Part shown: positions 1 to 35,368 of the stretch, piece by piece
Layout of the letters: each line of letters starts with the position of its first letter
Position numbering within the stretch: the first letter of the stretch is position 1
DNA from: a virus
Lineage: Duplodnaviria; Heunggongvirae; Uroviricota; Caudoviricetes
DNA: 35,368 bases
IMG/VR virus record: IMGVR_UViG_2740892269_000014
Direction: 5' to 3' (one strand)
Program-made: the position numbers and the translations under genes
The notes under the pieces: generated by a model
What the model saw: the letters and a program-made list of their open reading frames with translations, nothing else
Told to the model about the DNA's origin: nothing
Database searches by the model: none

Positions 1-573
1 ATGTTTTGCGAAGAAAAAGTAGCTCAAATGGCTGCATACCTACTTCTTAAGCGAGGTGGGCGCATGGCATATCTGAAATTGATGAAGCTGCTCTATCTGT
101 CTAACCGCAAGTCGATTTTGAAGCATGGCAGGATGATCGGCGAAGATAGCCTTTACTCTATGAAATTTGGTCCAGTCATGTCGAATACGCTGAACTTGAT
201 TCGTGGTAAGGCTGAAGGCATTGGTGACTACTGGTACAACTTGATAGAGACGAACGGGCATGATGTGTTGTTGCGTTCAGATCCGAGGGAAATGGATGCA
301 GACGAGGTCTTTGATGAGTTGAGCCGTGCAGATATCCGGATTTTAGATGAAATCTATTCTCTGTATGGGCATATGAACCGATTTGATCTCGCAAACATGA
401 CGCATTTAGAAAGCGTTTGTCCAGAGTGGCACAATCCTGGCAATTCTCGTAAGCCTATAGACCTGAAAGAAATGCTGATCAGTGAGGGTAAAAGCGAGGA
501 TGAGGCTAATCGTATAATTGGCAAAATGGAAGAATCTCAGAAACTTAAGGAATTTTCTTTGCAATTATCATGA
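1..573 (+). CDS. Panacea-domain (DUF4065) protein, putative PanA/SocA-like antitoxin; may be 5'-truncated by the window edge
   Basis: 190-aa ORF with the motif YLKLMKLLYLSNR...MKFGPV, matching the KLxKLLYY...GPV signature of Panacea/DUF4065 as I remember it; its stop overlaps the next ATG (ATGA at 570-573). Confidence 0.5.
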   Translation: MFCEEKVAQMAAYLLLKRGGRMAYLKLMKLLYLSNRKSILKHGRMIGEDSLYSMKFGPVMSNTLNLIRGKAEGIGDYWYNLIETNGHDVLLRSDPREMDADEVFDELSRADIRILDEIYSLYGHMNRFDLANMTHLESVCPEWHNPGNSRKPIDLKEMLISEGKSEDEANRIIGKMEESQKLKEFSLQLS

Positions 574-989
574 CGGATTATCAGCCATACAGGAAAGGAA
601 CTGTGCTTGCCCCAACTGGGCCATGCAATCATCTTCATGTGATTTGTAATGATCCTGTTTATTACCCCGTTAACGATTGTTATTGTGTTTTAGTTGTTAA
701 TATTTCTAGTATCAAGGATGGTGTCCCCCACGATCCGTCTTGCGTCTTGAATTCTGGTGATCATCGCTTTATCAAGCATCCAAGTTATGTTGTTTACGCT
801 GAAGCTATAATTTGGCGAGTGGATAACATGGTTAGAAAGCAGCGATCGGGTGAGATTTCTGTTCATGATGATATGCCAGAAGCTACATTCAATAGAATTC
901 TGGACGGTTTTGATATATCTGATGAAGTTACGCCAAAGAACCTTAAATTTAAAAATAAATATTGCGTATCATCTATTGATGATGAGTAA
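570..989 (+). CDS. hypothetical Cys/His-rich protein, candidate toxin partner of the upstream Panacea gene
   Basis: 139-aa ORF translationally coupled to the upstream gene by a 4-nt overlap; AT-rich; no family recognised. Confidence 0.4.
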   Translation: MTDYQPYRKGTVLAPTGPCNHLHVICNDPVYYPVNDCYCVLVVNISSIKDGVPHDPSCVLNSGDHRFIKHPSYVVYAEAIIWRVDNMVRKQRSGEISVHDDMPEATFNRILDGFDISDEVTPKNLKFKNKYCVSSIDDE

Positions 990-1028
990 ACAACAGGAAT
1001 TTTTTCGGTATAGCTTCTGGAGTTTTCT

Positions 1029-1202
1029 ATGAAAGATCAAAAAGCAACCAAGCCACAGGTTAAGTTCGACACAATGAAAGCATTCGCAGGTATGGGGGCT
1101 GCTGTTGAAGTTCTGATGAAGGCTGTTCCTAATGCGTTCACTCACGCTACTGTCTCTGGTAAAGAGCAGCAGGGTAAGCTTCGTCGTCGCAAAGCAGCAT
1201 GA
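1029..1202 (+). CDS. small hypothetical protein (57 aa)
   Basis: ATG at 1029 preceded by GGAG (1017-1020); stop TGA at 1200-1202; hydrophobic core with a basic tail (KLRRRKAA); followed directly by a terminator. Below the size cutoff of the ORF track. Confidence 0.3.
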   Translation: MKDQKATKPQVKFDTMKAFAGMGAAVEVLMKAVPNAFTHATVSGKEQQGKLRRRKAA

Positions 1203-1221
1203 TCATAGCTGGTGCTTTTTG

Positions 1222-1248
1222 AAAACCCGCCTTCAGGCGGGTTTTTTC
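1222..1248. terminator. bidirectional intrinsic terminator between convergent genes
   Basis: aaacccgcc-ttca-ggcgggttt hairpin with an A-tract upstream and T-tract downstream. Confidence 0.7.
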
Positions 1249-1249
1249 T

Positions 1250-1558
1250 TTAGTGATGTTCTTTGCCCTTCTGTTTGACTGTTCTGACCTGTTCCCACTC
1301 GATACGTCCTTCTTCTCGCCTTTTGTCTATGTATTCCGCAAGATCCTGAATATTGATGCAACGTTTTGCTTTTTGTGATGTGCCGATGCGATATGTTGGA
1401 ACGGGCAACTTACAAGCGTTTGCTTTTGCTTCTGCCGTGGCTGGACTCATACCAAAGTACTTTTGGCTAATTGCTGAGAGTTCAATGTTTGGGGTATTGA
1501 ATTCAGCCATCAGTAAAAACAAGGTGTTCATAATTTTCTCCATCAAAACCGGCTGCAC
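1250..1558 (-). CDS. excisionase-like DNA-binding protein (PrtN/Xis-like family)
   Basis: Motif SQKYFGMSPATAEAKANACKLPVPTYRIGTSQKAKRCINIQDLAEYIDKRR resembles PrtN/excisionase-like proteins; last gene of the minus-strand early operon. True start may be an internal Met (about 1510). Confidence 0.5.
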   Translation of the reverse strand: MQPVLMEKIMNTLFLLMAEFNTPNIELSAISQKYFGMSPATAEAKANACKLPVPTYRIGTSQKAKRCINIQDLAEYIDKRREEGRIEWEQVRTVKQKGKEHH

Positions 1559-1567
1559 CCGGGAAAA

Positions 1568-2140
1568 TCATAATTCTGTGCTGGTGGCAGGAATTAATTT
1601 CTGCCAGATAGCGGAAACATATTTTGCCTGATGACGGGCATCAGCTATGGCGTTGTGCCGTTCGCCATCGAAAGGCATGTCCATTTTGGGGTCGAATCCG
1701 ATGGAACGCCCAAGTGTAACGATCGTGCGTACATCGTGGTCATTCCAGTACGCCCACGGGCAGATTTGTCCTGCTCGCTCATAAGCTCCACGTAAAATTA
1801 CGTTGTCGAAGGTGGCTCCGTTACCCCAGACTTTTAAATATTTCGTATTGTCTGCGTGCCGGTTAATGAAATGGTTTAGTTCTGAGAGAGCATCGCTGAT
1901 CGACAAAGTATCATCAATACAGATTGCAGCTCGCGCTTCAGGGCTTTGTTTCAACCACCACAGGATGGTATCGCCGTCAGGTGTAGCTCCTTGCTTCATA
2001 GCACTGTCTAGGCTGACAACCGCATAGAATTCTTGTCCGATGTCTCCGGTTTCTGGAGTGAAGAACACCGCGCCAATGGAAACGATCGGTGCATCCTTAT
2101 TTTTCCCCATCGTCTCAAGGTCGATCATTAAGTTGTTCAT
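1568..2140 (-). CDS. 3'-5' exonuclease, DEDD/DnaQ-like
   Basis: Start chosen at MNNLMIDLETMG (Exo I-like D-x-E motif), ATG at 2138-2140 overlapping the upstream stop (ATGA); about 190 aa. Confidence 0.6.
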   Translation of the reverse strand: MNNLMIDLETMGKNKDAPIVSIGAVFFTPETGDIGQEFYAVVSLDSAMKQGATPDGDTILWWLKQSPEARAAICIDDTLSISDALSELNHFINRHADNTKYLKVWGNGATFDNVILRGAYERAGQICPWAYWNDHDVRTIVTLGRSIGFDPKMDMPFDGERHNAIADARHQAKYVSAIWQKLIPATSTEL

Positions 2141-2658
2141 CACTTCACCTCCTGCGGCGGTTCTGGTAGAGGCATCCAATTGATTACATCGCATTTAGGG
2201 ATGCTGATATCATCACCAAGCCACCCTTGACCTTCAGACCAGCATTGCACGTAATACCCGTATTCTGTGTTCACTACGCACCACTGCGCGTCGTTCGGCA
2301 TTCGATCACTACAGCTTATCCAACTATCCGGAGTTCCCGGATAGTTGCCATTTACATCGAAGTTTGGCTCTGCGTCCTGAACCAGGAGGATGTAACCATT
2401 CTTGGCAGTATCAAGTTCTAACGCCTCGGTGACGGTGCCGAAATAGCGATTACCTAAATCAGCATCACAAGTGCTTACATCAATGGAAACCTCCATGCCT
2501 TCGATTAATTCTGGCAAGTTGTAAGTTTGGCTTACAGGTTCTGCTCCCAGCGATGCCAGTGCAATCCGTGCCAGTTCCATTTGTTCGCCACGGGTAAGCC
2601 CGTTATCAAGCGGATTTTTAATGAATAATTCGATACGTTCTTTGGTAATAGTGGTCAT
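2140..2658 (-). CDS. DUF551-like phage protein
   Basis: 172-aa ORF with C-terminal W-rich motif ending INWMPLPEPP, typical of DUF551. Confidence 0.5.
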   Translation of the reverse strand: MTTITKERIELFIKNPLDNGLTRGEQMELARIALASLGAEPVSQTYNLPELIEGMEVSIDVSTCDADLGNRYFGTVTEALELDTAKNGYILLVQDAEPNFDVNGNYPGTPDSWISCSDRMPNDAQWCVVNTEYGYYVQCWSEGQGWLGDDISIPKCDVINWMPLPEPPQEVK

Positions 2659-2660
2659 AG

Positions 2661-2852
2661 CTATTTCACCTTAATCTCAACATTTCGCAGCTTTAGCTCT
2701 ACTGGCAGGTCTGACTTTCCTGTTAATGCTAATGCGAGATTTTCTGGGGTAATGAGAGCAGTTATTGCTTTCCCCATTGCCAGACGAATAATTATTCGTA
2801 TTTCGCGATCGTCACATGCTCCTGGTCGAACAATTGATATCTGTCCGTTCAT
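2661..2852 (-). CDS. hypothetical small phage protein
   Basis: ORF in the operon; start taken at the internal Met (MNGQISIV) immediately after the Ea22-like stop. Confidence 0.35.
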   Translation of the reverse strand: MNGQISIVRPGACDDREIRIIIRLAMGKAITALITPENLALALTGKSDLPVELKLRNVEIKVK

Positions 2853-2853
2853 C

Positions 2854-3612
2854 TCACTTTCCTTTGATGCGAATGCCAGCGGCACGGGAATCATTCCATC
2901 GCTTTACTTCTTCACGAATTACGTCAATGCATTCTTTCGAATCCATTAGGTAATCTTCATCAAAAAGCCTTTCCTGTTCGTTTTCTATCGCAACAATGAT
3001 TGCTTCAACTAACTTTTGTGCCTGAGAACCACTTTCTAACTCTGCAATGCGCTTCTCTGCGGCTTCCAGCTTCTCGCGCATATCGTCAACGTACTCGACC
3101 AGAGATCCGCCAGCAGGAATTTCGCACTCCTCGACCAGTTGGAAGTAGATATCAGCTGCGGCCCGTGTGTTGCTATGCCTAGCGTCGCCCATCTCACCTT
3201 CACGAAGAGCATCGCGTTCGGCGGTAAGATTGGCTATTTTGCTGTCTTTGCCTTCAAGCTCAACGCGCAGCTTCCCTACCGTTAGCGCAATATCCTCGTT
3301 CTCCTGGTCACGGCGTTTGATGTATTGCTGGTTTCTTTCCCGTTCATCCAGCAGCGCCTGCACTACTTCAGGGTTGAAAGCTGCGATATAACGAGCGTTG
3401 TTCTCTGCGTTGTTCTGTCCATCAAAGCCGGTCCATTTGATAACGTCTTCACATCGTTTATCACCAGGTGTATGCACCGCATATGTACCAGTACCAGACG
3501 AAATAAATGCGACCCATTCACCCTGTGTTGCCAGTTGCGCCGCTTTACGCAGTGCCTGATAGTCAATCTTGCTCACTGGTTGCCTCCTTTGCGGATCTGC
3601 GCTGCGATGCAC
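2854..3612 (-). CDS. Ea22-like early protein (start uncertain)
   Basis: Coiled-coil-rich ORF with C-terminal motif DSKECIDVIREEVKRWNDS, recalled from lambdoid Ea22-like proteins; N-terminus may start at the internal VSKIDYQALRKAAQ. Confidence 0.45.
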   Translation of the reverse strand: MHRSADPQRRQPVSKIDYQALRKAAQLATQGEWVAFISSGTGTYAVHTPGDKRCEDVIKWTGFDGQNNAENNARYIAAFNPEVVQALLDERERNQQYIKRRDQENEDIALTVGKLRVELEGKDSKIANLTAERDALREGEMGDARHSNTRAAADIYFQLVEECEIPAGGSLVEYVDDMREKLEAAEKRIAELESGSQAQKLVEAIIVAIENEQERLFDEDYLMDSKECIDVIREEVKRWNDSRAAGIRIKGK

Positions 3613-3812
3613 GAAAAAAAAGACTCCCGCGTATGACTGTTAAGAGCTGGCGCGAACGCTGCGTTAAGAACGGCAGCATCACAGCCGTCATCGATATAGA
3701 GCGCAATTTTTTTCTCCAGGCGTGCTTTGGCTTCCTGCAACTGCATACCCCGGCACGCACGTGGGATATACTCAGCAATTTGAGCGATAGATTTTTCGTT
3801 CTGTTTAAACAT
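3573..3812 (-). CDS. hypothetical small phage protein
   Basis: 79-aa ORF in the minus-strand operon with short overlaps to its neighbours. Confidence 0.35.
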   Translation of the reverse strand: MFKQNEKSIAQIAEYIPRACRGMQLQEAKARLEKKIALYIDDGCDAAVLNAAFAPALNSHTRESFFSCIAAQIRKGGNQ

Positions 3813-4008
3813 GCTTCACCTCGATCGGCTTGATGGTATCGATCAGCAGTCGGCGGCGAGTATTTTCTGCAAAGTGGCGGCGTCCGGTTTCTTTGTGGTA
3901 AAACTCGTTTTTTCCGACGACCCACATCCGCTTTGTCTGGTGCAGTTTTTTTACCTGCGGACCGTCTCGGGTGATAACAATTCCTGTATGAGTTTTTATC
4001 ACGCTCAT
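3805..4008 (-). CDS. hypothetical small phage protein
   Basis: 67-aa ORF, 4-nt overlap with the upstream gene. Confidence 0.35.
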   Translation of the reverse strand: MSVIKTHTGIVITRDGPQVKKLHQTKRMWVVGKNEFYHKETGRRHFAENTRRRLLIDTIKPIEVKHV

Positions 4009-4367
4009 TTCTTATTCTCCGGTGCTTTTGGCATTACTGCCCAGTGAGTGATATTGACGTTTTCAAGGTCCCCGACCTGAAATGTCCACTGCCATTCTCC
4101 GGTTTCTTTTTGTCCCCAGGTGTACCAGAGGGAACGCCAGCCAATCAGCCAGCCTTCTCCGTTAGCATCAAATAACAGAACACTTTCATTTGCTGGCGGC
4201 AGTTCAGCTGACACTGGTATTATTTTGTTTTCCAGTGCCGCACATTTAGCTTCAAGCGCGTCGAATTTACGTACCAGGTACTCGGCATTTGTTTCGTTCA
4301 CTTTCAGATCTCGCGGTACACATTTTCCGCGAAGAAACCCTTCCATTTCGAAAACATTCATGCGCAT
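4005..4367 (-). CDS. DUF551 phage protein
   Basis: 120-aa ORF; C-terminal GWLIGWRSLWYTWG...ITHWAVMPKAPE is DUF551-like. Confidence 0.5.
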   Translation of the reverse strand: MRMNVFEMEGFLRGKCVPRDLKVNETNAEYLVRKFDALEAKCAALENKIIPVSAELPPANESVLLFDANGEGWLIGWRSLWYTWGQKETGEWQWTFQVGDLENVNITHWAVMPKAPENKK

Positions 4368-4894
4368 TTGCGTAACTCCGATAACTCGTTAAAACGTTCC
4401 ATAAACATCCCGTAGGCATGGCCCGGTGCCAGTGGAATCACGTTGAACATCTCTGTTGCCGGGATGCCTTCCAGTACAGGCCAGAAAGAGCCATCATCAA
4501 GCCCGAGATCGCGGCGTTCGGTTGCCAGCATGATGAGATCGGCATATTTCACAGGTGTGCTCATAACCGGGGGTAACCCGTATTTCTCACGGATTACGGC
4601 ATCTATTTTTTCTTCCATCCGTTTATAGTCAGGAAGAAGGCGTTTCAGTGGAGCGGGGATGTCCTGGCAATATGCTTCTGTTGCATCATGCATTAACGCT
4701 TCAAAAGCAAATTCCTGCGGTACCAGCTGGCTGCAAAGCACCGCATGCTGGGCGACACTGTAGAAGTGTGAAAGATGTCCTGCAAAGCGACAGATATTTG
4801 AAAGGGAAACCGCGATATCGTTAATAACGATGTCATCTTTATTTATCTTGTCATAATAAAAATGCTTCCCGGAAAAAGTTTTAATAAATGACAT
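4358..4894 (-). CDS. HD-domain phosphohydrolase (YfdR/YfbR-like 5'-deoxynucleotidase family)
   Basis: H...HD...D metal-binding motif (SVAQHAVLC...LMHDATEAY...D); start taken at MSFIKTF. Confidence 0.65.
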   Translation of the reverse strand: MSFIKTFSGKHFYYDKINKDDIVINDIAVSLSNICRFAGHLSHFYSVAQHAVLCSQLVPQEFAFEALMHDATEAYCQDIPAPLKRLLPDYKRMEEKIDAVIREKYGLPPVMSTPVKYADLIMLATERRDLGLDDGSFWPVLEGIPATEMFNVIPLAPGHAYGMFMERFNELSELRKCA

Positions 4895-5021
4895 TTTGTT
4901 CTCCACGTATATGCGCTGCACCGCGCTGAATTCTGGTAAAAGGAAGCCCTCACCATCCGGTGATTATTGAGTTAATTACGTTTCCATAAATGCCCCCGCA
5001 GGGGCATTTGCAGTAATGAAA

Positions 5022-5846
5022 TCAGGCGGTGAAAGTACCAATAAAGGTTTCTACTTTGCTGTCTTTGAATTTCTCAACAAGCAGATCACGAAATTCGTTA
5101 GCCATTTCTTCCTGCACCGCTTCCAGCTGAATAATGCGCAGAACCAGTACAGGACGATCGCCAGTGATAATGCTGAGGCGTAATTTAAATGGACGTTCTT
5201 CCAGACCTTCAAACGGAACGCATTTAAATTCAAATGCCACTGGCATAATATCTTTGGTCTTCGCTTCGACAGACTCCATCAGGGAGCGTTTGCCGCTGAA
5301 GTCATTATCTTCAAAATCAGCGGTCTGGTTTGCTTCAATCGTGATTTTACGGACAGCCGCAGCCGCTTTTGTTGCCTGAATAGCGTCACCATTAGCATCA
5401 AAGCCTACAAGGTAGTCGGCCCAGTCTTCAATCCATTCTGCCAGTGACTTCTGGGAGTTACGCTCGCCGTTAACAGACAACAGAGCAGAGAACGGTGCTG
5501 TCTTTTTCAGTTTGAGAGTGGCGGTGTTATCTGCGTGACCTGGTTCATCAATAGTACCCAGGTTAAGCACACTGACGGCACGCATATTATCAGCATCGAT
5601 AAAGCAGCGGGTGCCTTCATCTGCAAGATCTTTAGAATAACGGGTAAAGTCATCGATGCTGGCAGTGGAAAGCGCACCACGGAAACGGAAGCGATTTAAA
5701 TTAAATTTTTCCAGATCATGAATGCGGAAGTTCTCAGGCAATGCCACAGCATCGGCACCAATCTTACTGATAATTTCATTAACACCCTGAGCAGAAATAA
5801 GGGCATGGATTTGATTAATTGCGGTTGCGTCTAAGTTCTGAGACAT
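5022..5846 (-). CDS. YfdQ-like (DUF2303-type) protein of unknown function
   Basis: 274-aa ORF directly upstream of the HD phosphohydrolase, the same arrangement and size as the yfdQ-yfdR pair of E. coli CPS-53; assignment is from memory. Confidence 0.45.
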
Positions 5847-5911
5847 AATAAGTCCTCACTATATTAAGATATTCAGTGATGAGATAAATAATCAGTTAAT
5901 TAAGAACGATA

Positions 5912-6274
5912 TTAATGACCTGCTGCGCGGAGTTTTCCGTCAGGCTCACCGGCAAGAGTCAGTAATTGTCCCTGGTCTTCCTGCAGAATAGTCAGGCGAC
6001 CACCGCGATTGACATACATCGGCGTTTCGGTGGTGTCTTCTTCGGAAATTTTCCCGCGGTTAGTCGGGCGAACATATGAGAGTTTGTGTTTGATTTTCAC
6101 ACGGTTCTCATCAAACGGTTCGATTTCCAGGTTGAGCGAGACCTTACCTTTGGTTTTCGTGTTCATCACACCGGAAGCGACTTCACTGAGAACTGCGCCG
6201 ATTTTGGTTTCAAATACGCCGCCGTCCAGCTCCCCGATAAATGCCTGCACATCAGTACTGCGTTCGCTAGCCAT
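5912..6274 (-). CDS. hypothetical early protein (first gene of the leftward operon)
   Basis: Start at ATG 6272-6274 (MASERSTDVQ...) with GAGGAG RBS 6 nt upstream; 120 aa. Confidence 0.5.
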   Translation of the reverse strand: MASERSTDVQAFIGELDGGVFETKIGAVLSEVASGVMNTKTKGKVSLNLEIEPFDENRVKIKHKLSYVRPTNRGKISEEDTTETPMYVNRGGRLTILQEDQGQLLTLAGEPDGKLRAAGH

Positions 6275-6880
6275 TTGCTGCTCCTCATCATATCGACCCT
6301 GCAAGGTCGGTTGGTTTCTCCACAAAACAGAGAAGAACACCTGCGGTGCAGCCGCCCGGATGGATTGGGTTATGAGCCCGTCGTCCGGTGATGCTCTTCT
6401 CTGTTTTGTAAAAAGAGCGGTACCAGCCGGAAGCAAGTGTACAAACTGGTACCGCCAAAGCAGTGGCTGTTGTGGTGGGGTTGTCACTCAGGCGTATGGT
6501 CAACCTGACAATCCGGTGTCCTCAACGGGGAAAGAGTAACCCCGCCATACTTACCGCCGCGCCATTTCGCGGATTACCACAACGCTGAGAGCACTTAGCC
6601 AGTTACGGCACCACACTTTGTCGCGGTTCCATAAATGCCATCATCGTTGCACCCTGGTCTCTTCCCAGGCGTCAAACCGAATCGCCACGCTGGTTAGGCG
6701 TCTTATCAGCATCCTCATTGACTTGCACATTCCGGCTACCTGGTTTGTTTGCCCGAGCAAGGAGTGGATTGTCCCCTTTAACGTCCCCAGACCGCTAACG
6801 ACGCATGTGCCATACGCCGTGTTACAACCAAATTTTGTCAGGACCTTGTTTGTTGGTCTGGAAAGAAAGATAAAATGAAA

Positions 6881-6918
6881 TTGCGTAACGTGCAAGTATT
6901 TTATTGCGAGACATGCAA
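6881..6918. promoter_or_regulatory. candidate left operator pair with overlapping pL-like promoter
   Basis: Two 15-mers, TTGCGTAACGTGCAA (6881-6895) and TTGCGAGACATGCAA (6904-6918), share the TTGCG-N5-xGCAA pattern with the 15-mer in the cI-cro intergenic region; minus-strand -35 TTGCAC and -10 TATCTT lie around 6867-6895. Confidence 0.35.
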
Positions 6919-6931
6919 TAGCGTGAGTAAT

Positions 6932-6952
6932 GAAAAGCCACCTTCTGGTGGC
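6932..6952 (-). terminator. intrinsic terminator downstream of the repressor gene
   Basis: gccacc-ttct-ggtggc hairpin followed on the minus strand by TTTTC. Confidence 0.5.
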
Positions 6953-6974
6953 TAATTGATGTTGAGGTAGGGGG

Positions 6975-7667
6975 TTAATTGTGTCGCTTAAGGGTTTGTG
7001 ACTGACTGATTAAGACCTTTCCAAAGACCATAAACCGGTGTTCGTTTTCGCTGGTAATTCCCCATTCGCGGTAAATCTGATTATCAGAAATTACCAGCAG
7101 TTTATCAGGTATCATTTGCAGTCGTTTGACGTAAATTTTATCATCAAAACCAAATACATATATACCATCCCCATCAAACTGATTGATACTGATATCAACG
7201 AAGATGAGATCTCCTGGCTCAATGGTTGGACACATACTGTCCCCACGAACGTTGATAACTTTAATGTGATTTGCTGGTCGTCCACCAAACATCGATACAG
7301 CATTATCAGTTCTGTATTCAATGGCATGAATCACATCAATGACATCACCGCCCTGGATAAGGCCATTTCCCGCACTGGCACTGACATCCAGCATTTCAAT
7401 ACGGAATACATCCTTCACCTGCGCAACATCCTCACTAATACTGTTTTTACATACAGTATTACTTTTGAGGTCTGAGGTAAAGAGATCAGCAATATCAACA
7501 CCTAAGCTCCTGGCAATATTACTCAGGGCTTGTTCAGTGAATTGTTTCTGCTTACCTGTTTCGAGGCGCGAGATATTCGCCGCATCCACTCCTATTGCTT
7601 CAGCGAGATCGGCGATTTTCATGTTCTTCGCCTGGCGAAGTTGTCTGACTCGATTTCCTATGTTCAT
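6975..7667 (-). CDS. CI-like prophage repressor (HTH-XRE plus S24 LexA-like peptidase domain)
   Basis: N-terminal HTH (RVRQLRQAKNMKIADLAEAIGVDAANISRLE) and C-terminal S24 motifs (GDSMCPTI...KRLQ); divergent from the cro-like gene. Confidence 0.8.
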   Translation of the reverse strand: MNIGNRVRQLRQAKNMKIADLAEAIGVDAANISRLETGKQKQFTEQALSNIARSLGVDIADLFTSDLKSNTVCKNSISEDVAQVKDVFRIEMLDVSASAGNGLIQGGDVIDVIHAIEYRTDNAVSMFGGRPANHIKVINVRGDSMCPTIEPGDLIFVDISINQFDGDGIYVFGFDDKIYVKRLQMIPDKLLVISDNQIYREWGITSENEHRFMVFGKVLISQSQTLKRHN

Positions 7668-7764
7668 GCGTTTATTACATTTCTTTATTGCGCGTTAAGC
7701 AAATCAACTTGCGCAAAATATTTGCGTGAAATAATATGCTCATCACGCAATATGTGGAGGTTAT
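7668..7764. promoter_or_regulatory. immunity-region operator/promoter (oR, pR, pRM-like)
   Basis: Repeated TTGCG/CGCAA half-sites: TTGCGCGTTAAGCAA 7688-7702, palindrome TTGCGCAA 7709-7716, TTGCGTGA 7722-7729 and TCACGCAA 7743-7750. Candidate pR is -35 TTGCGC (7709-7714), 17-nt spacer, -10 TAATAT (7732-7737); GGAGG RBS at 7756-7760. Confidence 0.5.
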
Positions 7765-8025
7765 ATGCAATCACCATTACGGAATGTGCGTAAGGCGCAC
7801 GGATTTACTTTGCAGCATGTTGCTGCGGGCGTTCAGGTCAATCCAGCGACGCTGAGTCGTATTGAAAGACTGGAACAAATTCCATCTATCGATCTTGCAG
7901 AACGTCTGGCCAATTTTTTTAAGGGTGAAATCAGCGAAATGCAGATTCTTTATCCGGCACGTTTTCAATCTAGCCAAAACCAGAATGGGTTTAAACCACA
8001 GGAACAGGAGGTAAGCCGTGGGTAA
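7765..8025 (+). CDS. Cro-like HTH regulator
   Basis: 86-aa ORF with an HTH-XRE motif (FTLQHVAAGVQVNPATLSRIER), first gene of the rightward operon. Confidence 0.65.
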   Translation: MQSPLRNVRKAHGFTLQHVAAGVQVNPATLSRIERLEQIPSIDLAERLANFFKGEISEMQILYPARFQSSQNQNGFKPQEQEVSRG

Positions 8026-8569
8026 GCATCATTGGAAAGTGGAAAAACAACCCGAGTGGTACGTGAAAGCTGTCAGAAAAACTATCGCGGCATTGCCTGG
8101 GGGTTACGCTGAAGCTGCTGACTGGCTGGATGTAACAGAGAACGCTTTATTCAACCGCCTTCGTGCAGATGGCGATCAGATTTTCCCGCTGGGATGGGCA
8201 ATGGTTTTACAGCGTGCTGGTGGCACTCACTTCATTGCTGACGCTGTGGCGCAGTCTGCAAATGGCGTCTTTGTGTCTCTTCCTGACGTCGAGGATGTGG
8301 ACAACGCCGATATCAACCAACGCCTGCTGGAAGTCATTGAACAGATCGGCAGTTATTCAAAACAGATTCGTTCAGCAATTGAAGACGGTGTAGTGGAACC
8401 GCATGAGAAGACAGCAATTAATGATGAATTGTATCTGTCAATTTCGAAGCTCCAGGAGCATGCGGCACTGGTCTACAAAATTTTCTGCGCTCCAGAAAAG
8501 AGTGACGCCCGCGAGTGTGCAGCTCCGGGCGTCGTGGCGTTTTGTGTCTGTGGAGAAACTAACGCATGA
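8018..8569 (+). CDS. CII-like / YdaT-family regulatory protein (putative)
   Basis: 183-aa ORF immediately after the cro-like gene with an 8-nt overlap; position and size fit CII functional analogues; identity is from memory. Confidence 0.4.
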   Translation: MGKHHWKVEKQPEWYVKAVRKTIAALPGGYAEAADWLDVTENALFNRLRADGDQIFPLGWAMVLQRAGGTHFIADAVAQSANGVFVSLPDVEDVDNADINQRLLEVIEQIGSYSKQIRSAIEDGVVEPHEKTAINDELYLSISKLQEHAALVYKIFCAPEKSDARECAAPGVVAFCVCGETNA

Positions 8570-8714
8570 ACAGTTTAACGGCAAATAACCGTTTGTCGCA
8601 ACAGCTGGTGGTCAGTGTCGCTGCACACCTGTTGTTACGGCATGAATGCAGATTACCAAATCACCTGGCTGTAAGTAACCACAGAGAACTTTACCTGACT
8701 GTGGGGGGCGAGTT

Positions 8715-8894
8715 GTGCAGGAACTTAACCGCTGGTTTCGTGACGGAAGAGGACTTTATGTTCATGTTATTCGTTGGGAGCCAGAAACACAGCGCGTTAT
8801 CTATCTTCGCAAAGACTACCCGCATGAGTGCTTTAGTCCTTTGTGGAAATTCAGGCGTGATTTTGTTGAGTGTGAAGGACCACCAGCACATTGA
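8715..8894 (+). CDS. possible small protein (59 aa, GTG start)
   Basis: Frame-0 ORF reading VQELNRWFRDGRGLYVHVIRWEPETQRVIYLRKDYPHECF...; G-rich stretch upstream; below the ORF-track cutoff; uncertain. Confidence 0.25.
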   Translation: MQELNRWFRDGRGLYVHVIRWEPETQRVIYLRKDYPHECFSPLWKFRRDFVECEGPPAH

Positions 8895-9168
8895 TTCTGC
8901 CATTCCGGGACGTTACACTGTTCAGGCACCTTATAAAGCGGGTGCCGGGATTGGCGTCCTGGAATTGCATACGGCGACAATTGGCGCGTTAGCGTCTTTT
9001 TTGTTGCTACAACTCAGCTATACCCAAATTATGGTGGGCTGGGTGGGGGCACCGAAAGGTGCGCCGGTTTCCGTATGCGCCGGTTACGCCAACCCTGCTC
9101 AGTTCACCACCAGCGAAATTGGCGTTTCCGGTGGTGGAAGTTATCCATTGCATACGGAGGCTGCCATC

Positions 9169-9714
9169 ATGGCTACGATCCCTGCCTTAGTTCAACCTGA
9201 ACTTTGCATTATTGCAGACAAAGTTGTTACTTCTTCTCTGGCTGTTGCTAGTTATTTCGGCAAACAACACAAAAACGTCATTCAAAAAATTGCGTCTCTT
9301 GAATGCTCTGCCGAATTTACTGAGCTGAATTTCCAGCTCAGTGAGTACATCGACGCATCAGGCCGCAAACTACCTTGCTATCAAATAACCCGCGACGGCT
9401 TTGCGTTTCTTGCTATGGGTTTCACGGGTAAACGTGCTGCCCAGTTCAAAGAGGCATACATCAATGCCTTTAACCAGATGGAGAAACAGCTTTCAAAGCC
9501 CGCTGTACCGAGCGACGTTGCACATAACGCCAGCGTTCTCTGTTCCTACATTTCATCAATTCATCAGGTCTGGCTGCAGCAGCTTTATCCTATGTTGGCA
9601 AAAGCCGAATCTCCGCTGGCTGTTAGCTTATATGACTATATTAATGATGCTTCGGCGCTGGCCTGCCTCATAAATTTGTCGCTGAACCCTTCAGAGGTAA
9701 GGGGGCGCAAATGA
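9169..9714 (+). CDS. Rha-family phage regulatory protein
   Basis: Start at MATIPALVQ with GGAGG RBS (9156-9160); Rha-like motif VVTSSLAVASYFGKQHKNVIQKI. The upstream part of ORF 8566..9714 is judged non-coding. Confidence 0.6.
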   Translation: MATIPALVQPELCIIADKVVTSSLAVASYFGKQHKNVIQKIASLECSAEFTELNFQLSEYIDASGRKLPCYQITRDGFAFLAMGFTGKRAAQFKEAYINAFNQMEKQLSKPAVPSDVAHNASVLCSYISSIHQVWLQQLYPMLAKAESPLAVSLYDYINDASALACLINLSLNPSEVRGRK

Positions 9715-9935
9715 TCCGGAATATTTTCAAACGTTTTACCAATCAGACTTTCCGTTGTCCTCGTCCGGGTCAGTGGTACACCACGCCTGCAGGGCATGTT
9801 CTACGTGTTAGCCTGGTTGACCGTGAATGTCAGAAGGTGATTTGTGAACCGCTGGGCCGTAATTACCGCGTCAGTATGCCGCTTATAGCCTTTCGCTCCG
9901 GAAAAAACATGAAGCATCTCGGAGGTGCAGCATGA
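9711..9935 (+). CDS. hypothetical small protein
   Basis: 74-aa ORF with ATGA overlaps at both ends. Confidence 0.4.
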   Translation: MIRNIFKRFTNQTFRCPRPGQWYTTPAGHVLRVSLVDRECQKVICEPLGRNYRVSMPLIAFRSGKNMKHLGGAA

Positions 9936-10750
9936 GTATGGAGCTGATGGTTAAAGCGATGAAAATTCGAGTGGGTAATCCATTGCGAAAACTGGTTCTG
10001 ATCAAGCTGGCTGATAATGCCAGCGATCAGGGTGAGTGCTGGCCCAGCTACCAGCATATTGCTGACCAGTGCGAGATTAGCAAACGTTCTGTGATGAATC
10101 ATATTGCGGCCCTCTGTGAGTCCGGGCTGGTAAAAAAAGTCACCCGGAAAGGTGAAAAAGGTAACTCAAGTAATATCTATCTTCTTCATCTTGATGGTGC
10201 AGGAGATTCACTAGGGGGTAGTGCAAATAATTCACTATCTGGTGCAGCAAATTCACCAGGTAGTGCAGGAGTTGCACCAGGGGGTAGTGCAGGAGATTCA
10301 CCCAGAACCAGTCACTCTTTTGAACCAGTCAAAGAACCAGTCAATGAACCAATAGCTGTTGGTGCATCAGTTGATGAGTCCGTGCGAGTTCGTTCAAACC
10401 GACCGGAATACTCTCCGGAGTTTGAGCAGGCATGGCTGGCATATCCCAAACGTGCTGGTGGCAATTCAAAATCTGCAGCCTTCAAAGCCTGGAAAGCCCG
10501 TTTGAATGAGGGAGTAAACCCCGAAACCATGCTGGAAGGTGTGAAACGCTACGCGGGCTGGGTATCTGCGATGGGTAACAGCGGCACACAATTTGTGAAA
10601 CAGGCTGTCACGTTCTTTGGTCCGGATCGTCATTTCGAAGAATCCTGGGAAGTTCCTGCGGTATCTGCAGCCAGACGTGAGGACCCGTACTTCAAAGCCA
10701 GTTACGACAACGTGGACTACAGCCAGATCCCGGCAGGATTCAGGGGGTGA
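9932..10750 (+). CDS. replication initiation protein (N-terminal winged HTH, C-terminal DnaT-like region) with internal origin repeats
   Basis: N-terminal motif LIKLADNASDQGECWPSYQHIADQCEISKRSVMNHIAAL; a low-complexity G/S/A linker is encoded by the iteron array; C-terminal motif AWLAYPKRAGGNSKSAAFKAWKARL. Confidence 0.55.
   Translation: MSMELMVKAMKIRVGNPLRKLVLIKLADNASDQGECWPSYQHIADQCEISKRSVMNHIAALCESGLVKKVTRKGEKGNSSNIYLLHLDGAGDSLGGSANNSLSGAANSPGSAGVAPGGSAGDSPRTSHSFEPVKEPVNEPIAVGASVDESVRVRSNRPEYSPEFEQAWLAYPKRAGGNSKSAAFKAWKARLNEGVNPETMLEGVKRYAGWVSAMGNSGTQFVKQAVTFFGPDRHFEESWEVPAVSAARREDPYFKASYDNVDYSQIPAGFRG
10196..10352 (+). repeat. candidate replication origin: five iterons plus three GAACCAGTCA repeats
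   Basis: Five about 19-bp direct repeats, GGT(A)GTGCAGGAGATTCAC-like, begin at 10196, 10217, 10241, 10259, 10283; GAACCAGTCA at 10305, 10322, 10334. Confidence 0.5.
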
Positions 10751-10752
10751 TC

Positions 10753-11241
10753 ATGAGTCTTTTGAATGAAGTTCAGAAATTCATTGAAGCCCATCCGGGG
10801 TGTACTTCCGGAGACATTGCGGATGCTTTTGCAGGTTACTCACGGCAGCGCGTTCTGCAGTCAGCAAGCAAGTTACGTCAGAGTGGGCGTGTGGCTCACC
10901 GTTGTGAAGGAGATACACGCAGACATTTCCCACGCCTGACTGAGAGAGCGCAGGAGCCGGAACCACAACCAGTTCGTGAAACCAAACCTGTGCGCAATTT
11001 CTATGTCGGCACTAACGATCCCCGGGTGATTTTGTGCCTGACCCGCCAGGCTGAAGAGCTGGAGTCCAGGGGGTTATACCGTCGTGCTGCAACGGTGTGG
11101 ATGGCGGCATTCCGAGAAAGCCACTCCCAGCCAGAACGAAACAATTTTCTGGCACGTCGTGAGCGGTGCTTACGGAAAAGCAGCAAGCGCGCTGCATCGG
11201 GTGAAGAGTGGTATCTGTCAGGGAATTACGTGGGGGCTTAA
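10753..11241 (+). CDS. PerC-like transcriptional regulator (putative)
   Basis: 163-aa ORF; C-terminal LESRGLYRRAATVWMAAF resembles the PerC-family motif; ATGA-type coupling upstream. Confidence 0.4.
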   Translation: MSLLNEVQKFIEAHPGCTSGDIADAFAGYSRQRVLQSASKLRQSGRVAHRCEGDTRRHFPRLTERAQEPEPQPVRETKPVRNFYVGTNDPRVILCLTRQAEELESRGLYRRAATVWMAAFRESHSQPERNNFLARRERCLRKSSKRAASGEEWYLSGNYVGA

Positions 11242-11894
11242 TGAGTAATAAATATTGCCGGGCGCTGGTGGAACTGCGGAACAAACCAGCCCATGAACTG
11301 AAGGAAGTGGGCGATCAGTGGCGCACGCCGGACAACATTTTCTGGGGAATTAACACCCTGTTTGGCCCGTTTGTTCTGGATCTGTTCACCGACGGTGATA
11401 ACGCCAAATGTACCGCGTATTACACGGCGGAAGACAACGCGCTGGCGCATGACTGGTCAGAACGTCTTGCGGAGCTTAAAGGTGCTGCCTTTGGTAATCC
11501 CCCATACAGCCGCGCCAGTCAGCATGAGGGGCAATACATCACCGGCATGCGTTACATCATGAAACATGCCAGTGCCATGCGTGATAAAGGCGGGCGCTAT
11601 GTTTTCCTGATCAAAGCTGCCACCAGCGAAGTGTGGTGGCCGGAAGATGCAGATCATATTGCTTTTATTCGCGGGCGTATTGGTTTTGAACTGCCTGCCT
11701 GGTTTATCCCGAAAGACGAGAAGCAGGTGCCGACAGGCGCTTTCTTCGCTGGTGCTATTGCTGTTTTCGACAAGACCTGGAAGGGACCGGCAATCAGCTA
11801 CATCGGGCGCGATGAACTTGAGGCATGTGGTGAGGCGTTTCTGGCGCAGGTTCGCCAGCAGGCGGAAAAACTGGTCAGGGAGATGGCGGCATGA
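11241..11894 (+). CDS. phage Dam-type DNA N6-adenine methyltransferase
   Basis: Catalytic NPPY motif (AAFGNPPYS); TAATG overlap with the upstream gene. Confidence 0.7.
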   Translation: MSNKYCRALVELRNKPAHELKEVGDQWRTPDNIFWGINTLFGPFVLDLFTDGDNAKCTAYYTAEDNALAHDWSERLAELKGAAFGNPPYSRASQHEGQYITGMRYIMKHASAMRDKGGRYVFLIKAATSEVWWPEDADHIAFIRGRIGFELPAWFIPKDEKQVPTGAFFAGAIAVFDKTWKGPAISYIGRDELEACGEAFLAQVRQQAEKLVREMAA

Positions 11895-12217
11895 CGACGT
11901 TAACTCAATGCCAGCAGCAGGTGCTGGATATGCTGATTTCTTACCAGAAAGAACGTGGCTTCCCGCCAACCAATCAGGAGGTGGCAACCATGCTGGGATA
12001 CCGTTCAGTGAATGCAGCGGTGGAGCATCTTCGCGCACTGGAGAAAAAAGGCGTCATCACGATAAAGCGTGGCGTGGCCCGGGGGATAACGCTTCATACT
12101 GCGATGAAGGACGACGACAGCGAGGCGGTCGGGATTATCCGCTCACTGCTTGCCGGTGAGGAAAACGCCAGGCTGCGTGCAACCCACTGGTTACATGAGA
12201 GGGGCCTGAAAGTATGA
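11891..12217 (+). CDS. LexA N-terminal DNA-binding-domain-like protein lacking the S24 peptidase domain
   Basis: 108-aa ORF; motif QEVATMLGYRSVNAAVEHLRALEKKGVI matches the LexA winged-helix domain; ATGA overlaps on both sides. Confidence 0.55.
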   Translation: MTTLTQCQQQVLDMLISYQKERGFPPTNQEVATMLGYRSVNAAVEHLRALEKKGVITIKRGVARGITLHTAMKDDDSEAVGIIRSLLAGEENARLRATHWLHERGLKV

Positions 12218-12630
12218 AGCTGATCTTGCCTTTCCCGCCCAGCGTGAACACGTACTGGCGACACCCCAACAAAGGGGCGTTTGCAGGTAAGAGCCTGATA
12301 AGCGCGGCGGGGCGCAAATTCCAGAGCGCGGCGTGTGCAGCAATAGTTGAGCAGTTACGTCGTCTGCCAAAACCAACGTCGGCACCTGCTTCAGTGGAGA
12401 TCGTGTTGTTTCCTCCGGATAACCGGATCCGCGATCTGGACAACTATAACAAGGCGCTGTTTGACGCCCTGACCCACGCGGGTGTGTGGGAAGACGACAG
12501 TCAGGTGAAAAGAATGCTGGTGGAGTGGGGACCGGTTATGCCGGAAGGGAAGGTCGAGATCACTATCAGTAAGTACGAGAAAACGGCGGGTGCAGCCGCC
12601 AGATCAAGAGGAGAAACGAAGTATGAATAA
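12214..12630 (+). CDS. rusA: RusA-family Holliday junction resolvase
   Basis: 138-aa ORF with RusA-like motifs (LPFPPSVNTYWRH; RDLDNYNKALFDALTHAGVWEDDSQV). Confidence 0.8.
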   Translation: MKLILPFPPSVNTYWRHPNKGAFAGKSLISAAGRKFQSAACAAIVEQLRRLPKPTSAPASVEIVLFPPDNRIRDLDNYNKALFDALTHAGVWEDDSQVKRMLVEWGPVMPEGKVEITISKYEKTAGAAARSRGETKYE

Positions 12631-13432
12631 TCTGATGGTCATTGATGGTATTGAAGTTCGTCGTGATGCTTATGGGCGTTACAGTCTGAACGATCTGCAT
12701 CGCGCAGCAGTAGCATCTGGTGCAAATGCCAGAACCAAGGAGCCAGGAAAGTTTCTTTCCAGCCAACAAACTGTTGAGCTTGTTCATGAATTGACCAACA
12801 CCCAGAATTTGGGTGTTGACCCGGTGAGTGTGATTCATGGGGGAAATGAACGGGGAACGTATGTCTGCAAGGAACTGGTGTATGCCTATGCAATGTGGAT
12901 CAGCCCGTCATTCCATCTGAAGGTGATCCGTACTTTCGACATGGTAACCAGCGCACCGGAAAAATTATCCGGACAGGCTGCTGACAAGATGCAGGCTGGT
13001 GTGATTCTGCTGGACTTTATGCGCCGGGAATTAAACCTGTCTAACTCTTCAGTGCTTGGTGCCTGTCAGAAACTCCAGGAGGCTGTTGGCTTACCGAATC
13101 TGGCACCGCGCTATGCCATTGATGCTCCTGCTGACGCGCCTGATGGCTCAAGTCGCCCCACGCTGTCGCTGAGTGCACTGCTGAAACAGTATGGTATCCG
13201 CCTGACGGCTAATCAGGCATATCACCAGATGGTGAAGCTAGGGATCGTTGAACAACGCGAACGATACAGCCGTACCGCGATTAACAACATCAAAAAATTC
13301 TGGTCGCTGACGGCGAAAGGCTGCATGTTCGGCAAGAACATCACCAGTCCCGCAAATCCGCGCGAGACGCAGCCGCATTTCTTCGAATCCCGATTCCCTG
13401 AGCTGTTAAAGTTGCTCGATACCGTTCATTGA
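12623..13432 (+). CDS. KilA-N domain protein
   Basis: Start at MNNLMVIDGIEVRRDAYGRYSLNDLHRAA (KilA-N-like) with GGAG RBS; overlaps the RusA stop. Confidence 0.55.
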   Translation: MNNLMVIDGIEVRRDAYGRYSLNDLHRAAVASGANARTKEPGKFLSSQQTVELVHELTNTQNLGVDPVSVIHGGNERGTYVCKELVYAYAMWISPSFHLKVIRTFDMVTSAPEKLSGQAADKMQAGVILLDFMRRELNLSNSSVLGACQKLQEAVGLPNLAPRYAIDAPADAPDGSSRPTLSLSALLKQYGIRLTANQAYHQMVKLGIVEQRERYSRTAINNIKKFWSLTAKGCMFGKNITSPANPRETQPHFFESRFPELLKLLDTVH

Positions 13433-13433
13433 G

Positions 13434-14429
13434 GTGACCGTGAGAGCACTACTGACCCCTGAAATTGCCCCGCGTATGGGGATCGTATTGTTCAGGCCAG
13501 GTTCAGAGCTGATGCCCCTGTTTATGCAGGGGCGTGTCCTGCTGGAGCCTGAGCCGGAACGTTATTCATCTTTCGCCAGTGGTGCCGTTCCGGCGGCATC
13601 ACAACCGCTGGCGGATGATCCTGCCGTTCGGGCCGTGTTCCGCAATGAGGCAGTGATCCGTCGTGCTGGTGGCGTGGAATGTCTTGAAAGCTGGTTACTT
13701 CGTGAAAAAGGCTGCCAGTGGCCTCATTCCGACTGGCACAGCGAGAACATGACAACAATGCGACACGCGCCGGGCGCAATCCGTCTGTGCTGGCACTGCG
13801 ATAACCAGCTGCGCGATCAGTTCACGGAACGGCTGGAATCAATGGCAACGGATAACTGTGCCCGCTGGGTGTTGTCTGTTGTGCGTCGGGATCTCGGTTT
13901 TGATGATAGTCACGTTGTGACAATGCCGGAACTGTGCTGGTGGCTGATTCGGAATGACCTGGCGGATGCCTTACCGGAAAGTGCAGCCCGTAAGGCACTG
14001 AGATTACCGAAGCCTGTTGTGCCGTCTGTCACCCGGGAAAGTGACCTTGTGCCTTCGGTTCCTGCCACCAGCATCATCCAGGATAAGGCGAAAAAGGTGC
14101 TGGCGCTGAAAGTGGATCCGGAGTCGCCGGAGTCTTTTATGTTACGCCCAAAACGTCGCCGCTGGGTTAATGAAAAGTACACGCGCTGGGTTAAGACACA
14201 GCCGTGTGCATGTTGTGGAAAGCCCGCTGATGATCCCCACCACCTGATAGGTCACGGTCAGGGTGGAATGGGAACAAAAGCGCATGACCTTTTTGTGTTG
14301 CCTTTGTGCAGAAAGCATCACGACGAGCTGCATGCGGATACCGTGGCATTTGAAGAGAAGTATGGCTCCCAGCTGGAGCTGATATTTCGTTTTATCGATC
14401 GTGCGCTGGCAATTGGCGTGCTGGCCTGA
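13434..14429 (+). CDS. DUF968 protein (Cys/His-rich, HNH-like C-terminus)
   Basis: C-terminal motif [43 protein letters not shown]; GTG start (13434 or 13440). Confidence 0.6.
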
Positions 14430-14446
14430 TTTTGTGGAGAAAGTTG

Positions 14447-14812
14447 ATGCGTGATATTCAAATGGTTCTTGAACGTTGGGGGGCATGGGTGGCAAATAAT
14501 CACGAGGATGTCACTTGGTCGTCTATTGCTGCAGGATTTAAAGGACTAATCCCTTCAAAAGTAAAATCCCGCCCGCAATGTTGTGACGATGACGCGATGA
14601 TCATTTGTGGATGCATGGCTCGCCTGAAAAAGAACAACAGCGATTTGCACGATTTATTAGTGGATTATTATGTAGGTGGTATGACGTTTATGGCGCTTGC
14701 CCGTAAACATGGGCGTTCTGATTGCTGGGTTGGGCGTTTATTGCAAAAGGCTGAAGGTGTAGTTGATGGCATGTTAATGATGTTAGAAATTGAGCTAGAG
14801 ATGGATCGTTAG
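14447..14812 (+). CDS. Q: late-gene antiterminator Q-like protein
   Basis: Start [22 protein letters not shown] with GGAG RBS; Cys-rich motif [18 protein letters not shown] typical of Q-family antiterminators; sits immediately upstream of the late region. Confidence 0.6.
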
Positions 14813-14854
14813 AAGACCTCTTATTGAGAGGGTAATTGAATCAGTTTAATGTGT

Positions 14855-14885
14855 GGGGAGTCGATTTATTCTCCCCATTTTATTT
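14855..14885 (+). terminator. hairpin plus T-rich tract downstream of Q
   Basis: ggggag-N10-ctcccc stem followed by ATTTTATTT. Confidence 0.4.
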
Positions 14886-14896
14886 AATTAATTTAC

Positions 14897-15343
14897 TTAA
14901 GGTTTTAATTCATCAAGACGTTGTTGGATAGTGTTTTTGCTTGCGTTGTCTGTTATAGCCATTTGTTGTACTTGCCCCATTGCCATTTGAGTTTCCATCC
15001 ACATATCGGCCCACACTTTTGTATCGTTATTAACTTGAGCGATAGTAAATCTGACTTTTGATACCGGGGTTGTTGAATAGGCATTGCCGATTAACATTTG
15101 TCCAAAAACAGCAGACCCGCCTTCCAGTTCTTTACCACATATAACACTGCTGTTATCCGCGTTGTAAATTATCAACCCTCTACTATTGCAGTAATTCACA
15201 AGGGCATCTTTGACTTTATCTTTTGTCGTATTTTGATAAACCCCCTCAGGTTTTCCTGATTGAGTTTTCTTTATCAATGGTACGGAAGAAGTACAACCTG
15301 AAATGATAGTTGCGCTAAGTAATAGTACAGTCATTTTATTCAT
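14897..15343 (-). CDS. lipoprotein (moron), unknown function
   Basis: 148-aa ORF with a signal peptide and lipobox (LLLSATIISGC); AT-rich; oriented antisense to the flanking phage operons. Confidence 0.6.
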   Translation of the reverse strand: MNKMTVLLLSATIISGCTSSVPLIKKTQSGKPEGVYQNTTKDKVKDALVNYCNSRGLIIYNADNSSVICGKELEGGSAVFGQMLIGNAYSTTPVSKVRFTIAQVNNDTKVWADMWMETQMAMGQVQQMAITDNASKNTIQQRLDELKP

Positions 15344-15408
15344 GTTTCTTATCCATTGTTAAGGGCATACCTACACAATTATTTTTATTGGAGATGAATA
15401 ATCAACCG

Positions 15409-15492
15409 TTTACAATCGTAAAAAATCAAATATGCTGTTAAGAGTGGTTACTTCGCCACACAACTTAAACCCGCCGCTGAGCGGTTTTTTTG
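15409..15492 (+). promoter_or_regulatory. candidate late promoter with a short terminated leader (pR'/tR'-like)
   Basis: -35 TTTACA (15409-15414), 16-nt spacer, -10 TATGCT (15431-15436); weak hairpin plus T7 tract at 15468-15491. Confidence 0.3.
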
Positions 15493-15613
15493 TACCTGTA
15501 AACTTGGTGCAGTACAGTAAACACGCTGGTGGTCGTGAATACTGACTTTTTATCTTGCTGGCTTTTTAGACAAGAGTTATTGGTATGTCATGTTAACCAG
15601 AAGGGAAAAAGAC

Positions 15614-15696
15614 ATGCTAAAACAGCAAGATATGACAGAAACCGCCGCCGCAGTCCTTCATTTCTTACCTGCTGACAAGTGGGTAACGCCACGCAT
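15614..15696 (+). CDS. hypothetical late protein, 5' fragment truncated by an N run
   Basis: ATG at 15614 with AAGGG RBS; the ORF (MLKQQDMTETAAAVLHFLPADKWVTPR) runs into the N block. Confidence 0.3.
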
Positions 15697-15963
15697 NNNN
15701 NNNNNNNNNNNNNNNNNNNNNNNNNNNNNNNNNNNNNNNNNNNNNNNNNNNNNNNNNNNNNNNNNNNNNNNNNNNNNNNNNNNNNNNNNNNNNNNNNNNN
15801 NNNNNNNNNNNNNNNNNNNNNNNNNNNNNNNNNNNNNNNNNNNNNNNNNNNNNNNNNNNNNNNNNNNNNNNNNNNNNNNNNNNNNNNNNNNNNNNNNNNN
15901 NNNNNNNNNNNNNNNNNNNNNNNNNNNNNNNNNNNNNNNNNNNNNNNNNNNNNNNNNNNNNNN
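15697..15963. other. N run (assembly gap or masked sequence), 267 nt
   Basis: Contiguous n characters. Confidence 1.
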
Positions 15964-15989
15964 CCTACCAGAGTTACGCTTACTGATCC

Positions 15990-17042
15990 ATGAAAAATAC
16001 TGTAAAAATAAACAGTGTTGATTTAATCAACGCTGATTGCCTGCATTTTATTCAGTCCCTGCCTGATGATTCCATTGACCTGATTGTTACCGATCCGCCT
16101 TACTTCAAGGTGAAACCCAACGGTTGGGACAATCAGTGGAAAGGGGACGAAGATTACCTTAAGTGGCTGGACCACTGTCTGGCCCAGTTCTGGCGGGTGT
16201 TAAAACCTGCCGGAAGCCTTTACCTGTTCTGTGGGCATCGTCTGGCATCTGATATTGAGATCATGATGCGTGAACGTTTCAACGTGCTTAACCATATCAT
16301 CTGGGCGAAGCCGTCCGGACGTTGGAATGGGTGTAATAAAGAAAGTCTGCGCGCATATTTTCCTGCCACAGAGCGCGTTCTGTTTGCTGAACATTACCAG
16401 GGGCCATATCGCGGCAAAAGTGACGGCTATGCGGCAAAAGAAAGGGAACTCAAACAGCACATAATGGCACCGCTGATATCGTATTTCAGGGATGCTCGTG
16501 CCGAACTGGGTATAACGGCAAAACAAATTGCCGAAGCCACAGGTAAGAAAAATATGGTTTCCCACTGGTTTGGTGCCAGTCAGTGGCAGTTGCCGAATGA
16601 GGCTGACTATCGGAAGTTACAGGCACTGTTTTCCCGTATAGCGGCAGAGAAGTTTCAGGAACAACAACTGGAACAACCACACCACCAGCTGGTGGCATCT
16701 TATGATTCACTGAATCGCAAATATTCTGAATTGCTGGATGAGTTTAAATCTCTCCGGCGCTATTTCTCCGTATCAGTCTCCGTGCCTTATACCGATGTCT
16801 GGATGCATAAACCCGTTCAGTTCTACCCGGGTAAACATCCGTGTGAGAAACCTGCGGATATGCTCCGGCAAATAATCAATGCCAGTAGTCGACCTGGTGA
16901 TCTGGTTGCTGATTTTTTTATGGGATCCGGTTCCACAATAAAAGCAGCAATGGCGCTGGGGCGTCGGGCCTTAGGTGTTGAGCTTGAGTCAGAGCGGTTT
17001 AACCAGACAGTGAAAGAGATAAACGAGCTGGTGGGGAAATAA
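15990..17042 (+). CDS. orphan DNA methyltransferase (N6-adenine/N4-cytosine class, beta architecture)
   Basis: N-terminal DPPY catalytic motif (IVTDPPYF) and C-terminal AdoMet-binding motif (FMGSGST); no adjacent restriction endonuclease. Confidence 0.7.
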   Translation: MKNTVKINSVDLINADCLHFIQSLPDDSIDLIVTDPPYFKVKPNGWDNQWKGDEDYLKWLDHCLAQFWRVLKPAGSLYLFCGHRLASDIEIMMRERFNVLNHIIWAKPSGRWNGCNKESLRAYFPATERVLFAEHYQGPYRGKSDGYAAKERELKQHIMAPLISYFRDARAELGITAKQIAEATGKKNMVSHWFGASQWQLPNEADYRKLQALFSRIAAEKFQEQQLEQPHHQLVASYDSLNRKYSELLDEFKSLRRYFSVSVSVPYTDVWMHKPVQFYPGKHPCEKPADMLRQIINASSRPGDLVADFFMGSGSTIKAAMALGRRALGVELESERFNQTVKEINELVGK

Positions 17043-17046
17043 TCTG

Positions 17047-17073
17047 GTGGCCACGTAGGTGGCCTTTTTATTT
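17047..17073 (+). terminator. intrinsic terminator between the methyltransferase and the holin
   Basis: ggccac-gtag-gtggcc hairpin followed by TTTTTATTT; duplicated at 18003-18029. Confidence 0.5.
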
Positions 17074-17108
17074 CCATTACACAGCACCCGCATCTGCGAG
17101 GTGGGGTT

Positions 17109-17324
17109 ATGAAATCCATGGATAAGTTAACAACGGGTGTCGCCTATGGCACCTCAGCAGGTAGTGCCGGGTACTGGTTTTTACAGTTGCTCGATAAAGT
17201 CACGCCCTCACAGTGGGCGGCAATAGGTGTGCTGGGTAGTCTGGTATTTGGCTTGCTGACGTATCTGACAAACCTTTATTTCAAGATTAAAGAAGATAAG
17301 CGTAAGGCTGCGAGAGGTGAATAA
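17109..17324 (+). CDS. class II holin, phage 21 S-type pinholin with dual-start motif (copy 1)
   Basis: 71 aa, MKSMDKL... with Met1 and Met4 starts; closely matches the phage 21 S holin as recalled; ATGA overlap with the endolysin. Confidence 0.8.
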
Positions 17325-17461
17325 TGTCGCCATCATTACGCAAGGCTGTTGCTGCTGCTATTGGTGGTGGGGCTGTTGCCATAGCGTCTGTGCTCATCAC
17401 TGGTCCGAGTGGTGACGATGGCCTGGAAGGTGTCAGCTACATACCATACAAAGATATCGTT
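17324..17461 (+). CDS. SAR endolysin, 5' fragment (copy 1, truncated by N run)
   Basis: Identical to the first 138 nt of the endolysin gene at 18280. Confidence 0.6.
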
Positions 17462-17727
17462 NNNNNNNNNNNNNNNNNNNNNNNNNNNNNNNNNNNNNNN
17501 NNNNNNNNNNNNNNNNNNNNNNNNNNNNNNNNNNNNNNNNNNNNNNNNNNNNNNNNNNNNNNNNNNNNNNNNNNNNNNNNNNNNNNNNNNNNNNNNNNNN
17601 NNNNNNNNNNNNNNNNNNNNNNNNNNNNNNNNNNNNNNNNNNNNNNNNNNNNNNNNNNNNNNNNNNNNNNNNNNNNNNNNNNNNNNNNNNNNNNNNNNNN
17701 NNNNNNNNNNNNNNNNNNNNNNNNNNN
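17462..17727. other. N run (assembly gap), 266 nt
   Basis: Contiguous n characters flanked by duplicated sequence. Confidence 1.
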
Positions 17728-18417
17728 ATCAGTCTCCGTGCCTTATACCGATGTCTGGATGCATAAACCCGTTCAGTTCTACCCGGGTAAACATCCGTGT
17801 GAGAAACCTGCGGATATGCTCCGGCAAATAATCAATGCCAGTAGTCGACCTGGTGATCTGGTTGCTGATTTTTTTATGGGATCCGGTTCCACAATAAAAG
17901 CAGCAATGGCGCTGGGGCGTCGGGCCTTAGGTGTTGAGCTTGAGTCAGAGCGGTTTAACCAGACAGTGAAAGAGATAAACGAGCTGGTGGGGAAATAATC
18001 TGGTGGCCACGTAGGTGGCCTTTTTATTTCCATTACACAGCACCCGCATCTGCGAGGTGGGGTTATGAAATCCATGGATAAGTTAACAACGGGTGTCGCC
18101 TATGGCACCTCAGCAGGTAGTGCCGGGTACTGGTTTTTACAGTTGCTCGATAAAGTCACGCCCTCACAGTGGGCGGCAATAGGTGTGCTGGGTAGTCTGG
18201 TATTTGGCTTGCTGACGTATCTGACAAACCTTTATTTCAAGATTAAAGAAGATAAGCGTAAGGCTGCGAGAGGTGAATAATGTCGCCATCATTACGCAAG
18301 GCTGTTGCTGCTGCTATTGGTGGTGGGGCTGTTGCCATAGCGTCTGTGCTCATCACTGGTCCGAGTGGTGACGATGGCCTGGAAGGTGTCAGCTACATAC
18401 CATACAAAGATATCGTT
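17728..18417 (+). repeat. exact 690-bp duplicate of 16772-17461 (methyltransferase 3' end, terminator, holin, endolysin 5' end)
   Basis: Feature starts are offset by exactly 956 bp (17109 vs 18065; 17324 vs 18280), and the bases just before the gap match those at 18408-18417. Confidence 0.9.
18065..18280 (+). CDS. class II holin, phage 21 S-type pinholin (copy 2)
   Basis: Same sequence as 17109-17324. Confidence 0.8.
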
Positions 18418-18777
18418 GGCGTATGGACTGTATGTCACGGACACACCGGAAAAGACATCATGCTAGGTAAAACGTATACCGAAGCAGAATGCAAAGCCCT
18501 CCAGAATAAAGACCTTGCCACGGTCGCCAGACAAATTAACCCGTACATCAAAGTCGATATACCGGAAACAACGCGCGGCGCTCTTTACTCGTTCGTCTAC
18601 AACGTGGGTGCTGGCAATTTCAGAACATCGACGCTTCTTCGCAAAATAAACCAGGGCGATATCAAAGGCGCATGTGACCAGCTACGTCGCTGGACATACG
18701 CTGGCGGTAAGCAATGGAAAGGCCTGATGACTCGTCGTGAGATTGAGCGTGAAGTCTGTTTGTGGGGGCAACAATGA
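18280..18777 (+). CDS. SAR (signal-anchor-release) endolysin, lysozyme family
   Basis: N-terminal Gly/Ala-rich weak transmembrane segment ([20 protein letters not shown]) followed by a lysozyme-like domain; 165 aa. Confidence 0.8.
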
Positions 18778-19241
18778 GCAGAGTAACCGCGATTATCTCC
18801 GCTCTGGTTATCTGCATCATCGTCTGCCTGTCGTGGGCGGTCAATCATTACCGTGATAACGCCATCGCCTACAAAGAACAGCGTGATAAAAAAGTCAGTG
18901 AGCTGAAGCAGGCGACCGCCACCATCGCTGACATGCAGCAGCGTCAGCGTGATGTTGCTGCGATCGATGCAAAATACACGAAGGAGTTAGCCGATGCGAA
19001 AACTGAAAATGAAACTCTGCACGCTGATGTTGCCGCTGGTCGTAAGCGCCTGCGGGTCAATGCCAGTTGCTCCGCAGCCGTGCGTGAAGCCACCGGACCC
19101 ACCAGCATGGATAATGCAACCAGCCCCCGACTGGCAGACACCGCTGAACGGGATTATTTCACCCTCAGAGAACGGTTGATGACGATGCAGAAGCAACTGG
19201 AAGGGGCGCAGGAATATATCCGCACCCAGCGCATTAAGTAG
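18774..19241 (+). CDS. Rz-like inner-membrane spanin
   Basis: N-terminal transmembrane segment ([20 protein letters not shown]) and coiled-coil periplasmic region; ATGA overlap with the endolysin. Confidence 0.7.
18994..19179 (+). CDS. Rz1-like outer-membrane lipoprotein spanin, embedded in Rz in the +1 frame
   Basis: Lipobox LVVSAC and Pro-rich mature region, fully nested inside the Rz reading frame. Confidence 0.6.
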
Positions 19242-19262
19242 CTGGAGAAAAAACACGAATCT

Positions 19263-19625
19263 GTGGTTTTTACTGAGCGCGGTGTACACGGTGGAACATA
19301 TGGCGGGAAGTTTGTTGCTTATGATTATGCAGCATGGCTAAACCCCGGATTTAAATATGCAGCCTATAAAGTCCTGGATGACTACTTCACCGGAGAACTT
19401 CAGCATCGCAACAGCTTAAGTGCGCAGCTCAATATGAAGTGTCATGAGTTTGATCAGAAAAAAGATATGGCGAGCTTCTGTGGACAAGGGCTGGCGGCAT
19501 GGCGCTATACGAAGCCAGTGTTGGTCGCTGAGATTAACTCCCTGGCTAACCAGCTGCAGATAACGATCCCCGGGCTGTCCGGTATTTGCCGGTATGAAAT
19601 TACCGGAAGGCGCGGTCGTTACTGA
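19263..19625 (+). CDS. hypothetical protein
   Basis: 120-aa ORF (GTG start) between the lysis and packaging modules; followed by a 7-bp hairpin at 19644-19666. Confidence 0.4.
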   Translation: MVFTERGVHGGTYGGKFVAYDYAAWLNPGFKYAAYKVLDDYFTGELQHRNSLSAQLNMKCHEFDQKKDMASFCGQGLAAWRYTKPVLVAEINSLANQLQITIPGLSGICRYEITGRRGRY

Positions 19626-20088
19626 GTAACAGCAGGCATTACAGCAGCCCTTCACTGAGGGGCTGCGATAATGTGAGGAATAAAAAACCGGCAGGGGAAA
19701 TCCATTGAAGATTTGCCGGTGGCAAAAGATGGCCATGCTTTTAACCTTAGTAGCAGAGTTACGGAGTTCAACAACGACCGTCGCCGTTATCTTGCTGAAA
19801 GGCGTTTCAATGATTTTCATCAATTTATTCATCAGCAATGGTGATAATCACTCTCATTTTGGCGGGTCCTTCCGGTGGGGTGGCCTGCCACGGGGCGGGA
19901 GCGTCGCGGAAAAAGGCTAGTTTTTGCATTTCCATGGCGGCGGCAGCATGTTAGGTAATTTATTGATAATTAAAAGTTATTTCTCTTTTCACCTGTACAA
20001 TATTTTTTTCTCCCTGTCATTAGACCAGTTTTCAATTAATTGAAATATATAAATAAACCTGATTTTCACCTGCCAGATGGAGTTGCTT

Positions 20089-20625
20089 ATGTCAAATGTG
20101 AGCGGGATCGGTGATGCTTATTACTGGAGTGTTTTTAAAATCGCCGAGGCCTTTGGGCTTCACCGGGACACAGTAAAAAAACGGCTCCTCGCGGCCAACA
20201 CTCCTGTGGCAGCGACTGTCAGGGGGAACCCCGTTTACGCCCTGCAGCATGTCGGGCCTGCCCTGTTTAGTGTGAAGCATGAGGCAGCAGACTCTGTTCA
20301 TGATCCATCCCGTATGGAGCCGAAAGAGAGAAAGGATTGGTACCAGTCTGAAAATGAAAGGATCAAGCTGGAAAAGGAGCAGCGAAAACTCATCCCCGTT
20401 GATGAAGTAGTCATCGTCTATTCGTCCATGAGAAAGGCTGTCGTCCAGGTTCTGGAGACAATTCCGGATGTTCTTGAACGCGATTGCGCCCTGACTCCTC
20501 AGGCCGTCGGCGTTGTACAGCAGGCCATTGATGACCTGCGATACACTCTTCAGGAAAAATCCTACGAGGCTTGTGCTGCTGAATTAATTCCTGATGAGGA
20601 AGGAGAGAGTCTCCAGGAGGAATAA
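20089..20625 (+). CDS. terminase small subunit (Nu1-like, N-terminal HTH)
   Basis: Start MSNVSGI with GGAG RBS; sits directly upstream of and overlapping the large terminase; acidic C-terminus. Confidence 0.55.
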   Translation: MSNVSGIGDAYYWSVFKIAEAFGLHRDTVKKRLLAANTPVAATVRGNPVYALQHVGPALFSVKHEAADSVHDPSRMEPKERKDWYQSENERIKLEKEQRKLIPVDEVVIVYSSMRKAVVQVLETIPDVLERDCALTPQAVGVVQQAIDDLRYTLQEKSYEACAAELIPDEEGESLQEE

Positions 20626-22724
20626 TGGGTTTTTCATCAGCCCGAAATTTGGGAAGGGACATATCGGCAGGATTTTCCCCACCACGTCGCATGCCGATTT
20701 CGGAGGCTGTTAAAAAATTCATGCGTGTTCCCAAGGGGGCTGGTAACTCGGTGCCATGGGATCCTGAACTGACACCCTACATCATTGAGCCCATGAACTG
20801 CCTGGCATCGCGTGAATACGATGCGGTGATTTTTGTTGGTCCTGCGCGAACAGGGAAGACCATTGGTCTGATCGATGGATGGATTGTCTATACCATCGTT
20901 TGCGATCCTTCGGACATGCTCGTTGTGCAGATGACCGAAGATAAGGCCCGCGAGCATTCTAAAAAGCGCCTCGACAGAACGTTCAGAAGCAGTGCGGCGG
21001 TAAAGAAAAGAATGAGTCCACGTCGTAACGACAATAATGTTCATGATAAGACGTTCAGGGATGGCTCGTTCCTTAAAATTGGTTGGCCCTCGGTCAACAT
21101 TATGTCGTCGTCGGATTACCGGTTTGTCGCCTTAACCGATTACGACCGTTTTCCGGAGAATATCGACAGCGAGGGTGATGGTTTCTCCCTGGCCTCAAAA
21201 CGTACCACCACATTTATGTCCGCCGGGATGACTCTGGTGGAGAGCTCGCCGGGACGTGACATCTGCGACAGCAAATGGCGACGTAAGTCGCCTCATGAAG
21301 CGCCACCGACGACTGGTATTCTTTCCCTTTACAATCGTGGTGACCGCCGCCGCTGGTACTGGCCATGTCCGCACTGCGGTGAATATTTTCAGCCAGCCAT
21401 GGATGCCATGACCGGCTACCGTAATGAACCGGATCCCTTTAAAGCCAGTGAGGCGGCGTATCTACTTTGCCCGCACTGCAGCGGCATTATCACTGCGGAG
21501 AAAAAGCGTGAGCTCAATAGTGCAGGAGTCTGGTTGCGTGAAGGTCAGGTCATTGATCGTAACGGCAACGTTTCCGGTGAACCGCGCCGCTCCCGTATCG
21601 CCAGTTTCTGGATGGAAGGGCCAGCTGCTGCGTATCAGACCTGGGCGCAACTGGTTTACAAATTACTGACTGCAGAACAGGAGTATGAAGCGACAGGAAG
21701 CGAAGAAACACTCAGGGCGGTTATCAACACCGACTGGGGATTGCCTTATCTTCCTCGTGCCAGCATGGAGCAACGAAAAAGTGAACTGCTTGAGCAGCGG
21801 GCAGAGCCAGTTCCTTCCCGCAGTGTGCCGGATGGCGTTAATTTCCTTGTGGCGACAGTGGATGTGCAGGCGGGACGTCATCGCCGTTTTGTGGTTCAGG
21901 TAACAGGCTATGGCAGTCGTGGCGAACGCTGGATTATTGATCGTTACAACATCACGCAGTCATTGCGCAGTGACTGCGACGGGGAGAGCCAGCGAATTGA
22001 TCCGGCCAGCTATCCGGAAGACTGGGATGTCCTGCTGACAGATGTTTTTCATAAAAGCTGGCCGCTGGCCTCCGATCCTTCTCAACAAATGCGACTTATG
22101 GCAATGGCGGTGGACTCCGGCGGTGAAGACGGGGTCACTGATAATGCCTATAAATTCTGGCGTCGTTGCCGTCGTGATGGCCTTGGTAAACGTATTTACC
22201 TGTTTAAGGGCGACAGCATCCGGCGCGCAAAACTGATCAGCCGTACATTCCCTGATAACACCGGACGAACGGGCCGACGGGCGCAGGCCGCAGGTGATGT
22301 GCCGCTCTGGCTTCTTCAGACGGATGCCCTGAAAGACCGGGTGAATAACGCGTTATGGCGTAACTCGCCAGGTCCTGGCTATGTGCATTTCCCTGACTGG
22401 CTGGGGAGCTGGTTTTACGACGAACTGACGTATGAAGAGCGGAGCAGTGACGGGAAATGGAGTAAGCCGGGTCGCGGTGCCAACGAAGCTTTTGACCTGA
22501 TGGTGTATGCCGAGGCTCTGGTCATTCTGCATGGATACGAAAAGATCCGCTGGCCGGATGCACCGGAGTGGGCGAGCCGGGAAACCTGGCTGGAGTGTGT
22601 CCCGGACAGTACCGAACCGTCACCCTCACCGGAACCGGTATCCACGCCTGTTAAAAAACAAAAACGGAAGAAAACAGTAACTGACGATGTTAACCCCTGG
22701 CTGACTTCCGGAGGATGGTTATGA
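20625..22724 (+). CDS. terminase large subunit (lambda gpA-like)
   Basis: 699-aa ORF with Walker A-like motif VIFVGPARTGKT; TAATG overlap with the small subunit. Confidence 0.8.
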   Translation: MGFSSARNLGRDISAGFSPPRRMPISEAVKKFMRVPKGAGNSVPWDPELTPYIIEPMNCLASREYDAVIFVGPARTGKTIGLIDGWIVYTIVCDPSDMLVVQMTEDKAREHSKKRLDRTFRSSAAVKKRMSPRRNDNNVHDKTFRDGSFLKIGWPSVNIMSSSDYRFVALTDYDRFPENIDSEGDGFSLASKRTTTFMSAGMTLVESSPGRDICDSKWRRKSPHEAPPTTGILSLYNRGDRRRWYWPCPHCGEYFQPAMDAMTGYRNEPDPFKASEAAYLLCPHCSGIITAEKKRELNSAGVWLREGQVIDRNGNVSGEPRRSRIASFWMEGPAAAYQTWAQLVYKLLTAEQEYEATGSEETLRAVINTDWGLPYLPRASMEQRKSELLEQRAEPVPSRSVPDGVNFLVATVDVQAGRHRRFVVQVTGYGSRGERWIIDRYNITQSLRSDCDGESQRIDPASYPEDWDVLLTDVFHKSWPLASDPSQQMRLMAMAVDSGGEDGVTDNAYKFWRRCRRDGLGKRIYLFKGDSIRRAKLISRTFPDNTGRTGRRAQAAGDVPLWLLQTDALKDRVNNALWRNSPGPGYVHFPDWLGSWFYDELTYEERSSDGKWSKPGRGANEAFDLMVYAEALVILHGYEKIRWPDAPEWASRETWLECVPDSTEPSPSPEPVSTPVKKQKRKKTVTDDVNPWLTSGGWL

Positions 22725-22933
22725 ATCAGAATGATATTGAAGCCATGATTCAGCGTTATACGGAAGCTGAAATGGCGGTGCTGGACGGAAAATCCGTCAC
22801 TTTTAATGGTCAGCAGATGACCATGGAAAACTTATCTGAGATCCGGCAGGGGCGGCAGGAGTGGGAGCGCCGCCTTGCGGCTCTGATTACACGACGACGT
22901 GGGCATCCCGGGTACCGGCTGGCGAGGTTCTGA
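22721..22933 (+). CDS. W: head-tail joining protein (gpW-like)
   Basis: About 70 aa; C-terminal ITRRRGHPGY resembles lambda gpW (RRRGPAGF); ATGA overlap with the terminase. Confidence 0.6.
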   Translation: MNQNDIEAMIQRYTEAEMAVLDGKSVTFNGQQMTMENLSEIRQGRQEWERRLAALITRRRGHPGYRLARF

Positions 22934-24408
22934 TGGCAATTCTTGATGATGTGATTGGCGTTTTTTCACCAGGATGGAAAGCGGCAAGGCTGCGTTCCCG
23001 TGCGGTGATCCAGGCTTATGAGGCCGTAAAAACGACGCGGACACACAAAGCCCGACGGGAGAACCGAACTGCCGACCAGTTAAGCCAGTACGGGGCCGTG
23101 TCGTTACGTGAGCAGGCCCGTTACCTTGATAACAACCACGATCTGGTCATTGGTGTATTTGACAAGCTGGAAGAACGGGTGGTGGGGAAAAACGGGATTA
23201 TTGTCGAGCCACATCCGGTATTACGCAATGGGGCCATTGCCCGTGATCTGGCAGCGGAGATACGTACCCGATGGAGTGAATGGTCTGTCAGTCCGGAGGT
23301 CACCGGGCAGTTTACCCGTCCGATGCTGGAACGTCTGATGCTGCGTACCTGGCTGCGCGATGGTGAGGTGTTTGCCCAGATGGTTTCCGGGCGCATAAAC
23401 AGCCTGACGCCTTCTGCCGGTGTTCATTTCTGGCTGGAGGCGCTCGAGCCGGACTTTATTCCCATGACCAGTGATGAGAGTAACAGGCTGAATCAGGGCG
23501 TGTTTGTTGATGACTGGGGGCGTCCCGAAAAATATCTGGTGTATAAAAGTCGTCCTGTATCCGGACGGCAGATGGAAACCAAAGAAGTGGATGCAGAGCG
23601 AATGCTGCATCTTAAATTTGTTCGCCGTCTGCACCAGATGCGCGGGACGTCTTTATTGTCCGGTGTGCTGATCCGCCTCAGCGCCCTGAAAGAGTATGAA
23701 GATTCTGAGCTGACTGCAGCAAGGGTCGCCGCTGCTCTGGGGATGTACATCCGCAAAGGCGACGGACAGAGCTATGAAACGGATGGTAATTACAGCAAGG
23801 AGAATGAACGCGAGCTTACCATTCAGCCAGGCATTATTTACGACGATCTGAAACCCGGCGAAGAAATCGGAATGGTGAAGTCGGATCGCCCAAATCCTAA
23901 CCTTGAAACTTTTCGTAATGCTCAGTTGCGTGCCGTGGCGGCGGGCAGTCGTCTGAGTTTTTCCAGTACAGCGCGCAACTATAACGGCACTTACAGCGCC
24001 CAGCGTCAGGAGCTGGTTGAATCCACTGATGGCTACCTGATCCTGCAGGACTGGTTTATTGGTGCCGTCACCCGCCCGATGTATCGTGCCTGGCTGAAAC
24101 AGGCTGTGGCATCCGGTGTTATCAGGCTACCCCGCGATCTTGACCGTTCTTCACTGTATACCGCGGTGTATTCCGGACCGGTGATGCCGTGGATTGATCC
24201 TGTTAAGGAGGCTGAGGCCTGGAAAATCCAGATTCGTGGTGGAGCGGCGACAGAATCAGACTGGGTACGTGCAGGTGGTCGTAATCCGGATGATGTCAAA
24301 CGTCGGCGCAAGGCCGAAATTGATGAAAACCGCAAGCTGGACCTGGTATTTGATACCGATCCGGCCAGTGATAAAGGAGGCAGCAGTGCCGCAACGAAAC
24401 GACAGTAG
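22933..24408 (+). CDS. portal protein (lambda gpB-like)
   Basis: Start MAILDDVIGVF overlapping the W stop (TGATG); about 490 aa; position after the terminase and W-like gene. Confidence 0.75.
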   Translation: MAILDDVIGVFSPGWKAARLRSRAVIQAYEAVKTTRTHKARRENRTADQLSQYGAVSLREQARYLDNNHDLVIGVFDKLEERVVGKNGIIVEPHPVLRNGAIARDLAAEIRTRWSEWSVSPEVTGQFTRPMLERLMLRTWLRDGEVFAQMVSGRINSLTPSAGVHFWLEALEPDFIPMTSDESNRLNQGVFVDDWGRPEKYLVYKSRPVSGRQMETKEVDAERMLHLKFVRRLHQMRGTSLLSGVLIRLSALKEYEDSELTAARVAAALGMYIRKGDGQSYETDGNYSKENERELTIQPGIIYDDLKPGEEIGMVKSDRPNPNLETFRNAQLRAVAAGSRLSFSSTARNYNGTYSAQRQELVESTDGYLILQDWFIGAVTRPMYRAWLKQAVASGVIRLPRDLDRSSLYTAVYSGPVMPWIDPVKEAEAWKIQIRGGAATESDWVRAGGRNPDDVKRRRKAEIDENRKLDLVFDTDPASDKGGSSAATKRQ

Positions 24409-26392
24409 CCGCAGTACACCGACGACCAGTCCGAAGAATAATTCCTGGTTCAGGATGCAGGCTGGTCACCAGAGTGACGCGGATATTTATATTTATGACG
24501 AGATTGGTTTCTGGGGTGTTACAGCGAAGCAGTTTATCAGTGATCTGAATGCACTGGGCGATATCACCCACATTAATCTCCATATCAATTCACCGGGTGG
24601 CGATGTCTTTGAAGGCATCGCCATTTTTAATGCGCTGAAAACACATGGTGCGTCCATTACCGTTTATGTCGACGGTGTGGCGGCATCAATGGCGTCGGTC
24701 ATTGCGATGGTGGGAAACCCGGTCATTATGCCGGAAANNNNNNNNNNNNNNNNNNNNNNNNNNNNNNNNNNNNNNNNNNNNNNNNNNNNNNNNNNNNNNN
24801 NNNNNNNNNNNNNNNNNNNNNNNNNNNNNNNNNNNNNNNNNNNNNNNNNNNNNNNNNNNNNNNNNNNNNNNNNNNNNNNNNNNNNNNNNNNNNNNNNNNN
24901 NNNNNNNNNNNNNNNNNNNNNNNNNNNNNNNNNNNNNNNNNNNNNNNNNNNNNNNNNNNNNNNNNNNNNNAAACGTACAGAGGAATTTAAAAAGATGCCG
25001 GAATCCATTCGAAACATGATTACTCCGCCACGCAACAGTGCTCCACGCGTACAGGATAATGAACCTGCAGCTTCCCGGACGCCAGTGCAGGCAGCAGCAC
25101 CCGTGGTGGATGAAAACAGTATCCGTGCGCAGGTACTGGCAGAGCAAAAAGCGCGTGTAAACGGTATTAATGATCTGTTTGCCATGTTTGGCGGGCGTTA
25201 TCAGACGCTGCAGGCTCAGTGTCTTGCCGATCCTGAATGTTCGCTGGAGCAGGCCCGCGAAAAGCTGTTGAACGAGATGGGGCGCGAGTCCACGCCATCC
25301 AATAAAAATACCCCGGCTCATATTTATGCCGGTAACGGTAATTTTGTGGGGGACGGGATCCGCCAGGCGCTGATGGCGCGTGCCGGATTTGAAAAAACCG
25401 AACGTGATAATGTCTACAACGGGATGACCCTGCGTGAATATGCCCGTATGTCACTGACTGAACGGGGTATTGGGGTTTCCAGTTATAACCCGATGCAGAT
25501 GGTCGGTGCGGCGTTCACACACAGTACGTCTGACTTCGGTAATATTCTGCTGGATGTTGCGAACAAAGCCATTCTGCAGGGCTGGGAAGATGCCCCTGAA
25601 ACCTATGAACAGTGGACGCGGAAAGGTCAGTTGTCTGATTTTAAAATTGCCCATCGTGTGGGTATGGGGGGCTTCAGTGCTCTGCGTCAGGTGCGTGAAG
25701 GGGCGGAATATAAATACGTCACCACCGGAGATAAACAGGCCACTATTGCACTGGCGACCTATGGCGAGCTGTTCAGTATCACCCGTCAGGCCATTATCAA
25801 TGATGATCTGAATATGCTGACCGATGTCCCGATGAAACTGGGCCGTGCGGCGAAATCCACCATTGCCGATCTGGTTTATGCCATTCTGACGTCTAACCCG
25901 AAAATCTCCACAGATAATGTAAGTCTGTTCGATAAAGCGAAACATGCAAACGTACTGGAGAGCGCTGCAATGGACGTGGCATCGCTGGATAAAGCCCGCC
26001 AGTTGATGCGCGTTCAGAAAGAGGGTGAGCGTCATCTGAATATTCGTCCTGCGTTCGTACTGGTACCGACGGCGATGGAGTCTGTTGCTAACCAGGTCAT
26101 TCGCTCCTCAAGTGTCAAGGGGGCTGACATTAACGCCGGTATTATTAACCCGGTGAAAGATTTTGCGACCGTTATTGCAGAGCCTCGTCTTGATGATAAC
26201 AGCCAGACCACCTTCTACCTGGCTGCGTCCAAAGGCTCCGATACGATTGAAGTGGCTTATCTCAACGGTGTGGATACGCCATATATTGATCAGATGGAGG
26301 GCTTCAGTGTGGATGGCGTGACAACGAAAGTGCGTATTGACGCCGGTGTCGCGCCAGTTGATCACCGCGGTCTGGTGAAATGTACGGCGTAA
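24386..26392 (+). CDS. tripartite capsid precursor (ClpP-like prohead protease, scaffold, major capsid protein), interrupted by an N run
   Basis: GTG start at 24386 with AAGGAGG RBS (24374-24380); ClpP-like N-terminal domain (HINLHINSPGGDVFEGIAIFNALK...ASMASVIAM); capsid-sized C-terminal domain; frame continuity across the N block is not meaningful. Confidence 0.6.
   Translation: MPQRNDSSRSTPTTSPKNNSWFRMQAGHQSDADIYIYDEIGFWGVTAKQFISDLNALGDITHINLHINSPGGDVFEGIAIFNALKTHGASITVYVDGVAASMASVIAMVGNPVIMPEXXXXXXXXXXXXXXXXXXXXXXXXXXXXXXXXXXXXXXXXXXXXXXXXXXXXXXXXXXXXXXXXXXXXXXXXXXXXXXKRTEEFKKMPESIRNMITPPRNSAPRVQDNEPAASRTPVQAAAPVVDENSIRAQVLAEQKARVNGINDLFAMFGGRYQTLQAQCLADPECSLEQAREKLLNEMGRESTPSNKNTPAHIYAGNGNFVGDGIRQALMARAGFEKTERDNVYNGMTLREYARMSLTERGIGVSSYNPMQMVGAAFTHSTSDFGNILLDVANKAILQGWEDAPETYEQWTRKGQLSDFKIAHRVGMGGFSALRQVREGAEYKYVTTGDKQATIALATYGELFSITRQAIINDDLNMLTDVPMKLGRAAKSTIADLVYAILTSNPKISTDNVSLFDKAKHANVLESAAMDVASLDKARQLMRVQKEGERHLNIRPAFVLVPTAMESVANQVIRSSSVKGADINAGIINPVKDFATVIAEPRLDDNSQTTFYLAASKGSDTIEVAYLNGVDTPYIDQMEGFSVDGVTTKVRIDAGVAPVDHRGLVKCTA
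24738..24970. other. N run (gap or masked sequence), 233 nt, inside the capsid gene
   Basis: Contiguous n characters. Confidence 1.
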
Positions 26393-26478
26393 ACGTCGCA
26401 GACAACAACTCTGATGGCCCGTAAGGGCTTTTTTTGTACCTGAAATCAGCCCCTGAACGGGGCTGTGCGGAGACAGTT

Positions 26479-26802
26479 ATGGCAAAGAATTTTGTAGAAG
26501 AAGGAAAAACGGTGGCGATTGTTGCCAGTGCAGCCATCAGCAGCGGAGATCTGGTGCAGGTGGGTGATGTTTTTGCGGTAGCGCTGACCGATATTCCACA
26601 GGGTGAAACAGGCGACGGCCTGACCGAAGGTGTGTTTATGCTGCCTAAGCTGAAAACGGATGACATGAAAACGGGTAAGAAGGTTTATCTGAAGTCCGGA
26701 AAAGTTCAGTTGACTAACAGCGGCTCTGATCCGCTGGTCGGGGTTGTCTGGGCAGATGCCGGAACCAGTGCAGAAGAAGTGCCGGTAAAACTCAATGTCT
26801 GA
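26479..26802 (+). CDS. putative capsid decoration/cement protein (DUF2190-like)
   Basis: Start MAKNFVEEGKT with GGAG RBS; about 107 aa, directly after the capsid gene. Confidence 0.45.
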   Translation: MAKNFVEEGKTVAIVASAAISSGDLVQVGDVFAVALTDIPQGETGDGLTEGVFMLPKLKTDDMKTGKKVYLKSGKVQLTNSGSDPLVGVVWADAGTSAEEVPVKLNV

Positions 26803-27070
26803 TCCCTTTTCCCGGCTGGCAGCGCGTATGGATGCGACCACGGTCAGAAAGATGGGAAAGACAGCCTCGATTAATGATGTCGATATGACTGTGATCCCGG
26901 GAGAAACACTGGCAGAGCTGAATGCTCTGTCCGGACCTGCGGTCTCTCTGGTGGTGTTTTCTTCGGGATACCGCCCACGGCGCGGGGATCGCGTTGTTTA
27001 TGACGGACAACAATGGACGGTCACACGGCATGAACGCTTTAACGGTAAGCCAATGATCTTTATTGAGTAA
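26795..27070 (+). CDS. head-tail attachment protein (lambda FII-like)
   Basis: 91 aa; C-terminal RRGDRVVYDGQQWTVTRHE parallels lambda FII RRGDTLTIGEENFWVDRV as recalled. Confidence 0.5.
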   Translation: MSDPFSRLAARMDATTVRKMGKTASINDVDMTVIPGETLAELNALSGPAVSLVVFSSGYRPRRGDRVVYDGQQWTVTRHERFNGKPMIFIE

Positions 27071-27081
27071 AGAGGTGTGGG

Positions 27082-27672
27082 ATGAAGGGGCTTGAGAATG
27101 CTATCCGCAATCTGAACAGCCTTGATACCCGTATGGTGCCACAGGCCAGCGCATGGGCGATAAACCGTGTGGCACAGAAAGCGGTCTCGGTTGCCACCCG
27201 GCAGGTTGCCGGGAATACCGTTGCGGGAGATAACCAGGTGAAAGGGATCCCCCTGAAACTGGTACGTCAGCGTGTCCGGGTGTTTAAAGCCAGTCCGTCA
27301 GGAAAAATGACGGCCAGGATCCGCGTTAACCGGGGCAATCTGCCCGCCATCAAACTGAACACAACACGGCGGCGTGCTGGTGAAGGATTGAGAGTGGGAA
27401 AATACTTTTTCCGGGGGGCATTTATTCAGCAACTGGCGAATGGCCGCTGGCATGTTCTGAGGCGTCTTCCTGAAGCGCGTTTTGCAACAGGGCATGACCA
27501 TCAGGGCAGGCCAAGAAAAAATCGTCTTCCTGTGGAGGTAGTGAAAGTCCCGCTGTCCGGACCGCTGACACAGGCATTTGAAGATGCCCGCGACCGCATT
27601 ATTGCTGCGGAAATGCCGAAACAGCTGGGGTATGCACTGAAACAACAACTGAGGTTATGGCTGACCCGATGA
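27082..27672 (+). CDS. Z: tail completion protein Z-like
   Basis: 196 aa; motifs RGAFIQQLANGRWHVLRR and LPVEVVKVP...QLGYALKQQLR match lambda gpZ as recalled. Confidence 0.7.
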   Translation: MKGLENAIRNLNSLDTRMVPQASAWAINRVAQKAVSVATRQVAGNTVAGDNQVKGIPLKLVRQRVRVFKASPSGKMTARIRVNRGNLPAIKLNTTRRRAGEGLRVGKYFFRGAFIQQLANGRWHVLRRLPEARFATGHDHQGRPRKNRLPVEVVKVPLSGPLTQAFEDARDRIIAAEMPKQLGYALKQQLRLWLTR

Positions 27673-28070
27673 ACCGACATACACAAATCCGCCAGGCCGT
27701 ACTGGCACGCCTTCGGGAACAGTGTGGAGACAGCGCCACGTTTTTTGACGGGCTTCCGGCATTTATTGATGCGCAGGAACTGCCTGCCGTGGCGGTGTGG
27801 CTGAGTGATGCTCAGTACACCGGAAAAATGACGGATGAAGATGACTGGCAGGCTGTTCTGCATATTGCTGTCTTCATCCGGGCACAGGCACCGGATTCAG
27901 AGCTGGATATGTGGATGGAGAGCACCATTTTCCCGGCCCTGAATGATATACCGGCACTTTCCGGACTCATCGACACCCTGATCCCTCTCGGTTTTAACTA
28001 TCAACGTGATAATGAGATGGCCACCTGGGCGATGGCGGAAATCACGTACCAGATCACGTACACGAATTAA
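27657..28070 (+). CDS. U: tail terminator protein U-like
   Basis: 137 aa; motifs ATFFDG...PAVAVWL...YTG and PDSELDMWMES...IPALS match lambda gpU. Confidence 0.75.
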   Translation: MADPMNRHTQIRQAVLARLREQCGDSATFFDGLPAFIDAQELPAVAVWLSDAQYTGKMTDEDDWQAVLHIAVFIRAQAPDSELDMWMESTIFPALNDIPALSGLIDTLIPLGFNYQRDNEMATWAMAEITYQITYTN

Positions 28071-28081
28071 AGGAGGTGGCA

Positions 28082-28825
28082 ATGACCACACCAAATCCAC
28101 TGGCAAAAACGAAAGGTGCGGGAACGACGTTCTGGATGTACACCGGCAAGGGCGATGCGTTTGCGAACCCTTTATCGGACACTGACTGGCTGCGTCTTGC
28201 GATGGTGAAGGATCTGCAACCTGGCGAAATGACCGCTGATGCAGAAGATGACACTTATCTCGATGATGAAGATGCAGACTGGAAAACGACAACCCAGGGG
28301 CAGAAATCCGTCGGTGATACTTCGGCGACGCTGGCCTGGCGTCCGGGTGACAGCGGGCAGAAAAAACTGGTTCAGTTGTTCGACTCCGGTGAAGTCTGCG
28401 CGTTTCGTATCAAATATCCCAACGGCACTGTTGATGTTTTCCGTGGCTGGCTGAGCTCACTGGGTAAAACCATTGCCTCAAAAGACGTGATGACCCGCAC
28501 AGTGAAAATCAGCGGTGTGGGGCGTCCGTATCTGGCAGAGGAAGGCACTGAAACAGTGAGCGTTACCGGGCTGACGGTGGCACCGGCATCTGCCAGTGTA
28601 AAAGTGGGAGCAACCACCACGCTGACCTTTACAGTAAAACCTGACGGAGCCAGTGACAAAGCGATCAGTGTGCATTCGACAGATCCACAGACTGCCACGG
28701 TGACCCTGAACGGGCTTGTGGCCACGGTGAAAGGCGTGAAGCAGGGCAGTGTCAGCATTGTGGGCATGACTTCTGACGGCGATTTTGTGGCAGTGGCTGC
28801 GGTGGCTGTCAGCGCAGCAGGTTAA
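28082..28825 (+). CDS. V: major tail protein V-like with C-terminal Ig-like domain
   Basis: Start MTTPNP with AAGGAGG RBS; motifs KGAGTT.W.Y.G.GD..ANPLSD.DW and YLDDEDADW match lambda gpV. Confidence 0.85.
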   Translation: MTTPNPLAKTKGAGTTFWMYTGKGDAFANPLSDTDWLRLAMVKDLQPGEMTADAEDDTYLDDEDADWKTTTQGQKSVGDTSATLAWRPGDSGQKKLVQLFDSGEVCAFRIKYPNGTVDVFRGWLSSLGKTIASKDVMTRTVKISGVGRPYLAEEGTETVSVTGLTVAPASASVKVGATTTLTFTVKPDGASDKAISVHSTDPQTATVTLNGLVATVKGVKQGSVSIVGMTSDGDFVAVAAVAVSAAG

Positions 28826-28845
28826 CAGGACGATACTCATCATTT

Positions 28846-28869
28846 GCCCCGGTTATCCGGGGCTTTTTT
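28846..28869 (+). terminator. intrinsic terminator/attenuator downstream of V
   Basis: gccccgg-ttat-ccggggc hairpin followed by TTTTTT. Confidence 0.5.
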
Positions 28870-28882
28870 GCAGGTGGAGAAC

Positions 28883-29272
28883 ATGATGTTTCTGAAACAG
28901 GGCACGTTTAATTATGAAAAGCAGTCCGTGGTGCTCAGTGAGCTGTCCGGGCTGCAGAGAATTGAATATCTGGCGTTTGTTCAGCAGCGAACGGCAAAGT
29001 TTGATGCCGAAGAGGGAGAACTGCCGGAGGCTGAACGACAGATTGCTTTTTTGCGGATGGGGATGGATATCAATGCCTGGCTGGTTTCCCGCTCACTGTG
29101 GAATGCGGAACAGTCTCAGGATGTTGAGACGCTTTGCGCATCCGTTATTACAACATGGTCGTATGATGCCCTGGGAGCGGGGGCGGAGATGGTTCTGTCG
29201 CTGAGCGGTATGGGAGTCATTGAGAATGCCGGGGATTTGGAGCATGAGGTGCTGACGCCGGAAAAGTCCTGA
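28883..29272 (+). CDS. G: tail assembly chaperone G-like
   Basis: Starts MMFLKQ; motif LSELSGLQRIEYLA parallels lambda gpG; the stop lies just after the frameshift site. Confidence 0.75.
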   Translation: MMFLKQGTFNYEKQSVVLSELSGLQRIEYLAFVQQRTAKFDAEEGELPEAERQIAFLRMGMDINAWLVSRSLWNAEQSQDVETLCASVITTWSYDALGAGAEMVLSLSGMGVIENAGDLEHEVLTPEKS

Positions 29273-29610
29273 CGCGGGAAATGCAGTTTGTCATGCGGCT
29301 TGCCCGGGAGTTCCGGCGGGCAGACTGGCGGCGGATGCTGTCGGAAATGTCGGCCACTGAGCTTGGTGAGTGGGGCGATTATTTCCGGATGCAGAGCTTC
29401 AGTGATGTGTGGATGGATGCGCAGTTTGCCTCGCTGAAGGCATTGATCGTGAGAATGGTGTCCGGCAGCAATGATGCTGCGGTGGCTGATTTCAGCCTTT
29501 TACCGGAAGAGAACGGGATACCGGAGCGAACGGACGAAGAACTGATGCATCTTGGGGAAGGTATTTCCGGAGGTGTGCGTTATGGACCAGATAGCCAACC
29601 TGGTCATTGA
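29263..29610 (+). CDS. T: T-like -1 frame extension producing a G-T fusion by programmed frameshift
   Basis: An ORF in the -1 frame relative to G overlaps the G 3' end; slip-prone GGAAAAG at 29260-29266. Confidence 0.6.
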   Translation, partial: KVLTREMQFVMRLAREFRRADWRRMLSEMSATELGEWGDYFRMQSFSDVWMDAQFASLKALIVRMVSGSNDAAVADFSLLPEENGIPERTDEELMHLGEGISGGVRYGPDSQPGH

Positions 29611-32600
29611 TTTGGGGATTGATGCGGCAGAGTTTAAAAATGAAATTCCCCGTATCAAAAACCTTCTGAATGGTGCAGCCAGCGATGCAGAACGGTCTTC
29701 TGCCCGTATGCAGCGTTTTATGGAGCGTCAGACTCAGGCCGCCCGGCAGACAATGCAGGCGGCTTCTTCGGCTGCAACAGCCGCATCCGTCCATGCGCAG
29801 ACGGTGGAGAAGAGCGCACAGGCTCATGAACGCATGGCCCGCGAGGTGGAGCAAACCCGCCAGCGCATGGAGGCGCTGAGCCAGAAAATGCGCGAGGAAC
29901 AGGCGCAGGCCATGGCTCTGGCGGAGGCTCAGGATAAAGCGGCTGCCGCGTTTTATCGTCAGATTGACAGTGTGAAACAGGCCAGTGCGGGGCTGCAGGA
30001 ATTACAGCGTATTCAGCAGCAGATCCGACAGGCCAGAAACAGTGGCGGGATTGGTCAGCAGGATTATCTGGCGCTGATTTCTGAGGTTACGGCGAAAACC
30101 CGTGTTCTTACGCAGGCTGAGGAAGAGGCTACCCGACAGAAAGTGGCGTTTATCCGTCAGCTTAAAGAGCAGGCAACCCGCCAGAATCTTTCTTCTTCTG
30201 AGTTGCTTCGTGCTAAGGCTGCCCAGCTGGGGGTAAGCAGTGCTGCAGAAGTGTATATCCGCAAAATGGAGCAGGCAGGAAAAGCCACGCATTCGCTGGG
30301 TCTGAAAAGTGCAGCGGCCCGCCAGGAGATAGGCGTTCTGATAGGTGAACTGGCCCGCGGCAATTTAGGGGCGCTGAGGGGATCCGGGATAACGCTGGCT
30401 AACCGTGCCGGATGGATAGACACTCTGATGTCACCGAAAGGCATGATGCTTGGCGGGGTTATTGGCGGTATTGCCGCGTCCGTCTATGGTCTGGGTAAAG
30501 CCTGGTATGACGGTCAGAAGGAGGGGGAAGAATTTAACCGCCAGTTGTCGCTGACGGGGCATTATGCCGGAGTCACTGCCGGGCAGCTGTGGACGCTTAG
30601 TCGTGCTATTTCCGGGAATGGTATCACGCAACATGCTGCAGCCGGTGCGCTGGCTCAGGTGGTGGGGAGTGGTGCATTTCGTGGAAACGATATCGGTATG
30701 GTGGCGAGAGCTGCCGCACAGATGGAGCGATCGGTTGGCCAGTCGGTCAGCGATACCATAAATCAGTTTAAGCGGCTGAAGGATGATCCTGTAAATGCCG
30801 CGAAGGCTCTGGACAATGAGCTGCATTTTCTTACTGCCACTCAGCTTGAGCAGATACGTGTCCTTGGGGATCAGGGACGGTCCAGTGATGCTGCACGGAT
30901 AGCCATGTCTGCACTGGCAGAGGAAACCGGTCGGCGTACTGCGGATATTGATAATAACCTCAATGCGCTGGGCAGTACGCTGAAGTATCTGTCTGATTTA
31001 TGGAGTCGTTTCTGGGATGCGGCCATGAATATTGGTCGTGAAGACTCGCTGGATGAACAGATTTCCGCTTTACAGGAGAAAGTGTCGCGGGCGAAAAGAC
31101 TCCCCTGGACGGCATCATCTTCTCAGGTTGAGTACGATCAGCAGCGTCTTAACGAGCTTCAGGAGAAAAAACGCCAGAAGGATTTGCAGGATGCAAAAGA
31201 GCAGGCAGAGCGGAATTATCAGGAGCAACAGAAACGCCGTAATGCTGAAAATGCTGCACTGAACCGGATGAATGAAACGGAAGCAGCACGACATCAGCGT
31301 GAAATTGCGCGTATTAATGCCATGCAGTACGCCGATCAGGCTGTCAGGGATGCGGCGATACAACGTGAAAATGAACGTTACGAGAAAGCCCTGGCATCCG
31401 GTAAGAAAAAAACACGCGAACCCCGTAATGATGAGGCCACCCGGTTATTGCTGCAGTACAGTCAGCAACAGGCACAGGTGGAAGGACAGATTGCTGCTGC
31501 CAGACAGTCAGCAGGCATTGCCACGGAAAGGATGACAGAAGCGCATAAACAGCTTCTGGCTCTGCAGCAGCGCATCAGCGACCTGGACGGGAAAAAACTG
31601 ACGGCAGATGAAAAGAGTGTGCTGGCCCGTAAAGATGAACTGATTCAGGCACTGACGCTGCTGGATGTAAAACAGCAGGAGCTTCAGAAACAGACGGCAC
31701 TCAACGAGCTGAAGAAAAAAACAATTCAGCTGACCAGTCAACTGGCTGAAGAAGAGCGCGCTCAGCGTCAGCAACATGACCTGGATATCGCCACGGTGGG
31801 TATGGGTGATCAGCAGAGGCAGCGATATCAGGTACAACTGAGTCTTCGCCAGAAATATCAGCAACAGCTGGAGCAGTTGAGGCGGGATAGTGAGCAGAAA
31901 GGGACATATAACACGGATGACTACAGAAAGGCCGAGCAGGCGCTGACGGAGAGCCTGAACCGACAACTGAATGAGAATCGCCGTTATTGGCAACAGCTTG
32001 AAATTGCTCAGGGTGACTGGAAAAACGGAGTCCTGCGTGCACTCCAGAATGTCACTGAGAAAGCAGATAACACAGCCGGGACAGTGGAACAGTTGTTCAC
32101 GTCTGCGTTCAGTAGCATGAGTGACTGGCTGGCGACATTCTGTACTACAGGCAAACTCAATTTCAAATCCTTCACCTCTTCTGTGCTGTCAGATATGTCC
32201 AGAATCATGGCTCAGATAGCTTTAATGAAAGCGGTAAAAGGCATTGCTTCCGCGCTGCCTTTTGATTTTGTAGCCAATGCTGATGGCGGTGTTTATCAGT
32301 CGGCTGATTTGAGCCGCTACAGTGGCACGGTGGTTAACCGTCCGACGTTTTTTGCTTTTGCAAAAGGCGCGGGTGTGATGGGGGAAGCTGGACCTGAAGC
32401 CATTCTGCCACTGCGTCGTGGTGCTGACGGTAAGCTGGGGGTTGTAGCGGATATTGGTGGTTCAGGTATGGCGATGTTTGCCCCGCAGTACAACATCGAG
32501 ATCAATAACGATGGCACGAACGGGCAGATAGGTCCGGCTGCCCTGAAGGTGGTTTATGACCTTGGGAAAAAAGCGGCAGCGGACTTTATGCAACAGCAGG

Positions 32601-32638
32601 CCCGTGATGGTGGTCGGTTAAGTGGAGCATATCGGTAA
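29582..32638 (+). CDS. H: tail tape measure protein (gpH-like)
   Basis: About 1019 aa, coiled-coil rich, GGAGGTG RBS; follows G/T. Confidence 0.8.
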   Translation: MDQIANLVIDLGIDAAEFKNEIPRIKNLLNGAASDAERSSARMQRFMERQTQAARQTMQAASSAATAASVHAQTVEKSAQAHERMAREVEQTRQRMEALSQKMREEQAQAMALAEAQDKAAAAFYRQIDSVKQASAGLQELQRIQQQIRQARNSGGIGQQDYLALISEVTAKTRVLTQAEEEATRQKVAFIRQLKEQATRQNLSSSELLRAKAAQLGVSSAAEVYIRKMEQAGKATHSLGLKSAAARQEIGVLIGELARGNLGALRGSGITLANRAGWIDTLMSPKGMMLGGVIGGIAASVYGLGKAWYDGQKEGEEFNRQLSLTGHYAGVTAGQLWTLSRAISGNGITQHAAAGALAQVVGSGAFRGNDIGMVARAAAQMERSVGQSVSDTINQFKRLKDDPVNAAKALDNELHFLTATQLEQIRVLGDQGRSSDAARIAMSALAEETGRRTADIDNNLNALGSTLKYLSDLWSRFWDAAMNIGREDSLDEQISALQEKVSRAKRLPWTASSSQVEYDQQRLNELQEKKRQKDLQDAKEQAERNYQEQQKRRNAENAALNRMNETEAARHQREIARINAMQYADQAVRDAAIQRENERYEKALASGKKKTREPRNDEATRLLLQYSQQQAQVEGQIAAARQSAGIATERMTEAHKQLLALQQRISDLDGKKLTADEKSVLARKDELIQALTLLDVKQQELQKQTALNELKKKTIQLTSQLAEEERAQRQQHDLDIATVGMGDQQRQRYQVQLSLRQKYQQQLEQLRRDSEQKGTYNTDDYRKAEQALTESLNRQLNENRRYWQQLEIAQGDWKNGVLRALQNVTEKADNTAGTVEQLFTSAFSSMSDWLATFCTTGKLNFKSFTSSVLSDMSRIMAQIALMKAVKGIASALPFDFVANADGGVYQSADLSRYSGTVVNRPTFFAFAKGAGVMGEAGPEAILPLRRGADGKLGVVADIGGSGMAMFAPQYNIEINNDGTNGQIGPAALKVVYDLGKKAAADFMQQQARDGGRLSGAYR

Positions 32639-33084
32639 TGGAGACGTTTCACTNNNNNNNNNNNNNNNNNNNNNNNNNNNNNNNNNNNNNNNNNNNNNNN
32701 NNNNNNNNNNNNNNNNNNNNNNNNNNNNNNNNNNNNNNNNNNNNNNNNNNNNNNNNNNNNNNNNNNNNNNNNNNNNNNNNNNNNNNNNNNNNNNNNNNNN
32801 NNNNNNNNNNNNNNNNNNNNNNNNNNNNNNNNNNNNNNNNNNNNNNNNNNNNNNNNNNNNNNNNNNNNNNNNNNNNNNNNNNNNNNNNNNNNNNNNNNNN
32901 NNNNNNNNNNCATTTACGACAAACCACCCTGATCGGTTTCCAGTCATAAGGTGGCGTCCGCGCATTTCAGTGGACGCCACCTTATGACTGGAAACCGATC
33001 AGGGTGGTTTGTCGTAAATGGTCGGCAAGCGTGGGGGCGCTGTGGGTAACCATAACGGCAGATTTTGAACAGGTCGTGGCATAG
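32639..33084 (+). CDS. M: minor tail protein M-like, interrupted by an N run and a palindromic artefact
   Basis: ATG immediately after the H stop (METF...); the 3' part (from 32959) reads RAFQWTPPYDWKPIRVVCRKWS...FEQVVA*, matching the lambda gpM C-terminus. Confidence 0.6.
32654..32910. other. N run (assembly gap), 257 nt
   Basis: Contiguous n characters. Confidence 1.
32911..33019. repeat. perfect 49-bp inverted repeat (palindrome) with 11-nt spacer next to the N run; probable fold-back artefact
   Basis: Arm 32911-32959 is the exact reverse complement of arm 32971-33019; the right arm is genuine M coding sequence, while the left arm puts a stop (TAA 32947-32949) in the M frame. Confidence 0.85.
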
Positions 33085-33093
33085 GAGGCTCTG

Positions 33094-33792
33094 GTGCAGG
33101 ATATTCCACAGGAAACACATCATGAGACGACACTCCTCACTCAGTCAGCCCAGGTGGTGCTCTGGGAAATCGATCTGACAGAGGTCGGTGGTGAACGTTA
33201 TTTTTTCTGTAATGAGCAGAACGAAAAAGGTGAGCCGGTTACCTGGCAGGGGCGGCAGTATCAGGCATACCCCATTCAGGGGACGGGATTTGAACTGAAC
33301 GGCAAGGGCAGTGCTGCCCGTCCGACACTGACGGTTTCTAACCTGCACGGCATGGTCACGGGGATGGCGGAAGACCTGCAGAGTCTGGTCGGCGGAACGG
33401 TGGTCAGGCGTAAGGTTTACGCCCGTTTTCTGGATGCGGTGAACTTCGTCAACGGAAACAGCGACGCCGATCCGGAGCAGGAGGTGATCAGCCGCTGGCG
33501 CATAGAGCAGTGCAGCGAACTGAGTGCGGTCAGTGCCTCCTTTGTGTTGTCCACACCGACGGAAACGGATGGCGCTGTTTTTCCGGGACGTATCATGCTG
33601 GCCAACACCTGCACCTGGACCTATCGCGGTGATGAGTGCGGTTATGATGGCCCGGCGGTCGCGGATGAATATGACCAGCCAACGTCCGATATCACGAAGG
33701 ATAAGTGCAGCAAATGCCTGAGTGGTTGCAAGTTCCGCAATAACGTCGGCAACTTTGGCGGCTTCCTTTCCATTAACAAACTTTCGCAGTAA
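33094..33792 (+). CDS. L: minor tail protein L
   Basis: GTG start with AGGAGG RBS; 232 aa, near-identical to lambda gpL over most of its length as recalled (VVLWEIDLTEVGGERYFFCNEQNEKGEPVTWQGRQYQ...). Confidence 0.9.
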   Translation: MQDIPQETHHETTLLTQSAQVVLWEIDLTEVGGERYFFCNEQNEKGEPVTWQGRQYQAYPIQGTGFELNGKGSAARPTLTVSNLHGMVTGMAEDLQSLVGGTVVRRKVYARFLDAVNFVNGNSDADPEQEVISRWRIEQCSELSAVSASFVLSTPTETDGAVFPGRIMLANTCTWTYRGDECGYDGPAVADEYDQPTSDITKDKCSKCLSGCKFRNNVGNFGGFLSINKLSQ

Positions 33793-33797
33793 ATCCC

Positions 33798-34541
33798 ATG
33801 ACAGAGACAGAATCAGCGATTCTGGCGCACGCCCGGCGATGTGCGCCAGCGGAGTCGTGCGGCTTCGTGGTGAGAACACCGGAGGGGGAAAGATATTTTC
33901 CCTGCGTGAATATTTCCGGTGAGCCGGAGGAGTATTTCCGGATGGCTCCGGAGGACTGGCTGCAGGCAGAGATGCAGGGTGAGATTGTGGCGCTGGTTCA
34001 CAGCCACCCCGGTGGTCTGCCCTGGCTGAGTGAGGCCGACCGGCGGCTGCAGGTGCAGAGTGATTTGCCGTGGTGGCTGGTCTGCCGGGGGACGATTCAT
34101 AAGTTCCGCTGTGTGCCGCATCTCACCGGGCGGCGCTTTGAGCACGGGGTGACGGACTGTTACACGCTGTTCCGGGATGCTTATCATCTGGCGGGGATTG
34201 AGATGCCGGATTTTCATCGCGAGGATGACTGGTGGCGTCACGGTCAGAATCTCTATCTGGATAATCTGGAGGCCACAGGGTTGTATCAGGTGCCGTTGTC
34301 ATCAGCACAACCGGGCGATGTGCTGCTGTGCTGTTTTGGTTCATCGGTGCCGAATCATGCCGCCATTTACTGTGGTGATGGCGAGCTGCTGCACCATATT
34401 CCTGAACAACTGAGCAAACGAGAGAGGTATACCGACAAATGGCAGCGACGCACACACTCCCTCTGGCGTCACCGGGCATGGCGCGCATCTGCCTTTACGG
34501 GGATTTACAACGATTTGGTCGCCGCATCGACCTTCGTGTGA
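33798..34541 (+). CDS. K: tail assembly protein K (JAMM/NlpC-P60-like)
   Basis: 247 aa; HSHPGG JAMM-like motif and C-terminal Cys/His peptidase motifs; overlaps I as in lambda. Confidence 0.8.
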   Translation: MTETESAILAHARRCAPAESCGFVVRTPEGERYFPCVNISGEPEEYFRMAPEDWLQAEMQGEIVALVHSHPGGLPWLSEADRRLQVQSDLPWWLVCRGTIHKFRCVPHLTGRRFEHGVTDCYTLFRDAYHLAGIEMPDFHREDDWWRHGQNLYLDNLEATGLYQVPLSSAQPGDVLLCCFGSSVPNHAAIYCGDGELLHHIPEQLSKRERYTDKWQRRTHSLWRHRAWRASAFTGIYNDLVAASTFV

Positions 34542-35080
34542 AAACGGGGGCTGAAGCCATCCGGGCGCTGGCCACACAGCTCCCGGCGTTTCGTCAGAAA
34601 CTGAGCGACGGCTGGTATCAGGTACGGATTGCCGGGCGTGATACAGGTGAAACGGAATTATCAGCCCGTCTTAATGAACCGCTGGCAAATGGTGCTGTGA
34701 TCCATATCGTGCCGCGTCTGGCAGGAGCCAAAAGTGGCGGTGTGTTTCAGGCTGTGCTGGGGGCGGCTGTTATGGCGGTTGCTATATGGATGCCGGGGGT
34801 AGGAATTATGGCGAGTAATCTGCTGTTTTCTCTCGGTGCCAGTATGACGCTTGGCGGTGTTGCACAGATGCTGGCCCCTAAACCCAAAACCCCCAGCACA
34901 CAGACAACGGATAACGGCAAACAGAACACCTATTTTTCTTCACTGGATAATATGGTTGCCCAGGGCAATGTTCTGCCCGTTCTGTACGGTGAAATGCGCG
35001 TGGGATCACGTGTGGTATCTCAGGAGATCAGCACAGCAGATGAAGGTGATGGTGGTCAGGTTGTGGTGATTGGTCGCTGA
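34439..35080 (+). CDS. I: tail assembly protein I
   Basis: 213 aa; N-terminal about 70 residues and C-terminal about 60 residues essentially identical to lambda gpI as recalled. Confidence 0.9.
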   Translation: MAATHTLPLASPGMARICLYGDLQRFGRRIDLRVKTGAEAIRALATQLPAFRQKLSDGWYQVRIAGRDTGETELSARLNEPLANGAVIHIVPRLAGAKSGGVFQAVLGAAVMAVAIWMPGVGIMASNLLFSLGASMTLGGVAQMLAPKPKTPSTQTTDNGKQNTYFSSLDNMVAQGNVLPVLYGEMRVGSRVVSQEISTADEGDGGQVVVIGR

Positions 35081-35098
35081 TGAAAAACGTTTTATGTG

Positions 35099-35120
35099 AA
35101 ACCGCCTCCGGGCGGTTTTA
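35099..35120 (+). terminator. conserved hairpin between I and J
   Basis: aaaccgcc-tccg-ggcggttt stem followed by a short T tract; the same 60-nt I-J spacing as in lambda. Confidence 0.4.
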
Positions 35121-35140
35121 TCGTTTATGGAGCATGACGA

Positions 35141-35368
35141 ATGGGTAAAGGCAGCAGTAAGGGGCATACCCCGCGCGAAGCGAAGGACAACCTGAAGTCC
35201 ACGCAGCTGCTGAGTGTGATCGATGCCATCAGCGAAGGGCCGGTTGAAGGTCCGGTGGATGGATTAAAAAGCGTGCTGCTGAACAGTACGCCGGTGCTGG
35301 ACAGTGAGGGGAATACCAATATATCCGGCGTCACGGTGGTGTTCCGGGCCGGTGAGCAGGAGCAGTCA
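35141..35368 (+). CDS. J: tail tip/host-specificity protein J, 5' fragment truncated by the window end
   Basis: MGKGSSKGHTPREAKDNLKSTQLLSVIDAISEGP... matches the lambda gpJ N-terminus as recalled. Confidence 0.9.
   Translation, partial: MGKGSSKGHTPREAKDNLKSTQLLSVIDAISEGPVEGPVDGLKSVLLNSTPVLDSEGNTNISGVTVVFRAGEQEQS

Follow-up and report, generated by a model that had tools for sequence, protein, structure and literature searches.

Positions 1-989 of the viral DNA analysed here, a stretch of 35,368 nucleotides referred to below as the window, very probably constitute a PanAT type II toxin-antitoxin module carried as cargo beside the attL of a dusA-integrating lambdoid E. coli prophage. This degree of confidence applies to the explanation as a whole, including the toxicity and RNase chemistry of PanT and its complex with PanA, both of which we infer. 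The PanAT module at the left end of the prophage is real, intact and well conserved (Table 1), and the domain of PanA, the fold of PanT, the homology to a validated pair, the strict pairing of the two genes and the cassette-like character of the locus were established in the analysis. An earlier note on this DNA had described a Panacea antitoxin-like gene coupled to a partner that could be an undescribed toxin. The partner, ORF2, is most probably a toxin, but it is not undescribed, having a predicted MazF/PemK fold and belonging by homology to PanT cluster T6 of Kurata et al. 2022 (PMC8832971). On this analysis, the E. coli prophage PanT is thus a new member of a cluster that was already on record, and it is predicted to be toxic.

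Table 1. Window coordinates of the features discussed in the text.
Feature	Coordinates	Strand	Description
panA (ORF1)	1..573	+	190 aa, complete; ATG at window position 1; predicted stand-alone Panacea antitoxin
ATGA stop/start overlap	570..573	+	panT start overlaps panA TGA
panT (ORF2)	570..989	+	139 aa, 420 nt; predicted MazF/Kid/PemK fold, assigned by homology to Kurata cluster T6
ORF3	1029..1202	+	57 aa, 174 nt; phage gene, phrog_2741 (E 5.6e-35); between panT and terminator
Intrinsic terminator hairpin	1221..1246	both	11 bp, 6 G-C pairs; core CCCGCC-TTCA-GGCGGG; from terminator scan
prtN-family gene	1250..1558	-	convergent with panAT unit

The identity of ORF1 was assessed with a profile search, in which PF13274 (SocA_Panacea) matched residues 27-137 with a score of 67.9 bits (E 1.8e-18, model positions 1-109 of 113), against a gathering cut-off of 25.7 bits. 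This result supports the earlier reading of ORF1 as a Panacea/DUF4065 protein. That reading had been based on a KLxKLLY...GPV signature, and the residues concerned, K26/K29/L30/Y32 and G57/P58/V59, are invariant or nearly so in an alignment of PanA homologues from 30 other loci. The same homologues share the N-terminus MFxExKxAQMAAYLL, indicating that ORF1 is not truncated at the window edge, and an identical 190-residue protein is present in RefSeq (WP_000458583.1, 'Panacea domain-containing'). The completeness of ORF1, which had been left in doubt, is therefore settled by the homologous N-termini together with the RefSeq protein. E. coli genomes that encode WP_000458583.1 show 99.9% identity across window positions 1-1300. 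C-terminal to the Panacea domain, we observed a conserved CPEWxDPxxSSxPI motif followed by a variable charged tail. Besides PF13274, a Pfam scan of ORF1 returned only an Fe-hydrogenase match below threshold, and no DNA-binding domain was found.

The ATGA overlap between panA and panT is present as previously described, and no Shine-Dalgarno sequence is found at a normal distance before ATG570. The overlap is predicted to couple translation of panT to that of panA. Among 30 homologous loci, the panA-panT junction is a 4-nt overlap in 16/30 and a 1-nt overlap in 2/30, and the others have a gap of at most ~30 nt. The first eleven residues encoded from ATG570, MTxYxPYRKGT, are conserved among ORF2 homologues, indicating that ATG570 is the true start and not GTG603, which is used in RefSeq and gives a 128-aa product. 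RefSeq starts are miscalled both in E. coli (128 aa versus 139) and in Pseudomonas (108 versus 132), and the toxin gene is uncalled in at least one phage genome.

Searches of Pfam, NCBIfam, PADLOC and PDB sequences with ORF2 gave nothing significant, PF02452 (PemK_toxin) was not matched at E values up to 1, and a Pfam scan of 96 diverse members of the ORF2 family likewise returned no significant match, with PF02452 appearing in 1/96 at E 0.11. These results agree with the earlier description of a 139-residue partner that has no recognisable family. In PHROGs, ORF2 matched phrog_19071, a family with no assigned function. A word-indexed search of 5.8 billion proteins identified 62 relatives, all of them unnamed and without Pfam domains, and an HMM search of 1.84 billion cluster representatives identified 2,703 at E <= 1e-3 and 929 at E <= 1e-10. 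The ORF2 family is thus large, with ~2,700 representatives at 50% identity. ORF2 had also been called Cys/His-rich, and it does contain 6 Cys and 6 His, but this is not a family trait: only H21, C58 and H65 among these residues are conserved across the wider family (96 representatives). A Zn-binding reading was accordingly rejected as a family feature, since C26 and H23 are conserved only in an enteric subgroup and C58 is the sole conserved Cys, which makes a structural zinc site unlikely.

The pairing of the two genes extends well beyond E. coli. A relative of ORF2 was located at 32 genome loci, 30 of which could be assessed, and at 30/30 of these a same-strand Panacea ORF lies directly upstream of the ORF2 homologue, in hosts ranging from Enterobacterales to Alphaproteobacteria. 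PF13274 was matched by 31/31 upstream ORFs. Pairwise identities among the PanA proteins co-vary with those among the PanT proteins (Mantel r 0.83, a value reached in 0/5000 permutations). At four places in Pseudomonas, the same panA-panT pair occurs as an isolated chromosomal island, and the module is also carried by Yersinia phages YeP1-3, a Klebsiella phage, a Vibrio Vinavirales element and the P2-like phage Sirocco. Within E. coli, PanAT is present in 208 of 5,426 complete genomes, and 206 of these 208 have an undisrupted toxin ORF.

A survey of Panacea gene neighbourhoods has been published by Kurata et al. 2022 (PMC8832971; PNAS 119:e2102212119). [quoted passage not shown] The P. moraviensis T6 pair consists of PanA WP_083354365.1 and PanT WP_083201923.1. 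This PanT is toxic and is neutralised by its PanA, it specifically inhibits 35S-Met incorporation, and PanA co-purifies with tagged PanT as a stable PanA:PanT complex; Kurata et al. conclude that neutralisation by PanA occurs through direct binding, in a type II-like manner (PMC8832971). Direct neutralisation by stand-alone Panacea antitoxins was also reported by Ernits et al. 2023 (PMC10440598).

We observed that ORF2 is 43% identical over 120 residues to SDU72800.1 of P. moraviensis BS3668 (BLASTP, E 6e-34). SDU72800.1 is encoded on a 6.09-Mb contig and sits in the 90% cluster around the Pseudomonas homologue of ORF2, and its genome, size and context suggest that it is the same protein as WP_083201923.1. 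A scan with the ORF2 alignment, using one genome per species, recovered two T6 genomes, Pantoea septica LMG 5345 and Chimaeribacter (Yersiniaceae) 2016-Iso4, in which the overlaps between the Panacea gene and the ORF2 homologue are 4 nt and 1 nt, respectively, matching Dataset S1. In Pseudomonas phage Sirocco, a homologue 48% identical to ORF2 has a 1-nt overlap with a PanA that starts MIFSEQKVAQ, the same ten residues that Kurata et al. restored to P. moraviensis PanA (PMC8832971). The identity to SDU72800.1, the two recovered T6 genomes and the Sirocco PanA thus tie ORF2 to T6, and we assign it to that cluster by sequence homology. Membership in cluster T1 was considered and rejected, since the T1 Salmonella phage Emek is absent from the tblastn matches of ORF2 and T6 members are present among them.

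Structure prediction, which had been suggested as a check on ORF2, gave a confident model of the MazF/PemK fold. The AlphaFold2 model, computed from a 54-sequence alignment, has a pLDDT of 90.1 and a pTM of 0.84. When it was compared with the PDB using Foldseek, the best 50 matches were all MazF, with target-normalised TM scores of up to 0.63, and the best matches in BFVD are named 'PemK-like protein' and 'Endoribonuclease'. The model therefore indicates that ORF2 adopts an SH3-like barrel fold of the MazF/Kid/CcdB type. At the sequence level, phmmer and hmmsearch runs against PDB sequences gave chance matches only. When the 96-member family profile was compared by hhalign with E. coli MazF, the probability was < 1%, and the same was true for a comparison with a 5-member MazF/Kid/ChpBK/EndoA alignment. 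With phmmer/hmmsearch, hhalign and the 96-member Pfam scan all null, a sequence-level tie to MazF was dropped, and the relation between ORF2 and MazF is thus one at the level of fold only.

The ORF2-family alignment points to a candidate active site. H21 and S/T72 are conserved in 96/96 members, H65 in 95/96, S/T47, D55 and Y76 in 94/96 each, L22, C58 and G113 in 93/96 each, F67 in 92/96, G63 in 90/96 and S117 in 89/96, giving a PanT family signature of H21, [S/T]47, D55, C58, G63, H65, F67, S72, Y76, G113 and S117. The catalytic residues of E. coli MazF are Arg29 and Thr52. In the ORF2 model, H21 is at the start of strand 2 and S/T47 is at the end of strand 3, and by strand order these residues would occupy the positions of Arg29 and Thr52, respectively. 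We regard H21, S/T47, D55 and H65 as the candidate catalytic residues of PanT; the PanT family, whose signature differs, has no evident counterpart of the canonical catalytic Arg of MazF. The MazF fold is also that of CcdB, a gyrase poison, and the fold alone is therefore no proof of RNase activity.

In the mechanism that we propose, panA (1-573) would encode a stand-alone Panacea antitoxin, and panT (570-989), coupled to it through the ATGA, would encode a small beta-barrel toxin of the MazF/Kid/PemK fold. As extrapolated from the validated P. moraviensis pair, free PanT would cause growth arrest by blocking protein synthesis, most likely, as its homology suggests, by acting as a sequence-specific endoribonuclease on mRNA, tRNA or rRNA. 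PanA would neutralise PanT through a direct protein-protein complex and not by promoting its proteolysis, and the coupling would lead to the antitoxin being synthesised first and in an amount at least equal to that of the toxin. Biologically, the module may serve to maintain the prophage, to defend the lysogen by abortive infection, or both. In a literature search, the question of a prophage-maintenance versus an anti-phage role was not addressed for the prophage PanAT copy, and no anti-phage phenotype was on record for the PanT T6 family. The PADLOC-DB 2.0 defence models gave no match to ORF1, ORF2 or ORF3 at E values up to 1. The value of these findings lies mainly in annotation, given that the toxin family is still labelled 'hypothetical' and has no Pfam, NCBIfam or PADLOC model. 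Through its link to the validated P. moraviensis PanT, a gene carried by ~4% of complete E. coli genomes can be assigned a working function, and the same functional assignment extends to several temperate phages that carry the gene.

Downstream of panT, ORF3 does bear the ribosome-binding site ascribed to it in the earlier note (GGAG, 7 nt 5' of the ATG), but its place in the system did not stand. ORF3 is confined to E. coli phage relatives and is absent from all non-E. coli PanAT loci, it occurs in 565 of the 5,426 complete E. coli genomes versus 208 for PanAT, and a homology breakpoint lies at window positions 1016-1019, just 5' of its ribosome-binding site. On these grounds a three-gene system that includes ORF3 was rejected; ORF3 is probably co-transcribed with panAT. 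The hairpin that follows had been described as a strong bidirectional terminator. It is strong on the + strand, where TCTTT follows the hairpin, but weak on the - strand, where the core stem is followed by a run of just four T (TTTTC, then AAAAA). It serves the + strand unit as well as the prtN-family gene that converges on it, lying directly 3' of the stop of the latter. An Rfam scan of positions 1-2000 returned only sub-threshold matches, all centred on the terminator hairpin, and a structured or antisense RNA in this region was therefore rejected. Promoter scans inside the window found nothing above shuffle expectation. In a genome copy, one 9/12 sigma-70-like site lies ~126 nt 5' of panA, a match no better than would arise by chance.

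The position of the module is explained by the site at which the phage integrates. In the genomes of phages Lys8385Vzw and SKA5, which are circular or linear, a tyrosine integrase gene is located on the opposite strand, ~450 bp left of panA, and in SKA5 a small dusA-like fragment is annotated between int and panA. When this int-panA intergenic region was aligned with the zur-panA junction of E. coli APEC 102026, phage homology was found to start ~265 bp upstream of panA, and the integrase gene of this strain, together with dinI, is ~44 kb away at the right prophage end, abutting dusA. The phage thus integrates into the 5' end of dusA, with attP between int and panA, and panAT comes first after attL. 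It follows from this attP position that int is found at the extreme right of the prophage and not beside panA. The earlier remark that an integrase is missing from the left end is therefore true, but the situation is not anomalous, as int lies at the other end by dusA. The same place, between the conserved att-proximal block and ORF3, is taken in O157:H7 and other strains by a different gene, which encodes 177 aa and lacks a Pfam match (WP_000956557.1 in O157:H7), indicating that the att-proximal position is a swappable cargo slot. The AT-rich character that had been attributed to the island is borne out but modest, with a G+C content of 42.1% for positions 1-1250 and 38.3% for ORF2, versus 49.3% for the whole window, and we confirmed that the island is on the strand opposite to the adjacent early-left operon.

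Three other explanations were weighed against a PanAT toxin-antitoxin module. Given the fold that it would share with CcdB, ORF2 might be a MazF/CcdB-fold protein that is not an RNase and whose target is something else, such as DNA gyrase, which CcdB poisons, or a component of a phage. We consider this improbable, because in metabolic labelling the P. moraviensis homologue specifically inhibited protein synthesis and not DNA synthesis (PMC8832971) and because all of the top structural neighbours of ORF2 are MazF/Kid endoribonucleases. A second possibility is that the two genes form a conserved module in which the prophage ORF2 is not toxic on its own, being a non-toxic partner or an effector that acts only during infection, so that there would be no classical toxin-antitoxin system. 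Only 9/25 of the PanA-linked candidates picked for testing were validated, and Dataset S1 lists a T1 candidate from an E. coli prophage as 'not toxic' (PMC8832971); moreover, Ernits et al. hypothesise a sensor role for the Panacea domain beyond that of a simple neutraliser (PMC10440598). We nevertheless judge a non-toxic ORF2 to be quite improbable, as it is 43% identical to a validated toxin and keeps every family-invariant residue, the antitoxin-then-toxin order with a coupling overlap is strictly conserved, and 206/208 copies are intact.

A proteolytic adaptor of the SocA type (type VI), which would deliver the toxin to ClpXP instead of inhibiting it by binding, was also considered for ORF1. 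SocA gave the Pfam family its name, and there was a faint match of ORF1 to the NCBIfam SocA_antitoxin model (NF047745; E 0.043). The 13.5 bits of that match are far under the 190-bit equivalog cut-off, however, direct binding was concluded from work in which the P. moraviensis proteins formed a stable PanA:PanT complex (PMC8832971), and ORF2 is by its predicted structure a MazF-fold protein and not a SocB-like DnaN inhibitor. An adaptor of this kind is thus highly improbable, and a PanAT module with a binding antitoxin is preferred. A more far-reaching interpretation of this PanAT module, which we put forward tentatively and regard as doubtful when taken as a whole, is that the MazF fold occurs in T6 as a distinct catalytic variant, that the prophage module acts in abortive infection or superinfection exclusion, and that the att slot is a hotspot for swappable defence cargo. 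As judged from sequence conservation, the canonical Arg/Thr pair may be replaced in this variant by the invariant His21 together with Ser/Thr47, Asp55 and His65, and the RNA target of T6 PanT may be one that nobody has yet mapped. With regard to defence, the stand-alone Panacea domain may sense an invading phage and release the toxin.

Several known systems can be compared with the module in the window. The antitoxin of SocAB, the type VI system of Caulobacter, shares the Pfam domain SocA_Panacea with ORF1. However, ORF1 misses the SocA equivalog (13.5 vs 190 bits), ORF2 is unrelated to SocB, and the SocAB antitoxin acts via ClpXP-mediated degradation, whereas the PanAT family acts via binding. 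Two other E. coli systems also have a Panacea antitoxin but an unrelated partner, which in the PanAT of E. coli STEC O31 (T3) is a membrane-depolarising toxin and in PanA-T1 of E. coli MOD1_EC5558 is the protein listed as 'not toxic' in Dataset S1. The MazF/Kid(PemK)/EndoA toxins (PF02452) show no detectable sequence or profile similarity to ORF2 and are partnered by MazE/Kis/PemI, whereas the partner of ORF2 is a Panacea protein. By strand order, ORF2 has an invariant H21 on the equivalent strand, but the MazF Arg is not evident, and ORF2 has an extra loop at residues 48-71 with D55, C58 and H65 as well as two additional C-terminal helices. The closest of these systems is the PanAT pair of P. 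moraviensis, which belongs to the same two protein families as the window pair, the toxins being 43% identical. In both pairs the PanA N-terminus is of the MFxExKVAQ type, PanA is stand-alone without an N-terminal domain, the antitoxin gene comes first with a 1-4 nt overlap, and the toxin has no Pfam or CDD match yet a MazF-like structure. The two copies differ in their setting, the window copy being E. coli lambdoid prophage cargo by attL and the Pseudomonas copy a chromosomal two-gene island ('NotPhage'), and in the length of PanT, which has 139 residues with a short acidic C-terminal tail in the window versus 132 in P. moraviensis.

The segment carrying panAT is a swappable cargo slot at the left end of the prophage. 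Approximately 360 E. coli genomes, those of O157:H7 and O111:H8 among them, retain both ORF3 and prtN but have a different, 177-aa gene in the panAT slot; this alternative cargo protein has no Pfam match. ORF3 itself encodes a Lys/Ala-rich protein with a basic C-terminus. Of the 5,426 complete E. coli genomes, 565 carry it, conserved at 93-98% identity, whether PanAT is present or absent. The prophage that carries panAT is integrated at the 5' end of dusA, and the promoter region of panA lies outside the window. Given that the tyrosine integrase and dinI genes reside at the far right end, the integrase gene and the prtN/xis-like gene occupy opposite ends of the prophage. The convergent PrtN-family neighbor is probably the excisionase-like regulator of the phage.

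Coordinates of features in and around the panAT module and in comparison loci
Feature	Location	Strand	Details
panAT-bearing segment	window about -195 to 1016-1019		swappable cargo slot
PanA THxxCPEWxDPxGSSxPI motif	window 400-459		PanA residues 134-153, just past where the Pfam Panacea match stops
ORF3	window 1029-1202	+	57 aa, phrog_2741
PrtN (pyocin-activator) family protein	window 1250-1558	-	PF11112, E 7.6e-23
Rv2179c-like 3'-5' exoribonuclease-domain protein	window 1568-2194	-	PF16473, E 5e-75; next after the PrtN-family gene
Region upstream of window position 1, with attL	L001:7735-8000		attL ~265 bp upstream of window start
Tyrosine integrase + dinI	L040:9319-11542		far right prophage end, adjoining dusA, ~44 kb away
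177-aa alternative cargo gene	L038:2781-3314		WP_000956557.1
PanA-PanT pair	L037:139-958		genome end of 14.5-kb Vibrio Vinavirales element
PanA-PanT pair	L036:929-1884		genome end of P2-like Pseudomonas phage (Sirocco)

Among PanA proteins partnered with the PanT family, the motif THxxCPEWxDPxGSSxPI is strongly conserved, with residues T134, H135, E142, W143, P146, S149, and I153 each conserved in at least 90% of the proteins. We consider this motif to be a candidate toxin-binding element.

Mis-annotation of the toxin gene is systematic. RefSeq places the panT start at GTG603 (128 aa) rather than at ATG570 (139 aa), a difference spanning window positions 570-603, and the Pseudomonas RefSeq entries are likewise 108 aa rather than 132 aa. 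In Pseudomonas phage Sirocco, panT (L036:1486-1884) is unannotated; the annotation instead has a 44-aa ORF on the other strand.

This PanA-PanT pair also lies at the genome ends of very different mobile elements. On Pseudomonas chromosomes (L041-L044), PanA-PanT forms a two-gene island flanked by yggX and a PALP-enzyme gene.

Follow-up and report, generated by a model that had tools for sequence, protein, structure and literature searches.

The window, a stretch of 35,368 nucleotides, is a lambdoid prophage of Escherichia coli of the SfV/SfII/mEp460/cdtI type, and the region of interest is the 700-bp interval (6275-6974) between its repressor and its early-left genes. The cI-like repressor, with S24 and HTH domains (Pfam), is encoded at 6975-7667 on the minus strand, and a terminator scan placed the Rho-independent terminator of its gene at 6936-6953 (minus strand), as a 7-bp stem with five GC pairs followed by TTTCATT. 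The rightward genes are cro (7765-8025) and a CII-like gene (8018-8569; phrog_101). On the left, the first early gene occupies 5912-6274 (minus strand; phrog_204, function unknown), and a DUF2303/YfdQ-like gene comes next. As in the preliminary description, this first gene bounds the leader; its ATG lies at 6274 and not at 6275. The last part of the leader (6275-6311, minus strand) consists of a small hairpin (6311-6292), which a terminator-like scan lists on the plus strand, and the Shine-Dalgarno sequence GAGGAG, before the start codon at 6274-6272.

In BLAST comparisons, all 700 bp are matched by PhiR40_1 with 97% identity and by mEp460 with about 89% (88.8%), and several E. coli chromosomes carry identical copies. 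Of 5426 complete E. coli genomes, 4738 match some part of the 700-bp query and 996 carry at least 80% of it.

The operator-like 15-mers that had been noted earlier are present where they were placed, as the direct repeat D2 (6880-6895 and 6903-6918). Both match ATTGC-N7-GCAA exactly, forming 17-mers of the type ATTGC-N7-GCAA(T) at 6880-6896 and 6903-6919 that are labelled OL, and another exact copy of the motif stands at 7687, between cI and cro, so that the operator label is reasonable. A further exact palindromic match, ATTGCGGAACTTGCAAT, lies at 33725-33741, remote from the immunity region. A putative PL, read from the sequence on the minus strand (6867-6895), has the -35 element TTGCAC (6895-6890), a 17-nt spacer, the -10 element TATCTT (6872-6867) and a start at about 6860, and it overlaps the proximal operator OL1; a stricter promoter consensus scan does not list it. 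From this promoter the untranslated leader would be about 585 nt long, in agreement with the earlier estimate of about 590 nt.

RNA modules of the leader

The whole leader folds at -228.6 kcal/mol, against -201.2 +/- 5.2 kcal/mol for shuffled sequences (z = -5.3, from 20 shuffles only). It is a chain of independently conserved, covarying RNA modules on the minus strand, which follow each other from 5' to 3' as A-core, linker, boxA-like junction, module B, DicF-like hairpin and long hairpin. A covariance and structure search among related prophages, which the preliminary description had proposed as a check, found compensatory base changes in these modules.

The A-core (6649-6822, minus strand) is a 174-nt multi-helix RNA supported by alignment A5, RNAalifold and the covariance model R3. 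Its helices are stem I (10 bp, GCA loop), a long-range helix and two hairpins with the loops UUCACCA and GAAGAGA, and it contains the conserved strand GGUAGCCGGAAUGUGCAAG. Among the 24 diverse copies in A5, 91.3% of the cells are paired, compared with 30-42% when the partners are slid; 15 pairs have changed on both sides, and none of 500 shuffles was as good. RNAalifold found 13 of 31 pairs to be compensatory. It also pairs the invariant stem-I loop GCACAU with AUGUGC, which could be a pseudoknot; this predicted pairing is beyond the reach of covariation. Two conserved G-U pairs (U32-G90 in 24/24 copies and U9-G19 in 23/24) would be A-C mismatches on the opposite strand, which places the RNA on the minus strand.

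The R3 model has a single match in the window (137.8 bits) and also matches mEp460, TL-2011b and P1 (between trnI and ban); in Qin-type loci it has none. The A-core 18-mer GTAGCCGGAATGTGCAAG, whose invariance is built into the search, was found in more than 120 viral contigs and in 27 species-representative genomes, nearly all of them Enterobacteriaceae (Kosakonia, Citrobacter, Klebsiella, Enterobacter, Kluyvera, Phytobacter and Erwinia among other genera). The A-core is located upstream of tRNA-Arg in epsilon15-like phages and upstream of ban in P1, and directly after an equivalent PL-like promoter in two other loci (L139 and L164). Each of A-core and module B is found without the other. Complementarities between the 5' end of the A-core and module B, GGCGUAUGG/CCAUACGCC and GGUUGUAAC/GUGACAACC (repeats I10 and I12), were rejected as a conserved feature, both being unconserved by eye in P1 and L199.

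The linker (6597-6648, minus strand) carries the hairpin GGAACCGC-GACAAA-GUGGUGCC, in which alignment A3 shows a compensatory change (ACCGC/GUGGU in the window vs GCCGC/GUGGC in TL-2011b). It is followed by the junction motif AAGUGCUCUCAGC (6584-6596, minus strand), identified by its recurrence at module boundaries in 64 sequence variants across loci; one locus may contain it several times. The family consensus is AGUGC[U/G]CUYYYN, then GUUGUGG. The boxA element reads UGCUCUUUA in rrn operons and CGCUCUUA in lambda (PMC2724277), and the junction resembles both in holding UGCUCU(C/U)(A/U). After the motif comes a G/U-rich strand, here GUUGUGG, that forms a stem around a stable RNA, an arrangement also seen in rrn leaders. 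The window copy, UGCUCUCA at 6593-6586 (minus strand), departs from the boxA consensus, its relatives read UGCUCUUU, and binding of NusB/NusE is putative here; unlike the lambda nut site, the leader contains no boxB-N pair. Three loci have instead an exact or one-mismatch GCTCTTTAACAA (as RNA, GCUCUUUAACAA) downstream of the A-core, for which the background is 1.2% of random 420-nt windows, counted at up to two mismatches.

Module B (6469-6583, minus strand) is a 115-nt pseudoknotted cassette defined by identity to Qin, alignment A4 and the covariance model R1. Its closing stem GUUGUGGU/ACCACAAC encloses two hairpins, one of them CCGCG/CGCGG and the other variable, as well as two crossing stems, GUAUGG/CCAUAC and GGAUUGUCA/UGACAACCC. 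The R1 model finds one match in the window, at 144.6 bits. Across the 26 sequences of A4, 91.5% of the cells are paired, vs 34-52% with slid partners, and eight pairs have changed on both sides. In P1, GUAUGG/CCAUAC is replaced by GCAUGG/CCAUGC, and UUGUCA/UGACAA by UUGCCA/UGGCAA. Since the divergence of module B is modest and the P1 changes represent one lineage, the support is good and not overwhelming, and the low divergence also means that several pairs never vary. Folded by itself, in a calculation that leaves out pseudoknots, module B has an ordinary minimum free energy (z = 0.06).

Module B is the most widespread piece of the leader; the commonest match in E. coli covers 6477-6583 with 92-93.5% identity. 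It is about 93% identical to the segment directly 5' of DicF in the Qin prophage, and in a K-12-type genome (L006) module B (2501-2607) and DicF (2424-2475) lie on the same strand between ydfC and dicB. In P1 and P7, it begins about 45 nt after the C1-controlled promoter Pban and a terminator comes next. Salmonella phage F1055 and a phage recorded from Actinobacillus have copies as well.

The site of module B accepts other RNAs. In the epsilon15-like phages TL-2011b and phiv142-3, a genuine tRNA-Arg(UCU) comes after the A-core and the junction, precisely in the slot of module B; module B has only this slot and the acceptor-like stem in common with the tRNA-Arg of TL-2011b. In phiv142-3 (L005), the tRNA-Arg(tct) at 2928-3004 is annotated on the strand opposite to the ARAGORN and Rfam calls, probably an error in the deposited annotation. 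In mEp460 a different RNA of about 130 nt stands between the same closing-stem strands, and several more cassette types are seen elsewhere. Among 123 distinct A-core contexts, the junction motif follows within 700 nt in 97, a tRNA T-loop in 26 and module B in 21.

The alternative cassette of mEp460 (L001, about 3150-3290), present also in L139, L175 and L194, has GUUGUGGU/CACCACAAC as its closing stem and contains two hairpins with the complementary loops GCUGAU/AUCAGC, which co-change to GCUAAU/AUUAGC in L194. This suggests a loop-loop pseudoknot in another unnamed RNA.

None of the leader modules was matched by the 4227 models of Rfam 15, either at the gathering score or at E<=10, when the window and its sub-regions were searched, and an Rfam search of seven related loci gave no match to the modules. 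In a literature search not including Łobocka (2004) and Faubladier and Bouché (1994), neither module A nor module B was found described. Both appear to be widespread, unclassified structured RNA modules.

Relation to the dicF locus

The preliminary description had reported a 10-bp and a 15-bp perfect inverted repeat in the leader as generic structure. Both repeats are present and the structure is real, but each has a more specific identity, the first as a terminator hairpin and the second as a long, processing-type hairpin. The 10-bp repeat (6417-6426/6446-6455; I5, 10 nt, 100% complementary) belongs to the DicF-like sRNA/terminator hairpin UUUGGCGGUACCAG-loop-CUGGUACCGCUCUUUUU (6410-6459, minus strand), which was recognized by alignment with the 3' half of DicF. 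In 81 of 82 distinct contexts, module B is followed by a hairpin with a U-run, at a stability of -10 kcal/mol or better (median -22 kcal/mol), and a GGCGG...CCGCC hairpin with a U-run is present in 43 of the 123 A-core contexts. The stems of the DicF-like hairpin are conserved and covary (for example GGUGG/CCACC in L036), and its loops are very variable. Module B and the terminator hairpin are a unit common to the window, Qin (where the hairpin is DicF), P1/P7 and many prophages.

The 15-bp repeat (6322-6336/6395-6409) is the outer part of the longer repeat I1 (6322-6346 with 6385-6409), which is 84% complementary over 25 nt, with the outer 15 nt perfect. According to its fold and conservation, this segment (6322-6409, minus strand) is a long hairpin whose outer stem has 21 bp and which contains two inner hairpins; it is kept in 22 variants, of which L042 shows a compensatory change, and is a candidate RNase III site.

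DicF is among the oldest known bacterial sRNAs. The window resembles the dicF locus of Qin (ydfABC-dicF-dicB) in having a repressor-controlled early-left operon, the upstream element, a Rho-independent GGCGG...CCGCC hairpin with its U-run at the equivalent place, and a long inverted repeat between the hairpin unit and the next gene, as Qin has one between DicF and dicB. Unlike in Qin, where the unit comes after three ORFs, it is found here in the 5' leader after the A-core, and the downstream gene is unrelated to dicB. At the level of the sRNA the two differ. The Rfam DicF model (RF00039), which scores Qin DicF at 76.7 bits, has no match in the window at E<=10, even when 111 nt alone are searched. 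The DicF 5' seed UUUCUGGUGA is missing from the window hairpin and the loop also differs (alignment A1); any sRNA made here would therefore have other targets or none. A crude duplex-energy test against the ftsZ start region gave no discrimination, even for DicF itself, so that targeting of ftsZ was dropped as a line of argument. The locus is homologous to dicF, and the putative window sRNA itself is no DicF member by the Rfam model or by the seed.

A second relative is the "dicF-like region" in the ban leader of P1 (GenBank NC_005856), where module B and a terminator likewise stand straight after a repressor-controlled promoter and the A-core is also present. In P1, unlike in the window, the two modules are 2.3 kb apart and in reversed order (B first), with tRNAs and tci genes between them. 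Just upstream of ban and after the A-core, P1 (L010) carries AUUUUCUGGUGAUGAC at about 4970-4985, which contains the DicF seed UUUCUGGUGA; the "dicF-like region" 2.3 kb upstream of it is without this seed.

The reading that we favour, and consider probable, is that the leader is a processed, non-coding, multi-module RNA of the dicF type, namely the SfV/mEp460-type version of the Qin dicF locus, which is transcribed from the repressor-controlled PL, yields an sRNA and attenuates early-left transcription. Upon loss of the repressor, RNA polymerase would transcribe the leader from PL, and the intrinsic terminator at 6459-6410 would stop many transcripts, attenuating early-left expression and making the 3' end of the sRNA. 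By analogy with DicF, an endonuclease cut just downstream of the tRNA-like module B may give the 5' end of a 3'-terminal, Hfq-type sRNA, module B may be cleaved on its 5' side by RNase P, and in read-through RNA a cut by RNase III in the 21-bp stem may detach the early-left mRNA from the leader. The long untranslated RNA is probably shielded from Rho by its compact folds and the boxA-like junction. For DicF, RNase E makes the 5' end, and the 3' end results from termination or from RNase III cleavage of read-through RNA, in the account of Faubladier (1990) as cited by PMC5069750; binding by Hfq and processing by RNase E and RNase III are known as well (PMC5069750). Hfq binding and enzymatic processing of the leader RNA are inferred from this parallel. 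Of the options offered in the preliminary description, a prophage small RNA or structured leader is the one supported, through the homology to the dicF locus in Qin and the compensatory base changes in the modules. The locus is an apparently undescribed version of the dicF-type prophage RNA locus.

The genes downstream of the modules differ among loci, comprising the phrog_204 protein in the window, a 115-aa protein in TL-2011b, ban, rdgC and dicB, and the two small proteins (phrog_204 and the 115-aa protein of TL-2011b) are unrelated. As these genes are mutually unrelated, a leader serving as regulator of a single protein family was discarded.

The element just upstream of DicF is conserved more than DicF itself, yet it has had neither name nor model. 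Most E. coli genomes carry module B, as do P1/P7 and numerous prophages, and the A-core is spread to a similar extent among the prophages of Enterobacteriaceae. Two questions would become testable: how lambdoid phages without N carry polymerase through an untranslated, terminator-containing leader of 590 nt, and why a tRNA, a pseudoknot RNA and other cassettes interchange at one site. In practice, leader regions now annotated as hypothetical proteins warrant RNA modelling.

Alternative explanations

The C4 antisense RNA of P1/P7 and the CI RNA of P4 are cut from early leaders by RNase P. Like module B, they are stable RNAs that lie in an early phage leader and are bounded by an acceptor-like closing stem. 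Module B differs from them in having no Rfam match to the C4 clan and no demonstrated conserved complementary target repeats.

An alternative that we regard as possible, though rather doubtful, is that the leader is mainly a device for processive antitermination, put-like in function and not in family, in which the A-core and/or module B bind the elongation complex, the junction recruits NusB/NusE and terminators are passed without N. No N-like gene was found, yet an intrinsic terminator stands between PL and the genes, and the promoter-proximal positions of module B in P1/P7 and of the A-core in L139 and L164 are consistent with such a device, as are the boxA-like junction (PMC2724277) and the three loci with GCTCTTTAACAA. 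Against it, the window's own boxA-like sequence is imperfect, the two modules occur independently, module B in Qin lies about 1 kb from the promoter behind three ORFs, and the PR side holds no second copy, A-core and module B each being present once in the window. The leader of mEp460 is closely similar (see above), and this phage presumably belongs to the mEp collection, to judge from its name and origin. The mEp phages were isolated as Nus-dependent (PMC11893012). The combination hints that Nus factors matter for this type of leader; Q-dependent late antitermination could also explain the dependence.

The suggestion of the preliminary description that the leader might be HK022 put-like fails as a statement of family membership. 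The hallmark of put RNA is factor-independent passage of terminators, which mutations in the beta' zinc-binding domain of RNA polymerase block. A put covariance model (R2) derived from five putL sequences detects putL (97-105 bits) and the putR elements of HK022 and phiEt88 (about 35 bits), but it gives no match at E<=10 in the window, mEp460, TL-2011b, F1055, Qin or P1, and with filters off it gives the leader just 1-2.5 bits. BLAST of putL against phages found no match in mEp460-type leaders. The leader shares with HK022 put its site just downstream of PL in a lambdoid phage without N, and the strings ACGGCG...CAUGCGUCG in stem I of the A-core and GCGCGGCGG in module B. It differs in that stem I of the A-core is a simple 10-bp hairpin, whereas stem I of put has a triplex (PMC9378689), in the size of the modules (174 and 115 nt vs about 70 nt) and in lacking a copy on the PR side. 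A weak put-model match (8.8 bits, E = 0.04 in a 2.5-kb search) lies at 8568-8642 on the plus strand, just after the CII-like gene; since it is far below the roughly 35 bits of genuine putR, it is probably due to chance.

A broader formulation, which we put forward tentatively as a less likely possibility, holds that the A-core (about 170 nt) and module B (about 110 nt) are two new phage RNA families that either form, with the boxA-like junction, an RNA-based early antitermination/anti-Rho system of N-less lambdoids and P1, unrelated in sequence to HK022 put, or mark a site for tRNA-like decoy cassettes. If an antitermination or decoy reading were true, the DicF sRNA would be the mere tail of a larger functional RNA unit.

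Taken alone, the decoy idea is improbable. It holds that the cassettes of the slot (module B, the mEp460 type and tRNA-Arg) are tRNA-like decoys or replacements against host defences that target tRNA, expressed first after induction, the remaining leader being a scaffold for expression and processing. The acceptor-like closing stem of module B (7-8 bp, stacked on a 9-bp stem), its position exactly at that of a real tRNA-Arg(UCU), the T-arm-like fragments upstream of it in F1055 and the promoter-proximal place in the early operon would fit. ARAGORN and the Rfam tRNA model nevertheless fail on module B, which has no anticodon-like 7-nt loop and in most copies no CCA end, and no defence system is linked to it. 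In the window as a whole, ARAGORN called no tRNA and Rfam gave no tRNA match. The T-arm-like hairpins CUGGUUCGAUUCCAG are located just upstream of the junction and module B in F1055 (L004), and also in L159, and ARAGORN calls no tRNA there.

A role of module B as the sensing part of a riboswitch or attenuator, controlling the downstream terminator through a ligand or factor, is similarly unlikely. The position of module B in a 5' leader, its compact pseudoknotted domain with near-invariant loops and the almost constant presence of an intrinsic terminator next to it recall such a sensor, but the distance and sequence of the terminator vary widely, the P1 terminator is unrelated in sequence, no conserved alternative pairing was seen between module B and the terminator, a tRNA can fill the slot instead, and Rfam has no matching riboswitch class.

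That the region is a present or recent protein gene, either a decayed N-like gene, as had been considered earlier, or an unannotated small protein, is scarcely credible: hypothetical proteins are annotated here in some phage records, leader ORFs of 71-86 aa exist and the plus-strand ORF 6012-6539 matches phrog_3651 (unknown function), but none of the leader ORFs has a Pfam match, no leader or arginine-rich ORF matches an N-like antiterminator family in Pfam or PHROGs, indels of 1, 2, 4 and 5 nt break the frame inside conserved segments (A4), and substitutions compensate RNA pairing, on which selection is visible. The absence of a credible leader ORF had already been proposed, and the feature is real and non-coding. 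The ORF 6012-6539 is antisense to the well-supported first early-left gene over its first half and then crosses the RNA modules. Because it is antisense to a real gene and the indels are not multiples of three, the phrog_3651 match is taken as an annotation artefact, and the family itself seems to derive from ORFs mis-called over conserved RNA.

Elsewhere in the window, the translation of the ORF 24645-25019 contains a run of X, so that the bases at about 24.7-25.0 kb are seemingly ambiguous or masked. In the rightward operon, Rfam identifies an isrK RNA at 8926-9002 (plus strand, 61.2 bits) and a C4 antisense RNA at 9027-9114 (plus strand, 80.7 bits). Both lie inside a 382-aa ORF (8566-9714), the same pair is present in mEp460 and F1055, and the whole resembles an immI-like control region for an antirepressor.

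What the first reader, a model, noticed from the sequence alone, without database searches (positions are those of the whole stretch)
14813..15408. AT-rich antisense lipoprotein moron between Q and the late promoter region
A 148-aa lipoprotein gene (lipobox ISGC) lies on the opposite strand to all flanking phage genes, in an AT-rich stretch with its own hairpin boundaries. This is the classical moron slot of lambdoid phages, where Stx phages carry stx. It is a candidate lysogenic-conversion, superinfection-exclusion or envelope-defence factor; I do not recognise the family.
Basis: partly seen in the sequence, partly recalled or inferred. Interest (0 to 1): 0.55.

Follow-up and report, generated by a model that had tools for sequence, protein, structure and literature searches.

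The report
Prophage moron encoding uncharacterised outer-membrane lipoprotein
A real, well-conserved gene for a small membrane-anchored protein of unknown function sits as an add-on cassette in a variable cargo slot of an E. coli lambda-like prophage; it is an ordinary kind of element, but the protein family has never been studied and travels widely among phages.

Summary
A 148-aa ORF at 14897-15343 (-) has a signal peptide and lipobox (IISG|C17), 38% GC against 51% for the window, and lies antisense between Q (85% identical to DLP12 QuuD) and a conserved 85-nt promoter-plus-terminator element.

It is a real gene. It gives a full-length match to phrog_3152 (unknown function), and dN/dS is about 0.07 between homologues. 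It occurs in 185 of 5,426 complete E. coli genomes and in two isolated phages.

The slot is hypervariable. Other prophages carry an NmpC-type porin, a NACHT/metallophosphoesterase defence candidate or other unknown genes there. This is the nmpC slot of DLP12, not the stx slot: stx lies downstream of the conserved element, on the sense strand.

Homologues (31-85% identity) occur in other genera at other phage positions. Most are sense-strand inserts in the tail-tip operon (tape measure|M or K|I). Others lie in a nin region, a P1-like element and plasmids.

The family has 823 cluster representatives, almost all lipoproteins. It has no Pfam, NCBIfam or PADLOC model and no solved relative. The AF2 model (pLDDT 86) is a helix-grip domain that resembles BamC-N, Flpp3 and KA1 at fold level only.

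Function is untested. My best guess is an outer-membrane-anchored factor that acts on a conserved envelope target, probably in superinfection exclusion.

The parts
14432..14812 (+). Left flank: antiterminator Q gene (context, not part of the cassette).
   Evidence: PF06530 Phage_antitermQ, E = 2e-51. 85% identical to QuuD of DLP12.
14817..14831 (.). Hairpin 1 in the spacer between the convergent Q and lipoprotein genes (CCTCTC/GAGAGG). On the minus strand it is followed by TCTTCT, so it is a candidate terminator of the lipoprotein transcript.
   Evidence: RNA folds of 14808-14900 on both strands, z about -2.3.
14853..14878 (.). Hairpin 2 (8-bp GC-rich stem, 10-nt loop). On the plus strand it is followed by ATTTTATTT, so it is a candidate terminator shielding the cassette from rightward early transcription.
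   Evidence: Terminator-like site in the scan and in the fold.
14897..15343 (-). Lipoprotein CDS, 148 aa. Signal peptide is residues 1-16, lipobox I-S-G-C, lipidated Cys17 at 15293-15295, Thr at +2. The mature domain of 131 aa is predicted to be a helix-grip fold. Cys52 and Cys69 are conserved.
15378..15405 (-). Sigma-70 promoter-like site for the lipoprotein gene (TTGATT, 16 nt, AATAAT). The -10 hexamer ends 35 nt upstream of the ATG. A GGA Shine-Dalgarno-like triplet lies 8 nt before the ATG.
   Evidence: Consensus scan, 9 of 12 matches, and the sequence itself. Motif level only.
15409..15436 (+). Right flank: putative late promoter pR' (TTTACA, 16 nt, TATGCT), back to back with the lipoprotein promoter. 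Conservation with prophages carrying other cargo starts here.
   Evidence: The same element lies between nmpC and essD in DLP12.
15473..15492 (+). Right flank: promoter-proximal intrinsic terminator (GCCGCTGAGCGG followed by T7), a tR'-like target of Q.
   Evidence: Terminator scan. Invariant across four cargo types. Present in about 1,000 E. coli genomes.
14840..15415 (.). Approximate extent of the inserted cassette, i.e. the variable segment between the conserved flanks.
   Evidence: Alignments A3 and A2 against prophages with other cargo. Partial-match start points at 15417-15436. GC is 36.3%.

Best explanation
The interval is a moron, a self-contained accessory cassette, in the hypervariable cargo slot between the antiterminator gene Q and the Q-dependent late promoter of a DLP12/PhiR40_1-type lambdoid prophage.

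**Shown:**
- It is a real gene under purifying selection.
- It has lipoprotein signals.
- It sits in the nmpC-type slot.
- The family moves among phages and plasmids.
- The predicted fold is a helix-grip domain.

**Inferred steps:**
1. The gene is transcribed leftward from its own sigma-70 promoter. That promoter faces away from pR', so transcription is independent of Q and can occur in the lysogen. The transcript ends at the hairpins before Q.
2. The precursor is exported and lipidated at Cys17. Because +2 is Thr and not Asp, the Lol system sends it to the outer membrane.
3. The 131-aa mature part folds into a single helix-grip domain, probably stabilised by a Cys52-Cys69 disulfide, with a conserved T-x-S-G-x-P-E tether.
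4. It binds a conserved envelope component rather than the carrier phage's own receptor.

**Committed function (my guess, about 40%):** envelope-level superinfection exclusion or defence. It would hinder adsorption or the periplasmic stage of genome delivery by other phages, or entry of other envelope-targeting agents, in the lysogen. In the tail-operon versions it would also act late in lytic growth.
For: **The gene is real and selected.**
- phrog_3152 matches full length, E = 1e-104.
- dN/dS is about 0.07.
- It is present in 185 of 5,426 complete E. coli genomes, always with the same flanks, and in the viable phages PhiR40_1 and PhiR55_1.

**Lipoprotein.**
- The lipobox Cys is invariant.
- Most of the listed distant relatives have a lipobox, and none of those detected has Asp at +2.
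- Cys52 and Cys69 are at least 90% conserved.

**Moron and slot.**
- The right flank from 15417-15436 onward is shared by about 1,000 E. coli genomes.
- The cargo in the slot differs between prophages:
  - porin (L006, and DLP12 of K-12);
  - NACHT plus metallophosphoesterase, which matches PADLOC candidate PDC-S60;
  - other gene pairs.
- The cassette is low in GC.
- The cassette has promoter-like and terminator-like sites.
- The Citrobacter homologue has a promoter-like site and a strong terminator immediately around the gene.

**Mobility.** Homologues lie at tape measure|M, K|I, nin, P1-like and plasmid positions. Distant members lie next to terminase or tape-measure genes.

**A conserved target is more likely than the phage's own receptor.**
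- Lipoproteins are 57-85% identical while the J C-termini of the same phages are 21-52% identical or unalignable.
- The same cassette sits in an E. coli prophage with quite different lysis and head modules.

**Defence leaning.**
- The slot's other cargo includes a receptor-type porin and a defence candidate.
- HK97 gp15, a tail-operon moron, is an exclusion protein (PMC3594210).
- The outer-membrane lipoproteins Llp and Rtp45 exclude phages from the periplasmic side (PMC12685063).
Against: - There are no expression data and no phenotype. The promoter and terminators are consensus matches only.
- There is no similarity to any characterised exclusion lipoprotein or defence protein.
- Known exclusion lipoproteins are much smaller (about 6-8 kDa), sit next to the receptor-binding gene and are receptor-specific. 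This protein does not co-vary with receptor-binding domains.
- Strong conservation across genera fits a housekeeping-like envelope interaction or a host-fitness role as well as it fits exclusion.
- Guilt by association from slot neighbours is weak, because morons of many functions use such slots.
Confidence: 0.45

Rival explanations
1. Host-fitness or virulence conversion factor of the Bor/Iss/TraT kind. An outer-membrane lipoprotein expressed in the lysogen that raises resistance to serum complement, bile, antimicrobial peptides or other host stresses, with no effect on phages.
For: - It has the same general anatomy as lambda bor: a small antisense lipoprotein moron near the lysis region. DLP12 carries borD a few kb downstream of the same slot.
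- Carriers include human, poultry and livestock isolates.
- High conservation independent of the phage receptor-binding domain suits a host-directed role.
Against: - No sequence relation to Bor. There is no Pfam hit, and hhalign to BorD aligns only the signal peptide.
- Family members occur in Halomonas, Sphingosinicella and Erythrobacter, and in the insect-associated genera Photorhabdus and Xenorhabdus. Serum resistance is irrelevant to these organisms.
Confidence: 0.2
2. A factor that benefits the phage during lytic growth. Made late from the tail operon in most relatives, it would coat the outer membrane or debris so that progeny are not lost on lysed cells (the second role of T5 Llp), or it would modulate outer-membrane disruption at lysis.
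For: Most non-E. coli homologues are sense-strand inserts inside the late tail-tip operon, so they would be co-expressed with tail genes. PMC12685063 describes this role for exclusion lipoproteins.
Against: - In the window the gene is antisense and upstream of pR', so late transcription does not reach it.
- Debris masking requires receptor specificity, which the lack of co-variation with J C-termini argues against.
- It also occurs on plasmids.
Confidence: 0.15
3. Immunity or inhibitor protein against a periplasm-acting enzyme or toxin, such as a type VI amidase or lipase effector, a colicin, lysozyme, or a tail-associated NlpC/P60 hydrolase. It would be carried as an orphan immunity gene by mobile elements.
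For: - It is a periplasmic lipoprotein with many invariant polar residues (N87, Y89, S90, D113, E117, Q119, N133, N137, Q140), which suggests a defined binding surface.
- It is a mobile single gene.
- It lies next to gpK (JAB plus NlpC/P60) in Salmonella and Morganella and next to a DUF6950/NlpC-P60 protein in Proteus.
Against: No cognate toxin gene was seen next to it in any locus examined. There is no match to known immunity families. The adjacency to K is not constant: other loci have it after the tape measure gene.
Confidence: 0.1
4. BamC mimic: the protein docks on BamD or the BAM complex and alters outer-membrane protein biogenesis, and thereby receptor display.
For: - One distant relative (P0106) is fused to a YfiO/BamD-like TPR domain.
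- There is a K-x-x-S-G-x-E-like string after the lipobox in both proteins.
Against: - Profile-profile comparison with a BamC alignment gives 5.7% probability, and only the signal peptide aligns.
- The helix-grip fold is very common: KA1, SRPBCC and DUF4468 score as well or better.
- It has a single domain, against the two domains plus long N-terminal region of BamC.
Confidence: 0.05

Closest known systems
nmpC of cryptic prophage DLP12 (E. coli K-12), and, from my own knowledge, the lc porin gene of phage PA-2
   Same: Exactly the same genomic slot and orientation. It is antisense, between a QuuD-type Q gene (85% identical) and the same conserved 85-nt promoter/terminator element that precedes the lysis genes. 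It is likewise an envelope protein gene carried as cargo.
   Different: The product is a 16-strand porin, not a lipoprotein. There is no sequence or fold relation.
lambda Bor / DLP12 BorD (PF06291), serum-resistance lipoprotein moron
   Same: A small outer-membrane lipoprotein encoded antisense near the lysis region of lambdoid prophages. It is a moron expressed in lysogens (PMC3594210).
   Different: No homology: no Pfam hit, and hhalign aligns only the signal peptide. Different slot (after Rz), different size (97 against 148 aa).
Superinfection-exclusion lipoproteins Llp (T5), Cor (phi80/N15/T1) and Rtp45 (Rtp)
   Same: Phage-encoded lipoproteins of the outer-membrane inner leaflet that act on an envelope protein from the periplasmic side (PMC12685063; PMC9586334 is listed). 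Relatives of the window gene also sit close to tail-tip genes.
   Different: Those are about 6-8 kDa, lie next to the receptor-binding gene and are receptor-specific. This protein is 14.5 kDa when mature, has a helix-grip fold, shows no sequence match and is far more conserved than the receptor-binding domains of its carriers.
HK97 gp15, the founding moron, in the tail operon
   Same: An insert in the tail operon next to the tape measure gene, with its own expression signals. It is expressed from the prophage and blocks genome entry (PMC3594210). Many relatives of the window gene are inserts at tape measure|M.
   Different: gp15 is a small inner-membrane protein of the YebO family. It is not a lipoprotein and is unrelated in sequence.
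BamC N-terminal helix-grip domain; Flpp3/DUF3568; DUF4468; eukaryotic KA1 domains
   Different: Identity is 6-12%. There is no profile-level homology to BamC. The resemblance is at fold level only and does not predict function.

Membership tests
Moron (Juhala/Hendrix sense; definition as quoted in PMC3594210) | Extra DNA between genes or elements that are adjacent, or differently filled, in related phages. | tested here: met
   The same Q and the same right-hand element occur with other cargo in L005, L006, L007, L031, L033 and DLP12.
Moron (Juhala/Hendrix sense; definition as quoted in PMC3594210) | GC content different from the surrounding genes. | tested here: met
   38% against 44-56% for neighbours and 51% for the window. 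GC3 is 0.33 against 0.57. The Salmonella homologue shows the same dip.
Moron (Juhala/Hendrix sense; definition as quoted in PMC3594210) | Own promoter and terminator. | tested here: inconclusive
   A promoter-like site at 15405-15378 and two 3' hairpins, at motif level only. The picture is clearer in Citrobacter L021: a promoter-like site plus a strong terminator.
Moron (Juhala/Hendrix sense; definition as quoted in PMC3594210) | Expression from the repressed prophage. | not testable with these tools
   Needs RNA-seq, 5'-RACE or proteomics of a lysogen.
Bacterial lipoprotein (Lgt/LspA/Lnt substrate), outer-membrane sorted | Signal peptide ending in the lipobox [LVI][ASTVI][GAS]C. | tested here: met
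   The N-terminus is MNKMTVLLLSATIISG|C. The Cys is invariant in A1 and A4. A lipobox is found in most of the listed distant relatives.
Bacterial lipoprotein (Lgt/LspA/Lnt substrate), outer-membrane sorted | No Asp at +2 (the Lol-avoidance signal). | tested here: met
   +2 is Thr. In relatives it is mostly Ala, Ser, Val or Thr, and never Asp.
Bacterial lipoprotein (Lgt/LspA/Lnt substrate), outer-membrane sorted | Actual lipidation and localisation. | not testable with these tools
   Needs globomycin or palmitate labelling and membrane fractionation.
phrog_3152 (PHROGs, unknown function) | Full-length match to the family HMM. | tested here: met
   E = 1.3e-104, residues 1-148 against profile positions 1-148 of 148.
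Bor/Iss lipoproteins (PF06291) | Sequence match to the family. | tested here: not met
   No Pfam hit at E <= 0.01. hhalign against BorD aligns only residues 1-31, the signal peptide.
Small exclusion lipoproteins (Llp, Cor, Rtp45) | Sequence or family match. | tested here: not met
   The only PHROG hit is phrog_3152. There are no Pfam hits and no significant match in the viral structure library.
Small exclusion lipoproteins (Llp, Cor, Rtp45) | Gene adjacent to, and co-varying with, the receptor-binding protein gene. | tested here: not met
   In the window it lies more than 15 kb from the tail tip genes. In relatives near J, lipoprotein identity is 57-85% against 21-52% or none for the J C-terminus.
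Small exclusion lipoproteins (Llp, Cor, Rtp45) | Blocks a specific outer-membrane receptor. | not testable with these tools
   Needs adsorption, plating-efficiency and binding assays.
BamC (PF06804) | Sequence or profile homology. | tested here: not met
   No Pfam hit. hhalign of A4 against the BamC alignment A6 gives 5.7% probability.
BamC (PF06804) | Helix-grip domain fold. | tested here: inconclusive
   [not shown]
Known anti-phage defence systems (PADLOC-DB 2.0) | Match to any component model. | tested here: not met
   No family found at E <= 1.
stx-type late-operon cargo of Stx phages | Located downstream of pR'/tR' on the sense strand, so that Q drives it. | tested here: not met
   In Stx2e prophage L032 the conserved element lies at 3501-3595 and stx2eAB at 5499-6734, downstream. 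The lipoprotein lies upstream of the element and is antisense.

The most novel reading that the evidence does not exclude
The gene may represent a large, unnamed family of outer-membrane lipoproteins carried by phages and plasmids. The family has 823 representatives at 50% identity, from Enterobacterales to Sphingomonadales, a helix-grip fold, a conserved T-x-S-G-x-P-E tether, and no Pfam model. Under this reading it acts on a conserved envelope machine or polymer (for example BAM, Lpt, Tol-Pal or peptidoglycan) and gives broad, receptor-independent exclusion at the periplasmic stage of phage entry. That would be a mechanism distinct from the small receptor-specific Llp/Cor/Rtp45 lipoproteins. 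It would also explain why the gene is repeatedly captured next to tape-measure and tail-tip genes.
Probability: 0.3. Interest if true: 0.65.

Novelty: new member of a known kind. Interest (0 to 1): 0.4.

Why it matters
**The kind is familiar.** Morons that encode envelope proteins are the classic route by which prophages change their hosts (Bor, Lom, NmpC/Lc, Cor, gp15).

**What is new here:**
- The family has no name, no model in Pfam, NCBIfam or PADLOC, and no literature. Yet it is present in about 3% of complete E. coli genomes and in prophages of many genera.
- It is unusually well conserved for a phage accessory protein.
- It has been captured at several different positions, most often within the tail-tip operon.

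**If it proves to be an exclusion or defence factor,** it would add a structurally new class of outer-membrane anti-phage lipoprotein. That would be relevant to host-range prediction and phage therapy.

**A by-product:** the Q-to-pR' interval of DLP12-type prophages is a cargo hotspot bounded by a sharply conserved 85-nt element. The element could be used as an anchor to mine accessory and defence genes.

**An experimental system exists:** PhiR40_1 is an isolated phage carrying the identical gene.

Tried and rejected
- **Family databases.** Pfam, NCBIfam and PADLOC scans of the protein gave nothing. Pfam scans of ten longer distant relatives hit only the fused PDZ, TPR/YfiO and SHOCT parts, never the shared domain.
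- **PDB by sequence.** A single-sequence search and a profile search found only signal-peptide or chance matches.
- **The 'VirB7' name.** UniProt gives this name to one homologue, but it only reflects the lipoprotein signal (the PDB profile hit to TrwH covers residues 1-24 only). Rejected.
- **Viral structure library.** No match at E <= 0.001 and low TM scores. The afdb50 library was not available.
- **BamC-mimic lead.** Tested with hhalign against BamC alone and against a 15-sequence BamC alignment. Probabilities were 4.8% and 5.7%. Kept only as a low-probability rival.
- **Bor homology.** Rejected.
- **Receptor-masking partner of the carrier's own receptor-binding protein.** Disfavoured by the lack of co-variation with J and by the mosaic context in L037.
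- **RNA elements.** Rfam and tRNA scans of the region found nothing above threshold. The best hit was STnc130 at 26 bits against a gathering score of 55.
- **Literature.** Searches for the accession, phage name, PHROG id and topic terms found no paper on this protein. PMC12315714 does not mention PhiR40_1.
- **Failed scan.** The first genome-contig scan with the broad alignment failed because it had no conserved stretch. It was repeated with A1.
- **Plus-strand ORFs inside the interval** (46 and 53 aa). Ignored, because the substitution pattern supports the minus-strand frame.
Full report
**1. What is in the sequence**

The interval contains one long ORF on the minus strand, 14897-15343, 148 aa with an ATG start. 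The product begins MNKMTVLLLSATIISGC. This is a lysine-containing n-region, a hydrophobic core and a lipobox, I-S-G-C. I checked the Cys17 codon at 15293-15295 directly in the sequence.

By comparison, Q is 44.1%, the DUF968 gene is 55.9% (GC3 0.57) and the window as a whole is 50.8%.

The surrounding genes from 8018 to 14812 and from 15590 onward are all on the plus strand. They are:
- KilA-N protein (12590-13432)
- DUF968/HNH protein (13434-14429)
- Q antiterminator, PF06530 (14432-14812)
- the lipoprotein gene, antisense
- a small ORF interrupted by a run of N
- a DNA methyltransferase (15990-17042)
- a P21-type holin
- a lysozyme

The 84-nt spacer between the convergent Q and lipoprotein genes holds two hairpins, at 14817-14831 and 14853-14878. 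The fold z-score is about -2.3 on either strand. The second hairpin is followed by ATTTTATTT on the plus strand. The 5' flank of the gene has no significant structure (z = -0.44).

**2. It is a real, selected gene**

- The protein matches phrog_3152 (function unknown) end to end, E = 1e-104.
- It is identical in the isolated phages PhiR40_1 and PhiR55_1. The window is 99.4% identical to those phages over 14400-15700.
- In RefSeq E. coli it is annotated 'hypothetical protein' (WP_001038608.1).
- The whole interval with both flanks is present in 185 of 5,426 complete E. coli genomes.
- Homologues of 50-72% identity exist in Salmonella, Jejubacter, Citrobacter, Enterobacter, Phytobacter, Xenorhabdus and Morganella.
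- Substitutions are overwhelmingly synonymous. Salmonella against Jejubacter gives dN 0.088 and dS 1.27. The window gene against either gives pN 0.18-0.20 and pS 0.79-0.85.

**3. Where it sits: the nmpC slot, not the stx slot**

About 1,000 further E. coli genomes match only the right-hand end of the interval. Those matches start at window 15417-15436.

This shared segment is a promoter-like site (TTTACA, 16 nt, TATGCT; 15409-15436) followed by an invariant transcribed stretch and a GC hairpin with a T7 tail (15473-15492). It precedes a small ORF, the methyltransferase and the lysis genes. The same element lies between nmpC and essD in the K-12 cryptic prophage DLP12. The DLP12 Q protein, QuuD, is 85% identical to the window's Q. 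From position and conservation I read this element as the Q-dependent late promoter with its promoter-proximal terminator. That is an inference and was not tested.

Different prophages carry different cargo between Q and this element:

| Locus | Cargo in the slot | Strand |
|---|---|---|
| L006, DLP12 | NmpC-type porin | antisense |
| L005 | protein of more than 790 aa with metallophosphoesterase and NACHT/STAND domains, matching PADLOC candidate PDC-S60 | antisense |
| L007, L031, L033 | pairs of uncharacterised genes | antisense |
| L032, L034 | single hypothetical genes | sense |

So the slot is a genuine cargo hotspot and the lipoprotein cassette (about 14840-15415) is one of its alleles.

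In the Stx2e prophage L032 the order is Q, element, small ORF, methyltransferase, tRNAs, stx2eAB. The toxin genes lie downstream of the late promoter on the sense strand. The correct classical comparator is nmpC of DLP12, and, from my own knowledge, lc of phage PA-2.

A promoter-like site for the lipoprotein gene (TTGATT, 16 nt, AATAAT; 15405-15378) lies back to back with the putative late promoter. Late transcription runs away from the gene. Rightward early transcription would meet the two hairpins after Q.

**4. The gene moves between phage positions and replicons**

| Host | Position of the homologue |
|---|---|
| Salmonella (72% identical), Morganella | sense strand, between tail-tip genes K and I |
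| Citrobacter, two metagenomic prophages, an Enterobacteriaceae MAG, Haemophilus, Photorhabdus | between the tape measure gene and M, sometimes with other inserts such as Rha-like and Bro-N genes |
| Proteus | after the tape measure gene and two distal tail genes, before a DUF6950/NlpC-P60 gene |
| Phytobacter | in the nin-like early region, between a RecA-like and a LexA-like gene |
| Enterobacter | in a P1-like darA/ddrB region |
| Kosakonia | on a conjugative plasmid |
| Erythrobacter | a PDZ-fused relative on a megaplasmid |

Other observations:
- Distant members (31-36% identity) in Halomonas and Sphingosinicella lie within a few kb of terminase, tail-fibre-like or tape-measure genes.
- The Citrobacter copy has a promoter-like site just upstream and a strong intrinsic terminator just downstream.
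- The Salmonella copy sits in a GC trough.
- Within E. coli, the same cassette in the same slot also occurs in a prophage with different lysis, terminase and head modules.

This is the behaviour expected of a moron as defined in PMC3594210.

**5. The protein family**

An exhaustive profile search found 823 representatives (50% identity clusters) at E <= 1e-3 and 408 at E <= 1e-10. Most are about 145-160 aa, and a lipobox is detectable in most of the listed ones.

Conserved features:
- **Near-invariant across 46 diverse members:** the lipobox Cys, a T-x-S-G-x-P-E string about ten residues after it, Cys52, Cys69, G123, N137 and L143.
- **Invariant among closer relatives:** the motifs IGNAYSTTP and KVWADMWxETQMxxGQ.

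Some members carry C-terminal PDZ, SHOCT or YfiO-like TPR domains.

The shared domain has no model in Pfam, NCBIfam or PADLOC. It has no sequence relative in the PDB and no informative name in any source.

AlphaFold2 with a 20-sequence alignment gives a confident model (mean pLDDT 85.8, pTM 0.76). Its topology is beta-alpha-beta-beta-alpha-beta-beta-beta-alpha.

Structure searches place it among helix-grip/TBP-like domains:
- **Foldseek against the PDB**: DUF4468 and BamC-N come top, at E of about 2e-3 and TM 0.3-0.54.

Identity is 6-12% throughout, so this is a fold resemblance only. Profile-profile comparison with a BamC alignment gives 5.7% probability. Comparison with BorD aligns only the signal peptide. 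Nothing significant was found among predicted viral structures.

**6. How it most likely works**

Shown:
- a selected lipoprotein gene;
- Thr at +2, never Asp in relatives;
- two conserved cysteines;
- a mobile cassette with deviant GC;
- position upstream of, and divergent from, the late promoter.

Inferred:
- transcription from its own promoter in the lysogen;
- Sec export, lipidation at Cys17 and Lol-dependent delivery to the outer membrane;
- a disulfide-stabilised helix-grip domain that binds some envelope component.

What that component is cannot be read from the sequence, but one test is informative. Across seven carrier phages the lipoproteins are 57-85% identical. The receptor-binding C-termini of their J proteins are 21-52% identical or unalignable, and even the J N-terminal parts are only 34-75% identical.

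The protein is therefore not a co-evolving mask for the carrier's own receptor in the manner of Llp, Cor or Rtp45. Those are about 6-8 kDa lipoproteins encoded beside the receptor-binding gene (PMC12685063). A conserved target is more likely.

I put about 40% on envelope-level superinfection exclusion or defence, for three reasons:
- The other cargo of the slot includes a porin and a defence candidate.
- There is the precedent of the tail-operon moron HK97 gp15.
- Relatives are repeatedly captured next to tape-measure and tail-tip genes.

The remaining probability is split among these rivals:
- a Bor/TraT-like host-fitness role;
- a lytic-cycle role for the phage;
- an immunity or inhibitor role;
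- a BamC-mimic role, at low weight.

**7. Novelty and verdict**

The kind of element is well known: an antisense envelope-protein moron in the Q-to-lysis region of a lambdoid prophage. The slot is the one long known from nmpC.

The protein family is already catalogued as phrog_3152 and as 'hypothetical protein' in RefSeq. It is otherwise undescribed. It is broadly distributed on mobile elements and unusually conserved.

I rate it a new member of a known kind, with moderate interest. A clear anti-phage phenotype would raise the interest considerably.

**8. Caveats**

- All regulatory elements are consensus-level predictions.
- The late-promoter assignment rests on conservation and position.
- Genomic contexts of distant relatives were sampled, not surveyed exhaustively.
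- ORF calls in the high-GC loci are rough.
- The window contains four runs of N and a 956-bp tandem duplication downstream of the finding. These do not affect the interval analysed.

Noticed in passing
window 15697-15963, 17462-17727, 24738-24970, 32654-32910: Four runs of N, 233-267 nt each. The first interrupts the small ORF just after the late-promoter element.
   Followed up: partly
window 16772-17071 and 17728-18027 (unit about 956 bp; holin ORF at 17109-17324 and again at 18065-18280): A perfect tandem duplication covering the methyltransferase 3' part, the holin and the lysozyme 5' end, with an N-run at the junction. It is absent from the near-identical PhiR40_1 and E. coli WP4-S17 records, so it is probably an assembly or masking artefact.
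   Followed up: partly
window 15405-15492; L030 (DLP12) about 6180-6280; L032 3501-3595: An 85-nt element (promoter-like site, invariant leader, GC hairpin plus T-run) is shared by about 1,000 E. coli genomes, DLP12 and an Stx2e prophage. The upstream half comes in at least two sequence variants that track the Q type. It could serve as an anchor for mining cargo.
   Followed up: partly
L005 1-2378 (-), E. coli Res13-Lact-PER04-33: An alternative cargo in the same slot is a protein of more than 790 aa with metallophosphoesterase and NACHT/STAND NTPase domains. It matches PADLOC candidate system PDC-S60, E = 1.5e-84.
   Followed up: partly
L007 958-2419 (-); L031 1063-3452 (-); L033 2012-3400 (-): Three further two-gene antisense cargoes sit in the slot: 182 + 308 aa with no Pfam or PADLOC hit; 408 aa plus a 'nucleoid-associated protein'; 147 aa plus DUF6731. 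These could be undescribed defence systems.
   Followed up: no
L014 5224-7402 (Haemophilus paraphrohaemolyticus prophage): The gap between the tape measure gene and gpM holds three inserts in a row: a Rha/ORF11CD3 protein, the lipoprotein homologue and a Bro-N protein. This suggests the junction is itself a moron hotspot.
   Followed up: no
P0106, P0117, P0188 and other distant relatives; L035 4872-5789: Distant family members are fused at the C-terminus to PDZ, SHOCT or YfiO/BamD-like TPR domains. The Erythrobacter PDZ fusion lies next to ParB-like and strawberry-notch-like helicase genes on a megaplasmid.
   Followed up: partly
[not shown]
   Followed up: no

Follow-up and report, generated by a model that had tools for sequence, protein, structure and literature searches.

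We consider it probable that this lambdoid prophage of E. coli carries, within a Q-dependent late transcription unit, an orphan gene of the M.EcoGII family whose product is made late and methylates phage DNA. The window, i.e., the whole stretch of DNA analyzed, is 35,368 nucleotides (nt) long, and coordinates refer to it unless stated otherwise. The finding is real but ordinary: this kind of enzyme is already known.

Family membership of the orphan methyltransferase

The open reading frame (ORF) at 15990-17042 (+ strand) encodes a beta-class N6-adenine methyltransferase of 350 aa. It shows the motif order of this class, with DPPY (motif IV) N-terminally at residue 35 and FMGSGST, matching the FxGxG of motif I, C-terminally at residue 310, and it matches Pfam N6_N4_Mtase (2e-42). 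Thus, the preliminary description of this DNA was right in placing a 350-aa beta-class methyltransferase between a Q gene and a holin gene. RefSeq WP_000799656.1 is identical to the protein. M.EcoGII aligns with it over the full length, including the central recognition domain, with 81% identity (281/349 residues, 2 gaps). The reconstructed ancestor Anc291 shows 90.4% and SUPREM/Anc284 70.6% identity; these comparisons used M.EcoGII and ancestor reference sequences extracted by machine from a supplement, with a few reading errors in them. As judged by these identities, the methyltransferase is a member of the M.EcoGII family. M.EcoGII and M.EcoGI, which are encoded by prophages of E. coli O104:H4 C227-11, are likewise beta-class enzymes of 349-350 aa with an N-terminal DPPY and a C-terminal FxGxG, are prophage-borne without a restriction partner, and have close relatives that share the cassette context described below.

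No restriction enzyme was matched by PADLOC among the neighbors of the gene, and none is annotated in the whole of an identical prophage in E. coli APEC 102026. The earlier statement that the gene has no restriction partner therefore holds. An adjacent cognate endonuclease, as expected of a type II restriction-modification system, was found neither among the neighbors nor in the annotated prophage; the gene is an orphan in a clear lambdoid prophage context, as is typical of the M.EcoGII family.

Anc291 was shown experimentally to be non-site-specific, and the site-specific enzyme nearest to M.EcoGII shares only 27% identity with M.EcoGII (PMC11551740). By extrapolation from M.EcoGII, which methylates every adenine and from which it differs in about 19% of its residues, the methyltransferase should methylate adenine in any sequence context. 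The preliminary description had instead implied a sequence-specific orphan enzyme like Dam or YhdJ, with a modified motif yet to be found. Such an enzyme could have the observed beta-class architecture with a central recognition domain, and the best NCBIfam match is a YhdJ-type model. However, this match reaches 110 bits against a cut-off of 292, and every NCBIfam match was far under its cut-off. Moreover, the 81% identity to M.EcoGII spans the target-recognition region (residues 160-237 in M.EcoGII), and the ancestor with 90% identity is non-specific (PMC11551740). We regard sequence specificity as very unlikely. Since membership in the M.EcoGII family leads us to expect no recognition motif, the criterion proposed earlier, that failure to detect a phage-specific motif would refute the idea, would wrongly reject a correct one.

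A proposed Q-linked late promoter and its leader

The Q antiterminator gene (14447-14812, +; 121 aa from ATG) belongs to a recognized antiterminator family, PF06530 (Pfam Phage_antitermQ, 2e-51). It is of the DLP12 QuuD type, with 85% identity to K-12 QuuD; the solved Q21 structure is a distant match (E = 7e-9). A terminator-like hairpin at 14853-14886 (+), GGGGAG...CTCCCC followed by TTTTATTT (-13 kcal/mol, z = -3.1), separates Q from a convergent gene on the reverse strand (14897-15343, -), which is inserted between Q and its proposed late promoter. This gene encodes a putative lipoprotein of 148 aa, with an N terminus, MNKMTVLLLSATIISGC, that reads as a signal peptide plus lipobox; it matches phrog_3152 (1e-104), which has no assigned function, and has its own promoter-like site at 15362-15333 (-; TTAACA-18-TAAAAT, 10/12). 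Different reverse genes occupy this spot in other prophages whose Q is of this family.

The candidate late promoter PR' (15409-15436, +) consists of a -35 element TTTACA (15409-15414) and a -10 element TATGCT (15431-15436), spaced by 16 nt (9/12). Promoter-like sites with this score occur in the region at chance level (6 found versus 5.5 expected). DLP12 has TTTACG-16-TATGCT in the same register, and TAnnnT at positions -6 to -1 is kept in 7/7 aligned loci. The promoter is followed by a late leader (15437-15491, +) comprising a near-invariant initial transcribed region, a hairpin (GTGG/CCAC, 15444-15459), and a tR'-like terminator (stem 15470-15484, seven T residues at 15485-15491). The initial region contains a -10-like AAGAGT (15440-15445), invariant in the aligned E. 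coli-group loci, which we liken to the lambda pause element AACGAT. Among E. coli-group prophages with PF06530-type Q, the leader (~55 nt) shows at most a few base differences, and the element accompanies this Q family in many genera. It precedes late genes with or without the methyltransferase cassette: in DLP12, a homologous promoter and leader element lies upstream of essD, with no methyltransferase gene, and in APEC20/16 it lies directly before a lambda-type holin gene.

An intrinsic terminator is thus present between the promoter and the late genes (15470-15491), as the preliminary description had it, but this copy is weak, its stem having four G-C pairs plus A-U pairs on the flanks, followed by T7 (fold z = -1.6). 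In relatives it is stronger (GCGGG), and variation is mainly in the loop. Because of the weak stem, some read-through in the lysogen is possible.

The -35 element is part of a palindrome, TTTACAATCGTAAA (15409-15422, +), which overlaps PR' and is our putative Q-binding element. Depending on the Q type, the palindrome is TTTACGTACGTAAA, GCGTACGC, TGCGG-N-CCGCA or TTCGTTACGAA; GCGTACGC and TGCGGNCCGCA are types other than the one at 15409-15422. At -30 to -12 from the leader, the palindrome changes along with the Q clade in each of the four recognized Q-type groups, and within one Q clade it is constant across genera. It lies directly after Q in Trabulsiella, Xenorhabdus, Photorhabdus, and one Stx2a phage. 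Such co-variation is how a Q-binding element would behave. Judging from these comparisons, PF06530-type Q proteins seem to have late promoters that follow a readable code, a clade-specific palindrome and then a shared leader. Taken together, the DLP12 homology, the near-invariant leader, and the Q-tracking palindrome support a late promoter with its leader at 15409-15491, much as the preliminary description had proposed from the resemblance to lambda. Gene order and the conserved leader likewise speak for the position of the methyltransferase gene in a Q-linked late operon.

We also considered a late promoter located immediately 3' of Q (14813-14852), in which case 15409-15491 would be part of a mobile cassette or the control region of the reverse gene. 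Lambda PR' directly follows Q, and the hairpin at 14853-14886 is a good terminator. However, only 40 nt are available, with no acceptable hexamers, and in phage cdtI a terminator abuts the Q stop codon. In addition, the element at 15437-15491 is found without the cassette in DLP12 and APEC20/16, and directly after Q without a reverse gene in Trabulsiella, Xenorhabdus, and one Stx2a phage, and the palindrome upstream of it tracks the Q type. We rejected this location as highly improbable and retain PR' at 15409-15436.

With this assignment, the arrangement resembles lambda PR'-qut-tR' and that of phage 21 with its Q21: first the Q gene, then a promoter that a (here putative) Q-binding site overlaps, a -10-like element among the first bases transcribed, and a short terminated leader followed by the late genes. 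In contrast to both, a reverse gene lies between Q and the promoter, and the leader is only about 50 nt long. Q21 is in the same Pfam family, yet only distantly related, and its binding element is described as two 8-bp subsites in direct repeat (bioRxiv 10.1101/651190), whereas the putative site here is a palindrome. In Stx phages, stx expression depends on PR' and Q (PMC6266700, PMC7547250), and the constitutive late promoter yields StxS, a short terminated transcript present in lysogens (PMC7547250). StxS is likewise a terminated PR' leader, but the Q family and leader sequence are different, and the RNA at 15443-15491 is a predicted one. For DLP12, Q control of the lysis genes is reported in work cited in PMC7918800. 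As judged by primer positions, the published start of an RpoE-dependent DLP12 promoter lies ~320 nt upstream of the proposed PR' element (PMC7918800). It shows that other promoters can feed the region, and its position neither supports nor refutes the proposed element.

The cassette and its candidate control elements

Downstream of the leader, a small winged-helix-like ORF, a structured leader RNA, the methyltransferase gene, and a terminator form a cassette, the main cargo of which is the methyltransferase. We compared 80 loci from many Enterobacterales species, 72 of which were used for gene-order counts. A Q or DUF968 gene was located upstream on the same strand in 59/72 loci, and lysis genes were located downstream on the same strand also in 59/72. 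No reference protein matched the opposite strand, the orientation always being that of the late operon. Stx2a phages carry this cassette between Q and stx2. The matched cassette parts of phages cdtI (gp55/gp56), SfV (orf47/orf48), mEp460, and Ayreon show 96-99% DNA identity, the match extending from the leader terminator over the small ORF and the methyltransferase gene to the 3' terminator. Their holins and Q types are different, the Q of SfV and of Ayreon measuring ~250 aa. The first cassette terminator of SfV follows Q by ~107 nt, with no intervening reverse gene. The cassette travels among phages that differ in their types of Q and holin.

Between the leader and the methyltransferase gene, the window contains a run of 267 N (15697-15963) in place of 245 nt of real sequence. 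It hides the 3' two thirds of the small ORF, leaving its 5' part at 15614-15696 (+), and most of the conserved structured RNA. The ORF is complete in locus L001 (4185-4388) and encodes 67 aa matching phrog_331 (5e-26). Its Pfam matches are all sub-threshold and all to winged-helix families, a consistency by which we call it winged-helix-like; when its profile was searched against the sequences of solved structures, only chance-level matches to FtsA resulted. The ORF precedes the methyltransferase gene in 53 of 73 related loci.

The adjacent spacer (L001 4389-4538) lies under the N-run in the window. It folds with -61 kcal/mol (z = -3.2), and in 42 sequences, 16 pairs changed on both sides, a number reached by 0 of 500 shuffles and about halfway by slid controls. 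Thus, a conserved structured RNA of about 130-150 nt lies directly upstream of the methyltransferase start codon, which lacks a canonical ribosome-binding site. A 35-aa ORF annotated within this spacer in phage 569R4 was rejected as coding, since a loop-length difference brings a TAG into frame at codon 8 of most homologs and the helices co-vary. When the reference region spanning Q to the holin gene was scanned against Rfam (E up to 1), the one match was to STnc130, on the opposite strand with 26 bits (cut-off 55), which we dismissed as due to chance.

The 3' end of the cassette is an intrinsic terminator (17049-17073, +), GGCCAC-GTAG-GTGGCC followed by TTTTTATTT, the counterpart of which is annotated as a terminator in SfV and Ayreon. 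It had been described as strong; we confirm its presence, but with -12.3 kcal/mol and z = -2.5, its strength is moderate. Nor do promoter and terminator bracket the methyltransferase gene directly, as had been suggested: the small ORF and the ~150-nt structured leader, mostly hidden by N, intervene. The terminator ends 35 nt before the gene for a phage 21 S-type holin (17109-17324, +; Pfam Phage_holin_2_1, 2e-35), the first lysis gene, and no promoter-like site for it was found in 17043-17108. Since the 35 nt between terminator and holin gene contain no promoter-like site, lysis transcripts must cross the cassette.

The cassette could instead be a self-contained lysogenic-conversion unit transcribed from its own promoter in the lysogen, where the enzyme would act as an epigenetic regulator or protect the host chromosome. 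It does possess its own terminator, it is mobile among phages with differing Q and holin types, a chance-level promoter-like site is present inside the small ORF (L001 4243-4270), and the leader terminator is weak. However, no promoter-like site was found from 15492 to the small ORF, nor ahead of the methyltransferase start codon, and we rejected a cassette promoter on this ground; of the classical moron definition, the terminator was found and the promoter was not. The invariable late-operon orientation also argues against such a unit. The close relatives M.EcoGII and M.EcoGI are silent in their native lysogen, with no detectable methylation there, and are harmful or toxic when expressed constitutively (PMC5778455); the authors of that work propose that induction turns them on (PMC5778455; review PMC12707154). 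This published silence and toxicity make transcription in the lysogen, which had been raised earlier as the alternative, unlikely, and we consider a self-contained unit quite improbable. Late expression within the Q-linked operon is the reading we follow.

The window also contains an exact 690-nt duplication. A second N-run (17462-17727) is followed by a second copy (17728-18417) of 16772-17461, which covers the last 271 nt of the methyltransferase gene, the terminator, the holin gene, and the start of the lysozyme gene. Only one copy is present in a complete genome that is otherwise 99.99-100% identical; for this reason, and since the lengths of N-runs elsewhere do not match the sequence replaced, the repeat is probably an assembly or scaffolding artifact. 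A real 956-bp tandem duplication, the junction of which would lie under the Ns, is unlikely, as it is absent from the near-identical genome and was not seen in the other complete genomes inspected. Deliberate equal-length masking was rejected, because the N-runs differ in length from the sequence they replace. The preliminary description had noted neither the N-run within its interval nor the duplication, and had likewise passed over the weakness of the upstream terminator and the expected lack of a motif.

Proposed mechanism and implications

In our model, RNA polymerase starting at the late promoter in the lysogen would stop at the leader terminator, and the toxic enzyme would not be made. 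Upon induction, Q would bind the promoter-overlapping palindrome and modify the paused polymerase, which would then read through the leader terminator, the cassette, and its terminator at 17049-17073 into the genes for holin, lysozyme, Rz, and structural proteins. Made only late, the enzyme would heavily methylate replicating and packaged phage DNA, and adenine-sensitive restriction would be blunted in the next host. A role in protecting progeny DNA is probable; no demonstration of an in vivo anti-restriction benefit was found for any M.EcoGII family member in the literature examined. Phage Mu Mom offers a parallel: this DNA adenine-modifying enzyme is made late, stays silent in lysogens, is toxic upon expression, and broadens protection against restriction (PMC12707154). 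Mom is, however, an unrelated protein with a different chemistry. Its control by Dam/OxyR, C, and Com also differs from the control proposed here.

M.EcoGII-type enzymes are a characterized family that also serves as a laboratory reagent, so by itself the gene is of little added value. Its position behind the terminated leader of a Q-dependent late promoter may account for the silence of such enzymes in lysogens, a puzzle raised in the literature. More tentatively, we suggest that the cassette adds a second layer of control on the toxic enzyme, in which the structured RNA and the phrog_331 protein together could time or limit methyltransferase translation within the late transcript, and that, separately, the Q-type palindromes constitute a code; both together are possible rather than likely. 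The structured RNA is relevant to the way in which the phage copes with a toxic enzyme. The palindromes bear on the wiring of late transcription in these prophages, including toxin expression. In some Stx2a phages, an M.EcoGII-type gene shares its transcript with the Shiga toxin genes. If true, the palindrome code could be used to predict the driving Q of each prophage, Stx2a phages among them.

Methyltransferase gene and its relatives

The methyltransferase ORF (15990-17042, plus strand) encodes a 350-aa protein carrying DPPY (residue 35) and FMGSGST (residue 310), and it matches Pfam N6_N4_Mtase (2e-42). Upstream are a DUF968/HNH gene, the Q antiterminator gene (14447-14812; PF06530, 2e-51) and a reverse-oriented gene for a putative lipoprotein of 148 aa (14897-15343, minus strand), with a terminator-like hairpin (14853-14886) between the latter two. 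A hairpin with a T-run (17049-17073) follows downstream, then the genes for a phage-21-type holin, lysozyme, and Rz. Restriction enzyme models found no match among the neighbouring genes, and no restriction enzyme is annotated across the whole prophage. Thus, the preliminary description was right in placing an orphan beta-class methyltransferase between Q and the holin.

The encoded protein was 81% identical (281/349, 2 gaps) to M.EcoGII, the sequence of which was taken from the supplement of PMC11551740. M.EcoGII is encoded by a prophage of E. coli O104:H4 and methylates adenine in any context (PMC5778455). Identity to the reconstructed ancestors was 90% (Anc291) and 71% (Anc284/SUPREM). Both ancestors also show non-site-specific activity, and the closest site-specific enzyme to M.EcoGII is only 27% identical to it (PMC11551740). 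Because of these identities and the published activities of M.EcoGII, Anc291, and Anc284, the window enzyme falls well within the clade of demonstrated non-specific activity and is predicted to share it. Absence of a phage-specific methylation motif, previously put forward as a refutation, is the wrong test, since the enzyme is expected to have no motif. The same prophage carries a second adenine methyltransferase gene in its early region (11208-11894, plus strand; Pfam Dam PF05869, 1e-45), followed by a gene whose product has a LexA DNA-binding domain (11891-12217).

Cassette structure and distribution

For the first ~32.6 kb, the window matched a prophage of E. coli APEC 102026 at 99.99-100% identity. 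Four N-runs are present (15697-15963, 17462-17727, 24738-24970, and 32654-32910), and their lengths differ from those of the sequence replaced; in the first, which lies within the region studied here, 267 Ns stand in place of 245 nt. Past the second, the sequence restarts 690 nt earlier, so that 16772-17461 is repeated exactly at 17728-18417. The repeated segment spans the 3' end of the methyltransferase gene with its terminator, the holin gene, and the 5' end of the lysozyme gene. Since the complete APEC 102026 genome has a single copy of this segment and the N-run lengths are mismatched, we read the window as most likely a gapped scaffold with one unmerged overlap, its junction lying under Ns; a real duplication is less probable. 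On this reading, the repeat's additional methyltransferase 3' end and holin gene would be spurious. At the tail-gene end (32950-35365), identity to the reference prophage falls to 94%, marking a mosaic boundary.

A reference sequence, L001, shows what the first N-run masks. A small ORF of 67 aa (phrog_331, function unknown) starts at 15614 and continues from 15696 into the Ns (L001 4185-4388). Its Pfam matches were sub-threshold only, all to winged-helix families, and 53 of 73 related loci have it ahead of the methyltransferase gene. The spacer after it, ~150 nt long (L001 4389-4538; masked within 15697-15963), begins right after the stop codon with a variable hairpin that has a short T-rich tail. 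Three helices follow, and a possible fourth would take in the bases immediately ahead of the start codon. This conserved structured RNA of ~130 nt, directly upstream of the methyltransferase start codon, is kept in loci without the small ORF. Of the 41 proposed pairs, 16 showed both-sided changes in a set of 42 sequences drawn from many genera; one pair was C-G in 18 cases, A-U in 10, and U-A in 5. None of 500 shuffles reached the observed covariation, and sliding one arm halved the score. An alternative pairing of part of the spacer RNA is conserved too, but without double changes. Ahead of the methyltransferase ATG there is no canonical ribosome-binding site; GATC is invariant 3 nt before it, and UGAUC could pair with the 16S rRNA 3' end. 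No Rfam family matched the spacer RNA, and, of the whole locus, only this structured leader could be assigned to no known category.

Exact Chi (GCTGGTGG) occurs 18 times in the window, versus 1.7 expected from shuffles. One site is at 1580, one is a copy within the duplicated segment, and the rest are packed in the early-right, Q, and lysis region (8216-19106; also 9355-19267 in L011, another compared locus); the structural genes beyond 19.1 kb have none. The cassette holds four on the plus strand (15525, one under the N-run, 16688, and 17027) and one on the minus strand (16682). The masked site supplies the 5' arm of RNA helix P1.

The block from leader terminator through small ORF and methyltransferase to 3' terminator was 96-99% identical to those of the published phages cdtI, mEp460, Ayreon, and SfV, which have different Q types and holins. 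Searching a single genome for each species gave 80 loci (56-93% protein identity) in Escherichia, Salmonella, Citrobacter, Klebsiella, Enterobacter, Kluyvera, Buttiauxella, Erwinia, Mixta, Photorhabdus, Xenorhabdus, Proteus, Morganella, and Gilliamella. When neighbourhoods were probed with a small set of reference proteins, a same-strand Q or DUF968 gene lay upstream in 59/72 loci and same-strand lysis genes downstream in 59/72; these proteins had no opposite-strand matches at these loci. Close M.EcoGII relatives (93% identity) sit in Stx2a-converting phages in the order Q, small ORF, methyltransferase, tRNAs, stx2A, stx2B. Stx2c phages also seem to carry the cassette immediately before the toxin ORFs, as judged only by ORF sizes in an unannotated record. 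Expression of stx depends on PR' and Q (PMC6266700, PMC7547250); therefore, a gene located between that promoter and stx belongs to the late transcript. In a Stx-like prophage of E. coli O145:H28 RM13516 (L009 3276-3389), all that is left of the methyltransferase gene is its final ~38 codons, between late leader and tRNA genes, the cassette evidently having been deleted.

Proposed late leader and Q-type palindromes

The candidate late promoter (15409-15436) has a TTTACA-16-TATGCT match of 9/12, which is at chance level by itself, and the leader terminator is weak in the window. The 55 nt from 15437 (GTTAAGAGTGGTTACTTCGCCACACAACTTAAACCCGCCGCTGAGCGGTTTTTTT; 15437-15491) are near-invariant among prophages with PF06530-type Q. 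They are present ~175 nt upstream of essD in the K-12 prophage DLP12, whose locus lacks the methyltransferase, and immediately ahead of a lambda-type holin in strain APEC20/16. By its distribution, the element is therefore assigned to the Q module rather than the cassette. DLP12 carries TTTACG-16-TATGCT in the same register, and its Q protein, QuuD, is 85% identical to the window Q.

Counting from the leader, positions -30 to -12 hold a palindrome that is distinct for each Q clade: TTTACG-TA-CGTAAA for the window/DLP12 type, GCGTACGC for the 569R4 type, TGCGG-N-CCGCA for the cdtI and Stx2a type, and TTCGT-T-ACGAA at one Salmonella locus. The first also occurs in three genera with Q proteins 66-81% identical to the window Q: Trabulsiella, Xenorhabdus, and Photorhabdus. 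In all seven aligned loci, a TAnnnT hexamer immediately precedes the leader, and the leader starts with an invariant AAGAGT, which we take to resemble the lambda -10-like pause element. The pattern is as expected for a candidate Q-binding element, promoter, pause site, and tR'. The proposal that 15409-15492 is a late promoter with a terminated short leader gains support from the conservation of the element with PF06530-type Q and from a palindrome that tracks the Q clade. Q control of the DLP12 lysis genes has been reported in work cited in PMC7918800. Two modest leads arise: the palindromes that differ with Q type, and the structured RNA in the spacer.

Wherever a reverse gene is absent, the palindrome and leader directly follow Q. 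Reverse-oriented cargo between Q and the late promoter is frequent in PF06530-type Q prophages (window, L003, L006, L009, L010, and DLP12 compared). The cargo genes are unrelated (the putative lipoprotein gene in the window, nmpC in DLP12, other gene pairs elsewhere) and put 0.5-2.9 kb between Q and its target site.

Proposed mode of expression

In a lysogen, the late promoter would fire and transcription would stop at the leader terminator. Upon induction, Q would load at the palindrome and pause site, and the modified polymerase would run past the leader terminator, over the cassette, and past the 17049-17073 terminator to transcribe the lysis and structural genes. The holin gene starts just 35 nt after that terminator, and the interval has no promoter-like site; therefore, lysis transcripts must cross the methyltransferase gene. 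In a native M.EcoGII lysogen, methylation was undetectable, and constitutive expression slowed growth; the authors proposed that the gene is turned on at prophage induction to overcome restriction (PMC5778455), and a 2025 review agrees (PMC12707154). Expression in the lysogen, the alternative first offered, is unlikely given this published silence of the family and the position behind a terminated leader. The object belongs to a known kind, being an M.EcoGII-family methyltransferase at the family's usual site in a lambdoid late operon, and we consider the combined model of identity and regulation quite probable. Q-dependent read-through would explain the published silence in lysogens and would limit a toxic enzyme to the final phase, during phage DNA replication and packaging.
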